This document shows positions 1-64,000 of a stretch of DNA of 64,000 nt, piece after piece. The stretch comes from an uncultured Actinomycetota bacterium. Its GTDB lineage: Bacteria; Actinomycetota; UBA4738; HRBIN12. Under the pieces are notes generated by a model. It was not told the origin of the DNA. It saw nothing but the letters and a program-made list of their open reading frames with translations, and made no database searches. Where the stretch lies: contig CAVVAK010000009.1 in assembly GCA_963746335.1 (NCBI GenBank), forward strand, positions 244,157-308,156. The letters are read 5' to 3'. How positions within the stretch are numbered: the first letter of the stretch is position 1; each line of letters opens with the position of its first letter. Both the position numbers and the translations under genes were made by a program.

Positions 1-123
1 CCACCCACCAGCGCGCCCGCGATCCCGCACCCGACGACCACGATGGCGGTCTGCCGCAGCGCCGCGGCCACTGAGCTCGTCAGCCACCGGGGAGGAGCTG
101 CGGCGGTCGCGGCGGCGCTCATG
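1..123 (-). CDS. N-terminal fragment of an FAD/NAD(P)-binding oxidoreductase; the rest of the gene lies beyond the window start
   Basis: ATG at 123..121 (minus) reads MSAAATAAAPPRWLTSSVAAALRQTAIVVVGCGIAGALVG. VVVGCGIAG is a Rossmann GxGxxG motif. It is too short to appear in the ORF track. Confidence 0.35.
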
Positions 124-228
124 TCTTGATGTTCGGCCGTGGGACGGGTCCCGCGCAAGGGGGCGGCTACGCGGGCGTCGTGGGTGCTGGCACCCGCGAG
201 AGCGGGCCGAGCCCGGCGGAAACCCCCC

Positions 229-1899
229 TTAGAAGAGGCCCACGGTTCGACCGTCTTCGTCGAGGTCGACCTTCGTGAACGCGGGTGTCTTCCCGAGGCC
301 CGGCATCCGTTGCATGTCGCCGCAGAGGACCACCACGAACCCGGCGCCGGCGCTCGGGACCACGCCTCGAACGGGGAGCCGGTAGCCGGTCGGCCGGTTC
401 AGCATCGACGGGTCGTGGCTGAGCGACAGGTGGGTCTTCGCCATGCAGACCGGCACCTCGCCGAACCCGAGCTGCTCCATCCGAGCGAGGTCCTTCTCCG
501 CCTGTGGTTGGTAGTCCACGCCTTCGGCGCCGTAGATCTTCGTGGCGATCGCCTCGATCTGCTCCTTGAGGGGCGTTCCGTCCGGCGTGAGGAGCCGGAA
601 CGAGCTGGGCTGTTCGCACGCCGTGACGACCGCCTCGGCGAGCTCCACAGCGCCGGCGCCGCCCTCGGCGAACGCCCGGTTCACGACGACGGTCTCGGCA
701 CCCGCACCGCCCGCGAGCTCTCGGATCGTGTCGATCTCTTTCTCCGTGTCGGTGGGGAAGTTGTTGATCGAGACGACACAGGGCAGCCCGTAGGTCTTGA
801 CGATGCCGATGTGAGCCGCGAGGTTGTCGATCCCCTTGCGAAGGGCGTCCACGTCCTCGTTCACGAGCTGATCGAACGGCATCCCACCGTGGGACTTCGT
901 CGCGCGCACCGTGGTGACGAGCACGCCGGCGGAGGGAGCGAAGCCTCCCATCCGGCAAACGATGTCGCAGAACTTCTGGAACCCGAGGTCGGACGCGAAT
1001 CCCGCCTCGGTCACGACGTAGTCCGCGAGCTTCAGGGCGATCCGGTCTTCGATGATGGAGTTGTTCGCGTGGGCGATGTTGCCGAACGGGCCGGCGTGGA
1101 TCAGCGTGGGCTGCCCTTCGAGCGTCTGGACCAGGTTGGGCTTGATGGCTTCCTTCATGATCACGGCCATCGCGCCGGCGACCTTCAGGTCTCCGGCCGT
1201 GACCGGGGTCCCGTCGTACGTGGAGGCAACGACGACGCGACCGAGCCTCGCCCGGAGATCGGCGAGGTCGTTCGCGAGCGCCAGGACGGCCATGATCTCC
1301 GAGGCCGCGACGATCACGAACTGGTTCTCGCGGGGGACCCCGTGTGCCTTCCCGCCGAGGCCGACGACGTTGTAGCGCAGCTCGCGATCGTTCACGTCGA
1401 GCGTCCGCGGCCAGCTCACCGAGACCGGGTCGATGCCCAGCGGGTTCCCGTGGTAGATGGATGCGTCCATCGCGGCGGCCAGGAGGTTGTGCGCGGCCTG
1501 CACGGCGTGGAAGTCCCCGTTGAAATGGAGGTTGATCTCCTCCATCGGCACGACCTGCGCGTACCCGCCGCCGTTGCCGCCGCCCTTGATCCCGAAGACC
1601 GGGCCCATCGAAGGCTCGCGGAGGCAGAGCATCACGTCCTTACCGATCCGTCCCATGCCCTGTGCGAGGGAGATCGAGGTCGTGGTCTTGCCCTCGCCGG
1701 CCTTCGTCGGGGTGATCGCGGTCGTGATGACGAGCTTGCCGTCGGGTCGGTCGGCCAGCCGCTCGAGGATCGAGAGGGAGATCTTGCCCTTGAAGCGACC
1801 GTACTGCTCGAACTCGTCCTCGAGGATCCCGGCGTCCACCGCGATGTCCGTGATGGGGCGAAGGACTGCTTCTTGCGCGATCTCCAGCCCGCTCTTCAC
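229..1899 (-). CDS. fhs: formate--tetrahydrofolate ligase
   Basis: 556-aa ORF with a GTG start. It has the PTKAGEGKTTT P-loop and blocks such as GGGNGGGYAQVVPMEEINLHFNGDFHAV and is collinear with the Fhs family over its full length. Confidence 0.95.
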   Translation of the reverse strand: MKSGLEIAQEAVLRPITDIAVDAGILEDEFEQYGRFKGKISLSILERLADRPDGKLVITTAITPTKAGEGKTTTSISLAQGMGRIGKDVMLCLREPSMGPVFGIKGGGNGGGYAQVVPMEEINLHFNGDFHAVQAAHNLLAAAMDASIYHGNPLGIDPVSVSWPRTLDVNDRELRYNVVGLGGKAHGVPRENQFVIVAASEIMAVLALANDLADLRARLGRVVVASTYDGTPVTAGDLKVAGAMAVIMKEAIKPNLVQTLEGQPTLIHAGPFGNIAHANNSIIEDRIALKLADYVVTEAGFASDLGFQKFCDIVCRMGGFAPSAGVLVTTVRATKSHGGMPFDQLVNEDVDALRKGIDNLAAHIGIVKTYGLPCVVSINNFPTDTEKEIDTIRELAGGAGAETVVVNRAFAEGGAGAVELAEAVVTACEQPSSFRLLTPDGTPLKEQIEAIATKIYGAEGVDYQPQAEKDLARMEQLGFGEVPVCMAKTHLSLSHDPSMLNRPTGYRLPVRGVVPSAGAGFVVVLCGDMQRMPGLGKTPAFTKVDLDEDGRTVGLF

Positions 1900-2102
1900 G
1901 GCGTCGCCTCCCGGTCGGCACCCGACGGTGCTCGCAGCTTCTCTCGGCTTCTTGTCGGCTTTTGGGGTCGCGAGAGGATACCCGTTCCGTTCTCGGCGCG
2001 CGACGTCCGTCGGTGACCGTCAGGCCGTAGCGCGCGCCACCGCGCTCGGCGTAGGATGCGCCCAGCCGGCCCGCGGGAGGGCCGCTCGAAGGGAGGCGTC
2101 AG

Positions 2103-3500
2103 TTGGCCACCGACATCGAGGAGTTCGTGGAGCGGTCCGGGCGTGACGACGCGATCAAGGAGGTCCGCCGACAGATCGACGCCGAAGGCGTGACCTACAT
2201 GTACTACCAGTTCGTCTCGGTGACCGGACGCATCATGGGCAAGGGCATCCCGGCCAAGCACTGGGAGACGATCGCTCGCAAGGGCTTCCAGCTGGTGTAT
2301 GGGTCCACCGCCAACCTGTTCGTCGACCGTCTCGGGAACTACATCGGCTACGGCCCGGAGGCTCGGGAGCTCGTCGGGATCCCGGACGTCGAGACCTTCT
2401 GCGTGCTCCCCTGGGATCGGAAGACGGCAAGGGTCTTCTGCACGCTGTTCCGTGGACGCGAGGAGGAGGTCGACGGCGGAGCGTTCCTGACGTCGGACTG
2501 TCGCGGCAACCTCAGGCGGATCCATGACGAGTTCACGGAGGAGACCGGACTGCACCTGCGGGCCGGCACCGAGCCCGAGATGATGTGGCTGAAGACCAAC
2601 CCCGACGGGACGCCGTCGGTCGAAGGCAAGACCAAGCCGTACTGCTATCACATCGATCAGTTCTCGGAGCTCCAGCCGATCATCCACAAGGTGATGGAGT
2701 ACGGGAACGCGATGGGCCTCGACATGATCCAGGGCGACCACGAGGACGCGCCGGGACAGCTCGAGCTCAACTTCATGTTCGACAAGGCCGAGGCGACCGC
2801 CGACCGGCTCACGACCTATCGGCAGATCTGCCGTCAGGTGGGCCGGGAGATGGACGCGTTCGCGTGCTTCATGCCCAAGCCGTTCATGGGTGTCTCCGCG
2901 AACGGCTGTCACCACAACATCTCGCTCTGGCAGGGTGAGGAGAACATGTTCATGCCAGACGGCGACGATCCCCGTGTGCCGGGCAAGATCGGCTTGCACG
3001 CGATCGGCGGGGTGCTCGAGCATCTCCGGGCGCTCACGTGCATCACCTCGCCGACGGTGAACTCCTACCGGCGTTTCGCGGACGCCGGATTCTGGGCGCC
3101 GATCTTCGCGGACTGGGGCTTCCAGAACCGGACGACCGCGCTGCGGATCTCGGCTCCGGGACGATACGAGTACCGGTCCGTGGACTCGGCAGTGAATCCC
3201 TACCTGTCCTTCGCGGCTCTCCTCATGGCGATGAAGGACGGATTGTCCCGGAACCTCGACCCCGGTCCGCCGGAAGAGCGGAACATCTACGAAGCCATCG
3301 CCGAGGGCAAGGACGTGCAGAGGATCCCCGAGACGCTCGGCGAGGCCCTCGAGGCCCTCGAGGCGGACGACGTCGTGAAGGCGGCGCTGCCGGGGGACAT
3401 GTACCGGGTGTTCATGCACTACAAGACGGACGAATGGAAGCGATTCATCGGGACGGTCAGCGACTGGGACGTCAACGAGTATCTGGACATCCTTCCGTAG
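2103..3500 (+). CDS. gmaS: glutamine-synthetase-fold enzyme, most likely gamma-glutamylmethylamide synthetase
   Basis: 465 aa with a TTG start preceded by GAAGGGAGG. The sequence is GS-like (TEPEMMWLK, HHNISLW, SYRRF). It is immediately followed by mgsABC-type genes, the canonical gmaS context. Confidence 0.75.
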   Translation: MATDIEEFVERSGRDDAIKEVRRQIDAEGVTYMYYQFVSVTGRIMGKGIPAKHWETIARKGFQLVYGSTANLFVDRLGNYIGYGPEARELVGIPDVETFCVLPWDRKTARVFCTLFRGREEEVDGGAFLTSDCRGNLRRIHDEFTEETGLHLRAGTEPEMMWLKTNPDGTPSVEGKTKPYCYHIDQFSELQPIIHKVMEYGNAMGLDMIQGDHEDAPGQLELNFMFDKAEATADRLTTYRQICRQVGREMDAFACFMPKPFMGVSANGCHHNISLWQGEENMFMPDGDDPRVPGKIGLHAIGGVLEHLRALTCITSPTVNSYRRFADAGFWAPIFADWGFQNRTTALRISAPGRYEYRSVDSAVNPYLSFAALLMAMKDGLSRNLDPGPPEERNIYEAIAEGKDVQRIPETLGEALEALEADDVVKAALPGDMYRVFMHYKTDEWKRFIGTVSDWDVNEYLDILP

Positions 3501-3579
3501 TTCTTAGCCTTCTCTGGCCGTAGGATTCCGGTCGCGGAGTTCGGCTCGAGGACTCGAGGAAAGGAGCGGCGCCCTTCCC

Positions 3580-4509
3580 ATGTGCGGCATCGCAGGCATC
3601 ATCCACCGTGACGGCTCGGCCGACGTCGGGACCGAGATGACCCAGATGCTCCAGGCGATGAAGCACCGGGGACCGGACTCGTCCGGCTACGCGCTCTTCG
3701 GTGAGCCGTCGGACCTGGTCGTCATCCGGTTCAAGCTCGCCGACGCCAACGACCCTCGGGATTTCGATTTCAAGGAGCGCCTGGATCGGAACCGCCAGGA
3801 AGTGGAGTCGCGCCTCCACAAGATCGGTGCCTCGGTCGACCGGGTCGAGAGCGAGACGGAATACGCCTACCGAGCCACCGTGCGATACGACGGGGACATG
3901 AAGGCCCTCGCCGACTATCTCGAGGACGTCCCCGGATGCGAGGTCCTCTCGTTGGGGCATTCCCTGGAGATCGTGAAGGACCTGGGCGACGCGCAGGAGG
4001 TTTCGGATCTGTATCGCTTGGGCGGGTTCACGGGCACCCACGCGATCGGGCACGTCCGCATGGCGACCGAGTCCGACGTGGATATCTCCGGGGCGCACCC
4101 GTACTGGGCGTATCCGTTCTCCGATGTCGCCGTGGTGCACAACGGGCAGCTGACGAACTACTTCCAATGGAAGCGACGACTCGAGTCCAACGGGGAGCGG
4201 TTCCAGTCGGAATGCGACTCCGAGATCATCGCGGTGTACCTCGCAGAGAAGATGTCCGAAGGCGACTCCCTCGAGGACGCGATGCACAAGAGTCTCGAGG
4301 ACCTGGACGGCGTCTTCACGTACATGGCGGTCACGAAGGATGCCCTCGGCGTCGCGAAGGACGAGATGGCCGCGAAGCCGTTGGTCCTCTACGAGTCCGA
4401 CGGACTGGTCGCGATGGCGTCGGAAGAGATCGCGATCCGGGCGGTGCTCAACCGCGAGATCGATACCTCGGATCCGTACGAAGGGCAGGTGCTCGTGTGG
4501 ACACGATGA
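3580..4509 (+). CDS. mgsA: N-methylglutamate synthase subunit A (class-II glutamine amidotransferase, GlxB-like)
   Basis: 309 aa. The N-terminal MCGIAG carries the Cys2 nucleophile of Ntn amidotransferases. The stop overlaps the next start (ATGA at 4506-4509). Confidence 0.85.
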   Translation: MCGIAGIIHRDGSADVGTEMTQMLQAMKHRGPDSSGYALFGEPSDLVVIRFKLADANDPRDFDFKERLDRNRQEVESRLHKIGASVDRVESETEYAYRATVRYDGDMKALADYLEDVPGCEVLSLGHSLEIVKDLGDAQEVSDLYRLGGFTGTHAIGHVRMATESDVDISGAHPYWAYPFSDVAVVHNGQLTNYFQWKRRLESNGERFQSECDSEIIAVYLAEKMSEGDSLEDAMHKSLEDLDGVFTYMAVTKDALGVAKDEMAAKPLVLYESDGLVAMASEEIAIRAVLNREIDTSDPYEGQVLVWTR

Positions 4510-5288
4510 GCGGATCGAGGCGCACCACCTACGACGCCCGGGGCCTCGCGGAGCCGCATGCCGAGATCCCCAAGGTCTCCGACATCGACGGCGTCACGGC
4601 CGGCTTCGATGCGACGGATCTGACCACCCGGGAGATCAACCTCGAGCTGCGCTGGCTGATCTACGAGCAGGGGATCCGCGACGTCACGGTGCGCAACCCC
4701 GGGGCGAAGCATTCGATCGGTGTCGGGATCCTGCAGCGCTGCCGGATCCGGTTCGAGGGCTCCCTGGGCTACTTCGGGCTCGGGCTGAACGACGGCCCCG
4801 AGATCACCGTGACCGGCCGCGTCGGCTGGTCATCCTGCGAGAACATGATGTCCGGGGTCGTCGTGATCGAGAAGAACGCCGGCTCCCTCACCGGAGCGGC
4901 CATGCGAGGCGGAGACCTCATCGTCAAGGGCAGCGTCGGCGCCCGCACCGGGATCGACCAGAAGGGCGGGACGATCATCGTCGGGGGCGACGCCGGCACG
5001 ATGACCGCCTTCATGATGCAGCGAGGCAGGCAGATCATCCTCGGAGATGTCGGTCCCGGGCTCGGTGACTCGATGTACGAGGGTTCGATCTACGTGGCCG
5101 GGAAGGTCAAGTCGCTCGGGATCGACTGCGTCGAGGAAGCGTGGACGGATGCGGACACAGAGATGATCGAACGGAAGTTCCGGATCTACGGACTCGGAAG
5201 CCCGCCCGCGTTCCAGAAGTTCGGCTGCGGCAAGATGCTCTACAACTACGACAACCTCGAGCCGAGCGAGAAGAAGTACGTCATCTGA
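4506..5288 (+). CDS. mgsB: N-methylglutamate synthase subunit B (GXGXG-repeat domain, GlxC-like)
   Basis: In-frame ATG at 4506 inside track ORF 3936..5288; the upstream part is Arg-rich shadow sequence. The 260-aa product has repeated Gly-rich beta-helix repeats (GSLGYFGLG, GRVGWSSCENM, GAAMRGGDLIV, GTIIVGGDAG) typical of the GltB C-terminal domain. Confidence 0.85.
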   Translation: MSGSRRTTYDARGLAEPHAEIPKVSDIDGVTAGFDATDLTTREINLELRWLIYEQGIRDVTVRNPGAKHSIGVGILQRCRIRFEGSLGYFGLGLNDGPEITVTGRVGWSSCENMMSGVVVIEKNAGSLTGAAMRGGDLIVKGSVGARTGIDQKGGTIIVGGDAGTMTAFMMQRGRQIILGDVGPGLGDSMYEGSIYVAGKVKSLGIDCVEEAWTDADTEMIERKFRIYGLGSPPAFQKFGCGKMLYNYDNLEPSEKKYVI

Positions 5289-5345
5289 ACGGCCGAGGGG
5301 CTCGATGCCAGGAAGAGCGAACCCAAGAAGAGTGAACAAGGAGAC

Positions 5346-6752
5346 GTGATGGCAGAGGTCTCGTCCCAGAAGGACGTGCTCGGACGGAGTCCGATCTTCA
5401 CGGAGGAGGTCATCAACGACATCCATGTGAAGTCGGAGCTCGGCCGATACCGCATGCGCGGGTTCTCGATGTTCAAGCCGATCCCGCACTGGGACCAGCT
5501 GATGTTCCTGCCCGGGACGCTGACGCGCTTCGTCATCGAGGGCTACCGCGAGAAGTGTGAGACCAAGACGGTGCTCGGCGCCCGCTTCGCGAAGGACCCG
5601 ATCGAGTTGGAGATCCCGATCTACATCACGGGGATGTCGTTCGGGGCGCTCTCGCTCGAGGCGAAGATGGCGCTCGCGAAGGGTGCGTCGATGGCCGGGA
5701 CGGCCACATGCTCGGGCGAAGGGGGCATGATCCCGCCGGAACGAGACCTCTCGACGAAGTGGTACTACCAGAACATCCAGTCCCGGTACGGGTTCAACCC
5801 GCATCACCTGATGCTGGCCGACGCCTGCGAGTTCTTCATCGGCCAGGGCTGCAAGGTCGGCCTCGGCGGGCACCTGATGGGCCAGAAGGTCACGGAGCAG
5901 GTCGCGGAGATGCGCTCCCTGCCTGCGGGGATCGACCAGCGCTCCCCGGCGCGGCACCCCGACTGGCTCGGGCCCGACGACCTATCGCTGAAGGTCCAGG
6001 AGGTCCGCGAGGCGACGGACTATCGGATCCCGATCCAGCTGAAGCTGGGAGCCGCGCGCGTCTACGACGACATCCGCATGGCCGCCAAGTGCGGGCCGGA
6101 CATCATCTACCTGGACGGCGCCGAGGGATCCACGGGCGCCGGCCCCCACATCGCCACCGAGGAGACCGGGATCCCGCTCATGGCCGCGATCCCCGAAGCT
6201 CGCCGGGCGCTGGAGGACGTGGGGCTGGCGGACGACGTCGACCTGGTCGTGGCGGGGGGGATCCGCAACGGCGCCGACGTCGCGAAGTGCATCGCGCTCG
6301 GCGCGGACGCCGTCGCGATCGGGACCGCCGCGCTGATGGCCCTGAACTGCAACAAGGAGATCCCCGGGGTCACGGACTACGAAGGGACCGTCGGGGTGCC
6401 CGCGGGCCAGTGCTATCACTGCCACACGGGTCGTTGCCCGGTGGGGATCACCACGCAAGACCCGGAGCTCCGGAAGCGCCTGGAAGTGGACTCCGCCGCG
6501 ACGCGCGTGTACAACCTGCTGACCGCGATGACCATGGAGCTCCAGATGCTCGCGCGGGCATGCGGGAAGACCGACGTGCACTCGCTCGAGCCCGAAGACC
6601 TCTGTGCACTCACGGTCGAGGCCGCCGCGATGGCCAAGGTGCCGCTTGCCGGCACGAACTACGTCCCGGGAGTTACCGAGCAGGGGACGTTGGACGAGAT
6701 CAAGACCCTGATGCAGAAGTACATGGCCGACACCGGGCAGTTCCCCACGTAG
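5346..6752 (+). CDS. mgsC: N-methylglutamate synthase subunit C (FMN-binding glutamate-synthase central domain, GlxD-like)
   Basis: 468 aa with CSGEGGM, LDGAEGSTGAGP, VAGGIRNGADVAK and the Cys cluster CYHCHTGRCPVGITTQ. An AAGGAG RBS lies upstream. ATG at 5349 is an equally good start. Confidence 0.88.
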   Translation: MMAEVSSQKDVLGRSPIFTEEVINDIHVKSELGRYRMRGFSMFKPIPHWDQLMFLPGTLTRFVIEGYREKCETKTVLGARFAKDPIELEIPIYITGMSFGALSLEAKMALAKGASMAGTATCSGEGGMIPPERDLSTKWYYQNIQSRYGFNPHHLMLADACEFFIGQGCKVGLGGHLMGQKVTEQVAEMRSLPAGIDQRSPARHPDWLGPDDLSLKVQEVREATDYRIPIQLKLGAARVYDDIRMAAKCGPDIIYLDGAEGSTGAGPHIATEETGIPLMAAIPEARRALEDVGLADDVDLVVAGGIRNGADVAKCIALGADAVAIGTAALMALNCNKEIPGVTDYEGTVGVPAGQCYHCHTGRCPVGITTQDPELRKRLEVDSAATRVYNLLTAMTMELQMLARACGKTDVHSLEPEDLCALTVEAAAMAKVPLAGTNYVPGVTEQGTLDEIKTLMQKYMADTGQFPT

Positions 6753-6774
6753 AGGCCAGAGAACGGAGAAGACG

Positions 6775-7209
6775 ATGGACGAACCGCAGCTGTCGACGAA
6801 GATCGGGATCGATGCGGAGGAGCTCGCCGGCCGGCGATTCCCCTATCAGGAGGACATGTCACTCGTGGAGGACATCGACCTCGATGCGCTGACTCCGGGA
6901 GAGGATCTGAACTGGCTCGAGGACGTCACGCTCCTTCAAGAGGACGGCGTCGCCGCGGTTTTCGATCGCTACTCGAACTCCTTCCTGAAGATCTATTTCG
7001 AGATCCCCGCCGGTCGAGAGGACGAGTTCGCCCGCAAGGTGCTGATGAAGCACCTGATCGAAGGCGATTCGTACGGGATCCAGCTGAAGACCAAGCACGC
7101 GAAGTTCCCGCAGCCGATGCTCGGGCCATGGGTGGAGAACTCGGAGATCGTCGGTGCGGACTGGAAGCCGGCGGTGATGGAGGGCTGGGAACGGCCCGCC
7201 GGCCACTGA
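6775..7209 (+). CDS. hypothetical acidic protein, no family recognised
   Basis: 144-aa ORF with normal GC3-rich codon usage and a GGAGAAG RBS. It starts 22 nt after mgsC and ends 22 nt before the next gene on the same strand. Confidence 0.7.
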   Translation: MDEPQLSTKIGIDAEELAGRRFPYQEDMSLVEDIDLDALTPGEDLNWLEDVTLLQEDGVAAVFDRYSNSFLKIYFEIPAGREDEFARKVLMKHLIEGDSYGIQLKTKHAKFPQPMLGPWVENSEIVGADWKPAVMEGWERPAGH

Positions 7210-7231
7210 TCACCGTGCAGAGCTCCGATCC

Positions 7232-8041
7232 ATGCCAGGCCCTGATCGGATGACGGACCGACGCCCATTGGTCGCGATCTCGGAAGGCTTCGCCGACTAC
7301 GGCGACTACTACGGATACGGGTACGGGCGCCCGCTGCTCGCAGCGGACGCCCTCCCCGTCCTCCTCCCGTACTACGAACGGGAGGAGGATCGAGTTGGCT
7401 TGATCGAGCAGATCGACGGCCTCGTCCTCGCCGGGGGCAGGGACATCGAGGCCTGGCGCTACGGGCGTGAGGAGCCCCATCCCAAGCACCTACCCGGGCA
7501 GCCCTTCCTGGACGAGATCGACATCTCCTACGCGCTGCTCGCGGTCGAGCTGGAGGTGCCCGTCCTGGGCGTATGCCGGGGGTGTCAGGTGCTGAACGTC
7601 GCCCTCGGCGGGACGCTCTACGGAGATCTCGACGAGTTCCCGGAGGGTGGTGCGGATCATCCCGGTGCCAAGTGGGACGAGTGGCGAGCCTTGGTCGCCG
7701 CGACGCTCGAGGGGACGGAGCGCCCTCCGCACCCCAGCCATCCCGTCGATCTGAAGCCGGGGTCGCTCCTCGCTTCCCATCTCGGGGAGCGCTATGAGGT
7801 GGACAGCTACCACCATCAAGCGGTGAAGGATCTGGGGACCGGCCTCGAAGCGGTCGCCTGGGCGCCGCACGGGACCATCGAGGCTATCGAGATGCCCGGT
7901 GCACCCGTGTTCGTTCTCGGTGTCCAGTGGGAGCTCCATGAGGAGTGGCAGGACGACGAGCGTTCGCTCGCCATCTGGCGCACGTTCGTCGACGACGCCC
8001 GGCGCCGGATGGAGGCGCGTGAGGAGGTCTGGGTTCCCTGA
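7232..8041 (+). CDS. peptidase C26 / class-I glutamine amidotransferase-type gamma-glutamyl hydrolase (PuuD-like)
   Basis: 269 aa with GVCRGCQVLNVALGG (nucleophile Cys) and YHHQAV (catalytic His), the layout of gamma-glutamyl-GABA hydrolase family proteins. Confidence 0.8.
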   Translation: MPGPDRMTDRRPLVAISEGFADYGDYYGYGYGRPLLAADALPVLLPYYEREEDRVGLIEQIDGLVLAGGRDIEAWRYGREEPHPKHLPGQPFLDEIDISYALLAVELEVPVLGVCRGCQVLNVALGGTLYGDLDEFPEGGADHPGAKWDEWRALVAATLEGTERPPHPSHPVDLKPGSLLASHLGERYEVDSYHHQAVKDLGTGLEAVAWAPHGTIEAIEMPGAPVFVLGVQWELHEEWQDDERSLAIWRTFVDDARRRMEAREEVWVP

Positions 8042-8105
8042 CCGGCTCCACGCAGGGAAGACCCTAGAATCCTCTCGGAACCGACCTCGAAAGGTGGTCG
8101 TTGGG

Positions 8106-9440
8106 ATGACGCTTCCGGAGCATGCGCGGGTCGTCGTGATCGGTGCCGGCGTCCACGGCCTCTCCACTGCCTGGCATCTGGCGAACGAACTCCGAGCTCG
8201 CGGCGTCGGAGACGGAAGGGACGTCGTCATCCTCGACAAGGAAGGGGTCGGCGCCGGCCCGTCGGGCATCGCCTGCGGCGTGATCCGGAACAACTACTTC
8301 CAGCCCGCGATGCGCGAGCTGATGGCGCACTCGGTGCAGGTCTGGGAGTCGGACCCCGAGGCCTTCCACTACCACCCGATCGGCTATCTCCAGATCGGCC
8401 CGGAGGTGATGCGCGCCGACGTGGCGCAGATCCACGAGGAGCAACAGGCGATCGGGTATCCGTCGGAGCTGATCGAGGGCGACGACGATTGCCGGACCTA
8501 CATGGAGTCGATCTTCTCGGATTGGCAGGCCAAGAACATCTCGGTGGTCCTGCACGAGAAGAAGGGCGGATACGCCGAGAACATGCCGTCGATGCGCGGC
8601 CTCCGCGGGAAGAGTGAGGCGCTCGATGTCGAGCTCCACACGCCGGTGACGGTGACGGGGCTCGCGGTCGACGGCGGGGCGGTGACCGCCGTGGAGACCG
8701 ACAGGGGAACGATCGCCTGCGAGCAGCTCGTGGTGGCGGCCGGTCCCTGGGTCCGGGATTTCTGGCACATGCTCGACCTGCCCGGCGTCGTCGACGTGAA
8801 GGGCCGCGACGGCACGGTGTACGAGCGTCCGATGTGGACGTACTGGTGCCTCCAGGAGGGAACCCTCGGGGTCGATCCCACCTACCTCGTGGACAACGAG
8901 GGGAACATGCCGCCCGTGGTCCATCTGGACACGGATGCGCCCCTGCTCGACGACATGGACGGCTCGACCGTGAGCGAAGACCTCTGGGGCATCTACTACA
9001 AGCCCGACTTCAACTTCGGCGGCGTCCAGGGGGGGGCGATGCCGTGGGTGGTCGAGCAACCGGCAGACGATGTCGCGGTCGACCCGTACGGGGAGAGGAG
9101 CACGGAGTTCCTCGTGACGCCGGAGTTCGAGCGTATGTGGACGTCCGCGCTGGCGCACTGTCAGAAGCGCTTCGAGGGCAAGCGGCCGCTCTACCGGAAG
9201 GCGCCCACCGGAGGCATCGGCGCGTTCACGCCGGACAGCTTCCCTGTGTTCGACCTGTTCCGCGAGAACGCCTACGTGATCGCCGACTCGAACCACGGCT
9301 ACAAGATGATCGGGATCGGAGCGCTCGTCGCGAAGGAGCTCCTCGGAGAGAACCAGTCGCTGCTCGAACCCTTCCGGTTCTCCCGCTTCGCGGAGGGTCG
9401 GCTGCACCCGGTCAGTCATTCCCCGTACCCCTGGAGCTAG
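8106..9440 (+). CDS. FAD-dependent oxidoreductase of the DAO / sarcosine-oxidase-beta-like family
   Basis: ATG at 8106 (track ORF 7899..9440 trimmed). The N-terminal VVVIGAGVHGLSTAWHLA is an FAD Rossmann motif. It is 444 aa and has no adjacent alpha/gamma/delta subunit genes. Confidence 0.8.
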   Translation: MTLPEHARVVVIGAGVHGLSTAWHLANELRARGVGDGRDVVILDKEGVGAGPSGIACGVIRNNYFQPAMRELMAHSVQVWESDPEAFHYHPIGYLQIGPEVMRADVAQIHEEQQAIGYPSELIEGDDDCRTYMESIFSDWQAKNISVVLHEKKGGYAENMPSMRGLRGKSEALDVELHTPVTVTGLAVDGGAVTAVETDRGTIACEQLVVAAGPWVRDFWHMLDLPGVVDVKGRDGTVYERPMWTYWCLQEGTLGVDPTYLVDNEGNMPPVVHLDTDAPLLDDMDGSTVSEDLWGIYYKPDFNFGGVQGGAMPWVVEQPADDVAVDPYGERSTEFLVTPEFERMWTSALAHCQKRFEGKRPLYRKAPTGGIGAFTPDSFPVFDLFRENAYVIADSNHGYKMIGIGALVAKELLGENQSLLEPFRFSRFAEGRLHPVSHSPYPWS

Positions 9441-9443
9441 CCG

Positions 9444-10424
9444 ATGGCGGAGCGCCGCGTCGCGGGGGCACCGCCGCTCGAGTTCGACCTGCCGGTCCAC
9501 GGCGGGTTCGCGCCGATCGGGATCGGCGAGACGTTCCCGGAGGAGACGACCGAGTCCGACGAGCTGGAGATCGCGGGCGAACCGGGGCAGGATCCAGCCG
9601 TCGCGTTCCGTCGCACGCTGGGCATGTTCGCGACGGGCGTCACCGTGATCACCACGCAGGCGGGGGACCAGGTGCACGGGATGACCGCCAACGCGTTCAT
9701 GTCCGTGTCGCTCCGCCCCCCGCTCGTCGTGATCTCGGTCGACCGGCGCGCCAAGATGCATGCCCTCCTGCACGAGGGCCGGCGGTACGGGATCAGCGTG
9801 CTCGCGGACGAGCAGCGGGCGCTCTCCGACCGCTTCGCCGGCCGCACCGGCGAGGGAACGGAGGAGGTCGAGTTCGACATCGTTCACGAGACACCGCTCT
9901 TGCGGGGGGCGCTCGCCCATCTGGTGTCCAGGGTGGTGCGCTCCAACTGGGGAGGCGACCACTCGCTGTTCGTGGGGCAGGTCGAGTACGCACGCTACGG
10001 GGAAGGGCAGCCGCTCCTGTTCCACGGCGGTCGGTACGAGCATCTGGTGGAGCGCGTCCCCGTGTTCTCCTCGCTGCCGCCCGAGATCCTCGACGCGATC
10101 ACATCCCAGGGTGACGAGCGCACCTTCGAGGCCGGGGAGTTCGTCGTTCGGGATGGTGATCCCGGCGATGAGCTCTTCGTGATCCTGGACGGGGAGGCCC
10201 GCGTCGAACGGAAGGGGAGCGCGCTCGCGACGTTCGGCACGGGCGACTTCTTCGGGGAGATCGCCGTGTTCGACGGCCGCCCCCGGAGCGCCGACGTCGT
10301 GGCCGCGACACGCCTGCGGACGCTGTCGATCTCGCGCGACCTGATCCGCGAGGCGCTCATGCGCGAGCCTCGGGCGGCCTGGGCGATGCTCGAGGTTCTG
10401 GCCGCTCGCTTCCGCGACGACTGA
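9444..10424 (+). CDS. fusion protein: flavin reductase-like domain plus C-terminal cyclic-nucleotide-binding domain
   Basis: The N-terminal half (FRRTLGMFATGVTVITT, GMTANAFMSVSLRPPLVVISV, HSLFVGQV) is the flavin reductase fold. The C-terminal half (FEAGEFVVRDGDPGDELFVILDGEARV, FFGEIAVFDGRPRSADVVA) is a cNMP-binding cassette. It starts 3 nt after the previous stop. Confidence 0.85.
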   Translation: MAERRVAGAPPLEFDLPVHGGFAPIGIGETFPEETTESDELEIAGEPGQDPAVAFRRTLGMFATGVTVITTQAGDQVHGMTANAFMSVSLRPPLVVISVDRRAKMHALLHEGRRYGISVLADEQRALSDRFAGRTGEGTEEVEFDIVHETPLLRGALAHLVSRVVRSNWGGDHSLFVGQVEYARYGEGQPLLFHGGRYEHLVERVPVFSSLPPEILDAITSQGDERTFEAGEFVVRDGDPGDELFVILDGEARVERKGSALATFGTGDFFGEIAVFDGRPRSADVVAATRLRTLSISRDLIREALMREPRAAWAMLEVLAARFRDD

Positions 10425-10425
10425 G

Positions 10426-11295
10426 TCAGTCGATCTCCGGCAGCTCGTCGAGCCAGGCCGTCCGGTAGCCGGTCTCGTCCCACATCACGGGGAAGAACGA
10501 CTCGTCCATCGAGACGTCGCCACGGCGCCGGTACCGCGAGTAGATGAGATCGACGTTGCGGTGGTGGAAACGTGCGTGGGACGGAAGCATGTGGGACACC
10601 AGCGCCATGCGAGCCACCGTGCCGCTCCTGTTCGGCTCGGAACCGTGCCACGTCAGGTTGTGGTGGAAGGCGCCGCCGCCGGGCTTCACGACGACCGGCA
10701 CGACCTCCATCTCGGCGTCGACCGGTTTCGCCGCCCTGACGCCCTCGAGCCAGTCCTCGGGCGCGTGGAACTGCGAGCGCTCCGGGGGTGTCCACGGCCA
10801 GTGGTTGGAGCCGCGAACGTAGGCGATCGGGCCGGCGTCGGCCTGCGTCTCATGGAGCGACATCCAGCAGGTGACCATCTCCGGCGGCACGAGGTAGTCG
10901 GCGTACGAGCCGTCCTGGTGGAAGCCGATCGCCTTCGTCCCCGGGGGCTTCCACAGGACGTTGTCCTGGAGGATCCGCACGCCTGGGTAGCTCATCAGCT
11001 GTGCGGCGAGCCGTCCGATCCTCGCGGACAGGACCTGCGCCGCGATCACGGTGTCCGCGCGCCACGCGTTGCAGAGCTGCCGGGTGCGGTCCTCGGGATC
11101 CCGGCCCTTGACCCAATTGACCTCGTCCGGCTTGATCCCCGTCTCGTACTCGCCGTCGAAGAGGCGGAGGTAGCGCTCCTCCAGCAGCTCCCGTGCCTTG
11201 TCGGAGATCAGGCCCTCCTCCACGACGAGGAACCCGTCCCGTTGGAAGGTCTCCACCTGCTCGGGTGTGAAGGATTCGACGAGGCGGCCCATCAC
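10426..11295 (-). CDS. phytanoyl-CoA dioxygenase (PhyH) family Fe(II)/2-oxoglutarate dioxygenase
   Basis: 289 aa with F..DGFLVV at the N-terminus, the FHQDGSY His-x-Asp motif and a distal HxxW/HGS region. The start (GTG 11295 or ATG 11292) overlaps the stop of the upstream gene. Confidence 0.8.
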   Translation of the reverse strand: MMGRLVESFTPEQVETFQRDGFLVVEEGLISDKARELLEERYLRLFDGEYETGIKPDEVNWVKGRDPEDRTRQLCNAWRADTVIAAQVLSARIGRLAAQLMSYPGVRILQDNVLWKPPGTKAIGFHQDGSYADYLVPPEMVTCWMSLHETQADAGPIAYVRGSNHWPWTPPERSQFHAPEDWLEGVRAAKPVDAEMEVVPVVVKPGGGAFHHNLTWHGSEPNRSGTVARMALVSHMLPSHARFHHRNVDLIYSRYRRRGDVSMDESFFPVMWDETGYRTAWLDELPEID

Positions 11296-13640
11296 GACGA
11301 GCGGGGCCGCGTCTTGTCCGGGTCGTAGAAGGGGAAGCGGACGACCTGTGCGCCGATGCGCTTCTGGTGCCCGTCGAGCTTGCCGACCTCCAGGGCGGTG
11401 CCCGAGTCGCGGTGCTGCACCGCGACACGGGCGAGTGCGATGTTCTTCTTCAGAGTCGGGGAGCGGGTGCCGCTCGTCACGACCCCCACCTGCTGCCGGT
11501 CGGCGTACACGCCGTCGCCGTGTCCGGCCGTCTCGTTGCCCTCGAGCTCGAGCCCGACCAAGGTCCTTTGCGGGTGGTCCCGGCGCTCGAGCAGGGCCTC
11601 ACGCCCGACGTAGTCCTCGTCCTTGTCCCTGGGCACCGTGAAGCCGATCCCGGCCTCGAACGGGTCGACCTGATCGTCGAACTCGGAGCCCGCGAAGATC
11701 AGGCCGGCCTCGATGCGCAGGATGTCCAGCGCATCCAGGCCGACGGGCGCGAGGCCGTGTTCCTCGCCGGCCTCCCACACCGCGTCCCACACCACAGGAG
11801 CGTCCTTCGGATGGCAGAAGATCTCGTAGCCGAGCTCGCCCGTGTAGCCCGTTCGGGAGATCACGGCGGGCACGCCCGTCGGCCCGCCGATCCGCCCCAC
11901 CGAGAATCGGAACCATCCAAGCCCTTCGAAGGGCGTCTGGGCCGGCGGGACCCATACGACCTCCTTCAACAGGTCGCGGCTCGCCGGACCCTGAACGGCC
12001 ACGTTGTGGAGGTGGTCGGTCGACTCCTTCACGAACGCGTTCAAGCCCAGGCGCGCGGCCTGCTCCCGGAGCCAGACGCCGTCGTACTCGCTGCCGCCCA
12101 CGAACCGGAAGTTCGTGTCCGCGATCCGGAAGATCGTGGCGTCGTCGATCATCCCGCCGGCCTCGTTGCACATCGCCGTGTAGACGACGTGCCCGTCGGC
12201 CAGGCGCCGGACGTCGCGGGTGACGGTCGCCTGCATCAGCGCCTCCGCGTCGGGACCGAGCACTTCGAACTTCCGGAGCGGCGAGAGGTCCATGATCGCC
12301 GCGCGCTCGCGGCAGGCCCAGTACTCGTCGGTGGCGCCGTGGTTGTCGAAACTCGTCGGCAGCCAATAGCCGTTGTACTCCGTCATCCGGCTCGTCAGCT
12401 GCGAGATCCGCGGGTGGAAGCCGGTCTCCGTCGTGAGGGACGGCTCCGCGTCGGGCGTGACGCGGTGCGCGATCGCCGCCGAGAAGGTGTGCTCGGGGGG
12501 ATACACACGCACGTGCACCTCGGTCGGATCCCAGCCGTTCGCGGGGTCGACGTCGTCGGGACAGGCGCTGGAGGCGCACACCAGGTCGGTCGCCGCTCGC
12601 AGCAGCACGTAGTCCCCGGGGCGGGACCAGGGCTCGTCGAACACGAGCAGGTTGTCCGTCGCGAACATCGTGTTGTAGAAGAAGTTCAGCGCCTGCCAGC
12701 CCTTCCTCGGCGCGATCGCGTAGGTCTCGAGCTGCCGGTTGAAGTTGTCGGTGCAGTTCGTGTGGCCGAAGTACCCGAGGTTCTCGTAGTACCGAGAGGT
12801 GCACGCGAGCAGGAACGAGTCGTGCCGCCCGACCGTGTCCCGGATCACTTCGACCAGCACGTCCATGTCGAGATCGAAGAACTTCGAGTACAGGCCAGGT
12901 TGGGGGAACGCATTCCCCATCAAGGTGCGGGTGATCGTGGGATCGAAGCCACGCTCGACGCCGTCCTCGAGCTTCCGGCGATGGAACGCCAGGAAGTCCG
13001 AGCACTGCTTGCCCTCGACGTCGATGATCTGGATGTACTCCCCGGCCTTGACCTCGTAGGACAGGGCGGTCGCGCGATCGACCCGGAAGTCGAGGCGCGG
13101 CTCGGCGAGCGGGGGAGGGAGCTCGAGCTCGTCGTGGGTCCGAGGGCGCGTCCGACGAACCTCCACGTCGAGGTCCGACGCAGGGACACCGCCCTCCAGC
13201 AGGGACGCGCCCTCGGGCGCCGCGATCACGACGACGACCGGCCGTTCCGCGGTGAACGTGTGGGAGGTCCCCGGCGGCGACCACTCGCCGAACAGCCGGA
13301 CGGCCATCGCCGCCGAGGGGTCCAGGCCACGACCGGCCAGGGACGCCACCACGTCCCTCGCGCCGACCGCGTCGGATCCGATCAGCGAGCGCAGCACCGA
13401 TGCGGGGGCGTCGGCCCGACCGCCCAGCGCATCGGCGTCATCGGAGCCGTCCGGCGCGAGGGCCGTGACCTCCGCCACCTGACCGCCGTCCGGATCGTGC
13501 ACCGTGAGCTGGTCGTCGCCTTCGAGGGTTATCACGGTGGCACCACCGGGTCGGACCCAGTACCGCTCGAGGAACGGGTCCGAGGCGATCAGTCCGGGGA
13601 CGGTGAGGCCTCGGCGTCCGGTCGAGATCGCCATCCGCAT
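11292..13640 (-). CDS. tdm: DUF1989 + GcvT (THF-binding aminomethyltransferase) fusion, the architecture of trimethylamine-N-oxide demethylase
   Basis: 782 aa. The N-terminal part is a Cys-rich DUF1989-type block (VEGKQCSDFLAF, LLACTSRYYENLGYFGHTNCTDNF, LVCASSACPDD). The C-terminal 400 aa is GcvT-like (AIMDLSPLRKFEV, TGYTGELGYEIF, PVGLDALDILRIEAG). The start overlaps the upstream stop (TGATG). Confidence 0.65.
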   Translation of the reverse strand: MRMAISTGRRGLTVPGLIASDPFLERYWVRPGGATVITLEGDDQLTVHDPDGGQVAEVTALAPDGSDDADALGGRADAPASVLRSLIGSDAVGARDVVASLAGRGLDPSAAMAVRLFGEWSPPGTSHTFTAERPVVVVIAAPEGASLLEGGVPASDLDVEVRRTRPRTHDELELPPPLAEPRLDFRVDRATALSYEVKAGEYIQIIDVEGKQCSDFLAFHRRKLEDGVERGFDPTITRTLMGNAFPQPGLYSKFFDLDMDVLVEVIRDTVGRHDSFLLACTSRYYENLGYFGHTNCTDNFNRQLETYAIAPRKGWQALNFFYNTMFATDNLLVFDEPWSRPGDYVLLRAATDLVCASSACPDDVDPANGWDPTEVHVRVYPPEHTFSAAIAHRVTPDAEPSLTTETGFHPRISQLTSRMTEYNGYWLPTSFDNHGATDEYWACRERAAIMDLSPLRKFEVLGPDAEALMQATVTRDVRRLADGHVVYTAMCNEAGGMIDDATIFRIADTNFRFVGGSEYDGVWLREQAARLGLNAFVKESTDHLHNVAVQGPASRDLLKEVVWVPPAQTPFEGLGWFRFSVGRIGGPTGVPAVISRTGYTGELGYEIFCHPKDAPVVWDAVWEAGEEHGLAPVGLDALDILRIEAGLIFAGSEFDDQVDPFEAGIGFTVPRDKDEDYVGREALLERRDHPQRTLVGLELEGNETAGHGDGVYADRQQVGVVTSGTRSPTLKKNIALARVAVQHRDSGTALEVGKLDGHQKRIGAQVVRFPFYDPDKTRPRSS

Positions 13641-15043
13641 CAGCCTTTGGCCGCGGGCTCCTTGGACACCTGCTCGTCCGCCTCCTTGAAGAGCTGCTCG
13701 GCGAGCTCGCGCTTGCCCGCCGCGTCGAGCTTCTTGACCTCGTTCTCCACGGCCCGTCGGTTGTAGGACTGGTTCCAGTAGTCGAGCGACTCGAAGCCGA
13801 GGAGCACGGCTTTCCCGACGAATTGCCGCAGCACCTCGTTGGTCGGTCCCATCACCCAGCCGGCCTTGGCGTCACGCAGGTAGCGCTCGAGCTCCATGTC
13901 GCGCTTGTAGCCGGAACCGCCGCACGCGTGGAGCATCTTGTCGACGACGTGCGCGGTGTTCTTCGCAGCCACGAACTTGATCTGCCACGCCCAGTGGAGG
14001 AAGGTGCCGCGCGCGAGCTCGCCGGGGCCTGGGTTCACCGTGTTGTGCTCGGTCGCGCCGTCCATCGCCTGGGCGACGGAGAGCGTGAACAGCCGCGAGG
14101 CGTTGGTGTCCATGACGGCCTCGCCGACGTAATCCTGGATCGTGGGGTAGTCGGCGACCCGCAGCCCGACGTCCACGTGCTTCTTGCGGGTGGTGTGCCG
14201 CTTGGCGATGTCGATCGCCCCGAGGGCGAGCCCGTTCCACACCGACGAGGAGCCGACCAGGAACCAGGGATCGACGGATTCGTCGTTGGAGTTGGCGCCG
14301 TCGCCCGTCGGGCCGACGAGCTGCTCGGCGGGGATCTCGATGTTGTCGATCTCGATCGGCCCCGACTGGTTCCCTCGCAGCCCGAGCGCGTCCCACAGCG
14401 ACGGGTGCGCCTGGATGTGCTCGCCGTCCACGACGAACACGGAGAGATCGTCGTACCCGGTGAAATCGGGACTCGTCGTCTGTACGACGTAGAAGTCGGC
14501 GAACCCACCCGACGTCGTCCATGAGGCCTTCTTCCGGACCTTGAATCCGCCGTTGGAGCGCTCCGCGCCCGACGAGATCGGGTACCAGAAGTGGGAGCCC
14601 GTCTCGGGGTCGGAATAGGAGAGGGTGCCGATCTTGCCGGAGTTCAGCGGTCGGATGTACTTGTCGACGAGCTCGGGGGTGGCGCGAAGCATGATCGCGT
14701 TCACGGCGCCGATGTGCATCACGTAGCACATCGCGGTGGAGGCGCAGCCGTAGCGTGCGATCGTCTCGCAGACCATCGAGTAGGCGACGTGGTCCTCGCC
14801 GAGGCCACCGTACTCCTCCGGCACGGTCAACCCAAGGAACCCGTGCTCGCCGAGGAGCTCCAGGTTGCGGCGAGGGAACATGAGCTCGTCGTCGAAACGC
14901 TTGGCGTTCGCGCGGAGCTCCTTCTCGCAGAGCTCGATCAGCGTGGCGCGGAGCTCCTTCTGCTTGTCGGTGTAGACCCAGTCCGGATCCCAGTCGTAGC
15001 CGAGTCCCCAGAAGGGCTCGGCACCCCACATCTTCTCGGTCAT
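13640..15043 (-). CDS. acyl-CoA dehydrogenase-fold flavoprotein with a non-canonical active site; possible flavin-dependent monooxygenase/oxidase
   Basis: ATG at 15043 with a GGAGG RBS (track ORF extended to 15124). It has the ACAD fold throughout. The usual IYEGT catalytic-Glu block reads VMGPT, and there is a C-terminal extension of about 60 aa. Confidence 0.75.
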   Translation of the reverse strand: MTEKMWGAEPFWGLGYDWDPDWVYTDKQKELRATLIELCEKELRANAKRFDDELMFPRRNLELLGEHGFLGLTVPEEYGGLGEDHVAYSMVCETIARYGCASTAMCYVMHIGAVNAIMLRATPELVDKYIRPLNSGKIGTLSYSDPETGSHFWYPISSGAERSNGGFKVRKKASWTTSGGFADFYVVQTTSPDFTGYDDLSVFVVDGEHIQAHPSLWDALGLRGNQSGPIEIDNIEIPAEQLVGPTGDGANSNDESVDPWFLVGSSSVWNGLALGAIDIAKRHTTRKKHVDVGLRVADYPTIQDYVGEAVMDTNASRLFTLSVAQAMDGATEHNTVNPGPGELARGTFLHWAWQIKFVAAKNTAHVVDKMLHACGGSGYKRDMELERYLRDAKAGWVMGPTNEVLRQFVGKAVLLGFESLDYWNQSYNRRAVENEVKKLDAAGKRELAEQLFKEADEQVSKEPAAKG

Positions 15044-15138
15044 CTCGCCTCCATCGGGCCGCGGTCCTGGGCGGGTTTCGGCGCCCATGCTAGGCGGGCT
15101 CCGCGAGCCGGGCAACGCGGTCACTCGTGGCCCGGAAC

Positions 15139-15168
15139 GGCAACGGGGCGGCGAACCGCCCCGTTGCC
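15139..15168 (-). terminator. GC-rich hairpin, probable intrinsic terminator after the permease gene
   Basis: GGCAACGGGGCGG-CGAA-CCGCCCCGTTGCC forms a perfect 13-bp stem with a 4-nt loop, 22 nt downstream of the permease stop. There is no clear U-tract on the minus strand. Confidence 0.55.
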
Positions 15169-15190
15169 TCTCCCTCTGTTTCCTGTCGAT

Positions 15191-16717
15191 CTACGAGGAC
15201 CTGTCCGGCATGACCTCCTCGCGCAGCAGCCTCATCTGGTCCTCGCTCGGCACGCTCGGGACGTCCAGGTCTCGGAAGGTGATGGGCTTCCTGTCCTGAA
15301 CGGCGCGTCGATAGAAGAACAGGAGTACCGACGCCACGAGCACCCCGAGTCCGATCCACAGCGGCGCCCCCGCGAACTCGTAGAACCCCACGAAGGCAGC
15401 GACGTCGCTCTGCGTCACACCGAAGATCACGAGGAAGAGGTTGAAGGCTGCCAGCAGCCAGGCGAGACCGATCCAGGCGGGGCCGACCTTGATCGGCCTC
15501 GGCCAGTCCGGACGGTCTCGACGGAGCAGGAGGAACCCGGTGAGGGCGAAGACATGTGCGAGCACGTATCCGATGTTCGACATGTAGAGGATCGCCAGGT
15601 TGCTCGCCCCGAGGAGCAGGATGAGGGCCACGTTCACGACCATGTCGACGGTCATCCCACGCGCGGGGACGTGGAACTTGTTCAGGTGGTAGAGCCACTT
15701 GATCGTCATGTCGTCGCGGGCGATCCCGTAGAGCGCACGGCCGCCGTCGGCCGTGGCAGAGTTCATCGAAAGGACCAGGCTCGCGAGCAGGGAGATGATG
15801 GCGACCCCGCCGATCGTGTCGCCCACGATCGACTTGAACGCCTCGACGTAGTACGGCCCGAAGTCACCGGTGCTTCCCACCACGCCTCCCAGTCCGAGAG
15901 GGAGCAGGATGTACACGGCAAGCGAGAACGCGGCGGCGGATCGGAGGGCAAGCGCGGTGTCTCGTTTCGTGTCGTGGTACTCGGGAGCGAAGCTGGCACA
16001 GACCTCGATCCCGTATGCGGACCAGCACATGATGAACAGCCACATCACCGAGATCGAGAAGAGGCTGAACTCGCCTCCCGAAGCGACGTCCTCGAACTTC
16101 ACGTTCGAGCTCGACCAGTCGCCCGTGAAGTAGGGGACCACGATGAAGATCGCGAGCGGGATCATCAGCAAGACGCCGGTCACGTACCCGACGGCGAGCG
16201 AGGGCTTGACGCCGAACACGTTGAAGAGCCAGACGGCGATCACGACACCGATGCCGATGATGTTCGCCGGCCCGATGGCCGCGTCGAAGGGGGTGGTGAA
16301 GAAGACGGTCTCAGCCGAACCGGGGAACCATTCGGCGACGACGAGTGAACCGATGAGGTTGCCGAAGATCGAGAGGACCACGGACCATCCGATCCAGTAG
16401 CCGAAGGCGGAGATCGGGCCGGCGAGGTTGAAGTACTTGCGCCAGCCCTCGTGCGCGTAGAGCGCGATCCCGCCGGGCTTGTCCGGGAACATCGCCGCGG
16501 TCTCCGAGTAGATCCAGTTCTGGAGGAGACCGACCACTGCTGAGATGCCCCAGAGAACCACCGAGCCGAGGGCCCCGACGGTGGCCAGGGTGAAGCCGAG
16601 TGATGCGATCAAGAACCCCGGGTTGCACAGGGCGATGACGAAACCGTCCCACCAATTGAGCGACTTCAGGAGTTGACGCTCCTCGATGGTCGCCTGCGCC
16701 GTGACCTCGTCAGCCAC
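15191..16717 (-). CDS. APC-superfamily permease; candidate TMAO/methylated-amine importer
   Basis: Polytopic protein with about 12 TM segments and APC-type blocks. GTG at 16717 is preceded by GAGGGAGGGG; the track start at 16807 is less likely. It sits directly upstream of the ACAD-like/tdm-like operon. Confidence 0.8.
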   Translation of the reverse strand: MADEVTAQATIEERQLLKSLNWWDGFVIALCNPGFLIASLGFTLATVGALGSVVLWGISAVVGLLQNWIYSETAAMFPDKPGGIALYAHEGWRKYFNLAGPISAFGYWIGWSVVLSIFGNLIGSLVVAEWFPGSAETVFFTTPFDAAIGPANIIGIGVVIAVWLFNVFGVKPSLAVGYVTGVLLMIPLAIFIVVPYFTGDWSSSNVKFEDVASGGEFSLFSISVMWLFIMCWSAYGIEVCASFAPEYHDTKRDTALALRSAAAFSLAVYILLPLGLGGVVGSTGDFGPYYVEAFKSIVGDTIGGVAIISLLASLVLSMNSATADGGRALYGIARDDMTIKWLYHLNKFHVPARGMTVDMVVNVALILLLGASNLAILYMSNIGYVLAHVFALTGFLLLRRDRPDWPRPIKVGPAWIGLAWLLAAFNLFLVIFGVTQSDVAAFVGFYEFAGAPLWIGLGVLVASVLLFFYRRAVQDRKPITFRDLDVPSVPSEDQMRLLREEVMPDRSS

Positions 16718-16864
16718 TTGCCCCTCCCTCTCTTGACTCTTGGCCTGGCTCTGGGCCCTCTCGGGGCCCCCGAAGGCCTTCCGCACTCGCTGGCGGCGGT
16801 ATAGCACGGTGGTCCGGCGCGTTCAATCCGAGGAGGTTGCGTCCGACGGCATGCGAAGGCCCCC

Positions 16865-17233
16865 GTGTACCATCGCGACGTGAAGGGTCCCCCGATCACG
16901 GTGACATGCGACTGCGGGGTGATGCAGCACATCCCCTACGGCGAGGCGTGGACGTGTCCGTCGTGCGGCCGGCGCTGGGATACCGCCCAGATCCCGGCGG
17001 AGGAATACGAGGGCGTGATGCGGGACATGCGCCGCTATCGGGTTCAGGCGATGGTGCTGGGAAGCTCGATCGGTCTGGGGGTGGTGGCGCTTGCGGTTCT
17101 CACCGATCGTCCGCTCTTCCCTCTCGCCCTGATCGCGATGGCGGGGTGGTGGCTGGTCTACATGCCCCAGTGGCGTCGGAAGGTCCGGGCTCGGGCACGC
17201 AACCTCCCGACCTGGAACCTCCGGGCGAGCTGA
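16865..17233 (+). CDS. hypothetical zinc-ribbon membrane protein
   Basis: 122 aa. CDC...CPSC Cys pairs are followed by two hydrophobic helices. Codon usage is coding-like. It lies upstream of the delta subunit gene on the same strand. Confidence 0.55.
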   Translation: MYHRDVKGPPITVTCDCGVMQHIPYGEAWTCPSCGRRWDTAQIPAEEYEGVMRDMRRYRVQAMVLGSSIGLGVVALAVLTDRPLFPLALIAMAGWWLVYMPQWRRKVRARARNLPTWNLRAS

Positions 17234-17303
17234 GGTCTCGTTCGATAGTGTCACGCCCGTTCCGGGCGGCTCGGGTGGCCCCGGAGATCGAAGGAGCGGC
17301 GGG

Positions 17304-17576
17304 GTGACCTTCCTGATCACGTGTCCCAACTGCGGGCCGCGAGAGGCCCTGGAGTTCGCCTTCGGCGGCGAGACGACGAGGCGCGCCGGACCGGCAGCGA
17401 CCGACCGTGAACTTGCCGCCTCCCTGTACTTCCGTCGCAACGTGGACGGATGGCAGATCGAATGGTGGGTGCACCAGAGCGGATGCCGCGCCTGGTTCCT
17501 CGCCGAGCGTCACACGACCACGAACGAGATCAGGCGCACCTATCGACCCGAGGATCGAGAGGCCGCGCCCGCGTGA
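17304..17576 (+). CDS. soxD: sarcosine oxidase delta-subunit family protein (N-methylglutamate dehydrogenase small subunit)
   Basis: 90 aa with a GTG start after a GAAGGAG RBS. CPNCGPR...EF and WWVHQSGCRAWF are typical SoxD blocks. The stop overlaps the next start (GTGA). Confidence 0.85.
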   Translation: MTFLITCPNCGPREALEFAFGGETTRRAGPAATDRELAASLYFRRNVDGWQIEWWVHQSGCRAWFLAERHTTTNEIRRTYRPEDREAAPA

Positions 17577-20383
17577 GTAGGCGGCTTCCGGAGCGCCTGG
17601 GCGAAGCGATCCGGCGCGACCGGCCGATCAGGTTCCGATTCGAACGCCGGACGATCCCCGCCTTCGAGGGGGACACGGTGGGATCGGCGCTCGCCGCCGC
17701 CGGGGTGTCGATCACGAGCCGCTCGTTCAAGTATCACCGGCCGCGCGGGCTGCACTGCATGACGGGCTCGTGCCCCAACTGCTTGATGCAGATCGACGGG
17801 ATCCCCAACGTCCGCGCGTGCACCGAGCCCGTGTGCGAGGGGATGCGGGTCGAGCGGCAGAACGCCTGGCCCTCGGTCGACCGTGACATCCACGGATGGC
17901 TCAACACGTTCTCGTTCATGATGCCGCCGGGCTTCTATTACAAGGTCTTCCAGCGACCTCGCTGGGCGTGGCCCTTCGTCGAGCCGTTCATCAGATCGAA
18001 GGCCGGGCTCGGCACGGTGCCGCACGAGCCCGATCACCGCCGCAGACGGAGGATCAACCTGCATCCGGATGTCCTGGTGATCGGCGCCGGTGCCGCCGGC
18101 CTCGCGGCCGCGACGGCGGCGGCGGATGCCGGAGCGACGGTCGTCCAGCTCGAGCAGGGCCGCGAGGCCGGCGGCCACCTCCTCGGCGATCCGAATGCAA
18201 GTCTCCGATCGCGGCTCGCGCGGGAAGCGCTCGAGTCGGGAGTCCGTCTCCTCCCGAACACGGCGGCGTTCGGGGTCTTCGGCGGGATGCTCGTGGCGGC
18301 CGCCGGTCCCGACGCCCTGTACCGGATCCGAGCGAAGCATCTGATCTTCGCGACGGGCGCCGTCGAGCAGTCCGCCGTCTTCCCCGGGAACGACCTTCCG
18401 GGGGTCATGTTGTCCTCCGGGGTGGAGCTGCTCCTCCATCGCTTCGGTGTGCTGCCCGGGCGACGCGCGGTCGTGCTCACCGCCGATAACGCCGGCTACT
18501 CGACCGCCTGGGCGCTGCGCGACGCAGGAGCCGAGGTGACCGTCGTCGACCTTCGCTCCGAGGGAGGCTGGCCGGAGGGGTTCCCCGTGGTGCCCGGCTC
18601 GACGATCGTCGCCGCGCACGGTCGCCGGCGGGTGACGGGGATCACCGCGGGGCCGCCGGGCGCCTCGTCCGGTCACAGGATCCGCTGCGACCTCGTCGTG
18701 ATCGCCTCCGTGCAGATGCCCTCGACCAACCTGTTGGCTCAGGCCGGTGCGCGGCTGGCCTTCAACGATACGAGGCAGGCCTTCCTCCCCGTCGACATGC
18801 CGGACCGGATGCATGCCGTGGGCGCCGTCGCGGGGACCGGGACACCGGAGGCGGCGATCGCGCAAGGGAAGCTCGCGGGGCTCGAGTCCGCCGCCGCGCT
18901 CGGCCACCATGTCGACCAGGCTGAGGTGACGGAGCTCCGCGCCGAAGCCGGTGCGGCCGGGGACCCGGTCGTCCTTCCGCCGGAGGCCTCGGCCGCCTCG
19001 GGGAAGCAGTTCGCGTGCCTGTGCATGGACGTCACGTCGAAGGAGCTGAAGACGGCCGCCGCCGAGGGGTTCGATTCGATGGAGCTCCTCAAGCGCTACA
19101 CGACGATCACGATGGGCCCGTGCCAGGGGAAGTCCTGCATGCTGTCATCACAGCGGCTGTGCGGCCAGGCGACCGGACGGTCCTTCGGGGAGACGAAGCC
19201 CACGACGGCGCGACCACCCTGGGTTCCCGTGGAGATGGGCACGCTGGCCGGCTCCCGCTTGACGCCTCGCAAGCAGACGACGATGCACGATCGGCATGCG
19301 GCGGCCGGAGCCGAGTTCATGTGGGCGGGGGATTGGCGAAGGCCGCACCACTACACGACCCCGGAGGCCGAGGTCGATGCGGTCCGGAACCGGGTCGGGC
19401 TGATCGACGTGAGCACCCTGGGCAAGTTCCGGATCAAGGGGCCCGAGTCGGTCGAGCTGCTAGAGCGCCTGTACCCGAGCCGATTCTCGGACCTCGCGGT
19501 GGGGAGGGTCCGCTACGGGGCGATGCTCAACGACGAGGGGGTGATCCTCGACGACGGCGCGGTCGTCCGACTGGCGGACGACGAGTTCTTCGTGACCGTG
19601 ACGACGGGCAACACGGCGGCGCTCGAGCGATGGATCACCTGGTGGAACGCCGACTGGCAGCTCGACGCCCGCGTGCTGAACGTGACCGGTGCCTTCGGCG
19701 CCCTCAACCTGGCTGGCCCCCGAGCGAGGAGCGTCATGGCCGCGCTCACCGACGCCGACGTGTCCGGGGACGCCTTGCCGTACATGTCCGCCACGAAGAT
19801 GGACGTCGCCGGTGTGCCGTCTCTGGTGCTGCGGATCGGCTTCGTGGGCGAGATGGGCTACGAGATCCATTTCCCCTCGGCGTACGGCGAGCACCTGTGG
19901 GACACCATCATCGACACGGGGCGCGTCGGCGGGATCGCCGCGTTCGGCCTCGAGGCCCAGCGGATCTTGCGTCTCGAGAAGCAGCACATCCTCGTGGGCC
20001 AGGACACCGATGCCGAATCGGATCCGTTCGAGGTCGGACTCGGCTGGATGGTGAAGGAGGACAAGGAGGACTTCCTGGGCCTGCGCGCGTTGCGGGACCT
20101 GAAGCAACGGGGACCAGAAGAGCGCCTGGTGGGGTTCACGGCCCCCGACCGGTGGCTCCCGCCGGAAGGAGCGTCGGTGGTTCGTGACGGCGCCTGGGTC
20201 GGTCGGGTGACGTCGGCGAGACGGAGCGCGGCGGTCGGGAGCGTCATCGGCCTCGCCTGGGTCCCCGCAGACACGGCCTCCGATGGGAGCACGTTCGAGA
20301 TCCAGTTCGGGGGCAGCCACACGACGGGAACGGTGCGCACCGCTCCGTTCTACGACCCTCGCGGCCAGAGGTTGCGGTCATGA
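17573..20383 (+). CDS. soxA: sarcosine oxidase alpha-subunit family protein (N-methylglutamate dehydrogenase large subunit, with THF-binding GcvT-like C-terminus)
   Basis: GTG at 17573 (track ORF 17450 trimmed). The N-terminal F.G...DTVGSALAAAG 2Fe-2S-like region is followed by the VLVIGAGAAGLAAA Rossmann motif. The C-terminus is GcvT-like (GLIDVSTLGKFRIKG, GFVGEMGYEIHF). Confidence 0.9.
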   Translation: MSRRLPERLGEAIRRDRPIRFRFERRTIPAFEGDTVGSALAAAGVSITSRSFKYHRPRGLHCMTGSCPNCLMQIDGIPNVRACTEPVCEGMRVERQNAWPSVDRDIHGWLNTFSFMMPPGFYYKVFQRPRWAWPFVEPFIRSKAGLGTVPHEPDHRRRRRINLHPDVLVIGAGAAGLAAATAAADAGATVVQLEQGREAGGHLLGDPNASLRSRLAREALESGVRLLPNTAAFGVFGGMLVAAAGPDALYRIRAKHLIFATGAVEQSAVFPGNDLPGVMLSSGVELLLHRFGVLPGRRAVVLTADNAGYSTAWALRDAGAEVTVVDLRSEGGWPEGFPVVPGSTIVAAHGRRRVTGITAGPPGASSGHRIRCDLVVIASVQMPSTNLLAQAGARLAFNDTRQAFLPVDMPDRMHAVGAVAGTGTPEAAIAQGKLAGLESAAALGHHVDQAEVTELRAEAGAAGDPVVLPPEASAASGKQFACLCMDVTSKELKTAAAEGFDSMELLKRYTTITMGPCQGKSCMLSSQRLCGQATGRSFGETKPTTARPPWVPVEMGTLAGSRLTPRKQTTMHDRHAAAGAEFMWAGDWRRPHHYTTPEAEVDAVRNRVGLIDVSTLGKFRIKGPESVELLERLYPSRFSDLAVGRVRYGAMLNDEGVILDDGAVVRLADDEFFVTVTTGNTAALERWITWWNADWQLDARVLNVTGAFGALNLAGPRARSVMAALTDADVSGDALPYMSATKMDVAGVPSLVLRIGFVGEMGYEIHFPSAYGEHLWDTIIDTGRVGGIAAFGLEAQRILRLEKQHILVGQDTDAESDPFEVGLGWMVKEDKEDFLGLRALRDLKQRGPEERLVGFTAPDRWLPPEGASVVRDGAWVGRVTSARRSAAVGSVIGLAWVPADTASDGSTFEIQFGGSHTTGTVRTAPFYDPRGQRLRS

Positions 20384-21006
20384 GGACGTCGATCAGGCGC
20401 TCGCCCGCCGCCCGACTGTCGGCGCTCCGCGGGGCGGTGTTCGTGGAGGAGGCCGGGTGGGAGATCCCGGCCTCCTACGGGGACGACGCCGCCGAGCGCG
20501 CTGCCATCCGCGATCGCGTGGCGATCGCGGACGTCACCGCGCGCGCGAAGGTGGACGTGCGCGGCCGACTGCCGCAGGCGCTTCCCCTGCCGGCGGCGAC
20601 CGTCATCGCTCGCATCTCGGCGGAATGGGTCGTGGTGTTCGGAGGGCCGGATGCGGAGACGAGGCTGCTCCGGGCGATCGAACCCGTGGCCGGTTCCGGC
20701 GCGATGGTGACGGACGTGACCCACCTGTTCGCGGGGTTCGCACTGCTCGGGCCCGAGGTGCCCGCCGTGCTGGAGAGGACCACCTCGTGGGATCCCACGA
20801 CCCTCGCTCCCGGGGAAGCGACGGGAGCGCCGATCGCGGAGGTCCGGGCGTTGATGGTCCGCCGGGATCTCGAGGTGCCCGTGATCGAGATGTACGTCGC
20901 CACCGAGTTCGCGCGCTACGTCTGGGAGACCCTCTCGGGCGTCGTCACGGGGCTCGGCGGTGCACCGGTGGGATGGCAGGCGCTGCGCATGGAGGGCTGG
21001 AGCTGA
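20380..21006 (+). CDS. soxG: sarcosine oxidase gamma-subunit family protein
   Basis: 208 aa, in the position and of the size of SoxG. Its start overlaps the alpha stop (ATGA) and its stop overlaps the next start. Confidence 0.75.
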   Translation: MRTSIRRSPAARLSALRGAVFVEEAGWEIPASYGDDAAERAAIRDRVAIADVTARAKVDVRGRLPQALPLPAATVIARISAEWVVVFGGPDAETRLLRAIEPVAGSGAMVTDVTHLFAGFALLGPEVPAVLERTTSWDPTTLAPGEATGAPIAEVRALMVRRDLEVPVIEMYVATEFARYVWETLSGVVTGLGGAPVGWQALRMEGWS

Positions 21007-22220
21007 TGCACCCGATCCGCTACTTCCGGCCCTGGCGCATGTGGCGCCATCACGAGCTCAAGGACTCCTACGACGTCGTGATCGTCGGTGGTGGCGCCCA
21101 CGGGCTCGCGATCGCGTACGAGCTCGCGAAGCGTGGCATCCGCGACGTCGCCGTTCTGGACAAGAGCTACATGGGCGCCGGTGGATCCGGCCGCAACACG
21201 ACGATCGTTCGTGCGAACTACCGGACGCCCGAAGGCGTGGCCTTCTACAAGGAGGCGCTCAGGCTCTACGAGCAGCTCGCGCAGGAGCTCGACTACAACC
21301 TCCTGCTCTCGCAACAGGGTCACCTGACGCTGGCACACGCCGAGCGCGCCGTGATCGTCGCCCACGAGCGCGCGGAGGTGAACAGACTCCTCGGCGTCGA
21401 CTCCCGGGTGATCTACCCCGACGAGATCGCGAAGCTCTGTCCGGAGCTCGATCTCTCGACCCATCCCGATTTCCCGATCATGGCAGCCCTCTACCACCCG
21501 CCCGGGGGCGTGATCCGCCACGACGCCGTCGTGTGGGCGTACGCGCGGATGGCCGACCGCCTGGGCGTGCATGTGCACCAGGGCACCGAGGTGACCGGTG
21601 TGAACGTCCAGAGCGGCCGGGTCACCGGCGTCCGAACGAACCGGGGTGACATCGCGACCGGCACCGTGATCTCCGCCGTCGCGGGGTGGACGAGCGAGGT
21701 CTGTCGGATGGCGGGCGTCGAGACGCCGATCGTCACCCACCCGCTGCAGGCGTTCGTGACGGAAGCGCTGAAGCCCTTCCTGGATGTGATCCTGGTCTCC
21801 GCCACCCTGCACGTCTACATCTCGCAGACGGACCGGGGGGAGGTGCTGATCGGGTCGGAGATCGAGCCGTACACGTCGTACTCGCAAGACTCCACGCTGG
21901 ACTTCCTCGAGGTCACGGCGGCCCATTCGCTCGAGCTCCTCCCGGTGCTCGGACGCGTGAAGCTGATGCGCGCGTGGGGCGGTCTCTGCGACGTGACGCC
22001 CGACTACTCGCCGATCATGGGGCTCACCGATGTCGAGGGGTTCCTGATCGACGGGGGTTGGGGTACCTACGGGTTCAAAGCCACGCCGATCGTCGGCGTC
22101 ACGATGGCCGACCTGGTCAACGACAGCCAGGTGCCGGACCTGATCGCGCCGTTCGCGCTGGAGCGGTTCTGGACGCGGCAGCTCGTCTCGGAGATCGCCG
22201 CCGCCGCCGTGTCCCACTGA
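21006..22220 (+). CDS. soxB: sarcosine oxidase beta-subunit family flavoprotein (N-methylglutamate dehydrogenase catalytic subunit)
   Basis: ATG at 21006 (track ORF 20283 trimmed). It has YDVVIVGGGAHGLAIAYELA and GGSGRNTTIVRANY, and is 404 aa. Confidence 0.9.
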   Translation: MHPIRYFRPWRMWRHHELKDSYDVVIVGGGAHGLAIAYELAKRGIRDVAVLDKSYMGAGGSGRNTTIVRANYRTPEGVAFYKEALRLYEQLAQELDYNLLLSQQGHLTLAHAERAVIVAHERAEVNRLLGVDSRVIYPDEIAKLCPELDLSTHPDFPIMAALYHPPGGVIRHDAVVWAYARMADRLGVHVHQGTEVTGVNVQSGRVTGVRTNRGDIATGTVISAVAGWTSEVCRMAGVETPIVTHPLQAFVTEALKPFLDVILVSATLHVYISQTDRGEVLIGSEIEPYTSYSQDSTLDFLEVTAAHSLELLPVLGRVKLMRAWGGLCDVTPDYSPIMGLTDVEGFLIDGGWGTYGFKATPIVGVTMADLVNDSQVPDLIAPFALERFWTRQLVSEIAAAAVSH

Positions 22221-22254
22221 GCGCTCCCGGCTCCTGGGAAGGACCATAATCGTC

Positions 22255-23112
22255 GTGATGGCCACCGCCGCGCAGCCGCTCCGTCGGAACACCTCGAGCG
22301 TGCACGTCGTCGCGCTGAACGACGGCGTCCGGTCCGAGCGGACGGACACCCTTGCCGCGGAGGAGCCCCTCGAGATCCGGGTACAGGGTCCGGGGCAGGA
22401 GCTGGCGTCGGTGGCCGTGACGATGCGGACGCCGGGGGGTGACTTCGAGCTCGCCGTGGGATTCCTCTTCACCGAGGGCTTGATAGTCCCCGGGGACGTC
22501 AGCCGGGTCGCCTACTGCGACACCCTGCCGGGTGAAGACCAGCAGTACAACATCGTGTCGGTCACGCTGAACCGTCCGTTCGACTTCGACCGGTTGAAGC
22601 GGAACTTCTACGCCACGTCGTCGTGCGGCGTGTGTGGGAAGGCGGCGCTGGACGACATCGAGGTGCGATGCGCTCCCGTCGCGACGGGCACCAGGGTGGC
22701 CGGAGCGACACTCCTCGCGCTTCCGGCGGCTCTCCGCAAGGCGCAGAAGGTCTTCGAGCGGACGGGCGGCCTGCACGCGGCGGGGCTCTTCTCCGCCGAA
22801 GGGGAACTCGTCTCCGTCCGCGAGGACGTCGGTCGTCACAACGCGGTCGACAAGGTCGTCGGGGAGCAAGTGCTGGCCGGCCACGTGCCGCTCGCCGACC
22901 ACGTCCTCCAGGTGAGTGGGCGCCTCTCGTTCGAGATCGTGCAGAAAGCCGCCGTGGCAGGTATCCCGATCGTGAGCGCCGTGAGCGCGCCGTCATCCCT
23001 CGCGGTCGAGGCCGGCGAGCGGTTCGGCATGACGCTGGTCGGTTTCGTCCGCGACGAGCGTCTGAACGTCTACACGCATCCGGAGCGCCTGATCACGCCC
23101 TCGCTCAGTTGA
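22255..23112 (+). CDS. fdhD: formate dehydrogenase accessory sulfurtransferase FdhD
   Basis: 285 aa with TPGGDFELAVGFLFTEG, SSCGVCGK, GGLHAAG, EDVGRHNAVDKV and SGRLSFEIVQKA. Confidence 0.9.
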   Translation: MMATAAQPLRRNTSSVHVVALNDGVRSERTDTLAAEEPLEIRVQGPGQELASVAVTMRTPGGDFELAVGFLFTEGLIVPGDVSRVAYCDTLPGEDQQYNIVSVTLNRPFDFDRLKRNFYATSSCGVCGKAALDDIEVRCAPVATGTRVAGATLLALPAALRKAQKVFERTGGLHAAGLFSAEGELVSVREDVGRHNAVDKVVGEQVLAGHVPLADHVLQVSGRLSFEIVQKAAVAGIPIVSAVSAPSSLAVEAGERFGMTLVGFVRDERLNVYTHPERLITPSLS

Positions 23113-23839
23113 CCGCGACGCCGACGAGGCTGCCGACCCCGTACGTGATGGCCGCCGCCACCACGCCGATCCCGAGCATCCTCGCTCCCGAGAACAGCAC
23201 GCCTCGGCCGGTGAGGATGGTCATCGCGCCTCCCACGGCGAACAACGTCAACGCCGAGATGCCCGCCGACACGACGACCGCCGTGTCACCCGAGGTGAAC
23301 AGGAACGGAAGCAGGGGGACGATCGCCCCGATCGAGAACATCACGAAGGAAGAGCCGGCCGCCGCCCAGGGCGAGCCGAGTCCCCCTTCGATATCGATCC
23401 CGAGCTCCTCTCGTGCGTGCGTCGCGAGGGCGACCTGGGGATCCTTCATCAGCGCCACCGAGATCTGCTCCGCGGTCTTCGGATCGATGCCCTTCGCCTC
23501 GTAGAGCCGCGCCAGCTCGCGCTGCTCTTCCTCCGGCAGCGTCGCGATCTCGTGCGCTTCCTTGTGGATCAGCTGTTCGTAGACCTCGCGCTGCACCTTC
23601 ATCGAGACGTACTCGCCCGCCCCCATCGAGAACGCGCCGGCGAGCAGGCCGGCGAACCCGGCGATCACGACCACCTTGCCGGCGACCCCGGAGCCCGCGA
23701 CGCCGAAGATCAACGAGAGGTTGGAGACCAGGCCGTCGTTCATCCCGAAGATCGCGGCGCGGAGCGCGCCGGACTTGCTGCTCGACGCGTCCTGTTCGCC
23801 ACCGACCGGTCCCGGGTGAGGCACGATCCGTGACGTCAT
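23105..23839 (-). CDS. VIT1/CCC1-family metal (Fe/Mn) transporter
   Basis: LRAAIFGMNDGLVSNLSLIFGVAG and five hydrophobic helices. The start is uncertain: ATG 23839, ATG 23875 or GTG 23911. Confidence 0.75.
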   Translation of the reverse strand: MTSRIVPHPGPVGGEQDASSSKSGALRAAIFGMNDGLVSNLSLIFGVAGSGVAGKVVVIAGFAGLLAGAFSMGAGEYVSMKVQREVYEQLIHKEAHEIATLPEEEQRELARLYEAKGIDPKTAEQISVALMKDPQVALATHAREELGIDIEGGLGSPWAAAGSSFVMFSIGAIVPLLPFLFTSGDTAVVVSAGISALTLFAVGGAMTILTGRGVLFSGARMLGIGVVAAAITYGVGSLVGVAVN

Positions 23840-23955
23840 CCCGCACACAGTAGACCGAGGCGGCTCGACGCCCATCCCGTGGCTCTTCGCGCCGCCTACA
23901 ATCGCTCCCACGGTCGGAGGGTCCGATCGGCCATGGAACGGGAAAAGGAGCGCCG

Positions 23956-25893
23956 ATGCCGAACGGGCTCACGCGACTCACCGAGCCGATGGTGCGCGAG
24001 GACGGGGAGCTGCGCGTCGCGACCTGGGAGGAGGCCCTCGACCGGGCCGCCGAGGGGCTGCGCGCCGCCACGGACCGCCACGGCGGCAAGGGGGTCGGCC
24101 TGTTCAGCTGCTCCAAGGCCACGAACGAGATGAACTTCGCGGCACAGAAGTTCATCCGCCAGGCCCTGGGCAGCAACAACATCGACAGCTGCAACCGCAC
24201 CTGACACGCACCGAGCGTGGTCGGTCTGGCCACGGTCTTCGGTGCCGGAGGCGGCACCAGCTCATACGAAGAGGCGGAGCACACGGACCTCATGCTGCTG
24301 TGGGGTTCGAACGCTCGGGCTGCTCACCCGATCTTCTTCCACCATGTCCTGAAGGGGATCCATGACGGCATGCGCTTGATCGTGGTCGACCCTCGCCGAA
24401 CGGAGTCGGCCGAGTGGGGCGATCTCTGGCTCGGGCTCGACGTCGGGACCGACATCGCCCTGTCCAACGCGATGGCTCGCGAGATCATCGTGAGCGACCT
24501 GCACCACCACGCGTTCATCGATCTCGCCACGACCGGCTTCGAGGATTACGCGGCCTCGGTCATGGACTGGACGCTCGAGCGAGGTGAGGAGGTCACCGGC
24601 GTGCCGGCCGAGGTGATCCGCGAGGTGGCGCACGCCTACGCCAAGGCCGATCGCGCGATGATCTGCTGGACCCTCGGGATCACGGAGCACCACAACGCCG
24701 CCGACAACGTGCTCGCGTTGATCAACCTGGGGCTGCTGACGGGGCACGTGGGGACGTACGGATCCGGGATGAACCCGCTCCGCGGCCAGAACAACGTCCA
24801 GGGCGGCGGCGATATGGGGGCGATCCCCAACAAGCTCACCGGGTTCCAGGACATCGAGACCGACACCGAAGCCCGCGAGCGCTTCGAGCACGAATGGGGC
24901 GTGTCGATCGAGCCCAAGAGGGGCTGGCACCTCTCCCAGATGTTCGAGGCGATGGAGGAGGGCGACCTCACCGCGCTGTACGTCATCGGAGAGAACCCGG
25001 CTGCCTCCGAGGCCGACAACCAGAAGACCCACAAGCTGCTGGCGAACCTCGACATCTTGATCGTGCAGGACATCTTCATGACACAGACAGCGAAGATGGC
25101 CGACGTGGTGCTGCCCGCCGCGAACTCAGCCTTCGAGTCCGAAGGGACCGTGACGAACAGCGAACGACGTGTGCAGCGCGTGCGTCCGGCGCTGGTGCCT
25201 CCGGGGAACGCGAAGGACGACATCTGGATCATCGGCGAGATCGCGAAGCGGCTCGGCCACGACTGGGGACATCCCACGGCGCACGACGTGTGGGAGGAGG
25301 TCCGCAGGCTCTCACCGATGCACGCCGGGATGTCGTGGGAACGGATCGAGGAGCTCGGCGGGATCCAATGGCCCTGCCCGGACGAGTCGCACCCAGGGAC
25401 GAAGTTCCTCCATGCCCGCCTGTGGTCGGAGGATCCGGCGGAGCAAGGGATGAAGGCGCCGTTCTCCGTCGTGCTCTACGAGCCTCCGGTGGACGAGTTG
25501 GATGAGGACTATCCGTTCCGCCTGACCACTGGTCGGCGGCTCGACTCGTACAACACGGGCGTGCAGACGGGCGGGTACACGTCGCCGCTCCGTCGGGAGG
25601 AGACGCTCGACATCTCTCCCGAGGACGCCGAACGGCTGGGCGTGCGTGAGGGGGAGCGGGTACGGATCGCGTCTCGCCGGGGCGAGGTCGAGGCCCCCGT
25701 CCGGCTGGCGCTCGGCCTGCGGCCCGGCCTCCTGTTCATGACGTTGCACTTCCCGGACCAGGTCGACATCAACAACCTGACGATCGACGCGTGGGACCCG
25801 AAGTCGGGGACCGCGGAGTTCAAAGCCACGGCGGTGCAGGTGGAGAAGCTGCCGGCGGCGGCCATCGCGACCGGTCACGGGGACCGCGAGTGA
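23956..25893 (+). CDS. fdhA: formate dehydrogenase catalytic Mo/W-bis-PGD subunit (C-terminal two-thirds of a split FdhA), with selenocysteine encoded by UGA at 24202..24204
   Basis: Track ORFs 23956..24204 and 24217..25893 are in the same frame. Read through, the sequence is NIDSCNRT-U-HAPSVVGLATVFG, which matches the FdhF active-site block (U/C)H.PSV.GL. An AAGGAG RBS precedes 23956. Confidence 0.85.
24208..24245 (+). promoter_or_regulatory. putative bacterial SECIS hairpin
   Basis: The lower stem GCACCGA (24208-24214) pairs with UCGGUGC (24239-24245). The upper stem CGUGGUC (24216-24222) pairs with GGCCACG (24228-24234), including one G-U pair. The apical loop is GGUCU. The GGUCUG Gly-Leu codons are at the same offset from UGA as in the E. 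coli fdhF SECIS. Confidence 0.7.
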
Positions 25894-25903
25894 CGGAGGT
25901 GGC

Positions 25904-27766
25904 GTGGACCTCCATCTGATGGACGCCGCCCCGACGGACGCGGAGCGGTCCGCGGTCGACGGGTTCCTGGGGCTCCCGGAGACCGGCTGGGAGGGAGGTC
26001 TCGAGCGATCCGCACGAGACCTCCGGGTCGTGCGAGGCGGTCGCGAGGCACGCGACCAGCGTCACCTCCTGCTGCCGGCGCTGCACGCCCTCCAATCGAG
26101 CGTGGGATGGATCAGCCGCGGAGGCCTCAACTACGTGTCCCAGCGGCTCTCGGTGCCGCCGGCGGACGCGTACGGCGTGGCCACGTTCTACGCGATGTTC
26201 AGCGTCGAGGAACGCCCGGCGAACGTCGTCCACGTCTGCGACGACCTCGCATGCCGCGGGGCGGGTGGGCTGGCGCTCGTCGAGGAGCTGGCGCGCGACG
26301 CCGCGCCGGAGGGCGCCGATGCAGGCGGGTGGACCTGGGTACGGTCGCCCTGTCTCGGCATGTGCGAGCAGGCGCCGGCCGTCTTCGCGCAACGAGCGGG
26401 ACGGCCTGAGGTGGCCCTCGGCGAGGCGACCCGCGCGACCGTGGACGCGATCGTGGCGCCTGACTCCGACGTGGCCTGCGCCGGCGGGGTCGGGGCGCCG
26501 CAGACGGTCGCGCCCGAAGGGCGCGACCGTCTGCGGCTCCTGCGACGGGCCGGCGTCGTCGATCCGTCATCGATCGACGACTATCGCGCCCACGGCGGGT
26601 ACGAGGCTCTCCGAACCGCGATCCAGATGGGACCGGAGGCCACGATCCAGGCCGTGACGGACGCGAAGCTCCTGGGGCGGGGGGGCGCCGCGTTCCCGAC
26701 CGGGGTGAAGTGGCAGGCGGTCACCACCCAGCCGGTGCGGCCCCACTTCGTGATCTGCAACGCCGACGAATCCGAGCCGGGGACGTTCAAGGATCGGGTC
26801 GTGATGGAGCAGGATCCGTTCGCCGTCGTCGAGGCACTGACCGTGGCGGGGTTCGCGTGCGGGGCGGAGAAGGGATTCGTCTACATCCGAGGCGAATATC
26901 CGCTGGCGACCGAGCGGCTCGAGCACGCGATCGCCGAGGCGAGGCATCACGGCTTCCTCGGCGAGGATGTCATGGGCCACGGGGTCGCGTTCGACATCGA
27001 GCTCCGTCGTGGGGCCGGCGCCTACATCTGTGGCGAGGAGACCGCGCTGTTCAACTCGATCGAGGGCAAGCGCGGGGAGCCGCGCAACAAGCCGCCGTTC
27101 CCGGTGACCCACGGGGTCTTCGGCAAGCCGACGGCGATCAACAACGTCGAGACACTGATCAACGTGCTGGAGGTGCTCCGGCACGGCGCGGAGGCGTACG
27201 CCGCGATCGGAAGCGAGGGATCCACGGGTCCTCGGTTGTTCTGCCTGTCCGGGCAGGTGGAGCGGCCCGGCGTCTACGAGGTGGAGCACGGCGCCACCCT
27301 CGGAGAGCTGATCGAGCTCGCCGGCGGCATCCGAGCGGGCGGATCTCTCAAGACGGTGCTCCTCGGCGGCGCAGCGGGCGGCTTCGTCGGGCCGGACATG
27401 CTCGACGCGAAGCTCACGTTCGAGGACGCTCGGGAGGGCGGATACACGCTCGGATCGGGCGTGATCATGGTCTTCGACGAGAGCGCGGATCTGGTGGATC
27501 TCTGTCTTCGCATCGCTCGTTTCTTCCGCGACGAGAGCTGCGGTCAATGCGTCCCGTGCCGGGTCGGCACGGTCCGGCAGGAAGAGGCGCTCCACCGGCT
27601 CGTCGCCGGCACGACGATCGGCTCGGCGCGAGACGAGCTCGCCCTGATCGACGAGGTGGCCCAGGTGATGCGGGACGCCTCGATCTGCGGGCTCGGCCAG
27701 ACGGCGGCGAACGCCGTGCAGTCGGCGATCTCGCGGCTCGGCGTCTTCGATGGAGGTGCCGCGTGA
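25904..27766 (+). CDS. NAD-linked formate dehydrogenase diaphorase subunit, a NuoE-like / NuoF-like fusion
   Basis: 620 aa with a GTG start after GGAGGTGG. The N-terminus has CDDLAC...CLGMC (NuoE 2Fe-2S). The remainder has GGAAFPTGVKW, CNADESEPGTFKDR, GAGAYICGEETAL and ESCGQCVPCR...ICGLGQ (NuoF FMN/NADH/4Fe-4S). Confidence 0.9.
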   Translation: MDLHLMDAAPTDAERSAVDGFLGLPETGWEGGLERSARDLRVVRGGREARDQRHLLLPALHALQSSVGWISRGGLNYVSQRLSVPPADAYGVATFYAMFSVEERPANVVHVCDDLACRGAGGLALVEELARDAAPEGADAGGWTWVRSPCLGMCEQAPAVFAQRAGRPEVALGEATRATVDAIVAPDSDVACAGGVGAPQTVAPEGRDRLRLLRRAGVVDPSSIDDYRAHGGYEALRTAIQMGPEATIQAVTDAKLLGRGGAAFPTGVKWQAVTTQPVRPHFVICNADESEPGTFKDRVVMEQDPFAVVEALTVAGFACGAEKGFVYIRGEYPLATERLEHAIAEARHHGFLGEDVMGHGVAFDIELRRGAGAYICGEETALFNSIEGKRGEPRNKPPFPVTHGVFGKPTAINNVETLINVLEVLRHGAEAYAAIGSEGSTGPRLFCLSGQVERPGVYEVEHGATLGELIELAGGIRAGGSLKTVLLGGAAGGFVGPDMLDAKLTFEDAREGGYTLGSGVIMVFDESADLVDLCLRIARFFRDESCGQCVPCRVGTVRQEEALHRLVAGTTIGSARDELALIDEVAQVMRDASICGLGQTAANAVQSAISRLGVFDGGAA

Positions 27767-28722
27767 GCCAGGCGGTGCCGCTCGACGCACCGAAGCGGCT
27801 GATCGACGTCGAGATCGACGGGCGAGTTGTCCGCGTGCCGGAGGGTGCCACGATCCTGGATGCGTGCCGGGCCGAGGGCGTGGACACGCCCACGATGTGC
27901 TACGCGGACAATCTCACGCCGATCAATGCCTGCCGGGTGTGCGTCGTGGAGGTCGAGGGCTCTCGCGTCCTCGTGCCGGCATGCTCCCGCCGCGCCGAGC
28001 CGGAGATGAAGGTGAAGACCGACACGGAACGGGTGCGGCACTCGCGCAAGCTCGTGATGGAGTTCCTCGACTCGACCGTCGACATCACGCTCGCATCGAC
28101 GGACTGGCGTCGATGGGCGGGCGAGTATGGAGCGGACCCGTCCCGGTTCGGCGTCGCGATGGAACCGATGGAGGCAGGGGAGCGCGACGAGCGACCGCCC
28201 GGGCACCACCACGACCCCGACCCTGCGGTGGCGGAGACCGTGGCGCAGCCGGTGAAGGTCGACAACGACCTGTACGTCCGTGACTACGAGCGGTGCGTGC
28301 TCTGCTACAAGTGCGTCGAAGCGTGCGGGGTGGACGCGCAGAACACGTTCGCGATCGCCGTCGCGGGGCGCGGATTCGACGCGAGGATCTCCACCGAGTT
28401 CGCGGTGCCGCTGGACGAGTCGGCGTGCGTGTACTGCGGGAACTGCATCGGGGTCTGCCCGACCGGGGCGCTGATGTTCAAGTCGGAGCACGACATGCGC
28501 GCCGAGGGGACGTGGGACGAGGACGCGCAGTCGGTCACGAACACGATCTGTCCGTATTGCGGGGTGGGTTGTGAGCTCGAGGTCCACGTCCAGGACAACG
28601 AGATCGTGAAGGTGTCGTCTCCGGAGGACCACTCCGTCACGAGTGGCCACCTCTGCATCAAGGGCCGGTTCGGGTTCGCCTACGTGCAGCGCCGAGGGGA
28701 ACGCGACGGCCGGGGGCGGTAG
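27763..28722 (+). CDS. Fe-S subunit corresponding to the N-terminal third of FdhA/NuoG (2Fe-2S, 4Fe-4S ferredoxin motifs and the Molybdop_Fe4S4 CxxCxxxC cluster)
   Basis: GTG at 27763 overlaps the previous stop (GTGA). It has IDGRVVRVPEGATILDA, CRVCVVEV, CVLCYKCVEAC and CVYCGNCIGVCP, then CPYCGVGCELEV and HLCIKGRFGF. It ends exactly where the 23956 product begins in full-length FdhA. Confidence 0.85.
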   Translation: MSQAVPLDAPKRLIDVEIDGRVVRVPEGATILDACRAEGVDTPTMCYADNLTPINACRVCVVEVEGSRVLVPACSRRAEPEMKVKTDTERVRHSRKLVMEFLDSTVDITLASTDWRRWAGEYGADPSRFGVAMEPMEAGERDERPPGHHHDPDPAVAETVAQPVKVDNDLYVRDYERCVLCYKCVEACGVDAQNTFAIAVAGRGFDARISTEFAVPLDESACVYCGNCIGVCPTGALMFKSEHDMRAEGTWDEDAQSVTNTICPYCGVGCELEVHVQDNEIVKVSSPEDHSVTSGHLCIKGRFGFAYVQRRGERDGRGR

Positions 28723-28738
28723 CGAGGTCGCGGGCGTC

Positions 28739-29305
28739 GTGCTCGCGGGTGGACGGTCCCGTCGATTCGGTCGCGACAAGCTCGCGGAGGAGTACCGAGG
28801 CACACCCCTCCTCCACCATCCGGTCTCGCGTCTGTTCGAGGTCTGTGATCGCGTGGTCGTGGTGCTCTCACCGGACGCGGAGGAGCCTCCCATGCCGGCG
28901 GGGACATCGGTGGTGTTCGCTCGCGATGCGATCGAGGATGAGGGACCGCTCCGCGGCCTGTCGGCCGGACTCGAGGTCGCGGACGCGGAGTGGACCGTCC
29001 TCGTCGGCGGCGACATGCCGGATCTGCAACCCCCTGTGCTCTTGGAGATGCTTCGCGCCGGGCTGGAGACGGGGGTCGTCGCCGTCTCGCTCTCGGACGG
29101 AGGGCAGGAGAGGCCGCTCCCGTGTGTGCTCCGCACCACGCCGGCGGCCGAGGCGGTCCGTGCGCTCCTCGAGGCCGGGCGCCGGAGCCTGCGGGAGCTG
29201 CTCGGGGCCGTCTCGGCCACCGTGATCGACGAACCGACCTGGACCGCCCTGGACCCCGAGCGACGCACGCTGATCGACGTCGATGCGCCCTCCGACCTGC
29301 CGTAG
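28739..29305 (+). CDS. mobA: molybdenum cofactor guanylyltransferase
   Basis: LAGGRSRRFG..DK, PLRGL and VLVGGDMP motifs. The start is uncertain: GTG 28739, or ATG 28643, which would overlap the upstream gene by 80 nt. Confidence 0.75.
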   Translation: MLAGGRSRRFGRDKLAEEYRGTPLLHHPVSRLFEVCDRVVVVLSPDAEEPPMPAGTSVVFARDAIEDEGPLRGLSAGLEVADAEWTVLVGGDMPDLQPPVLLEMLRAGLETGVVAVSLSDGGQERPLPCVLRTTPAAEAVRALLEAGRRSLRELLGAVSATVIDEPTWTALDPERRTLIDVDAPSDLP

Positions 29306-29327
29306 TCACCACCGATAGGCTCGCTCG

Positions 29328-30164
29328 GTGCCGCATGAGCCCTACATGCTCGGGTCGCTCGAGGTCGTGCCGCTGTGCGACGGGTGGGCGCCGTTGCCCC
29401 TCGACGACGAGATGCCCGGGCGCGACGTCGACTGGGATGAGGAGCGCGCACGGTTCCCGTGGGCGTTCCCGTCCGACGATGCGAGCAGCTGGGCGTGGCA
29501 CGTGCACTCGTTCCTGGTTCGCCACCGGGACGGGCTCGTGATGGTCGATACCGGCATCGGGCGCTTCGGACGCCCGCCGTACGACGTCTCGAGCGCGATC
29601 GACGAGGAGCTCCGCGCGGCTGCCGTATCGCCCGGCGATATCGGTCACGTCGTGTTGACCCATCTGCACGCCGATCATTCCGGAGGCGCATGCCTGCCCG
29701 ACGGGACCCCGAGGTTCCCGAACGCCCGCTACCACGTCCATCCGGACGACTGGTCGTTCTTCGCGGAGCACCGAACGCCGGACGACTTCACCGGGCGCTC
29801 CGCGATGACCGTCATCGAGGAGCTCGGGATGCTCGACCTCGACGCACCGGACCATGAAGTGCTGCGCGGGGTGTCCCTCCGGCACGCACCGGGTCATACG
29901 CCCGGGCACCGCGTGGTGCAGCTCGACGACGAGAACGCAACGTTGCTCCTGACGGGCGACCTCCTCCACGTGCCGCCGCAGGTGGCGGATCCGGACTCGC
30001 CTTCGAACCACGACGAGGACCCGGAGGTCGCGGCTCGGGCGCGATCCCGCCTCGTCGATCAAGCCCGGACGGCGGGATGGGCCGTCGGCGTCTCGCACTT
30101 CGCACGACCCTTCGGGCGCGTCGAGACCGACGGCTGGGCCCCAAGAGAGGGCGGTCTCCGCTAG
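29328..30164 (+). CDS. MBL-fold metallo-hydrolase
   Basis: 278 aa with VLTHLHADHSGG (HxHxDH) and a distal HAPGHTPGH. Confidence 0.8.
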   Translation: MPHEPYMLGSLEVVPLCDGWAPLPLDDEMPGRDVDWDEERARFPWAFPSDDASSWAWHVHSFLVRHRDGLVMVDTGIGRFGRPPYDVSSAIDEELRAAAVSPGDIGHVVLTHLHADHSGGACLPDGTPRFPNARYHVHPDDWSFFAEHRTPDDFTGRSAMTVIEELGMLDLDAPDHEVLRGVSLRHAPGHTPGHRVVQLDDENATLLLTGDLLHVPPQVADPDSPSNHDEDPEVAARARSRLVDQARTAGWAVGVSHFARPFGRVETDGWAPREGGLR

Positions 30165-31873
30165 CCGTCCCGGTGGGACTCCAGCTCGTCGAGCCGCTCC
30201 GTGGCCACGCCGTGGGCGGCGTCGGATGCGGCCTCGTGGCCGGTGATGGCGCGGAGGAACTCGTCGCGGTCCAGCGCCAGGAGCCTGCTCTCGATCGTGG
30301 TGACGACGGTCGCCGTCCTCGGGACGTCGCGGATCAGGGCGATCTCCCCGAACGATCCGCCCGGGCCGAGCGTCGTGACACTTCGCCCACCTTCCCGGAC
30401 TTCCAGCGAACCTTCGACGATCGCGTAGAAGCGATCGCCCGCCTCGCCCTGCCTGATCACGACGGTTCCTTCCGGCACCGAGACCGGGATGAGGTTCCTC
30501 GCGAGACGCTCGAGCATCGGTGCGGGGAGCGGCGCGAACATCCGCGTCGATCGCAGGAGCGCCATCTCCTCCGACGGGATCCGCACCCCGACGTCGAGCG
30601 CGATGAGGGCTCGGCGACCCAGCAGGGCCACCGACGGCAGGAGCACGCCGGCGATCAACAGGGTCCACCGAGGGCCGATCGCCACGACGAGGAGCGAGGC
30701 AAGGAGCGACCCGACACCTTCGCCGGCCATGTAGAGCGACTCCAGCACGCCGAACGCTCTCGAGAGCTGCTTGTCCGGTATCAGCCGCTGCAGCATCACG
30801 CGTCCGTTGACGTCGGCGAGCGCAGCACCCGCTCCACTCATCGCCAGGAAGACTCCGGCCGCGGCGGGTTGGGCGGCGATCCCGGCGATCGAGAGCCCGC
30901 TCCACGAGACCCCCCACCGGAACGAGCGGGACGATCGCCACCGCGCCGCGACGCCGATCGCGAGCGCCGCTCCCACCACGGCACCGATGCCGATCGAGGC
31001 GGTCAGGAAACCGACACCGGCGTCGCCGGTACCGACGACGTCGAAGGCCAGGATCACGATCAGCACGTCGACGAAGCCCATTTGGACCATCGCGAGCCCC
31101 ATCGTTGCGACCAGGAGCAGCGACCGGCGGTCGCGCGCGACGGCTCGGACCCCGCCCACCGCCTCGGATGCGACCACGCGGACGCCGGAGATCCCGCCAT
31201 CGTGCGCGGGCTCGGTGCGGACCCGGATCGAGATCACGCTCACGGTGCCGAGGATGAGCATCACGGCGAGTGCGGCATCCACCACACCCGGCCCCGAGAG
31301 GGAACCGGGAGCGAGACCCATCAGTCCTCCCGCGAGGAGTGGACCGAGCAGAGAGCTGAAGCTCTCGAGGACGCTGCTCGCGGCGTAGGCACTCGAGAGC
31401 TCCTCCGGCGTTCGAGCCAGGCGGGGAAGGAGAGAGGCGTGCGTGGGACGGACGAGCGTGATCGCCCATCCGGCCGAGGTGGCCGATGCGTAGACGAACG
31501 GAGCTGGTGCGTCGATGAGCAGGGCGACGGCGGCCACGGCCGTCATCGCGGCGAGCGAGGCATAGGCGAAGACGAGGACTCGCTCGCGGCGGTGCCGATC
31601 CCCGAGCACGGATCCGATCGGCGCGAGGATCGCGGCGGGGATCAGCTGGAGGAGGCTCACCAAGCCGACCATGACGCTGCCGCCGTCCTGGTAGGCGTAC
31701 ACGATCAGCGCGATGAACGCCGCCCATTCGGTGATGGTGAACGCGAGGTAGGCGGCGAGCGCCTTCGCGATATCGGGCGATCGGAACGAGCTCCCGAGCG
31801 CCGTCAGCGACGTCCGGACGTCGGCGAGGACACTCCTGACCGCCGATCCCTTCTTCGGTCGTTCCTCCGCCAC
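30161..31873 (-). CDS. MFS transporter fused to a C-terminal cyclic-nucleotide-binding domain
   Basis: 570 aa. About 12 TM helices are followed by VPEGTVVIRQGEAGDRFYAIVEGSLEV...FGEIALIRDVPRTATVV. Confidence 0.85.
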   Translation of the reverse strand: MAEERPKKGSAVRSVLADVRTSLTALGSSFRSPDIAKALAAYLAFTITEWAAFIALIVYAYQDGGSVMVGLVSLLQLIPAAILAPIGSVLGDRHRRERVLVFAYASLAAMTAVAAVALLIDAPAPFVYASATSAGWAITLVRPTHASLLPRLARTPEELSSAYAASSVLESFSSLLGPLLAGGLMGLAPGSLSGPGVVDAALAVMLILGTVSVISIRVRTEPAHDGGISGVRVVASEAVGGVRAVARDRRSLLLVATMGLAMVQMGFVDVLIVILAFDVVGTGDAGVGFLTASIGIGAVVGAALAIGVAARWRSSRSFRWGVSWSGLSIAGIAAQPAAAGVFLAMSGAGAALADVNGRVMLQRLIPDKQLSRAFGVLESLYMAGEGVGSLLASLLVVAIGPRWTLLIAGVLLPSVALLGRRALIALDVGVRIPSEEMALLRSTRMFAPLPAPMLERLARNLIPVSVPEGTVVIRQGEAGDRFYAIVEGSLEVREGGRSVTTLGPGGSFGEIALIRDVPRTATVVTTIESRLLALDRDEFLRAITGHEAASDAAHGVATERLDELESHRDG

Positions 31874-32006
31874 GAGGGCAGGAGTCTAGGTCAGCGTGCT
31901 CCGGCGGGGTCGTCCCAGCCCCGGTTGGGCTACAGTCGCTCCTGAAGAGCGGGCGTTCGGCTTCTACCCGCGCATCACATCACCCTCTCCTGAAAGGACC
32001 CCGGCC

Positions 32007-33320
32007 ATGCCGCGTCGTGTCCTGATCATGGGAGCCGCAGGCCGCGACTTCCACAACTTCAATGTCGTCTTCCGAGACGACCCCGAGACCGAGGTCGTGG
32101 CGTTCACCGCGACGCAGATCCCGTACATCGACGACCGGACGTATCCGGCCGCGCTCGCCGGCGATCGATACCCCGAGGGCATCCGGATCCATGAGGAGGA
32201 CGAGCTCCCGCGGCTCATCCGCCAGCTCGACGTGGACGACGTGGTGTTCGCCTATTCCGACGTCTCGCACGAGTACGTGATGCACAAGGCGAGCGAGGCA
32301 CTCGCGGCCGGCGCGAACTTCCTGCTGTTGGGCCCGAACGCGACGATGCTGAAGCCGGACATCCCCACCGTGGCCGTCACGGCCGTGCGGACCGGCGTCG
32401 GGAAGTCCCAGACGACCCGCGCGGTCGCCGCGACGCTGAAAGAGGCGGGGAAGAAGGTGGTGGCCGTGCGTCACCCGATGCCGTACGGGGATCTCACCGC
32501 CCAGCGCGTCCAGCGGTTCGCGGAGCTCGAGGACCTCGATCGGCACCACTGCACGATCGAGGAGCGAGAAGAGTACGAGCCGCACATCACGAGCGGGACC
32601 GTGATCTACGCAGGCGTGGACTACGCCGCGATCCTCGAGCAGGCACAGGCCGAGGCCGACGTCCTCCTGTGGGACGGGGGCAACAACGACCTGCCGTTCT
32701 ATCTCCCGGACGTCCACATCGCGCTCGTCGACCCCCTGCGGGTCGGTCACGAGACGAGGTACCACCCGGGGGAGGCCAACCTCCGTCGCGCCGACGTCAT
32801 CCTGATCAACAAGATGGACTCCTCGACGCCGGAGCAGGTCGCCCAGCTCGAAGCGACGATCGCGGATACGAATCCGATGGCGACGGTCGTCAAGGCGAAC
32901 TCCAAGGTGACGGTGGACGACCCCGACGCGATCGCGGGCAAGCGGGTCCTCGTGATCGAGGACGGGCCGACGCTCACGCACGGTGAGATGAAGATCGGCG
33001 CCGGAGTGGTCGCCGCGCAGCGGGGGGGCGCGGCCGAGATCGTGGATCCGCGGCCGTGGGCGGTGGGGACGATCGCCGAGACGTTCGAGCAGTATGACGT
33101 GGGGGCCGTCTTGCCTGCGATGGGCTACAGCCAGGGGCAGCTCGACGAGATGGCGAAGATCATCGACGACGCCGACGTCGACCTCGTCGTGATCGGCACC
33201 CCGATCGATCTCCGCCACGTGATCGACATCAGCAAGCCGGCCGTCCGGGTGCGCTACGACCTCGAGGTGCTCCCGGAGTCCCCGCAGCTGCTCGACGTGC
33301 TGAAGCCTGTGCTCTCGTAG
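32007..33320 (+). CDS. COG2403-type P-loop protein (annotated in databases as predicted GTPase or cyclic 2,3-diphosphoglycerate synthetase-like)
   Basis: ATG at 32007 after GAAAGGA (track ORF 31896 trimmed). It has VLIMGAAGRDFHNFN and a Walker-A-like RTGVGKSQTT, and is 437 aa. Confidence 0.6.
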   Translation: MPRRVLIMGAAGRDFHNFNVVFRDDPETEVVAFTATQIPYIDDRTYPAALAGDRYPEGIRIHEEDELPRLIRQLDVDDVVFAYSDVSHEYVMHKASEALAAGANFLLLGPNATMLKPDIPTVAVTAVRTGVGKSQTTRAVAATLKEAGKKVVAVRHPMPYGDLTAQRVQRFAELEDLDRHHCTIEEREEYEPHITSGTVIYAGVDYAAILEQAQAEADVLLWDGGNNDLPFYLPDVHIALVDPLRVGHETRYHPGEANLRRADVILINKMDSSTPEQVAQLEATIADTNPMATVVKANSKVTVDDPDAIAGKRVLVIEDGPTLTHGEMKIGAGVVAAQRGGAAEIVDPRPWAVGTIAETFEQYDVGAVLPAMGYSQGQLDEMAKIIDDADVDLVVIGTPIDLRHVIDISKPAVRVRYDLEVLPESPQLLDVLKPVLS

Positions 33321-33361
33321 CGGGTTCAGCCCGACCGCATCGGTGAAGGGAGCCGCCGAAC

Positions 33362-34300
33362 ATGGAACGTGTTGTCGTCGCCCTCGGCGGCAACGCCCTG
33401 CTCCGCCGCGGCGCGGAGGACACGTTCGAGGAGATGTACCGGGCGGCCCGGGCCGCGGCGGAGCGGATCGCCGACATCGCGGTGGACGGCTGGGAGGTCG
33501 TGGTCACCCACGGCAACGGTCCGCAGGTCGGCCGGATCCTCATCCAGCAGGAGGCCGCGGCCAAGACGGTCTCGCCGATGCCGCTCGACGTGTGCGGCGC
33601 CGAGAGCCAGGGACTGATCGGATACTTGCTCCAGGTCACGATCGGGGACGTGTTCTTCGAGCGCGAGATGGAACGTCCGGTGGCGACCGTGCTCACGTTG
33701 ACCAGGGTCCGTCCGAACGACCCCGCGTTCCGCACGCCCACGAAATTCATCGGCCCCTTCTACTCGGCCGCCCGAGCCCGGAAGCTCGAGGAGCAACGAG
33801 GCTGGGTGATGAAGGAGGATCCGCACGGGGGGTGGCGCCGGGTCGTTCCCTCACCCCGGCCGTATTCGATCGTCGAGACACCGGTCCTGAAGAAGCTCGT
33901 CGCGGACGGCGTGATCGTGATCGCGGGAGGCGGCGGGGGCGTACCGGTGATCGAGAAGGGCCCACGGCTGATCGGCAAGGAGGGCGTGGTGGACAAGGAT
34001 CTCGCCGCCGCGATCCTCGCAGCCGAAGTCGAGGCCAGCACGCTCCTGATCCTCACCGACGTGAAGAAGGTGCAACGAGGGTTCGGCACCCTGTACCCCG
34101 AAGAGATCGATCGGATGACCGTCGAGGAGGCGGCAGCCCTGCTCAAGGGTGGGGAGTTCGGCGCCGGCTCGATGGGACCGAAGATCCAGGCCGCGATCGA
34201 CTTCCTCGAAGCAGGCGGGCGCCGAGTGATGATCGGTGAGCTCGAGGACGCCACGATGATCCTTCGGGGCGAGGCGGGCACCGCGATCGTGCCGGGATGA
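33362..34300 (+). CDS. arcC: carbamate kinase
   Basis: 312 aa with VVALGGNALL, VVTHGNGPQVG and GGGGVPV. The stop overlaps the next start (ATGA). Confidence 0.9.
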   Translation: MERVVVALGGNALLRRGAEDTFEEMYRAARAAAERIADIAVDGWEVVVTHGNGPQVGRILIQQEAAAKTVSPMPLDVCGAESQGLIGYLLQVTIGDVFFEREMERPVATVLTLTRVRPNDPAFRTPTKFIGPFYSAARARKLEEQRGWVMKEDPHGGWRRVVPSPRPYSIVETPVLKKLVADGVIVIAGGGGGVPVIEKGPRLIGKEGVVDKDLAAAILAAEVEASTLLILTDVKKVQRGFGTLYPEEIDRMTVEEAAALLKGGEFGAGSMGPKIQAAIDFLEAGGRRVMIGELEDATMILRGEAGTAIVPG

Positions 34301-34974
34301 CCACTCGGAACCTGCGGGTCGCCACCTGGAACGTCCACGGGTTACGGGGCGGTGTGAGGGACATCGCGTCGGCGATCCACGCGGAAGAGATCGATGTCCT
34401 GGTGCTGCAGGAATCCGGACCCCGCCGGCGTCTCCAAGCGCTCGGTGAGACCCTCGGCATGATGGTGTGCGCGGACCCGCGGGCGTTCCCACACCGACGG
34501 GTCCAGAACGCGGTTCTCGTCCGCGGAGGATTGGCCACCACCGTCCACCACGAGCTCCGGCGCTTCTCCCAAGGTTCGTTCCTCCATCCGAGAGGCGTGT
34601 TGTTCGCCGACGTCGACGAGCGGCTCTCCGTGATGTCCGTCCACCTCGGCCTGAGCAGGAGCGAGCGGGAGCGCCACACGGAACAGCTCCTCGAGCACAT
34701 CGAGGGGTCGGAGGGACGTTCCGTGATCGGCGGTGACCTCAACGCCCTTCCCGGCGACCCGGCACCTCGGATGCTTGCCGCTCGGACGACCGATTGCTGG
34801 CACGAGGTGGGCGAAGGGGACGGGTACACGTTCCCGTCGCATGCCCCGACGGCTCGGATCGACTACCTCTTCGCGGGCCCGGCGGTCCAGCCGCTCCGCG
34901 CCTGGACCGCCGGCGGGACGGTCTCCGACCACCTCATGGTGGTCGCCGACCTCAGGATCGACGGTGAGGACTAG
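34297..34974 (+). CDS. endonuclease/exonuclease/phosphatase (EEP) family protein
   Basis: 225 aa with LRVATWNVHGLRGG at the N-terminus, GDLN, and a C-terminal SDH block. Confidence 0.75.
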   Translation: MTTRNLRVATWNVHGLRGGVRDIASAIHAEEIDVLVLQESGPRRRLQALGETLGMMVCADPRAFPHRRVQNAVLVRGGLATTVHHELRRFSQGSFLHPRGVLFADVDERLSVMSVHLGLSRSERERHTEQLLEHIEGSEGRSVIGGDLNALPGDPAPRMLAARTTDCWHEVGEGDGYTFPSHAPTARIDYLFAGPAVQPLRAWTAGGTVSDHLMVVADLRIDGED

Positions 34975-35120
34975 CTTCGGGGACGGCGCGCACGCAATGG
35001 GTTCCGGAAGAGCTGGATCGCCGCGAAGAGGCCGAAGAGGCTGACGGCGGCCACGAGCAACGACAGCAGCCCGATGAAGAACCACTCGAGGAATCCGTTG
35101 ATCGCCAGCATCGTTCGCAT
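34971..35120 (-). CDS. possible small single-pass membrane protein
   Basis: The 49 C-terminal residues of track ORF 34971..35384, starting from MRTMLAINGFLEWFFIGLLSLLVAAVSLFGLFAAIQLF, are strongly hydrophobic. The upstream part of the ORF is Arg/Pro shadow sequence. Confidence 0.3.
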   Translation of the reverse strand: MRTMLAINGFLEWFFIGLLSLLVAAVSLFGLFAAIQLFRNPLRARRPRS

Positions 35121-35163
35121 CCTACCGAGCAGGAGCGTCTCGATCGTTCGGTAGGGTGGCCTC

Positions 35164-36192
35164 ATGCGTCTCGGCGTCCTGACCGGCGGCGGAGACTGCC
35201 CCGGACTGAACGCGGTGATCCGCGCGGTCGTCCGTCGGGGCGTCCGTGCGCACGGCATGGAGTTCGTCGGGTTCCAGGACGGGTGGCGTGGACTCCTCGA
35301 CGACGCGACCCAGCCTCTCGGCATCGCGGAGACGACCGGGATCCTCCCGCGCGGCGGCACGATCCTCGGATCGTCCGGCGCCAATCCCTATCGGTTCGAG
35401 GACGGGCCGGAGAAGGTCGTCGCGACGCTCGAGCGACACGACCTCGACGGCCTCGTCGCGATCGGCGGTGAGGGGACGCTCGGAGCCGCGGCGCGCCTGG
35501 CGGACGCGGGGGTGAGGATCGTGGGGGTTCCCAAGACGATCGACAACGACCTCGGAGGGACCGACGTCACGGTGGGCTTCCACACCGCCGTGCAGGTGGC
35601 GACCGATGCGATCGACCGCCTGCACTCGACCGCGGAGAGCCACGACCGCGTGATGCTCGTCGAGGTGATGGGTCGGAGTGCGGGCTGGATCGCGGTGTAC
35701 GCGGGCATGGCCGGCGGTGCGGATGCGATCTTGATCCCGGAGCAACCCTTCGACCTCGACCATGGATGCGATCACCTTCGACGCCGGCATGCGAGCCGGA
35801 GCTCCTTCTCGATCGTCGTGGTGGCGGAGGGCGCCGTTCCCAAGGAGGGGACCCTGGAGCTGCCGGAGCCGCCTCTGGACGAGAACGGCTTCCCCCGGCT
35901 CGGCGGTCTCGCCAACCACCTCGCACCCGAGATCGAGAAGCGGACGGGATTCCAGACTCGCGTGACGATCCTCGGGCACCTCCAGCGAGGGGGTTCCCCG
36001 GTGGCGTTCGACCGGGTCCTCGGGACACGTTTCGGCCTCGCCGCTGCGGATCTGGCAGCGGCGGGCGGTTGGGGACGGATGGTCGCGAGACAGGCGCAAG
36101 ACATCGGAGACGTCTCGCTCGCGGACGCGGTCGCCCAGCGGAACCTGCTCCCACCCGAGCTGTACCGTGAAGCGGAGGTGTTCTTCGGGTAA
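35164..36192 (+). CDS. pfkA: 6-phosphofructokinase, actinomycete ATP-type signature
   Basis: 342 aa with GVLTGGGDCPGLNAVIR, IGGEGT and VPKTIDND. Confidence 0.88.
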   Translation: MRLGVLTGGGDCPGLNAVIRAVVRRGVRAHGMEFVGFQDGWRGLLDDATQPLGIAETTGILPRGGTILGSSGANPYRFEDGPEKVVATLERHDLDGLVAIGGEGTLGAAARLADAGVRIVGVPKTIDNDLGGTDVTVGFHTAVQVATDAIDRLHSTAESHDRVMLVEVMGRSAGWIAVYAGMAGGADAILIPEQPFDLDHGCDHLRRRHASRSSFSIVVVAEGAVPKEGTLELPEPPLDENGFPRLGGLANHLAPEIEKRTGFQTRVTILGHLQRGGSPVAFDRVLGTRFGLAAADLAAAGGWGRMVARQAQDIGDVSLADAVAQRNLLPPELYREAEVFFG

Positions 36193-36222
36193 AGAGCCAG
36201 GGACCGGTTGTAGGGTCGGCGC

Positions 36223-37371
36223 ATGCGTATCGGCATCCTCACCGGTGGCGGCGACGTCCCCGGACTGAACGCCTGCATCAAGGCCGCGACCAACCGTGCC
36301 GTCGCCGACGGGCACGAGATGGTCGGGATCCGCCGCGGTTGGGCGGGGCTCCTCGAGCTCGACCCGGCTGATCCCGAGACGGTCCGAACCCACACGGTCC
36401 CGCTGGACCCGGATGCGGTACGGACGATCGATCGCACGGGGGGCACGATCCTGCACACCTCGCGGACGAACCCCGCGAAGGTCCGCGCGTCCGACGAGCC
36501 CGACTTCCTGAAGGCCGGTCGCGTCGACGATGAGTCACGGGACCACACCCCGCACGTGCTGAACGTGCTGGACCATCTCGGGATCGACGCGCTGATCCCG
36601 ATCGGCGGCGACGACACGCTTTCGTTCGCACTTCGCCTGCACGATGAGGGCGTCCCGGTCGTCGCCGTTCCGAAGACGATGGACAACGACGTCCACGGCA
36701 CGGACTACTGCATCGGTTTCTCGACCGCGGTCACCCGGACCGTGATCTTCATCCATCAGCTGCGGACGAGCGCCGGCTCGCACGAGCGTCTCGCGGTCGT
36801 CGAGGTCTTCGGCCGGTACAGCGGCGAAACGTCGCTCGTGTCCGCCTATCTCTCGGGGATGGATCGCGCGATCATCAGCGAGGTCCCGTTCGACGTCGAG
36901 AAGCTCGCCACGTTCCTGATGGACGACAAGCGGAAGAACCCCTCGCGGTATGCGATGACCACGATCTCCGAGGGCGCCCATTTCGTCGGCGGCGAGATGG
37001 TGATGGGCGGGAGCGCCGACGCCTACGGGCACCGGAAGCTGGGAGGGATCGGAGCGCAGACCGGCGAGGCGCTGAAGGAGATCACCGGCGAGGGGATCAT
37101 CTATCAGCAGATCGGCTATCTCATGCGTTCGGGCCAGCCGGACTCGCTCGATCTGATGGTCGCCATCAACTACGCGGTGATGGCGGCAGACCTGCTGCTC
37201 GAGGGGACGAACGGGCGGCTGGTCGCGCTCCGGAACGGGAGCTACGTGAACGTGCCGCTCGAGGTCGTCCGGCAGGGCGTGAAGCGAGCCGACGTCGACG
37301 CGCTCTACGACGTCGACGAGTATCGGCCCAAGATCCGCCACGTCGACGGCAAGCCGATGTTCCTGTACTGA
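36223..37371 (+). CDS. 6-phosphofructokinase paralogue with the pyrophosphate-dependent signature
   Basis: 382 aa with [23 protein letters not shown] and VPKTMDND. Confidence 0.85.
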
Positions 37372-37466
37372 GGCCGCGGAGGATGCTCTTGACCGGCTTC
37401 GGCTGTGGAGAGCATGCTTCGAGGTGCAACCCGCATGCCGGAACCATTGTTGCGAAGAGAGGGCGG

Positions 37467-38039
37467 ATGTCGATACGCAAGTCACGTCATTCGAAGTCGC
37501 ACGTCGTCTTCCATTGCCCGGCGTGTTTCGCCGACCGCGTCGGCACCCTTCGACGAGGACCGTGGCATGCATGGCCGGACGATCGACCCGACGTCGGCGA
37601 TCACATCACGTGCACGGGCTGCGGTAGTCAGATCCATCCCTGCAACGTCGTCGACTCCGTCACGGCAACCGCGTTCAGCACCCGGTTGTTCTCCGGCGTG
37701 CGGAGCCTGATGGCGAGCATCGTGTCCGCCGGTCCTTCGGGTGAAGGCCTCCACGAGTCCGCCGTGGAGGCCGTTCGAACTTTCAGCTCGCTGCCGTACT
37801 CCTGCGATCGGCTCAAGGAGGATCTCGCTGCCCCGGGTCTCCCGACTCGGCTGCGCGGGGATCTGATCCTGCTGGCCGAGCAGCTGGACGCGAAGGCTGC
37901 CGAGGTATTGCTGGCCCGGGCCTCGCACCTGGCGTCCCTGCTCGGTGGGGCGAGCGAACCGCAACGAGCGATCCTCGAAGAAGCGGCGACCTACCTGCGA
38001 CGACGACCGCTCCGCCGCGCCGAACGGTCGACGGCCTGA
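37467..38039 (+). CDS. hypothetical protein with an N-terminal zinc-ribbon (CPAC...CTGC)
   Basis: In-frame ATG at 37467 inside track ORF 37383..38039. The C-terminal half is helical. No family was recognised. Confidence 0.5.
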   Translation: MSIRKSRHSKSHVVFHCPACFADRVGTLRRGPWHAWPDDRPDVGDHITCTGCGSQIHPCNVVDSVTATAFSTRLFSGVRSLMASIVSAGPSGEGLHESAVEAVRTFSSLPYSCDRLKEDLAAPGLPTRLRGDLILLAEQLDAKAAEVLLARASHLASLLGGASEPQRAILEEAATYLRRRPLRRAERSTA

Positions 38040-38079
38040 GCGCCGATCCTCGGTCCGGGTCCCGATAGACTCGCGCCCC

Positions 38080-39162
38080 ATGAAACCCTTCCGGGTCGAC
38101 CTGCGCTCCGACACGGTCACGAAGCCGTCCGAGGCGATGCGCCGAGCGATGGCCGAGGCCGAGGTCGGCGACGACTGGTACGACGACGACCCGACCGTGA
38201 ACCTCCTGCAGGAACGCTGTGCGGAGGCCCTCGGCAAGGAGGCCGGCGCGTTCGTCCCGACGGGCACCATGGCGAACCAGATCGGGCTGCGCCTGCACTT
38301 CAAGGGTCCCGGCCATCTGGTCGCGGCGGCCGCCGGACTCCACGTGACGAGCGTGGAGGTGATGACCGCGGCGGCCCTCGCCGGCATCGCGTACCGGACC
38401 GTCGATGCAGGACCGCGCGGCTGGATCGACGCCGACCAGGCCGCCCAACTCCTCGAACCCGACGAGTTCTACGACGTCGAGGTCGTGGATCTCTTGTCGG
38501 TGGAGAACACCGTCGGCGGGGCCGGCGGGCGGGTCATGCCGCTCGAGGAGCTCCGTGCCGTTCGGAAGGTGGCGAACGACGCCGCCGTCCCGATCCACCT
38601 CGACGGGGCACGGATCTTCAACGCGGCTGCCGCTGCCGAGGTCGACGCCTCCGACATCGCCGCGGAGGTCGACACCGTGATGTTCTGCCTCTCGAAGGGG
38701 CTGGGCGCACCGATCGGCTCGGTCCTGTGCGGGCCGGCGGAGATGGCGCGTGAAGCTCGCCGACTGAAGATCCTGTACGGCGGCGCGTGGCGGCAGGCGG
38801 GGATCGTGGCGGCGGGAGGACTGATCGCGCTCGAAGAAGGCCCGAAGCGCCTCCACGAAGACCACGAGCGTGCTCGCCACCTGGCCGAGGGCGTCGCCGA
38901 AGCCCTCCCCGGGTCCGTGGATCTCGAACAGGTCGAAACGAACATGGTGTTCGTCGACACCGAAGCCGTGGGGTTACCGATGCTCGACACGATCGAACGG
39001 CTGAGGGCTCTCGGGGTCGGCGTGACCCACTCCGGCGGCGCGATCCGGATGGTCACGCATCGCGACATCGACGACGCCGGCATCGGGGTCGCGCTGGACG
39101 CCTGGCGGGAGCTCGCTGCCGAAACGACGAGGGCCAAGAACGAGGAAGGGCAGGGCTCCTGA
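38080..39162 (+). CDS. ltaE: low-specificity L-threonine aldolase (PLP-dependent)
   Basis: ATG at 38080 (track ORF 37945 trimmed). It has DLRSDTVTKPS, GDDWYDDDPTVN, PTGTMANQ and FCLSKGLGAP (PLP Lys). Confidence 0.88.
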   Translation: MKPFRVDLRSDTVTKPSEAMRRAMAEAEVGDDWYDDDPTVNLLQERCAEALGKEAGAFVPTGTMANQIGLRLHFKGPGHLVAAAAGLHVTSVEVMTAAALAGIAYRTVDAGPRGWIDADQAAQLLEPDEFYDVEVVDLLSVENTVGGAGGRVMPLEELRAVRKVANDAAVPIHLDGARIFNAAAAAEVDASDIAAEVDTVMFCLSKGLGAPIGSVLCGPAEMAREARRLKILYGGAWRQAGIVAAGGLIALEEGPKRLHEDHERARHLAEGVAEALPGSVDLEQVETNMVFVDTEAVGLPMLDTIERLRALGVGVTHSGGAIRMVTHRDIDDAGIGVALDAWRELAAETTRAKNEEGQGS

Positions 39163-39785
39163 TGGCGCTGTTCTCGAAGAACTATCCGCCCGAGATCGCG
39201 GGACGCATCCCACCGGGCCAGCGGCTCGTGAAGACCTGGCCGGTCCTGCACTACGGGCCGATCCCGACGTTCGACGGGCAGAACTGGGACCTGGAGCTCA
39301 CGGGGCTGGTCGAGAACCCGGTCACGCTCTCGTATCAGGAGCTCCGCGCGCTGCCGAACGTGGACGTCCCCGCGGACATGCATTGCGTGACCGGCTGGAC
39401 GACGCTCGACAACACGTGGCACGGCGTGTCGTTCCGGACCCTCAAGGAGCTCGTGAAGCCGACGCCCGAAGCCAAGTGGGTCATCACCCACTGCGAGTAC
39501 GGCTACACGTCGAACCTCTCGCTCCAGGCGATGGACGACGATGACGTCCTCGTCGCATGGGCGAACGGGGGACAGGACCTCGAGCCGGAGCACGGCTGGC
39601 CGCTCCGGCTCGTGGTGCCCAAGCGCTACGCGTGGAAGAGCGCGAAGTGGCTCACGGGCCTGGAGTTCGTGGACAAGAACAAGCGGGGGTTCTGGGAGGT
39701 GCGCGGCTACCACACGCACGCCGAGCCGTTCGGGGAGGAGCGCTACTCCTATCAGGAGGGCCCGAGGGCGGAGCTCGAGCCCTAA
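39162..39785 (+). CDS. sulfite-oxidase-fold molybdopterin-binding domain protein (YedY/MsrP-like catalytic domain only)
   Basis: ATG at 39162 overlaps the ltaE stop (TGATG). It has HCVTGWT, GWPLRLVVP..YAWKSAKW, and is 207 aa. Confidence 0.75.
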   Translation: MALFSKNYPPEIAGRIPPGQRLVKTWPVLHYGPIPTFDGQNWDLELTGLVENPVTLSYQELRALPNVDVPADMHCVTGWTTLDNTWHGVSFRTLKELVKPTPEAKWVITHCEYGYTSNLSLQAMDDDDVLVAWANGGQDLEPEHGWPLRLVVPKRYAWKSAKWLTGLEFVDKNKRGFWEVRGYHTHAEPFGEERYSYQEGPRAELEP

Positions 39786-40618
39786 GCCTCGCGGAGACCC
39801 CGTAGGTGCGCGATGTCGGCCCGCTGACGGTCGACATCGCCGGGCGTCTCCAGCATCCACGGGACCGAGCCGATCGAGGGGTCGTTGACCAGGGCTCGCC
39901 AGCCGTCCGGGCCGATCATCCCCTCGCCGATGTCGGCGTGACGGTCCCGCCGGGCGCCGCGTTCGAAGACAGAGTCGTTGGCGTGGACGAGGGCGAGCCT
40001 GGAGGCGAGTCCACGTTCACCGAGTTCGTCGGAGAGGCGGGCGACCCCCGCCGGGTCGTCGAGCTCGACGCCCGCTGCGAAGAGATGCGCGGTGTCGAGC
40101 ACGAGTCCCAGGCGATCGTCGGCGACCTGCGTGAACAACTCCTCGGCCTCGTGGGGGAGCGACGCCACCGAGCCTCTCGTTCCCGCCATCAGCTCCGCGA
40201 GCACGTGGACCTGGCCCGCTTCCTCCACCCCCATCCGGAAGCTCTCGGCGGCGGTCCGGAGGGCTGCTTTTCGTTCCTGCGGACCGCCCGCGCCCGCGTG
40301 CACCACCAACAGCTCGACACCAAGTGCATCACACGCGTGGATGGTCTCCGTCAGGAGCGCGCGGGTCCGGCCGAGCGTCGTCGGATCCCACGACGCGACG
40401 TTCCCGACGTAGGACAGGTGGGCTACACACGGTCGGAGCCCCGAGCCGGCGAGCGCGACACGGAACCGATCGATCTCCGCTTCGTCGTATCTCGGGCCGG
40501 CCCAGGACCTCGGGTTCGAGATGAAGATCTGGAGGCAGTCGGCGCCCCGCGCGGATGCTTCCTCGATGGCCCCCGAGATGCCTGTGTGCCGGCGCCGGAC
40601 GTGGGCGCCGAGGATCAC
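39782..40618 (-). CDS. nfo: endonuclease IV / AP-endonuclease family 2 (TIM-barrel)
   Basis: 278 aa with GAHV...QIF..NPR.W, VAHLSY..N, LVVHAG, LDTAH and HANDS blocks. Confidence 0.8.
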   Translation of the reverse strand: MILGAHVRRRHTGISGAIEEASARGADCLQIFISNPRSWAGPRYDEAEIDRFRVALAGSGLRPCVAHLSYVGNVASWDPTTLGRTRALLTETIHACDALGVELLVVHAGAGGPQERKAALRTAAESFRMGVEEAGQVHVLAELMAGTRGSVASLPHEAEELFTQVADDRLGLVLDTAHLFAAGVELDDPAGVARLSDELGERGLASRLALVHANDSVFERGARRDRHADIGEGMIGPDGWRALVNDPSIGSVPWMLETPGDVDRQRADIAHLRGLREA

Positions 40619-42549
40619 GCGTGATAGACGGTGACCGTGGAGCCGTAGCGGATCCTGGTGCCCGCACCAGGGATCTGGCTCACCACGCTGTTGCCGCTGC
40701 TTCCCGGGACCGGCAAGGCCGTGAGCTCCAGACCGTGCTGCTCCGCGAGGGCCCTCGCCCCTTCCACGCTCATCCCGAAGAAGTCGGGGCAGTCGAAGTA
40801 TTCGGGTCCGATCGACACGGTGAGCACGACCGTGCCGCCGGGCTGGAACTCCGTCCCGGCGGTCGGATCCGAGTCGACCACGTCGCCACGAGCGACCTGC
40901 TTGGAGAAGGTCTCCTCGATCAGGACCTCGAAGCCCCTCGCGCCGAGCACCCTCACCGCCCTGTCCTGGGTCATGCCCCGGACGTCAGGGATCGGGACGG
41001 GCCGCGGTCCGTCGCTCACGACGAGCGAGACGGTCGAGCCCTTGGGGATCCGACCGTCCCCGGGCTGCTGAGAGATCACGTGATCGAGCGGGACCCGGTC
41101 GTCGTACCGTCGGTCCACCTCGCCGACGCGAAGGCCGGCGTCCTTCAGAGACTGTTTCGCCTTCTTCACCGGCTTCCCTTCCACGGAGGGGACGGCGACC
41201 GGGGGAGGTCCCTTCGACGGGACGATCGTCACCTGCGTGCCCTGCTCGCGAGTAGCGCCTGCCGACGGATCCACGGCCCAGACCCGGCCGGCGGGGATCT
41301 GCATGTCGAATCTGCCGTTGGCGACGACGACCTCGAAGCCGAGCGCCGTCAAGCGGTCACGAGCGGCGTCGACCGTCTCGCCGGTCAGCGCCGGGATGAC
41401 CGCGTTGTGCGGGATCGCGTACGTCCACGTCCCCCAGGCGACGCCCGATAGCAGTCCGACGAGGAGGATGGCGCCGACGATGCGTTTGAGGATCCGGCGG
41501 CGTCTCCGGTGCCGCTCCATCCGAGGGATCGAGCCGGTCTCCAGACGGACGCCCACCTCGGTGGTCTCGCCTCCCTCGACCGTGACCGAAGGGATGTGCT
41601 GGACGATCGAGGAGAGCCGGGGAGCCGCGGGGAGCTGGTGGGCGATCGCGTCGAGATCCATGCGCATGACATCCGCTGACTCGGGCCGGAGCTCACGGTC
41701 TCGGTCCGTCGCGGCCGCCACGAAGCCGTCGAGCTCTTCCGGGAGATCCGGCAGGAGCGAGGAGGGGGCGGGCACGCGATCGGACAGGTGCTTGTACGCG
41801 ACCGCCATCGCCGTCTCGCCCGTGAACGGGAGCTTCCCGGTGAGCAGCTCGTAGGCCACGATCCCCAGCGAGTACAGGTCGCTCCGTGGGTCGGCCGGCT
41901 CCCCCCGGATCTGTTCGGGCGCGAGGTACTGCACGGTTCCCGTGACGGCGCCGGCCTGCGTCACCCGGCCGTCCGCGTAGGCCCGCGCCAGCCCGAAGTC
42001 GGCGACCTTGACCACCCCGTCCTGTGTCACCAGCAGGTTCTCGGGCTTCATGTCTCGATGGACGAACCCCTCGTGGTGGGCATGACCCAATGCGAGGAGC
42101 GTCTGGCGGAGGATCTCGGCTGCCTGCGCCGGCTCCATCCGTCCCTGCTCGTTCAGGAGGTGCCGGACGCTCGGCCCGCGCACGTACTCCATGACCATGT
42201 AGTAGACGCCGTCGACGGCGCCCCAGTCGTAGACGTTGACGATGTTGGGATGGGCGAGGCTCGCGGCGGCGCGGGCCTCGCGCCGGAACCGGTCCACGAA
42301 CGCGGGATCGCCTGCCAGCGACCGATGGAGCACCTTGATCGCCACCTCGCGGGCGAGGACGGCGTCGTGGGCGCGGAAGACCTCGCCCATGCCGCCGGCG
42401 GCGATGCGTTCCACCATGTGGTAACGGCCGTCGAGGGTGACGAACGCCTGCCCTCCATGCGAGGGCGCCGATTGCGTGATACTCCTTGCGATGGTGCTCT
42501 CCTCCCTAGGGAAGCGCTCAGGGGGCAGGTCGGAGCGCGTCCGGCGCAT
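40615..42549 (-). CDS. pknB: Ser/Thr protein kinase with four extracellular PASTA domains
   Basis: The nearest canonical start upstream of the Gly-rich loop is ATG 42549 (track ORF 42963 trimmed). It has AAGGMGEVF, AIKVL, HRDMKPEN, DFGLA and APE, then one TM segment and 4 PASTA repeats. Confidence 0.88.
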   Translation of the reverse strand: MRRTRSDLPPERFPREESTIARSITQSAPSHGGQAFVTLDGRYHMVERIAAGGMGEVFRAHDAVLAREVAIKVLHRSLAGDPAFVDRFRREARAAASLAHPNIVNVYDWGAVDGVYYMVMEYVRGPSVRHLLNEQGRMEPAQAAEILRQTLLALGHAHHEGFVHRDMKPENLLVTQDGVVKVADFGLARAYADGRVTQAGAVTGTVQYLAPEQIRGEPADPRSDLYSLGIVAYELLTGKLPFTGETAMAVAYKHLSDRVPAPSSLLPDLPEELDGFVAAATDRDRELRPESADVMRMDLDAIAHQLPAAPRLSSIVQHIPSVTVEGGETTEVGVRLETGSIPRMERHRRRRRILKRIVGAILLVGLLSGVAWGTWTYAIPHNAVIPALTGETVDAARDRLTALGFEVVVANGRFDMQIPAGRVWAVDPSAGATREQGTQVTIVPSKGPPPVAVPSVEGKPVKKAKQSLKDAGLRVGEVDRRYDDRVPLDHVISQQPGDGRIPKGSTVSLVVSDGPRPVPIPDVRGMTQDRAVRVLGARGFEVLIEETFSKQVARGDVVDSDPTAGTEFQPGGTVVLTVSIGPEYFDCPDFFGMSVEGARALAEQHGLELTALPVPGSSGNSVVSQIPGAGTRIRYGSTVTVYHA

Positions 42550-42574
42550 CGTACCGCCGGAGGGGGATCCAACC

Positions 42575-43318
42575 GTGGAAGCTGGGGAAACTCCGTCCGG
42601 CGGGCTCGGAGCGGAGCTCGATCGCATCGAGGCTGCCGTCGACGCCGGAGACGCCGATCTCCGCCGCCTCGGCTTCTGGCGGGTCGTCGCCCTGATCAAG
42701 CGCGACGACGAGCTGATCGAGCGGCACGCCGAGCAGGTCGGCAGGATCGATACGAAGGCGTTCCGCGCCCGGGTCCGCTGGCGTGCGCCGGTATGGGTCG
42801 GCAATGCTGTCCTGCTCGCGCTCGGGGCGGCCGGGGCGGTGATCGCGGCGCTCGCGTTCGCGTGGTCCGCATCTCGACCTCGACCGTTGCTCACGGGAGT
42901 CGGTCTGTTGGCCGCGGCTGGGTGCTGGGCGGTCGCGGTCCACTCGCCGACGCACTGGGTCATCGGCCGGATCTACGGGATCCGATTCACCGACTACTTC
43001 CTCGGAGGACCGCCGCCCCCCAGGCCGGGGTTGAAGATCGACTACGCGACCTACCTCCGAGCCGCGCCTGAGCACCGCGCGGCTATGCACGCGTCCGGAG
43101 CGATCCTCACGAAGCTCGCTCCGTTCCTGCCGATCCTCTACGCACCCTTCCTACCGAACGCGACCGTTCCCGACTGGGCACGGATCGCCCTCCTCACGCT
43201 GGCCGGCGTCATGATCGTGACGGACATCTTGTTCAGCACGAAGACGGGCGACTGGTCGAAGGTCCGTCGCGAACTTCGGATCGGGTGGGAACGGACACGA
43301 CGAGCGGCCGGGCTCTGA
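42575..43318 (+). CDS. hypothetical polytopic membrane protein
   Basis: GTG at 42575 after GGAGGGGGA (track ORF 42437 overlaps the kinase N-terminus). It has several hydrophobic helices. No family was recognised. Confidence 0.55.
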   Translation: MEAGETPSGGLGAELDRIEAAVDAGDADLRRLGFWRVVALIKRDDELIERHAEQVGRIDTKAFRARVRWRAPVWVGNAVLLALGAAGAVIAALAFAWSASRPRPLLTGVGLLAAAGCWAVAVHSPTHWVIGRIYGIRFTDYFLGGPPPPRPGLKIDYATYLRAAPEHRAAMHASGAILTKLAPFLPILYAPFLPNATVPDWARIALLTLAGVMIVTDILFSTKTGDWSKVRRELRIGWERTRRAAGL

Positions 43319-43324
43319 CCTATC

Positions 43325-43423
43325 CTGTCGAGTGCACCGGGGAGCTCGGAGATGGCCGGGCTGAGAGGCGGGACCGTTCCCGCGACCCGCAGGACCTGAA
43401 CCGGACAATGCCGGCGGAGGGAG
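43325..43423 (+). promoter_or_regulatory. TPP (THI-box) riboswitch
   Basis: CCGGGGAGC ... GCUGAGA ... ACCC ... ACCUGAACCGGACAAUGCCGGCGGAGGGA matches the conserved TPP aptamer core. Its 3' end contains the thiE RBS (GGAGGGAG) directly before ATG 43425. Confidence 0.9.
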
Positions 43424-43424
43424 C

Positions 43425-44072
43425 ATGGCCAGACTGGATCCCAGAGCGCTCGGCGTCTACGTCGTCACCTCCGGCACCTCCGTGGCCGGTCGCAGCCACC
43501 GAGCGATCGTGTCCGCCGCCGTCGAGGGCGGCGCGACCGCGGTGCAGCTCCGGGCGCCCGAGCTCGCCGACGACGAGCTCCTGCCCCTGGCGTCTTCTTC
43601 GGCCGAGACGTGCGAAGCGGCGGGTATCCCGCTCCTCGTGAACGACCGCATCGAGGTCGCGGTGGGCGCCGGAGCCGCCGGCGCCCACGTCGGCCAGGGC
43701 GACGACCCCGGCACCGCTCGAGCACGCCTCGGAGCCGAGCGCATACTCGGGGTGAGCGTGCGGAACGCGGAGGACGTGTGGGTGGCCGAGATGGCGGGGG
43801 CCGATTACCTCGGCGTGACCGTGTGGGCGACCGGGACGAAGCCGGATGCCGTCCCGATCGGATTGGACGGGCTCCGCGACGTCGCGGCCGCGACGGCGCT
43901 CCCGGTGGTCGGGATCGGGGGGATCCACCGGGGGAACGCTCGTGACGTGCTCGCGGCGGGTGCCACGGGTATCGCGGTGATCGGCGCCGTCGCGGCCGCG
44001 CAGGATCCGGTCGAGGCGGTTCGCGAGCTGCGGACGCTGGTGGACGCCTTCCAGGAGGAGCGATCCAGATGA
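43425..44072 (+). CDS. thiE: thiamine-phosphate synthase
   Basis: 215 aa with LGVYVVT, VQLR, LLVNDR, GAHVGQ.D, GVS and GIGGI blocks. Confidence 0.9.
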   Translation: MARLDPRALGVYVVTSGTSVAGRSHRAIVSAAVEGGATAVQLRAPELADDELLPLASSSAETCEAAGIPLLVNDRIEVAVGAGAAGAHVGQGDDPGTARARLGAERILGVSVRNAEDVWVAEMAGADYLGVTVWATGTKPDAVPIGLDGLRDVAAATALPVVGIGGIHRGNARDVLAAGATGIAVIGAVAAAQDPVEAVRELRTLVDAFQEERSR

Positions 44073-45157
44073 GCGATGAGCGTCCCGAGCAGCGGACAGG
44101 GAAGGCGACCGCCGACCTGTTCGAGCAGGTCATCCTCCGGCGCCTGGGGGCGCAAGACGACGACGTCCTGGTCGGTCCGCAACACGGTGTCGACGTGGGC
44201 GTCGTCCGGGTCGCGGGGGGGATCGCCATGGCGCTCACGGCGGATCCGGTCTTCATCGTGCCCGCGTACGGCTGGGAGCGAGCCGCATGGTTCGCGGTGC
44301 ACATCCTGGCCTCCGACGCCTCGACGAGCGGACTGCCCCTTCGTTGGATGTCGGTCGACCTCAACCTGCCCCCGGGGACCTCGGATGAGGATCTCACGGC
44401 TCTCTGGGATTCCTTCCATGCGTCCTGCGCGGATCTCGGCATCGCGATCGTGACCGGACACACTGGGCGGTACGACGGATGTGAGTGGCCGATGGTGGGC
44501 GGGGCGACCTGCATGGCGCTCGGACCGTCGGACGCCTACGTGACGCCGACGATGGCTCGTCCCGGAGACGCGGTCGTGGTCACGAAAGGCGCCGCGATCG
44601 AGACGACCGCGCTGTTCGCGGCGACGTTCCCCGACCGACTCGCCTCCGGTGTCGGAGAGGAGACCGTGAAGGCGGCCGACGCCTTGTTCGAGTCGATGAC
44701 CGTGGTTCCCGAGGCCGTCCTCGCCCGCGAGTTCGGACTGCGCGACGCGGGCGTCACCTCGATGCACGACGCGACGGAGGGCGGTGTGGTCGGTGGGTTG
44801 CTCGAGGTCGCCGCCGCCTCGAACAGAGGGATCCGGATCGACCGAGACGCGATCCCGATCCGACCGGAGGTGATCGTGGTCTGCGACCACGTCGGGATCG
44901 ATCCGTACACGGCGATCAGCGAAGGCACGCTCATCGCCACCGTCGTCCCCGGCCGTGCCGATGCCTTCGTGGCGGCCCTCGCCGGTGTGGGGATCGACGC
45001 CGCCGTGGTCGGAGAGATCCTGCCGCGCGAGGAGGACCGGATCGTCGTGGCCGGAGGTCATGAGGAGCCGCTGATCCACCCGGGGCTCGATCCGTTCTGG
45101 GGCGCCTTCGGAGCATGGGCGGCGGATGCGGCCTCCGGCAGCGCCGCCGGTCCCTGA
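44069..45157 (+). CDS. AIR-synthase-related (PurM-superfamily) protein of unknown specificity
   Basis: 362 aa with the PurM-fold blocks HGVDVGVV and MHDATEGGVVGGLLE. The start overlaps the thiE stop (ATGA). Confidence 0.75.
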   Translation: MSDERPEQRTGKATADLFEQVILRRLGAQDDDVLVGPQHGVDVGVVRVAGGIAMALTADPVFIVPAYGWERAAWFAVHILASDASTSGLPLRWMSVDLNLPPGTSDEDLTALWDSFHASCADLGIAIVTGHTGRYDGCEWPMVGGATCMALGPSDAYVTPTMARPGDAVVVTKGAAIETTALFAATFPDRLASGVGEETVKAADALFESMTVVPEAVLAREFGLRDAGVTSMHDATEGGVVGGLLEVAAASNRGIRIDRDAIPIRPEVIVVCDHVGIDPYTAISEGTLIATVVPGRADAFVAALAGVGIDAAVVGEILPREEDRIVVAGGHEEPLIHPGLDPFWGAFGAWAADAASGSAAGP

Positions 45158-45181
45158 GCCGCCCGTTACGCTCTGGCGCCG

Positions 45182-46057
45182 ATGGACCTGATCTGCGTCG
45201 GCGACGTGATGCTCGATGTGCGTGTGGACGCGGGCGAGCTCGCACGGGGAGGCGACGTCCACGGGCGGGTCGCCCTCCAGCCCGGGGGAACGTCGGCCAA
45301 TGCGGCCGTGTGGGCCGCCGAGTCGGGCGCGACGACCCGCGTGCACGGCCGTGTGGGCGCCGACGTCGTGGGGAGGCTCCTTCGCACCGAGCTCGAGGTT
45401 CGCGGCGTCGAGACGTCACTGGTCGAGGACCCGGACGCTCCTTCCGGCACGATGCTCGTCGTGTTCGAAGCGGGTGAGCGCTCGATGGTGGCCGATCGAG
45501 GAGCGAACGCTCGATTGGCGCCGTCGGATCTGCCGCTCGAGCTCGAGGCGGGTGCCGTGCTCGTGTCGGGGTACCTGCTCCTCCAGGGTGGGGCCCGTGC
45601 GGCGGGCCTCGAGGCGATCCATCGGTCCCGATCCGAGTGGATCGGGGTGGAGGCCGCCTCGTGGCCGCTGGTCGAAGCCCTCGGCCGTGAGGCGTTCGAC
45701 GAGCTCGCCGCGGGTGCGACGGTCATCCTCGCCAACGAGCGCGAGGCGGAGGCGCTGACGTCGATGGAGGCGATCCCCGCCGCGCGCGCGCTCGGCGAAC
45801 GCTACCGGGCGGCATGCGTCAAGCGAGGTGCCGCCGGGGCCGTGATGGTCATCGACGGGCAGATCTACGAGTCGACGGCCGAAGCCGTGGAGGAGCGCGA
45901 TCCCACGGGGGCGGGCGACGCCTTCGATGGCGTCGTCCTCGCCTCGCTCGCCCGTGGCGTCGCGCCCGAGGAAGCGCTCGACCGGGCATGTCGGGCCGGC
46001 GCACGTGTGGCGGCCAGCGCATCCGTGTGGCCGCCGGTGGCGGTGATGCCGTCCTGA
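45182..46057 (+). CDS. psuK: PfkB-family carbohydrate kinase, probable pseudouridine kinase
   Basis: 291 aa with GGTSANAA and DPTGAGDAF motifs. It is directly followed by psuG. Confidence 0.7.
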   Translation: MDLICVGDVMLDVRVDAGELARGGDVHGRVALQPGGTSANAAVWAAESGATTRVHGRVGADVVGRLLRTELEVRGVETSLVEDPDAPSGTMLVVFEAGERSMVADRGANARLAPSDLPLELEAGAVLVSGYLLLQGGARAAGLEAIHRSRSEWIGVEAASWPLVEALGREAFDELAAGATVILANEREAEALTSMEAIPAARALGERYRAACVKRGAAGAVMVIDGQIYESTAEAVEERDPTGAGDAFDGVVLASLARGVAPEEALDRACRAGARVAASASVWPPVAVMPS

Positions 46058-46059
46058 CC

Positions 46060-46980
46060 GTGCGGCTCCGCGTCGGCGACGAGGTCGCATCCGCGCTCGC
46101 GGGTCGAGGCGCGTTGGTCGGTGTGGAGACGAGCGTGATCGGCCAGGGGCTGCCTCACCCTCGCAACGTCGAGTGCCTCGCTCGGATGACGGACGCGATC
46201 AGAGGCGCGGGAGCGATCCCGGCGTGGGTCGGCGTGCTCGGAGGGGAGGTGGTGGTCGGGCTCTCCGACGAGGAGCTCGGCCCGTTCACCGAGCCCGGCA
46301 GGGCGGACAAGGTGGCGCGCCGCGACCTCCCGGGGGCGTGCGCGCGCGGCCGCCTCGGCGCGACCACGGTGTCCGCGACGATCTGGGCCGCCGCGCGCGC
46401 CGGGATCGACGTGAGTGCGACCGGTGGCATCGGGGGTGTGCATGCGGGCGACCATCTCGACGTCAGCGCCGACCTCGTCGAGCTCTCGCGCACCCGTGGG
46501 TTGTTGGTCTGCAGCGGTCCGAAGTCGATCGTCGACCCGGTGGCGACGTCGGAGCGCCTCGAGGAGCTCGGCGTGACCATGGTCGGCTACGGGGTGAGCC
46601 GCCTGCCCTTCTTCCTGACGCGGGAAGCACCGATCGACCTGGAGCATCGCGTCGATAGCCCCGACGAAGCAGCCGCGATCCTCGCCGCAGCGATCGAACT
46701 GGACACCCGCTCAACGATCCTCCTCTGCAACCCGATCGTCCCCGCGATGGCGATGGATGCCGATGAGGTCGCGGGCGCCACACGGCGCGCGGGGGAGCGA
46801 GCCGCGACGGAGGGCATCCGGGGGAGGGCGAGCACGCCGTACCTGCTCACCGTCATCGCCGAGCTGACCGAAGGGCGCTCGATGGAGGCGAATCTCGCTC
46901 TACTTGCTTCGAACGCCGCGCTCGCCGGTCAGGTGGCGGCCGCCGCTGCCGGCCTCGGCCGATCCGACCGTCGTGGGTGA
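46060..46980 (+). CDS. psuG: pseudouridine-5'-phosphate glycosidase
   Basis: GTG at 46060 (track ORF 45814 trimmed). It has VALETSVI-like GVETSVIGQGLPHP, TTVSATI and ATGGIGGVH. Confidence 0.85.
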   Translation: MRLRVGDEVASALAGRGALVGVETSVIGQGLPHPRNVECLARMTDAIRGAGAIPAWVGVLGGEVVVGLSDEELGPFTEPGRADKVARRDLPGACARGRLGATTVSATIWAAARAGIDVSATGGIGGVHAGDHLDVSADLVELSRTRGLLVCSGPKSIVDPVATSERLEELGVTMVGYGVSRLPFFLTREAPIDLEHRVDSPDEAAAILAAAIELDTRSTILLCNPIVPAMAMDADEVAGATRRAGERAATEGIRGRASTPYLLTVIAELTEGRSMEANLALLASNAALAGQVAAAAAGLGRSDRRG

Positions 46981-48852
46981 GGAAGCGTCGAGGTCCTCCC
47001 CGCGACCCTGGGCTCTCTTCCAGGAACCGACCGCGAACGCGAGCCACCCCAGGGTTCCGATCGCGAGGGCGGTGATCACCCCGCCGCCACGCCCCAGCGG
47101 GAAGCCCAACCGGCCTGCGACGAGGCCGCCGATGGACAGCACCGCGATCCCCATCGCCGGTGAGAGACAGACGGCGGCGAACGCGGGGAGCCCGGTCATG
47201 AACAGGGTCCACCCGAGGCCGATGAGCAGCGCCGTCACCACCGAGACGGCCGTCAAGCGGATCAGCTCGCTGCTCTCGCTCGGCTCGATCGGTGCGACGG
47301 TCAACCGAGCGGGAGGCTTGGGGCCCGCGAGCAACGTGACCCCGGGTCCGAGGGCGGTGCCCTTGAGCGGTGCCTGGTCGCTGTACCCGGCGAGGTGCAC
47401 GGCGATCGTGTCCGGAGGATAGCGGGAGGCGAGCCTCCGCCGGAACTCGCGGGTGTCCCCGAAGAAGTCCACTCGCCAGGTCTTCACGGACAGGAAGCGT
47501 TCTACGGGCAGGGTGACCTGGAGGGCCCTGAGGGGACGGAATATCCCCGGCCGCATCGGCACGACCACTCGCGTCCCCGGGGGGATCCGCTCGAGGTACG
47601 CGGCCACGGTCGAGGCCTGCCCCAGCTGCGCCGGGGTGAATCCGGCCCGTTGATCCGACCACGTGTCGGCACCGGCCATCGAGAGCCATGAGGCTGCCGC
47701 GAGCACCAACACGGCGCTCGCGATCGCGCCCGCGGCTCCCCACGCGGCTCCCCCTGGACGCGACGCTCTCGCGTCGGTCCACAGACGGGTCGCCCCCGCC
47801 CCGAGCACGATGAGCGCGGGGACGCCGAGCGCGAACGGGACGATGCGATGCGGGATCGTCATGTCCAAGACCTTCCACGCGAGCAGGCCGGCGGGAGCCG
47901 CGAGGGCCCACATCGCCAATGGGACGGCCGTGCGCCTCGACGCCGACTTCCCGGAGAGCAGCATGATCGCCGCCCCGGCGGCAGCCAGCGGGATCGTGAT
48001 CGCCAGCATCATCTCCGGCAGGCGCTGCGCGATCTTGACGGCCGCGTCCTGCTTGGTCGACGGGACCCCGTGGGGCAGTTCGGGGGACGCGAGGAGCGCG
48101 AGGGCGCCGACCACCACGCCGAGCCCGACGACGACGAGGAGGCGCGCCGGGTGCGGTGTTCGTCCTTCGCTCGATGGTCCGCGACTCCGCTCGAACACGA
48201 ACACGCCGGCCGCGTAGGCCACGAGCAGCGCGGCGAGGCCGATCGCGAAGAGCCAATGCGCGATCGCCGCGGCGCCGAGCAGGAGGACGAGCGCTGCTGC
48301 CCCTTTGTGACCGGTGCCCACGCGCACCGCGAGGGCGATCGCAGCGACCGCGAACACGTCGAGGAGGAGGTTCGAGGCGTACCCGATCGCGGTGAGCGCT
48401 ACGAACGGCGAGCCGGCCAGTCCCACGCCCACGGCGACGGCGACCCATCGCCGTTCACCGGCTACGCCCGCGGCCAGGGCCGCCCCCGCGGAACCGATCG
48501 CGATCGCGAACAACGCGGGCCAGATCCGTGCCAGATCGAGGGGCGTGCCGCCGCTGATATCGCGAAGCACGCTGGTCACGATGGGATGGGCGGGCCGTTC
48601 TCCGAACGGATCGAGCTCGTTCAGGCCGAGGTCGTGCACGATCCGCGACCGGATGATGTACACCGAGGTGTCGACACCGTGCGGGAATCGATCAGGATCC
48701 TCGATGAACGGACGGAGGTAGATCCAGCCGAGGACCACGGCCAGTGCCAGGGCGAGGATCGTCGCCCAGCCGACCCTGACGATCGTCTCGGCTCGTACCG
48801 GGGGCGTCCGTGCCGCGTGTCGCCCGTGCGGCTCGGACATCACCGCAGCCAA
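46900..48852 (-). CDS. large polytopic membrane protein, putative lipid-carrier-dependent (GT-C-like) glycosyltransferase; paralogue of 55648..57618
   Basis: 650 aa with more than 10 TM helices, a first-loop PHGVDTSVY block, a soluble domain and extra C-terminal helices. The start overlaps the GT2 stop by 13 nt. Confidence 0.7.
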   Translation of the reverse strand: MAAVMSEPHGRHAARTPPVRAETIVRVGWATILALALAVVLGWIYLRPFIEDPDRFPHGVDTSVYIIRSRIVHDLGLNELDPFGERPAHPIVTSVLRDISGGTPLDLARIWPALFAIAIGSAGAALAAGVAGERRWVAVAVGVGLAGSPFVALTAIGYASNLLLDVFAVAAIALAVRVGTGHKGAAALVLLLGAAAIAHWLFAIGLAALLVAYAAGVFVFERSRGPSSEGRTPHPARLLVVVGLGVVVGALALLASPELPHGVPSTKQDAAVKIAQRLPEMMLAITIPLAAAGAAIMLLSGKSASRRTAVPLAMWALAAPAGLLAWKVLDMTIPHRIVPFALGVPALIVLGAGATRLWTDARASRPGGAAWGAAGAIASAVLVLAAASWLSMAGADTWSDQRAGFTPAQLGQASTVAAYLERIPPGTRVVVPMRPGIFRPLRALQVTLPVERFLSVKTWRVDFFGDTREFRRRLASRYPPDTIAVHLAGYSDQAPLKGTALGPGVTLLAGPKPPARLTVAPIEPSESSELIRLTAVSVVTALLIGLGWTLFMTGLPAFAAVCLSPAMGIAVLSIGGLVAGRLGFPLGRGGGVITALAIGTLGWLAFAVGSWKRAQGRGEDLDASSPTTVGSAEAGSGGRHLTGERGVRSK

Positions 48853-49883
48853 GTCTGGATGATCACTTTGAGGAAGTTCCAGCCGTAGCGGAACGACTTG
48901 GGCTTCTTCGACTCCCCACCGGCTCGCGCGAGGAAGGTGACCGGCACCTCGACCACGCGGGCCCGGTGTCGGAGCGCCTCGATCAAGATCTCGCTCGTCC
49001 AGAACTGATCCTGCTTCAGGACCACCTTCTCCAGGAGTTCGGTCTTGGCCGCTCGATATCCCGACGACGGATCCGTGATCCGCTGTCCCGTCAGGATCGT
49101 GATGATCCGCGAGAAGAGGTGCACGCCGAGATGGCGGATGAGGCTCTCACGCTCGAAGGTGCCGAGCAGGCGCGATCCGTTGACGTAGTCGGCCTCGCCG
49201 GCGAGGATCGGCGCGATCACGATCGGGATCTCCTCCGGCAGGTGCTGTCCGTCCGAGTCCAGCGTGACGATCACCTCCGCACCGAGGCGGAGCGCGATCT
49301 CGTAGCCGACGCGCAGAGCCAGCCCTCCCCCCCGCCGGATCGGCAGTTCGGCCACGAACGCCCCGGCCTCACGGGCCACGGCCGCGGTGCGATCGGTGGA
49401 TCCGTCGCTCACGACCACCGGCACGACGTGATGGCCCTCGACCATCGCCGGGATCTGCTTGACCACGGCTGCGACGTTCTCTGCTTCGTTGAACGCGGGC
49501 GAGATCGTGACCAGCCGAGGGCCGTCCGGGAGACTTCGCGCCCGATCCCAATCGAACCGTTCCTGGCCGAGCGCCTCGACGAGCAGCCGGATGCTGCGCT
49601 CGTTCGTATCGGCCGAGGTCTGTGCCCGCAGGTAGAGGAAGAAGAGCACCCCGACGGCGACCAGCAGGGCGAAGATCACGCCGTCGGTTCCCCGTTCGAA
49701 GTCGAAGGTTCGCAGGAGCGGGTCGAACAGAGGCGGATAGATCGCGAGCGCGAACACGGAGGTGCACAGTGCGAACAAGATGATCAGGTTCAGCCGGCTG
49801 ATCTGACGTCGGTCGTATCCGCGGACGACCATCACGAACAGCCCGACCGCCGCGAGACCGGCGAGGATCCTGATCGCAGGCAT
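48840..49883 (-). CDS. family-2 glycosyltransferase of polyprenyl-phosphate-sugar synthase type with a fused N-terminal 3-4 helix membrane module (DUF2304-like)
   Basis: 347 aa. The N-terminal 100 aa are hydrophobic. These are followed by VTISPAFNEAENV, VVVSDGSTD, LDSDGQH and DPSSGYRA GT2/Dpm1-like blocks. It starts 3 nt after the sqdB stop. Confidence 0.8.
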   Translation of the reverse strand: MPAIRILAGLAAVGLFVMVVRGYDRRQISRLNLIILFALCTSVFALAIYPPLFDPLLRTFDFERGTDGVIFALLVAVGVLFFLYLRAQTSADTNERSIRLLVEALGQERFDWDRARSLPDGPRLVTISPAFNEAENVAAVVKQIPAMVEGHHVVPVVVSDGSTDRTAAVAREAGAFVAELPIRRGGGLALRVGYEIALRLGAEVIVTLDSDGQHLPEEIPIVIAPILAGEADYVNGSRLLGTFERESLIRHLGVHLFSRIITILTGQRITDPSSGYRAAKTELLEKVVLKQDQFWTSEILIEALRHRARVVEVPVTFLARAGGESKKPKSFRYGWNFLKVIIQTWLR

Positions 49884-49886
49884 GTG

Positions 49887-51062
49887 CTAGCTCGAGGAAG
49901 CCTCGAGCCCTGGCCGCCACCGATCCCGGGGCAGGATGGCGTCCGCGATCACGCGATCCTTGTGACGCTCGATCACGCCGAACATCGACTCGACGAGCGT
50001 CTCCGAAAGGAAATGTGGCTGGAGTCCGAGGTCCATGAGCTTCGTGTGCTTCGCGTTGTAGTAGTGCTCTTCCAGCTCGATCCGCGGATTCTCGATCGGT
50101 TCGATCCCGATGGTGAGTCCGTGTTCCTTGCCCGCTCGTTGCACGATCTCCGCGAGCTCCATCACGGAGAATTGCTCGGTGAATTGATTGAACACGCGGA
50201 ACTCGCCCCGATCGGCAGGGTGCAGCACCGCGAGCTCCACGCACTGCAAGGTGTCCACGATGTTGAGGTAGCCGCGTGTCTGGCCGCCCTTCCCGTAGAC
50301 CGTGAGCGGATGGCCGATCATCGCTTGCACGCAGAAGCGGTTGAGCGCCGTTCCGAAGACGTCGTCGTAGTCGAAGCGGGTTGCGAGACGCTCGTCGAGC
50401 CTGGTCTCGTCCGTCTCGATCCCGTACACGACGCCCTGGTTCAGGTCCGTCGCGCGGGTCCCCCACATGCGGCACGCGAAGTGGATGTTGTTGGAGTCGT
50501 GCACCTTCGAGAGGTGATAGATGCTGCCCGGGAGCTTGGGATACAGGATCGTCTCTTTCCGCCCGTTGTGCTCGACGTCGAGATAGCCCTCCTCGATGTC
50601 GATGTTCGGCGTCCCGTACTCGCCCATCGTGCCGAGCTTCACGAGATGGGAATCGGGCGCGAACTCGCGCATCGCCCACAAGACGTTCAGGGTGTTGACG
50701 ACGTTGTTCTGTTGGGTGAACACGGCATGGTCCCGATCACGCATCGAGTAGGGCGCGGAGGGCATCTCGCCGTAGTGGACGATCGCCTCCGGTCGGAAGT
50801 CGCGGAACAGATCCGCGGTGAGGTCCCACTCCACGAGGTCACCCTCGGTGACCGTGATCTCCTTGCCCGAGATCTCGTTCCAGACCGCTGCCCGGTCCGG
50901 CAACGACGGGAGGATGGGGACCAGGGTGTCGGTGCCCACCTCCTCGTGCGCCCTGCGCCGTAGGTAGTTGTCGACGACGTGCACCTCGTGACCGCGATCC
51001 GAGAAGCGCATCGCGGTCGGCCATCCGAGGTATCCGTCGCCACCGAGGATCAATATCCGCAT
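49887..51062 (-). CDS. sqdB: UDP-sulfoquinovose synthase
   Basis: 391 aa. It has long blocks that match plant SQD1 as I remember it: GGDGYLGW, HLVKLGTMGEYGTPNIDIEEGY, YHLSKVHDS, RATDLNQGVVYG, FGTALNRFCVQA, GHPLTVYGKGGQTRGYL, FRVFNQFTEQFSV and EEHYYNAKHTKL. Confidence 0.92.
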   Translation of the reverse strand: MRILILGGDGYLGWPTAMRFSDRGHEVHVVDNYLRRRAHEEVGTDTLVPILPSLPDRAAVWNEISGKEITVTEGDLVEWDLTADLFRDFRPEAIVHYGEMPSAPYSMRDRDHAVFTQQNNVVNTLNVLWAMREFAPDSHLVKLGTMGEYGTPNIDIEEGYLDVEHNGRKETILYPKLPGSIYHLSKVHDSNNIHFACRMWGTRATDLNQGVVYGIETDETRLDERLATRFDYDDVFGTALNRFCVQAMIGHPLTVYGKGGQTRGYLNIVDTLQCVELAVLHPADRGEFRVFNQFTEQFSVMELAEIVQRAGKEHGLTIGIEPIENPRIELEEHYYNAKHTKLMDLGLQPHFLSETLVESMFGVIERHKDRVIADAILPRDRWRPGLEASSS

Positions 51063-51198
51063 GGAGCGGTCCTTTCGCAGTCAGGGATCGTCGAAGGTCT
51101 GGGATCGCCGGATTCTACAATGCGGGATCGAACGGACTCGCAGCTGCGAGCGCGCACGACCCTCCGCTCCGGCCCCCTTGGTAGCATCCCGCCCCGCG

Positions 51199-52648
51199 AT
51201 GCCCATCCTCCGAGTCCTCCGGAACACCACGCTCGCGCTCACCCTGGTCCTGGCGGTGCTCGCCGCCTGTACGGGATCTCCCGAGCCACCCGGCCCGGGG
51301 CCCGATCGTCAGGACCCCACGCCCACGTCGCTGACGGAGGACGAGCTGCGACAGGTCGAGGGCGTGCCGAGGTTCCTGGTCGACCGGCTCCAGAGGCACC
51401 TCGCCGAAGAGCTCTCGCGGCCCGATCAGATCACGCTGGCACGCCGGAAGATCGAACACATCGTGTTCATCGTGAAAGAGAACCGCACGTTCGACCACAT
51501 GTTCGGTCGCTTCCCCGGAGCGGACGGTGTGACGTCGGGGTGGACGTGTGACGGTCGGCGGGTGCCGCTCCGACCCGCCGGAGACCGCGTCCCGGAGATC
51601 GACCACGGATTCGTCGAAGGTCTCGTCGCGATCAACGGGGGCCGCATGGACTGCTTCGATCGCCTGGGCGGAGGTGAGGACCTCGACTCCTACCTGACGT
51701 ACGACCGGGAGGGGATCCCGAACTACTGGGCCCTGGCGGACCATTACACCCTGGCGGATCGATTCTTCAGCTCGATCTACGGCCCGACGGGGGTCGAGCA
51801 CATGTGGGTGATCGCCTCGCAATCCGACCGGTTCGTGGACATGGAACGCAAAGGACAGTACGGGGTCCGAGAGCCGCGGGAGCGGTGTCTGGACCCGGCC
51901 GAACGCGCGTACTCGTTCAAGGTGCTCACCGAGGAGGAGGAGGATGACGCCTTCCGGCTGGAAGAGATCCCCGCGATCGTCCCGCTCACGACGAAGTATT
52001 GGACGGAGCGGTGGCCGTGCAGCGACATCAAGATCCTGCCGGACCTCCTGGAGGAGCGGGACATCTCCTGGAGGTACTACCAGGGCGGCCACTCACAGAT
52101 GAAGGTGATGGATGGGATCAGGCACGTTCGGTTCGGACCGATGTGGGAGAAGGTCGTCGACAACGAGGATTTCCTTCCCGACCTCGAGAACGCCGAGCTT
52201 CCCCAGGTCTCCTGGCTCGATCCCTCCCGACGGACTCAACGACCACCCTCGTGGTGGCAGGGCGAGCATGTGCGAGGGAGAGAACTGGACCGTGGAGATC
52301 CTGAACGCGCTCCAGCAGAGCCCGTACTGGGACGAGACGGCGGTCGTCCTCACGTGGGACGACTTCGGCGGGTTCTACGATCACGTCGCCCCGCCACACG
52401 TCGACCTGTACGGGCTCGGGCCCCGCGTCCCCACGATCGTCATCTCGCCGTGGGCACGACCCGGCTACGTCGATAGCCGGACCTACGAGTTCTCCTCCGT
52501 GCTGAAGTTCATCGAGACGGTGTTCGATCTCCCCGCGTTGACCGAGCGGGATCGCCGGTCGAGCGACATGCTCGACGCCTTCGACTTCCTCCAGCGCCCG
52601 TTGGACCCGTTGATCCTCGAGCCACGCGAGTGTCCTGAAGCGGAGTGA
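51199..52648 (+). pseudogene. phospholipase C / acid phosphatase (phosphoesterase) family lipoprotein gene interrupted by a +1 frameshift near 52219
   Basis: It has a lipobox (LAVLAAC) and IVKENRTFDHMFG. Frame 1 carries LPQVSWL up to 52218. The family sequence then continues in frame 2 as [10 protein letters not shown]...[15 protein letters not shown] to 52648, while frame 1 becomes Arg-rich junk. Confidence 0.8.
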
Positions 52649-52681
52649 CCGACGGCCGAGACGGGCGCGCCGCCGACATCG

Positions 52682-54154
52682 ATGACCGCGCCGACAGCGG
52701 CCGACCCGGCGGGACCGTCGGAGGGATCACCTTTCCCGCCTCGAGAGCGGTCGCTCGCGTGGCGACTCCTGATCGTCGTCGGGGTCGCGTACGTGGTCGC
52801 GCAGGTCGCGTTGCTCTCGCTTGCCCGGCCCCCCGGCTGGGACGAAGCCGTCTACCTGTCCCAGGTGACACCGGGGACCGACGCGCTGGAGTTCCTCGCG
52901 TGGCGAGCGAGAGGGATCACGCTCCTGGTGGCTCCCGTGACCTGGTTGGGCGGATCGGTCCGAGACGTCCGGATCTTCCTGATGGTCGCCTCGGCGCTCA
53001 CGATGACGGCGACGTTCCGGTTGTGGATCCCGTTGATCGGCCTGGCGGCGCCGGCTGCCGCCGTGGCGTTCTCCTTCTCGTGGCTGGGGCTCCTCAGCGG
53101 GACCGAGGTGATGCCGAACCTGTGGGCGGCGCTGCCCGGGCTCGCGACGGCCGGGCTGATCGCCCGGCGCCTCGGAGGTGGGAAGACATGGCATGCGGTG
53201 CTCGCCTCCGGGACGCTCGCCGCCACAGCGCTCGTCCGGCCGACGGAAGCCACGGTGGTTGCCGGTGCGATAGCCCTCTACATCGTGGTGTGCAGGAGGA
53301 CGGAGTGGCGCCTGCTGTTCGCGATCGGACTCGGTCTCGTGCTCGGCTGGCTTCCCTGGTTCGTCGAGATGTCGGCACGGTTCGGCGGCCCGGTGGACGC
53401 CCTTCGCGAGGCCGCCACGGGCCATTTCGCGACCGCTCCCGTCGCGCAGAACGTCGTCAATCACCTCGCGTTCACGGATGGGAGACCCCCGGATTCACCT
53501 GTTCCTCTCGGAGGGGTGCTCTGGTGGGTCCTCCTCGCGATCCTCACGATCGTGGCGATCGCGGGAGCGATGAGGCCGACGGAGCGAGCCGCGGCGATCC
53601 TGGCCGGCTTCGGGGCGTCCGCGCTGGCGACGGAATACCTCGTGTTCGCCCCGGGGATGGCACCCCGGTTCTTGCTCCCCGCATACGCGTTCGCCTCGGT
53701 CCCGGCCGCGATCGGCATCCTCACGCTGCTCCGGGGCGGCGCGATCGTTCCCCGGGTTGCCGGCGCCGCGATCCTCATCCTCGTGCTCCCGTGGGCGATC
53801 TGGCAAGGCACCGTTGCGCGTCGGTTCCAGGAAGGGAGAACCGTCTCCACCGTCGCGTTCCGTGACATCGGGCTGACGCTTCGGGAGCTGGCGGGTGGCC
53901 GTCCCTGTTCGTTCGTGAGTCCGAACGGCTACCCGTCGATCGCGCTCGCCTCGGGGTGCGACGGATCTGCCCTCATCCGGCCCGGAGGCCCGACCGCTTC
54001 AGAGCTGGAGGAGCTCCGGAGCGCCGAGGAGGAGTTGTTCGTGATCCTCAAGCGGGAGGCACGCCTGTCTTCACCTCTCGGCTCGCTGACTCCCGTGCCG
54101 GTCGCGGGTCCTGGCAAGACATGGTTCGTCTATCACGTGTCTGGGTCGACCTGA
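52682..54154 (+). CDS. polytopic membrane protein, putative GT-C-type glycosyltransferase (tandem copy 1)
   Basis: 490 aa with PPGWDEAVYLSQV in the first loop (the DE..Y motif of ArnT/PMT-like enzymes), about 11 TM helices and a C-terminal soluble domain with two Cys. Confidence 0.75.
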   Translation: MTAPTAADPAGPSEGSPFPPRERSLAWRLLIVVGVAYVVAQVALLSLARPPGWDEAVYLSQVTPGTDALEFLAWRARGITLLVAPVTWLGGSVRDVRIFLMVASALTMTATFRLWIPLIGLAAPAAAVAFSFSWLGLLSGTEVMPNLWAALPGLATAGLIARRLGGGKTWHAVLASGTLAATALVRPTEATVVAGAIALYIVVCRRTEWRLLFAIGLGLVLGWLPWFVEMSARFGGPVDALREAATGHFATAPVAQNVVNHLAFTDGRPPDSPVPLGGVLWWVLLAILTIVAIAGAMRPTERAAAILAGFGASALATEYLVFAPGMAPRFLLPAYAFASVPAAIGILTLLRGGAIVPRVAGAAILILVLPWAIWQGTVARRFQEGRTVSTVAFRDIGLTLRELAGGRPCSFVSPNGYPSIALASGCDGSALIRPGGPTASELEELRSAEEELFVILKREARLSSPLGSLTPVPVAGPGKTWFVYHVSGST

Positions 54155-55618
54155 CGAGGCGATACGATGAGATCGGCGGATCTTGGGACATCTGAGGGCG
54201 CCCGGGAGCGAGCGCTCGCGTGGCGCCTCCTGATCGCCGTCGGCATCGGGTACCTGATCGTCCAGCTCGCCACCGTCCCAACCTCACGCCCACCCGGCTG
54301 GGACGAGTCGATCTACCTCTCGCAGGTGATGCCGGGCGTGGACCCGATGTTCTTCCTGGCTTCGCGCGCCCGGGGGATCACCTTCCTGGTCGCTCCGGTC
54401 GCGTGGCTGGGAGGGTCGGTGCGGGACGTACGGCTGTTCCTGATGGTCGCGTCCGCCGTCGCGATGACCGTGACGTTCCGGTTGTGGATCCCGTTGGTCG
54501 GCCTGGCAGCTCCCCTCGCCGCCCTCCTCTTCTGCGGCACGTGGCAGAGTCTGGTCAACGGATCCGAGGTGATGCCGAACCTCTGGGCGGCGATCCTCGG
54601 GCTCGCGACGGCCGGGCTGACCGCGCGGGCACTCGAGAGCGGGACCACATCGCATGCCGTCCTTGCCGCGGCGGCGCTGGGAGCGACGGCGCTCGTCCGT
54701 CCGACCGACGCCACGGTGGTTGCCGCCGCACTCGGTCTCTACGTGCTCTCGTGCAGGAGGTCCCACTGGCGCCTGCTCTTCGTGCTCGGCGCCGGTCTGA
54801 TCGTCGGGTGGTTGCCATGGTTCATCGAGATGTCCGTTCGGTTCGGTGGGCCGGTCGAGGCTCTCCGAGAGGCCGCGGCGGCCGGGCGCGTCATGACGAC
54901 CTCCGTCGGGCACAACCTGTTCGTCCATCTGGCCGCCACGGGAGGGGAGCTCACTCCCACTCGCGTTCCGGTCCCGGGAGCGATCTCGTGGGGGCTCCTC
55001 GCGATCCTCGCGGGTGTCGGGATCGTGAGAGCGGTGAGGCCGACGGAACGGGCGGTCGCGATCCTCGCCTCGATCGGGGCGCTTGCGCTCGGAGCCGCAT
55101 ACGTCATCTTCGTGTGGGGGACGTCTCCCCGCTTCTTCCTCCCGGTGTACGCGTTCGCGTCGCTTCCGGCCGCGGTCGGCCTGGTCGCGCTCCTCCGCGC
55201 AACGACCTGGTCTCGGGTCGCCGGCGCGGGGCTGCTCGCGCTCGTGATCCCCTGGGCGATCTGGCAGGGCGCGATGCCGAACCGCTTCCTGGAGCGGAGG
55301 ATGACGTCGACCGTCGCCCTCCGTGACATCGGACTGAGGCTGCGCGAGCTGGCCGATCACCGCCCCTGTTCGTTCATGAGCCCGCACGGATACCCGATGA
55401 TCGAGTTCGCCGCCGGGTGCCACGGGGCCGATCTCCTGCGACCTCGCGGCCCCACGGCCTCAGAGCTGGCGGAGTTCGGGGCCGATGGGCGAGAAGTCTT
55501 CGTCATCCTCAAGCGGGAAGCCCGGCCCGCCTCGCCTCTCGGCTCGATCGTTCCGGTGCCGGTTCCCGGACCGGGGAGAACGTGGTTGATCTACCACGTC
55601 TCCGGAACGACCGACTGA
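52700..55618. repeat. diverged tandem duplication (two units of about 1.46 kb)
   Basis: The DNA of 52.73-54.15 kb aligns with 54.21-55.61 kb, including identical runs such as GACGTTCCGGTTGTGGATCCCGTT. Even the antisense shadow ORFs 52852..53253 and 54313..54714 mirror each other. Confidence 0.85.
54167..55618 (+). CDS. polytopic membrane protein, putative GT-C-type glycosyltransferase (tandem copy 2)
   Basis: 483 aa, collinear with the previous gene over the full length (PPGWDESIYLSQV, TFRLWIPL, EVMPNLWAA, LVRPT.ATVVA, GWLPWF.EMS.RFGGPV.ALREAA). Confidence 0.75.
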   Translation: MRSADLGTSEGARERALAWRLLIAVGIGYLIVQLATVPTSRPPGWDESIYLSQVMPGVDPMFFLASRARGITFLVAPVAWLGGSVRDVRLFLMVASAVAMTVTFRLWIPLVGLAAPLAALLFCGTWQSLVNGSEVMPNLWAAILGLATAGLTARALESGTTSHAVLAAAALGATALVRPTDATVVAAALGLYVLSCRRSHWRLLFVLGAGLIVGWLPWFIEMSVRFGGPVEALREAAAAGRVMTTSVGHNLFVHLAATGGELTPTRVPVPGAISWGLLAILAGVGIVRAVRPTERAVAILASIGALALGAAYVIFVWGTSPRFFLPVYAFASLPAAVGLVALLRATTWSRVAGAGLLALVIPWAIWQGAMPNRFLERRMTSTVALRDIGLRLRELADHRPCSFMSPHGYPMIEFAAGCHGADLLRPRGPTASELAEFGADGREVFVILKREARPASPLGSIVPVPVPGPGRTWLIYHVSGTTD

Positions 55619-55647
55619 GCCGAGGACACAGGTCGTGGTCCCGGTGG

Positions 55648-57618
55648 TCAGCGATCGTCCTTCGGCCCGAGCGGCGACCGAAGAGGGCGATCCCTCCGAA
55701 CGAGCGCGAACAAGCCGCCGATCGCAGCGACCGAGCTGAGGAGGAGCACGCCGCCACCGCCTCCCAGAGGGACCCCTGCCAGTCCCGAGACCGTGCCCAC
55801 GAGGAGCACGCCGGCGAGGCCGAGGCTCGGAGCGAGCGCGAAACGAACATCCAGGGGTGCCGGAACGAATGCGAGGGCCCATCCGATGCCGGCGACGAGC
55901 AGCGCGACGAATGCCGTCACGAGATCTCGGATCAGTCCGCCCGCGGGCGGCGGTGAGATCGGTCCGATCACGGGGCCCGAGGTCTCGCTCGGCGACGCAC
56001 CACGATGACCGTCGCCGAGGAGGAACACGCCGTCCGCGATCTCCTCATGGGCGGGATCGGAGGCAACCGAAGCGGGGTCGTCCAGGAACGGGCGGAGCGC
56101 GAGCGCGACGGCTCCCGGTGATCGCATCCGCGCGACCGCGTCCGCGGAGATCAGCGCGTTCTTCAGTTCGGCGCCCTCGAGCCCCTGCGGCGGCTCGGTT
56201 CCGTCGACGGCGTCCGCCCGCTCGAACAAGTCCTCCGGTGTTCCCATGAACACGCCCGTTCGTGGGATCAGTCCGACGGATGCCAGCATCCGAACGCGGC
56301 GGAAGGCCCGACCCGGGTCGTCGGATACCACGATCACGAGTGCCGAGGCATCCACCTGCTTCGCATACGCCACCGCGGATCGGATCGGAGCCAGCTCGTC
56401 GGGGCTGATCGAGGGCCGGGAGCTGTCGATCAGGTCCTCGGAGACAGCTGCCAACCCGGCGAGGGAGGCGATCACGAGCGCCGCCGCGACCGCGATCAGC
56501 GGGATGCGCCTCCTGCCTCCGGTCCGCGAAGCGGCCGCCACGATCGTGGTGAGCAGGGCCGCCGTGAGCAGCGGAAGGGGGAACGTGATCCCGAGGAAAC
56601 GCATGAGCGGGAGATCCGCTCCGGCGACGTAGAGCGCGGCGGCGAGCGAAGGTGGGAGGAGCCATGCAGCCATGAGAAGGAGCCCATGACGGCGACGCTC
56701 GACCTTCCTGCCGATCCCCACTGCGAGGGTCACGAGACCGACCGCTGCAACCGAGAGCGTGAGCCGGTAGTGGGGGAAGAGCCGTCTCACGTTGCCATGG
56801 AAATGCCTGCCCGTCCCCGTGTCGGGGATGTTCCCGCCCGGCGTCGCGAGCAGGGGCAGGGCTCCCATCGCGAGTCCTCCTCCCACCGCGGCGGACACCC
56901 GCCCTGCCGGCGTCGTCGACCACGGAGATCCGGTGCGACGTCGCGAGATCGACTCCGGTAGGAGGAACAGGGCGAACACGAGTCCGATCGCGGCGAACAC
57001 CCCTCCGACGGCCCAATGCATCAGGATCGCGGCCGCGAGGAGGAACGCCGTCGTCACGCCCGAACCTGGACCGGCCGCGACCAAGAGCAGCCCGGCAGCG
57101 GCGGCGACGATCGGTCCGTCGGCGAGGGCATTGTCGAGGTAGCTCTTCGTCGTCAACGCGAACGGGACGGACATCACCACCGCGATCGCGTAGATCGGCG
57201 CCGCCCAGCGAGGTTCACCGAGCGCTCGGGCGAATGCCCATCCCGAGGACGCGAGCAGGGCGGCCGCGAGCGCGGGGATGATGAACATGAGCCGCCACGG
57301 TGTGACGCCGACACCGGACAGCACGGAAGCCAACACCGGGAGCCCCACGCGGTCGGGATTGATCTGGAAATCGTGAGGGGTCGATTCGAAGAGCGATGTG
57401 AGGTCTGTGGCAGCGACCAGCTTCGCCCTCCACAGGTGTGCCGGCGTATCGACGCCGGGCGGCACGACGAGACCACGATCGATGGGAGCGCGCAGGAAGA
57501 GGCCGGCTCCGAGGAGCACCGAGACGAACAAGCCGGCGCCGAGACCCACCCCTCTGTTCAACCGATCGCGACGCGACGCCGGTGTGCCTTCGGTTCCTCG
57601 TCGGGGAGGGTCAACCAT
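55648..57618 (-). CDS. large polytopic membrane protein, paralogue of 46900..48852
   Basis: 656 aa with the same layout as 46900..48852: a PPGVDTPAH first-loop block, a HW block, a soluble domain and C-terminal helices. The start overlaps the upstream gene by 8 nt. Confidence 0.7.
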   Translation of the reverse strand: MVDPPRRGTEGTPASRRDRLNRGVGLGAGLFVSVLLGAGLFLRAPIDRGLVVPPGVDTPAHLWRAKLVAATDLTSLFESTPHDFQINPDRVGLPVLASVLSGVGVTPWRLMFIIPALAAALLASSGWAFARALGEPRWAAPIYAIAVVMSVPFALTTKSYLDNALADGPIVAAAAGLLLVAAGPGSGVTTAFLLAAAILMHWAVGGVFAAIGLVFALFLLPESISRRRTGSPWSTTPAGRVSAAVGGGLAMGALPLLATPGGNIPDTGTGRHFHGNVRRLFPHYRLTLSVAAVGLVTLAVGIGRKVERRRHGLLLMAAWLLPPSLAAALYVAGADLPLMRFLGITFPLPLLTAALLTTIVAAASRTGGRRRIPLIAVAAALVIASLAGLAAVSEDLIDSSRPSISPDELAPIRSAVAYAKQVDASALVIVVSDDPGRAFRRVRMLASVGLIPRTGVFMGTPEDLFERADAVDGTEPPQGLEGAELKNALISADAVARMRSPGAVALALRPFLDDPASVASDPAHEEIADGVFLLGDGHRGASPSETSGPVIGPISPPPAGGLIRDLVTAFVALLVAGIGWALAFVPAPLDVRFALAPSLGLAGVLLVGTVSGLAGVPLGGGGGVLLLSSVAAIGGLFALVRRDRPLRSPLGPKDDR

Positions 57619-59233
57619 CGACGGGTCCTGAGAGCACCCAGACGAGGCCCTTGGGGCTCACCTGGACGACGCGGAGGGCTTCCTTGAGGCGGGGGATGCT
57701 GAACGGCGCGCACTCCTTGGATCGCCGGAACACGATCACCTGGCGCGGCCGATCCCTGAGGCTGCGGCCGAGCTCGTCGAGCTCGGAGTCGAACGTCGGG
57801 TTGGGGAGAACGCGTCCCCCTCGACACGATCGGGGGAGGCTGTGTACCGCCCGATCGAGGAGGAACCACGCGACGTTGGGACGGGTCGCGAAGAGCACGG
57901 TTCCTGGAGCGATCGGCCCGTCCAGTGTCTGGGTGAGCTCGTCGTATTCGGCCGCGGAACCGATCCGGGTTCCGTAGATCGCCGGCATCGAGACGGAGGC
58001 CGACGAGATCGCGAGGGCGGCGAGGGAGGCGGCCGCCACCCCGACCGCCCCCCGGAGCGCGGGTCCGCGAGGAGCTGCTCTCCAGATCGCATCACCGAGG
58101 GCGACGACGGCGATCACGAGCGGCGCGAAGGCGGGACCGAGGAGACGATCATTGAACGGGGGAGCGCGAGTGGAGAAGGCGTTCGCCGCCGCGATGAAGG
58201 CGAAGTGGACCGCCGCGAACGCGACGCACACCGTGACGACCGTCGGCACGTGAAGCATGCCGGGGAACCTGGAGTGGAACGCGGACCAGATCAAAAGGAT
58301 CAGCGCGGTGAGGGATGCGAGGGCGGCGAGCAGGATGAGCGCGTCGTGTGCCAAGCCGGTCGGACGATCCGGGATGAACCACCTCCCGATCCGTTGGAAC
58401 CCGCCCACCACGTCGGCCAGGGTCAGATCGTGCACCAGCTGGTTGTCACCGGTGAGGGTGCCCGACACATCCAGGTTCCTGAGCGACCAGAGCACGCTGA
58501 GGGGCAGCGAGATGCCTACGAACAGCCCCACCGCGCGCGCTCGACCCAGCACTCGGCGACCCGGCCAGAGCACGAGGAGCAGGCACGAGGTGGCGAAGAC
58601 GGACAATCCGGAGTACCTCGTGAGCATGGCGACGCTGGTCAGCGCGGCCGCCAGGATCAACGGCCCGGTCCGTCGCGTCGCGAGATGACGTGCGAGCGAT
58701 GCGAGTATCAGGACGATCAGCGGGAAGAAGAGCGTCTCGCTCCAGATGTGGGCGTACACCATCACCGTCGGTCGCCCGAGTTGCACGAGCAGGACCGCGA
58801 GCGCCGCAGGCAACGCTCGTTCCCGAGCATCTTCGGCGCTGGAGAGGGCGATCGCGATCGCGGATCCGAACGCGCAGAGGAGGACCACGTTCTGCCAGAT
58901 CACCCAGTCGAACACCCGCACATCCAGGACGCGAGGGATCGTCAGGAGCAGGGGATACAGCGGGGGGAACAGGGTCACCGGCGAGCCGACGTCTCCGAAG
59001 GGATAGGTCCAGCCCTCCCCCCGAGCCAGGCTGTTCGCCGCGCCGAGGTACGTGAACGAGTCGTTGCTCGCATGGACGCCTTCTCGGGAAAGGAAGAGAA
59101 GGAGGATCGGACCAACGAGCGACGACACCACCACCGCGCCGACCACCAACGCGCGACGAGGCCTCACGTGCTGCCGTCCTCTGACATCACGGCGAGTCGA
59201 CCTGATCTCCCGGTCGATGGACGTGGAGGCCAT
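57611..59233 (-). CDS. polytopic membrane protein, ArnT/PMT-like GT-C glycosyltransferase candidate
   Basis: 540 aa with the first-loop block NDSFTYLGAANSLARGEGW, about 12 TM helices and a C-terminal soluble domain. Confidence 0.7.
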   Translation of the reverse strand: MASTSIDREIRSTRRDVRGRQHVRPRRALVVGAVVVSSLVGPILLLFLSREGVHASNDSFTYLGAANSLARGEGWTYPFGDVGSPVTLFPPLYPLLLTIPRVLDVRVFDWVIWQNVVLLCAFGSAIAIALSSAEDARERALPAALAVLLVQLGRPTVMVYAHIWSETLFFPLIVLILASLARHLATRRTGPLILAAALTSVAMLTRYSGLSVFATSCLLLVLWPGRRVLGRARAVGLFVGISLPLSVLWSLRNLDVSGTLTGDNQLVHDLTLADVVGGFQRIGRWFIPDRPTGLAHDALILLAALASLTALILLIWSAFHSRFPGMLHVPTVVTVCVAFAAVHFAFIAAANAFSTRAPPFNDRLLGPAFAPLVIAVVALGDAIWRAAPRGPALRGAVGVAAASLAALAISSASVSMPAIYGTRIGSAAEYDELTQTLDGPIAPGTVLFATRPNVAWFLLDRAVHSLPRSCRGGRVLPNPTFDSELDELGRSLRDRPRQVIVFRRSKECAPFSIPRLKEALRVVQVSPKGLVWVLSGPVDG

Positions 59234-59289
59234 CGGAGCGAAGACTACCTTGGCGTTCTCGCGACTGGTCTCGCTCGGAGTCGGCGGCG

Positions 59290-60753
59290 GTGCATCGACC
59301 GCCGTCTATCATCCACGCGATGTCGTCGGACACGGGTGGCGAAGTGACGTCTGACAGCCATCCGGTCCGGCCATTCATCATCGCCTCCCTCCTGATCCTC
59401 ACGGTCGTGTCGGCGGCCATCTTCGCGCCGCGTCTTGGGTCGGAGGGGGAGCGCGGCGCGCCCAGCTTCGTGCTGATCGTCACGGATGACCAACGGTGGG
59501 ACACCTTGGACGCCATGCCGTCCGTCCGGCGCTATCTCGTTGACGGCGGGATCAGATTCGAGAATGCGTTCGCCACCACGCCGTCCTGCTGTCCCTCGCG
59601 CGTGAGCCTCCTCACCGGCCAGTACTCACACACGACGGGCGTTCTCGATGGTTCCGCGGACAACGCCCCCGGTGGTGCTCCCTCCTTCGAGGATGGGTCC
59701 TCGCTGGCGACATGGCTCGACGATGCGGGATACCGAACGGGGCTGGTCGGGAAGTACCTGAACGACTACGCAGCGCTCCCGGCGGGATACGTTCCGCCGG
59801 GTTGGGACGAGTGGTTCGCGGTCGCCGACTCGAGGCCGCAGATCCGGTATTACGACTACCGAGTGAACGACAACGGCACGATCGTGCGATACGGGGACGA
59901 TCCGTCGGACTATTCCACCACGGTCCTCCAGGAGGAGGCGGTCCGCTTCGTCAGCGGCGAGGGGCCCTTCTTCCTTCTGTATGCCCCGCTCGCCCCGCAT
60001 CTGCCGGCCATCGCGGCGCCGCAGGATTCCGATGCGCCGCTGCCGCCGCGGGGAACACCGCCTCCCTCGTTCGACGAGGACGACGTTTCGGACAAGCCTG
60101 GACGCGCCAGGACGCGCCTCGACCTGGACAAGGTTGGCGCTGTGCGCGAGGACATGATCCGATCGCTGATCAGCCTCGACCGCTCGATCGAGGCGATCGT
60201 CCACGCGATCGAAGCGGCGGGAGCGTCGGAAGATACCTACATCCTGTTCACGTCCGATAACGGGTTCCTGTGGGGCGAGCATCGGATCACCGGGAAGGTG
60301 TGGCCGTATGAGGAATCGATCCGAGTGCCGCTGGTGATCCGTCCACCAGGCTCGCGTCCGACACGGACGCTCGGGCAGATGGTCCTCAACATCGACATCC
60401 CCCCGACGATCGCCGACCTCGCCGGGATCGATCCCGAGCTGCGGCAGGACGGAACCAGCCTGATGCCGCTGCTCAGGGGGACCGGAGGTTCGTGGCGCGA
60501 TGCGTTCATGGTCGAGTTCCTGGGCTTCGCTCCAGGCGTCCCCCCGTACATCGGCATCCGTACGGATCGACATATCTACGTCGAGTACCGGAACGGTTGG
60601 CGGGAGCTGTACGACCTCCGATCGGATCCCTTCCAGCTCACGAATCTGCTCGCGCAGACACCTTCCCCAAGATCCGCCGCGATCGCGCGAGACCTCCGAG
60701 CCGCTCTCGAGCGGATGGGAGCCGGCACCCGGCTCGGACGGTACGTGGGCTGA
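59290..60753 (+). CDS. membrane-anchored sulfatase (formylglycine-dependent type)
   Basis: IVTDDQRWD and TTPSCCPSRVSLLTGQ (the C-x-P-x-R FGly motif), plus FTSDNG. There is an N-terminal TM anchor. ATG 59320 is an alternative start. Confidence 0.88.
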   Translation: MHRPPSIIHAMSSDTGGEVTSDSHPVRPFIIASLLILTVVSAAIFAPRLGSEGERGAPSFVLIVTDDQRWDTLDAMPSVRRYLVDGGIRFENAFATTPSCCPSRVSLLTGQYSHTTGVLDGSADNAPGGAPSFEDGSSLATWLDDAGYRTGLVGKYLNDYAALPAGYVPPGWDEWFAVADSRPQIRYYDYRVNDNGTIVRYGDDPSDYSTTVLQEEAVRFVSGEGPFFLLYAPLAPHLPAIAAPQDSDAPLPPRGTPPPSFDEDDVSDKPGRARTRLDLDKVGAVREDMIRSLISLDRSIEAIVHAIEAAGASEDTYILFTSDNGFLWGEHRITGKVWPYEESIRVPLVIRPPGSRPTRTLGQMVLNIDIPPTIADLAGIDPELRQDGTSLMPLLRGTGGSWRDAFMVEFLGFAPGVPPYIGIRTDRHIYVEYRNGWRELYDLRSDPFQLTNLLAQTPSPRSAAIARDLRAALERMGAGTRLGRYVG

Positions 60754-60792
60754 GATGGCGAGGCCCGAGATGGACGACACGTAGGATCGCGG

Positions 60793-62898
60793 GTGCCTGC
60801 CGACCTCCTTCCCGAGGTGCTGCTCGCGTTCGCTTATGTGCTCGTGCCCGGCTCGGGCCTCTGTCTCGCGGTTCGGCTCGCGGCCGGCAGGTCCTTCGTC
60901 ACCTTCCTCGCGCTCTCGTTCGGGCTCGGATACGCGAGCGTGAGTCTCGCGGCATCGGTACTGGTCGTCCTCGGCGTCTTCCGCCCCGTGACCTTCGGGG
61001 TGGCGTGGTTCGCTCTGAGCGGCGTGGCATGGGTGGTCGCGTTCCGTGGCCGCTCTCTGGGCAGGCAGGTGGAAAGCTGGCTGCGTCACGCGCTCGCCGA
61101 TCCGTGGACGACGGCGGGGGTCTCGCTCACCTTGATCGGCGTGAGCATCGCGAGGCTGACGATCGACCCGCTCGCGAACCTCGCGCCGACGGTGCTTCGG
61201 TACTGGGCGGACGGACTCCAGATCGCCGATGCGGGGCAGATCCCAACCGGCACCCTGCAATGGGGGACCATCCTCCAGCCGACGGCCAGCAAGGTGGTCC
61301 TCGACGCGTTCAACGCCGGTGCTTCGCTGTTCCTGGGACGGGACCCGCTCACCGCATCCGGGGCACTGCTCGTGGTGGTCTCTCTCGGCCTCGTGATCGT
61401 CACGATCGGGTTGCTGGCCGAGCTGGGGATGAGGCGGCTCGCTGCGGCGGGAGCGCTGATCCTGTTCGTCGACCGAGTGATCCCGTTCGACCTGACCACC
61501 GATCTCGATGCCAACGTCGCGGAGAACTGGGGCCGGTTGGTTGTCCTCTCGGCGGTGCTCGCATCGGTGCTGGCGCTTCGGACCGCGCTCGGGCGCGAGG
61601 AGGGATCCAGGTCGGCAGGGGTTCCGGCGCCGGATCGGAACCACTCCGCTCCGATCGTGGCCGGGGTCCTTCTGGGAGCGGCAGCCGGCACACATCTGGT
61701 GGCGACATCGTTCGGGCTGGCCGCCCTGTGCGCTCTCGCGCTCGCATCCGTCGTGTTCGGGAGATCGATCAGGGACGTGGTCGCGCGGACGGGAGCGATC
61801 GTCGGGGTCGCGGTGATCATGGGAGGCACGATCCTGATCTCCGCTCCCGGCGACCTCGGGTTCGAAGGAGCGGTCGACCCCGGGGAGTACCAGAACCTCC
61901 TGGCGGAACTGAGGCTTCCGCCGACCTTCGACCCGACCCGTTTCATCGCAACCCATGATGTGCGGGCCGCGCAGACCCGGCATCCGCTCGGCACGGCTGA
62001 CGTCGCCGAACAATTCGCTTACAAGCTCTTGGGGCGCAGTGCCCTTCGCGTGCGAGCCGGGGAGGGGATCTCACCCTGGCTCCTGATCGGCCCGACGCTT
62101 CTCGCCCTGTCCCTCGCCATCAGCCTGCTGTTGTTCGGTCCTCGGCCGCTTCGCATGGTCTCCGCATGGGCCGTGCTGCTCGGAGGTGCGATCTTCGTCG
62201 TGGGTGTGCTCTTCGCGGTTCGGTACGACCTCTTCGCCCTCGAGTACTTCGGCAACCGACGCCTCTTCAGTTATGCGGCCATCCCGCTCGTCGTCATCGT
62301 GACGGCGGCGGGAGAGATGGCTCTCGGATGGTTGAGGGTGCTCGGGTCGGGGCGGCGCGGCGCATCAATCGTCGGATGCGCGATCGTCCTGACGGTGGCC
62401 GTGGCGCTGATCCCGGGATCCGTTCGAACCCAACACGGGCGGGCGGCAGAGGTCGCGCTGCTCGGATGGGTCGGGCGCACCGTGCCGTGTGAGGGACGCG
62501 TGCTGTCCGATCATCGGACGCTGGGGACGTTCCAGACGCTCACGGGGCACGCAGCCGTGCTGGAAGGGATGGGGCCACACGTCCGGCCGTCGGTGCTGAC
62601 CCTCGCGATCGAGGAGGTCTTCCTCGCCCGCCGGTTCTTCCGAGATCCTCGGAGGGGTCTCCCGTATCTCCGTGAACGGGGGGTGGCTGCGATCGTCGTG
62701 GGCGAGAAGCCAAGGGCCTTCGGCTTCGGCGGTTACTCGATCGCGGCCGACTCATCTGACCGTCTCGACCGCGTGGCGTTCCTTCGACGCGCTTTCGAGA
62801 ACGGTGCGGGCGTCGTGTACCTCGTCGAGGGGTACCGTCCCGATCCGGCGCTTCCCCCGGTCGTCGACCGACCGGGGTTCCGTTGTCACGAACCCTGA
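60793..62898 (+). CDS. large polytopic membrane protein of unknown family
   Basis: 701 aa with a GTG start and more than 12 hydrophobic helices followed by a C-terminal soluble domain. Codon usage is coding-like. Confidence 0.65.
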   Translation: MPADLLPEVLLAFAYVLVPGSGLCLAVRLAAGRSFVTFLALSFGLGYASVSLAASVLVVLGVFRPVTFGVAWFALSGVAWVVAFRGRSLGRQVESWLRHALADPWTTAGVSLTLIGVSIARLTIDPLANLAPTVLRYWADGLQIADAGQIPTGTLQWGTILQPTASKVVLDAFNAGASLFLGRDPLTASGALLVVVSLGLVIVTIGLLAELGMRRLAAAGALILFVDRVIPFDLTTDLDANVAENWGRLVVLSAVLASVLALRTALGREEGSRSAGVPAPDRNHSAPIVAGVLLGAAAGTHLVATSFGLAALCALALASVVFGRSIRDVVARTGAIVGVAVIMGGTILISAPGDLGFEGAVDPGEYQNLLAELRLPPTFDPTRFIATHDVRAAQTRHPLGTADVAEQFAYKLLGRSALRVRAGEGISPWLLIGPTLLALSLAISLLLFGPRPLRMVSAWAVLLGGAIFVVGVLFAVRYDLFALEYFGNRRLFSYAAIPLVVIVTAAGEMALGWLRVLGSGRRGASIVGCAIVLTVAVALIPGSVRTQHGRAAEVALLGWVGRTVPCEGRVLSDHRTLGTFQTLTGHAAVLEGMGPHVRPSVLTLAIEEVFLARRFFRDPRRGLPYLRERGVAAIVVGEKPRAFGFGGYSIAADSSDRLDRVAFLRRAFENGAGVVYLVEGYRPDPALPPVVDRPGFRCHEP

Positions 62899-64000
62899 GT
62901 CAGGGTGGCCAGGGCCTCGAGCACACGATCGACCTCGGCAGGGGTGTGGTAGTGGCAGAAGCCGATCCGGACGGCGCCCCCCGAGTCGAAGAGCCCCAGC
63001 CGGACCATGATCTCCCGCGCGTAGTAGTCGCCGTCCCACACGAAGATCCCCCGCGCCGCGAGGCGCTTCGCCGTCTGTGCCGGATGCTCGTCCTGGACCC
63101 GGATCGCGAACGTCGGCGTTCTCTCGTCCAGCCGAGCCCGATCGGAGATGCCCCAGAGCCGCACACCGGGGAGCCCGTCGATCCCGTCGAGGAAGCGATC
63201 GGCGAGGGTCCGCTCGTGGGTCGCGATCGCGTCGTAGGAGGTCGCGAGACGCTCCCGACGAGGCATGCCGGCCGCGCCCTCGATACCCGCGAGATACTCC
63301 ACGGCGGCCACCAGCCCCGCCAGGCCCTCGTGGTTCTGGGTGCCGGTTTCCCAGCGTTCCGGAGCTCCGTCGGACGCGGGGACCAGCTTGTACGGTGTCC
63401 ACGTTTCGAGGAGGTGGCGCCGCGCCGCGAGGATGCCGAGATGTGGCCCGAAGAACTTGTAGGGAGAGCAGACGAGGAGGTCGGCGCCGAGTCCGTGCAG
63501 ATCCGGGAGCCGGTGCTGTGTCAGATGCACGGCATCGACCGCCACGACGGCGCCGACCTCTTTGGCGAGTGCCACGAGGTCGGCCGCCGGTGGGATCGTG
63601 CCCACCGCGTTGGACGCGAGCGTGAACGCGACGAGCTTCGTCCGCGGCGACAGTGCGGCCGCGAACGAATCGATGTCGATCGTCACGTCGTCCTCGCGGA
63701 CGTCCACCCACCGGACGGTCGCGCCGGCGTCGGCGGCCGCCAGCACCCACGGGCGGACGTTCGCATCGTGATCCAGCCTGGTCACCACGAGCTCGTCGCC
63801 GGGCTGCAGCACCTTCGAGAAGGATCGGGACAGGTGGAAGAGAAGTGTCGTCGCGTTGGGGCCGAACACGATCTCGCCGGGGTCCGCGCCGGTGAGGTCG
63901 GCGGCCGCGCGTCGAGCCTCCGCGATGACGTCGTCCGTCTCCTCGCTCGTCGCGAACACGCCGTGCGTGTTGCTCATCCCTCGTCGGTAATGACCCGAGA
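62886..64000 (-). CDS. class-V aminotransferase / cysteine-desulfurase-like PLP enzyme (5' end beyond the window)
   Basis: NTHGVFATSEE, VVTRLDHDANV, AVDAVH and CSPYKFFGPHLG. The reading frame stays open upstream of the track ATG (..SGHYRRG-MSNTHG) to the window edge, consistent with the family N-terminus being missing. Confidence 0.8.
   Translation of the reverse strand, partial: SGHYRRGMSNTHGVFATSEETDDVIAEARRAAADLTGADPGEIVFGPNATTLLFHLSRSFSKVLQPGDELVVTRLDHDANVRPWVLAAADAGATVRWVDVREDDVTIDIDSFAAALSPRTKLVAFTLASNAVGTIPPAADLVALAKEVGAVVAVDAVHLTQHRLPDLHGLGADLLVCSPYKFFGPHLGILAARRHLLETWTPYKLVPASDGAPERWETGTQNHEGLAGLVAAVEYLAGIEGAAGMPRRERLATSYDAIATHERTLADRFLDGIDGLPGVRLWGISDRARLDERTPTFAIRVQDEHPAQTAKRLAARGIFVWDGDYYAREIMVRLGLFDSGGAVRIGFCHYHTPAEVDRVLEALATLTQGS

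Follow-up and report, generated by a model that had tools for sequence, protein, structure and literature searches.

A conserved sqdB operon with a DUF2304-GT2 fusion and a GT-C-fold membrane protein in an uncultured soil actinobacterium: a probable polyprenyl-phosphate route for sulfoquinovose

In the described systems for SQDG synthesis, SqdB/SqdX of cyanobacteria and plants and SqdB/D/C/A of Rhodobacter and Sinorhizobium, the second enzyme is a retaining GT4 or GT8 glycosyltransferase acting on diacylglycerol or glycerol. In Sulfolobus acidocaldarius, with Agl3 (and Agl1), UDP-sulfoquinovose (UDP-SQ) serves a surface glycoconjugate and not a lipid: SQ is found in the N-glycan, and a membrane-bound glycosyltransferase gene adjoins the synthase gene (PMC4388408). 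In this glycan, which is assembled on dolichol pyrophosphate, SQ has a beta linkage, consistent with an intracellular inverting enzyme that takes SQ straight from UDP-SQ.

Other sugars are transferred outside the cell from a polyprenyl monophosphate. GacI/GacJ/GacL, with GacK, decorate the group A carbohydrate of Streptococcus pyogenes with side chains of GlcNAc; in this system, the GT2 enzyme GacI, stimulated by the bound DUF2304 protein GacJ, makes sugar-P-undecaprenol and the GT-C protein GacL carries out the transfer outside. Likewise, PpgS (Rv3631)/Rv3632/Rv3779, which puts GalN on the arabinogalactan of Mycobacterium tuberculosis, is an actinobacterial set of polyprenyl-P-sugar synthase, DUF2304 stimulator and GT-C protein, with Rv3779 as the GT-C transferase step. 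With GacJ, a separate DUF2304 protein, the Km of GacI for Und-P is 1.1 uM, as against 18.7 uM without it; Rv3632, also separate, stimulates the Und-P enzyme PpgS; and proteins are known in which a GacJ-like and a GacI-like part are fused (bioRxiv 10.1101/180810). The GT136 pentofuranose system has three components as well: a synthase makes the polyprenyl-P-sugar, this lipid donor is exported, and a GT-C enzyme carries out the transfer after polymerisation (PMC11127046). Its logic, like that of the GtrA/GtrB/Gtr* systems, is the one proposed here for the operon. In ArnC/ArnT, the charged sugar L-Ara4N is loaded on Und-P and then transferred outside to lipid A.

The operon was identified in an uncultured soil actinobacterium, within a 64-kb window (the whole stretch of DNA that was analysed), with its genes read on the minus strand in the order sqdB, DUF2304 + GT2 fusion and polytopic membrane protein:

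49887..51062, minus strand: sqdB, UDP-sulfoquinovose synthase, 391 aa (SQD1 homology and conserved catalytic residues)
48840..49883, minus strand: DUF2304 + GT2 fusion, 347 aa, predicted polyprenyl-phosphate sulfoquinovosyltransferase (Pfam, PDB relatives, sqdB linkage)
nt 49874..49569, minus strand: DUF2304 module of the fusion, three transmembrane helices (Pfam)
nt 49505..49023, minus strand: GT-A domain of the fusion (Pfam)
46900..48840, minus strand: predicted membrane glycosyltransferase with a GT-C fold, in a sequence family that is new; 646 aa with the ATG start, alternative TTG at 48852 (AF2 and Foldseek)
51063..51198, no strand: divergent intergenic region upstream of sqdB, 136 nt, presumed promoter region (sequence read)

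The ORF check and the junction sequences agreed with the three ORFs of the first-pass annotation, at 51062..49887 (391 aa), 49883..48840 (347 aa) and 48852..46900 (650 aa from TTG), and with its 3-nt gap between sqdB and GT2 (the stop TAG, then CAC, then the GT2 ATG). The 13-nt overlap and 650-aa length that it gave for the membrane protein hold for the TTG start only; an in-frame ATG at 48840, which is the start in the database copy of the protein (P0001) and in homologues, gives 646 aa and a 1-nt overlap with the GT2 stop (TGATG). Either start implies, from the sequence, translational coupling of the two genes, and the 3-nt gap together with the 1- or 13-nt overlap implies co-translation of all three. 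A scan of the 51063..51198 intergenic region for the sigma-70 consensus gave no site.

SqdB matched the Arabidopsis SQD1 structures 1qrr/1i24 with 59% identity over 383 aa (E = 1e-160), and it keeps G7GDGY, T145-M-G and Y182-H183-x2-K186, with the catalytic T/Y/H/K, in agreement with the [ST]MG...Yx3K signature (PMC8987622). The NCBIfam model NF041015 matched it over its full length with 480 bits, below the 575-bit cut-off. The assignment of the first gene as an sqdB orthologue stood, as did the remark that it is not followed by an SQDG synthase, since no GT4/GT8 match was found among the scanned ORFs of the window (46 scanned and five not, out of 47 called by codon composition and four further). 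The first enzyme is shared with the SQDG systems; the second here is a predicted inverting enzyme of the Dpm1 type, a GT2 that carries DUF2304, and a GT-C protein comes after it.

The second protein had been described as a Dpm1/PpgS-like GT2 with a fused N-terminal module resembling DUF2304, and Pfam detected both parts: DUF2304 at residues 4-105 (E 2.3e-9, 37.9 bits, above the cut-off of 25.5) and Glycos_transf_2 at residues 127-287 (E 3.4e-15). Its best PDB relative was the dolichol-P-mannose synthase (DPMS) of P. furiosus (5mlz, E 2.5e-16), with ArnC second, and its DxDxQ, SG[YF] and GESK motifs align with those of both. The best characterised relatives, namely DPMS, ArnC, AglJ, DolP-hexose transferase and PpgS, are all polyprenyl- or dolichyl-phosphate transferases, and by sequence the GT2 belongs with this group. 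However, the NCBIfam models for AglJ, DolP-hexose transferase, ArnC and PpgS matched it far below their cut-offs. As the PpgS model scored 82.7 bits against a 370-bit cut-off, the GT2 does not appear to be a PpgS orthologue, and for the same kind of reason polyprenyl-phosphate is its putative acceptor by family resemblance only. UDP-SQ is the presumed donor; sugar specificity is not readable from the GT2 sequence.

Searches of Pfam, NCBIfam and PDB sequences with the 46900..48840 protein gave no significant match. Its AF2 model (pLDDT 84, pTM 0.86) retrieved only GT-C structures among the top 18 Foldseek matches in the PDB (ArnT, AglB, STT3, AftA, AftD, PglB, ALG9/12), with ArnT (5f15) as the best, and a near-invariant Asp (D57) lies directly after TM1. 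The modelled fold indicates that the protein is a GT-C glycosyltransferase outside any sequence family; a GT-C role had been proposed for this 650-aa multi-pass protein by analogy.

The arrangement is more than chance, as it is conserved in 79 other genomes. In 80 species-level genomes, 79 loci could be assessed, and in every one of these sqdB lies no more than 3.3 kb from the GT2; in 72 it is directly upstream and on the same strand. GT2 identities run from 96% down to 41%, and Acidobacteria, Chloroflexia and Solirubrobacterales are among the taxa. All the bacterial examples are metagenome-assembled genomes. The pairing is also present on haloarchaeal plasmids: Natrinema versiforme has one operon of sqdB-like, SDR, SDR and DUF2304-GT2 genes, while Haladaptatus pallidirubidus has two GT39 genes directly after the DUF2304-GT2 gene and an sqdB-like operon 6 kb away. 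A partner of another kind is seen in other actinomycetes, an example being a Pseudonocardia autotrophica plasmid that has sqdB paired with a gene for a GT2/GT21-like, glycolipid-synthase-type enzyme.

The third gene is more variable. Members of the 46900..48840 family were detected within 7 kb of sqdB-GT2 in 24 of the 80 loci, and about half of the 80 have no large polytopic gene within that distance. In the reverse direction, 10/10 orthologues at least 56% identical to the 46900..48840 protein sit directly after sqdB-GT2; in one genome (L092), no sqdB lies near the two family paralogues that it carries. Trios with other GT-C families (PMT_2, GT39) were found in Solirubrobacterales, Acidobacteria and a cultured haloarchaeon, including one locus with two PMT/PMT_2 genes between sqdB and GT2 (L075) and one with a PMT_2 gene (L071).

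The operon lies within an island of about 17 kb. Besides three more predicted GT-C genes and two possible ones, the island has a sulfatase gene and a phosphoesterase gene, the latter frameshifted:

51199..52648, plus strand: phosphoesterase of the PLC/acid-phosphatase family, predicted lipoprotein (LAAC lipobox), frameshifted near 52175-52224 (Pfam Phosphoesterase, E 1.6e-26)
52682..54154, plus strand: polytopic membrane protein, 490 aa, possibly GT-C on weak evidence (PPGWDE motif after TM1; sub-threshold Pfam GT22)
54167..55618, plus strand: tandem paralogue of the 490-aa gene, 483 aa (sub-threshold Pfam matches to Glyco_transf_22, E 0.004, and to PMT_2, E 0.011)
55648..57618, minus strand: paralogue of the 46900..48840 GT-C protein, 656 aa (family HMM and BLASTP)
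57611..59233, minus strand: divergent PMT_2-like GT-C protein, 540 aa (Pfam matches of relatives)
59290..60753, plus strand: membrane-anchored sulfatase with a CCPSR formylglycine motif (Pfam Sulfatase E 7e-41, and SGSH_C)
60793..62898, plus strand: predicted GT-C-fold membrane protein, 701 aa, DUF6541-related (AF2 and Foldseek)
62886..64000, minus strand: cysteine-desulfurase-like PLP enzyme of the VC1184 family, truncated where the window ends (TIGR01976 at 423 bits, cut-off 352 bits)

The 656-aa paralogue was matched over its full length by the 46900..48840 family HMM (E 9.5e-62), shows 28% identity to the 46900..48840 protein by BLASTP (E 9e-13) and keeps a PPGVD motif. The 540-aa protein has 4157 relatives in the representative library; in a scan of 45 sequences (the protein and 44 relatives), Pfam PMT_2 was detected in 29 and PMT in 13, and D58 and Y62 are invariant. 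For the 701-aa protein (AF2 pLDDT 89.5, pTM 0.93), the top 24 Foldseek matches were all GT-C (DPY19, AglB, STT3, PglB, ArnT), and HHalign related it to the 46900..48840 family with a probability of 88.6% (E 2.7e-6). The 490-aa protein is 63% identical to its 483-aa neighbour and its only Pfam matches are sub-threshold ones to GT22; HHalign of it against the two GT-C families was not significant. The phosphoesterase start was placed at 51199 by homology, a homologue from L081 aligns with it in two reading frames, and the gene is divergent from sqdB in the window and in the closest relatives. NCBIfam arylsulfatase and choline-sulfatase models matched the sulfatase below cut-off. No flippase gene of the GtrA/SMR, MATE or Wzx type was detected in the island.

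We consider it probable that the operon encodes a three-component-type system which makes polyprenyl-phosphate-sulfoquinovose and then transfers SQ outside the membrane. This was the interpretation of the first-pass annotation, and the parts of it that sequence can address (GT2 class, GT-C fold, conserved linkage, recurrent GT-C neighbours) came out as predicted. By homology, SqdB would make UDP-SQ from UDP-glucose and sulfite. The DUF2304-GT2 protein, anchored by its three N-terminal helices with the GT-A domain in the cytoplasm, would move SQ from UDP-alpha-SQ to polyprenyl monophosphate, and as Dpm1-type GT2 enzymes invert, the product would be beta-SQ-phosphoryl-polyprenol. The intermediate would then have to be flipped across the membrane; the island has no flippase gene. 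On the outer face, the translationally coupled GT-C protein, a GT-C by its modelled fold, may move SQ to an envelope acceptor, perhaps a wall polysaccharide, a lipoglycan or a protein. GT-C enzymes invert too, so the final linkage would be alpha; two inverting steps via a monophosphate carrier, giving an alpha linkage outside the cell, would differ from the Sulfolobus case. Further GT-C proteins encoded in the island (those of 656, 540 and 701 aa, and perhaps those of 490 and 483 aa) may draw on this donor as well, for other sites or other acceptors, or take part in acceptor building.

Compared with the Gac system, the predicted sugar is sulfoquinovose and not GlcNAc, DUF2304 is fused N-terminally, the locus has no Wzx-type flippase like GacK and the GT-C protein falls outside the described sequence families. 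The PpgS trio uses a different nucleotide sugar, and the operon here includes the gene of the sugar-nucleotide synthase; in comparison with the Gtr and GT136 systems, the locus has several GT-C genes around a single synthase gene, the predicted sugar is anionic and sulfonated and no flippase gene is nearby. ArnC and ArnT are among the best structural relatives, although sequence identity is low and sugar, charge and acceptor all differ. Full-text literature searches returned no paper on SQ on a polyprenyl-monophosphate carrier in bacteria, in line with what had been noted before; if true, this would be a lipid-carrier route to the cell surface for which no report was found for sulfoquinovose in bacteria.

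SqdB and the GT2 could instead make a sulfoquinovosyl membrane lipid as the end product, either a beta-SQ-diacylglycerol-type glycolipid or SQ-P-polyprenol, that serves as an anionic lipid under phosphate limitation, with the GT-C neighbours having a different job. The divergent phosphoesterase gene fits a phosphate-starvation context, the pair could be sufficient for an end product in the loci, about half, with no polytopic gene within 7 kb, diacylglycerol-glycosylating GT2 enzymes exist (cyanobacterial MgdA) and glycolipid-synthase-type partners of sqdB occur in other actinomycetes. We find it unlikely, however, as the GT2 resembles Dpm1, ArnC, AglJ and PpgS, unlike GT21 or MgdA-type lipid synthases, has a DUF2304 module tied to Und-P enzymes and is coupled to a GT-C gene in the window, while at least three unrelated GT-C families recur beside it in distant taxa; a polyprenyl-phosphate-linked product would also spare no phosphate. 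It is quite improbable, too, that polyprenyl-P-SQ is made by the GT2 but the adjacent GT-C proteins use other donors (polyprenyl-P-mannose or -arabinose), SQ being transferred by an enzyme elsewhere or by one island GT-C. A GT-C family is not tied to a single donor, the L092 paralogues lie away from any sqdB, many sqdB-GT2 loci have no adjacent GT-C gene, and the four to six GT-C-like genes of the island, from at least three families, exceed the apparent need of one side-chain sugar. Against this stand the overlap of the GT-C start with the GT2 stop, the position kept in all ten close orthologues, the independent GT-C families at the same position in Solirubrobacterales and a haloarchaeon, and the finding that any insertion between the desulfurase-like gene and sqdB is a polytopic gene, which belongs to the 46900..48840 GT-C family in about 12 of the 18 such loci.

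We regard as very improbable a misleading linkage, in which the donor of the GT2 is a common one, such as UDP-glucose or UDP-GlcNAc, and an SQDG synthase encoded at an unlinked site uses up the UDP-SQ. The sugar specificity of Dpm1-type GT2 enzymes is indeed not predictable from sequence, and an SQDG synthase could lie outside the 64 kb visible; yet none of the scanned ORFs is a GT4 or GT8, and the pairing of sqdB with this GT2 clade in every assessable locus, across several phyla and on haloarchaeal plasmids, would be difficult to account for if the two did not act in one pathway.

Of 69 assessable loci, 48 have the cysteine-desulfurase-like gene upstream of sqdB in the same orientation, and in 30 the two are immediate neighbours. 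Neither this usual partner nor the larger GT-C island was mentioned in the first-pass annotation. CsdA-type enzymes are known for releasing sulfite from cysteine sulfinate, and, speculatively, the desulfurase-like enzyme may give the sulfur donor for the pathway in such a way.

We recovered three ORFs on the minus strand with exactly the boundaries that the first-pass annotation had placed, and the ATG of the second follows the sqdB stop after 3 nt, as had also been noted there. The three genes are as follows:

51062..49887 (minus), gene 1, sqdB, putative UDP-sulfoquinovose synthase, 391 aa
49883..48840 (minus), gene 2, DUF2304 module fused to a family 2 glycosyltransferase (GT2), 347 aa
48852..46900 (minus), gene 3, polytopic membrane protein with a predicted GT-C fold, 650 aa

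The 13-nt overlap previously given for genes 2 and 3 holds for a TTG start of gene 3, but not for an in-frame ATG at 48840, where the overlap with the GT2 stop reads TGATG; this ATG is the start of the database copy of gene 3 (646 aa) and of its homologues. Under either start, the three genes are predicted to be packed as one translational unit. Going by gene spacing only, they may share a transcript. A consensus scan detected no internal promoter in the operon and one terminator-like site, at chance level. The window is of high G+C content (65–72%), and the genomes closest to it are metagenome-assembled ones with the label uncultured Actinomycetota. The G+C content falls to 0.645 at 50001..52000, which covers sqdB and its upstream region, compared to 0.68–0.72 on both sides.

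Gene 1 is predicted to encode a UDP-sulfoquinovose (UDP-SQ) synthase of the SQD1/SqdB/Agl3 class. The identification made at first pass was borne out by the match to Arabidopsis SQD1 (1qrr; E 1e-160, 59% identity across 383 aa) and by the conserved SDR signature: the N-terminal G7GDGY (glycine-rich NAD motif), T145-M-G and Y182-H183-L-S-K186 are all present, and the protein satisfies the [ST]MG...Yx3K signature that PMC8987622 gives for both SQD1 and Agl3. The match to NCBIfam NF041015 was full length (1–383 of 384) and scored 480.4 bits, under the 575-bit equivalog cut-off; as the SQD1 match is far stronger than this shortfall, the UDP-SQ synthase assignment was kept. No GT4 (SqdX/SQD2) or GT8 (SqdD) domain was found within the 64-kb window, in agreement with the earlier remark that no synthase of sulfoquinovosyl diacylglycerol (SQDG) follows sqdB. 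An ordinary sulfolipid (SQDG) operon was considered and rejected, since the glycosyltransferase is of the wrong class.

In gene 2, Pfam detected DUF2304 at residues 4–105 (E 2.3e-9, over the cut-off) and Glycos_transf_2 at residues 127–287 (E 3.4e-15), so that what had been described as a DUF2304-like module is fused N-terminally to a Dpm1-type GT2. The closest solved relatives are the Pyrococcus dolichol-phosphate-mannose synthase 5mlz (E 2.5e-16) and ArnC (E 3e-9), with which the motifs DxDxQ, SG[YF] and GESK align (DSDGQH against DADLQH/N). Residues D209, D211 and Q213 are invariant among 72 sqdB-linked members of the family. The protein collection contains more than 2,500 relatives of gene 2. 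The top NCBIfam models were AglJ, the haloarchaeal dolichyl-phosphate hexose transferase and PpgS, with 97.7, 89 and 82.7 bits against equivalog cut-offs of 325, 375 and 370, respectively; ArnC scored 38.2 against 529. Gene 2 as an orthologue of PpgS, ArnC or AglJ was rejected, as these scores are far under the cut-offs. It probably belongs to the polyprenyl/dolichyl-phosphate glycosyltransferase class, where it forms a clade of its own, as would be expected with another sugar.

GacJ and Rv3632 are members of the DUF2304 family; GacJ complexes with the Und-P GlcNAc transferase GacI and brings its Km for Und-P down from 18.7 to 1.1 uM, PpgS is stimulated by Rv3632, and GacJ-like/GacI-like fusions have been described (bioRxiv 10.1101/180810). 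In gene 2, the way in which charges are distributed over the three N-terminal helices would fit an N-out, C-in topology, with which the GT-A domain would face the cytoplasm.

For gene 3, no significant family match was found in Pfam or NCBIfam, the match to Pfam DUF6541 (E 0.0048) being under the cut-off. Against the PDB by sequence, a single-sequence search gave one unrelated match (E 0.078) and a 30-sequence profile gave nothing, and the comparison of folds was the one informative search. We built an AlphaFold2 model on the 30-sequence alignment (pLDDT 84, pTM 0.86), for which the best 18 Foldseek matches in the PDB were all GT-C (probability 1.00, TM-scores 0.22–0.52), including ArnT, AglB, STT3, AftA, AftD, PglB, ALG9 and ALG12. 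This is in line with the GT-C transferase role that had been proposed for the multi-pass protein; by its modelled fold gene 3 is predicted to be a GT-C enzyme, and by sequence it would be a new family. In the model, two short helices (58–71 and 84–96) are located in the first outside loop, between TM1 (16–47) and TM2 (100–126). Residue D57 (PHGVD), about 10 residues past TM1, is kept in at least 90% of the 30 homologues and in the paralogue within the window; ArnT and PglB have their catalytic Asp at about this position, and D57 may, judging by position only, be catalytic.

To describe the linkage in bacteria, we retrieved 80 loci that encode a gene 2 relative, each from a different species-level genome, and their neighbours were scored by targeted tblastn, by HMM searches and by counting hydrophobic residues; single-linkage clustering of the stop-to-stop ORFs of these loci merged them into meaningless clusters, owing to the many spurious frames in high-GC DNA. 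One contig was cut, and in all of the 79 assessable loci sqdB was located within 3.3 kb of the GT2 gene, directly upstream on the same strand in 72 and divergent in 7. The GT2 identity across these loci goes from 96% down to 41%, and the taxa include Acidobacteria, Chloroflexia and Solirubrobacterales. A gene 3 family member was found within 7 kb in 24 of the 80 loci, and the 10 gene 3 orthologues with at least 56% identity all directly follow sqdB-GT2. One comparison locus (L025, 6961..15044) has about four gene 3 family-HMM matches in tandem directly after the GT2 gene (partly overlapping ORFs, at least three paralogues). In distant taxa the same place is taken by other GT-C families, of which PMT is one: two PMT/PMT_2 genes are present between the divergent sqdB and GT2 genes of a Solirubrobacterales locus (L075), and in an Acidobacteria locus (L071) a PMT_2 gene is found downstream, with a DUF6077 membrane protein on the upstream side.

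Cultured haloarchaea with the sqdB-GT2 pairing were found by a protein search of plasmid records. The operon on Natrinema versiforme pNVE414 (L094, 10001..14201) consists of an sqdB-like gene, two SDR genes and a DUF2304-GT2 fusion, which Pfam confirmed and which shares 37% identity with gene 2. On a plasmid of Haladaptatus pallidirubidus (L096, 4353..18236), an sqdB-like gene is accompanied by two oxidoreductases, and a DUF2304-GT2 gene, 6 kb from this group, is directly followed by two GT39-annotated genes; alkaline-phosphatase-family and sulfatase-like genes are present between the two groups. Given the two extra SDR genes in haloarchaea, the sugar of the archaeal systems may be a modified sulfosugar. 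As carriers of the same gene trio, these cultured haloarchaea are possible experimental models, which makes the idea directly testable.

Other partners of sqdB were also detected. On the Pseudonocardia autotrophica plasmid pPA12743CP (L093, 1970..11476), an sqdB gene 60% identical to that of the window is divergent from a GT2/GT21-like 416-aa transferase, with a MurJ-family flippase gene and a PLP cysteine-synthase-family gene nearby, apparently a distinct sulfoquinovose system of this cultured actinomycete; on a Rhodococcus plasmid sqdB is likewise paired with other genes. These differing partners suggest that actinobacterial sqdB serves more than one kind of transferase, the DUF2304-GT2 pairing being one specific kind.

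The operon is part of an island of about 17 kb, whose block of about 12 kb upstream of sqdB is absent from more distant relatives; in one of these (L082) the order is desulfurase-like gene, sqdB, GT2. Approximately 10 kb of the window (52682..62898) is packed with polytopic membrane genes, and the block includes the following:

51199..52648, PLC/acid-phosphatase-family lipoprotein gene, divergent from sqdB, with a frame break near 52175..52224
Two tandem polytopic genes, 490 and 483 aa, mutually 63% identical, with only sub-threshold GT22/PMT_2 matches
656-aa gene 3 paralogue, HMM E 9.5e-62, putative GT-C by paralogy
540-aa protein, putative GT-C by family transitivity, with Pfam PMT_2 in 29 of 45 scanned (the protein and 44 relatives)
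701-aa protein, model pLDDT 89.5 with matches to GT-C enzymes only, distant kin of the gene 3 family (HHalign probability 88.6%)
59290..60753, sulfatase with a CCPSR formylglycine motif
Beyond the block, at the end of the window: 62886..64000 (minus), cut by the window end, TIGR01976 (VC1184-family) cysteine-desulfurase-like gene, with its L082 copy at 7484..8722

The phosphoesterase homologue in L081, another comparison locus, is intact (481 aa), and the split in the window is either a pseudogene or an assembly indel. The 490- and 483-aa proteins are weakly GT-C-like and possibly GT-C; HHalign gave no significant match of their family to the two GT-C families compared. At least four, perhaps six, GT-C genes thus surround a single predicted lipid-donor synthase. 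In mycobacterial arabinan a single decaprenyl-phosphate donor serves many GT-C enzymes, and both the island and L025 resemble it in having many GT-C genes per lipid donor. No flippase was found in the locus (46.9–64 kb), which has no small 4-TM ORF and no GtrA/SMR-, Wzx/MOP- or MATE-type gene; the other transporters of the window are an amino-acid permease, a VIT-family transporter and MFS only, all at least 15 kb off. Sulfatase/alkaline-phosphatase-superfamily genes recur near sqdB/DUF2304-GT2, in L081 (3435..4691), in a further comparison locus (L004, 4406..5656) and in the haloarchaeal L096 (7622..11748). The C-S bond of SQ is not cleaved by sulfatases.

In 48 of the 69 assessable loci the desulfurase-like gene was detected on the sqdB strand and upstream of it. 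It is immediately adjacent in 30, and in the other 18 the gap is 0.5–5 kb; where it is 2–5 kb (14 loci) it contains a polytopic gene, mostly of the gene 3 family. Perhaps, and this is speculative, the desulfurase-like enzyme supplies sulfur or sulfite for SQ synthesis. The in-vivo sulfite/sulfur source of UDP-SQ synthases has been described as unknown (PMC4388408), and the linked gene bears on how these enzymes get their sulfur in vivo.

We propose a pathway in which SqdB, going by homology, would make UDP-SQ from UDP-glucose and sulfite, and gene 2, as its family and DUF2304 module suggest, would move SQ onto polyprenyl phosphate at the inner face of the membrane. Dpm1-type GT2 enzymes are inverting, so the product would be beta-SQ-P-polyprenol. 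This would be flipped across the membrane, where one or more GT-C enzymes, whose fold comes from the model, would use it as the presumed donor and transfer SQ to an envelope acceptor; a second inversion at this step would give an alpha linkage. We favour this full route, from SqdB through polyprenyl-P-SQ to GT-C transfer outside the membrane, with moderate confidence.

In about half of the loci no large polytopic gene is present within 7 kb of sqdB-GT2, which would suit a pair that makes a lipid end product by itself, a reading that we consider rather unlikely. In three-component systems, which consist of a polyprenyl-P-sugar synthase, a flippase and a GT-C transferase, the GT-C gene is often unlinked from the synthase gene, as with CsbB and YfhO, and therefore sqdB-GT2 loci with no GT-C gene nearby do not contradict transfer by a GT-C enzyme. 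Synthase and GT-C are encoded together by overlapping genes in the window, an arrangement that recurs in other loci, and we regard it as improbable that the GT-C genes use another donor. No sulfonate-binding residue could be derived from the invariant residues of the 72 sqdB-linked GT2 proteins, all of them encoded beside sqdB; that the GT2 uses another sugar is, in our judgement, very improbable.

The preferred route, transfer of SQ from a polyprenyl carrier by GT-C enzymes, follows the same logic as the three-component systems (PMC11127046), and what would be new relative to known systems is the sugar and at least one GT-C sequence family. In Sulfolobus, SQ is beta-linked in a glycan built on dolichol pyrophosphate, whereas an alpha linkage via a monophosphate carrier is proposed here; the membrane glycosyltransferase beside agl3 in Sulfolobus is thought to use UDP-SQ directly (PMC4388408). 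Phototroph SQDG lipids have been regarded as the origin of SQ, the best-known exception being Sulfolobus N-glycans, and bacterial SQ biosynthesis is still framed as SqdB-SqdX (2026 review). The first-pass annotation had considered SQ on a polyprenyl-monophosphate carrier to be unreported in bacteria, and our full-text literature searches likewise gave no paper describing such a pathway.

If true, this route would bring a sulfonated sugar into three-component glycosylation and into the chemistry of polyprenyl-phosphate donors, and at least one GT-C sequence family would be newly defined by it. A new anionic envelope component would then be predicted in a large uncultured actinobacterial lineage, as would a soil, non-photosynthetic source of SQ for the many SQ-degrading bacteria. 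More tentatively, and to our estimate at somewhat less than an even chance, polyprenyl- or dolichyl-P-SQ may be the lipid-linked donor of a broad range of uncultured soil Actinomycetota and, in parallel to them, of some haloarchaea. Outside the membrane, a new set of GT-C enzymes would draw on it to decorate, or even to build, a sulfonated and anionic glycoconjugate of the envelope. A sulfosugar would then be known for the first time on a monophosphate lipid carrier, and it would give a phosphate-free negative surface charge analogous to the swap of teichoic for teichuronic acid and a non-photosynthetic source of environmental SQ, with sulfur from a dedicated desulfurase-like enzyme.

Downstream of the operon, the 3′ ends of gene 3 and a convergent pseudouridine-5′-phosphate glycosidase-family gene (Pfam Indigoidine_A) overlap by 81 nt (46900..46980), and the gene calls of L081 have the same 81-nt overlap. 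PfkB-kinase, thiamine and PknB-type kinase genes are present beyond it, none of which looks related. The region at 1–40 kb of the window encodes one-carbon, sarcosine/glycine, glutamine and formate metabolism. A short ORF at about 39162..39785 (plus), approximately 7 kb from the operon, is located where L081 has a 207-aa Oxidored_molyb (sulfite-oxidase-family) gene.
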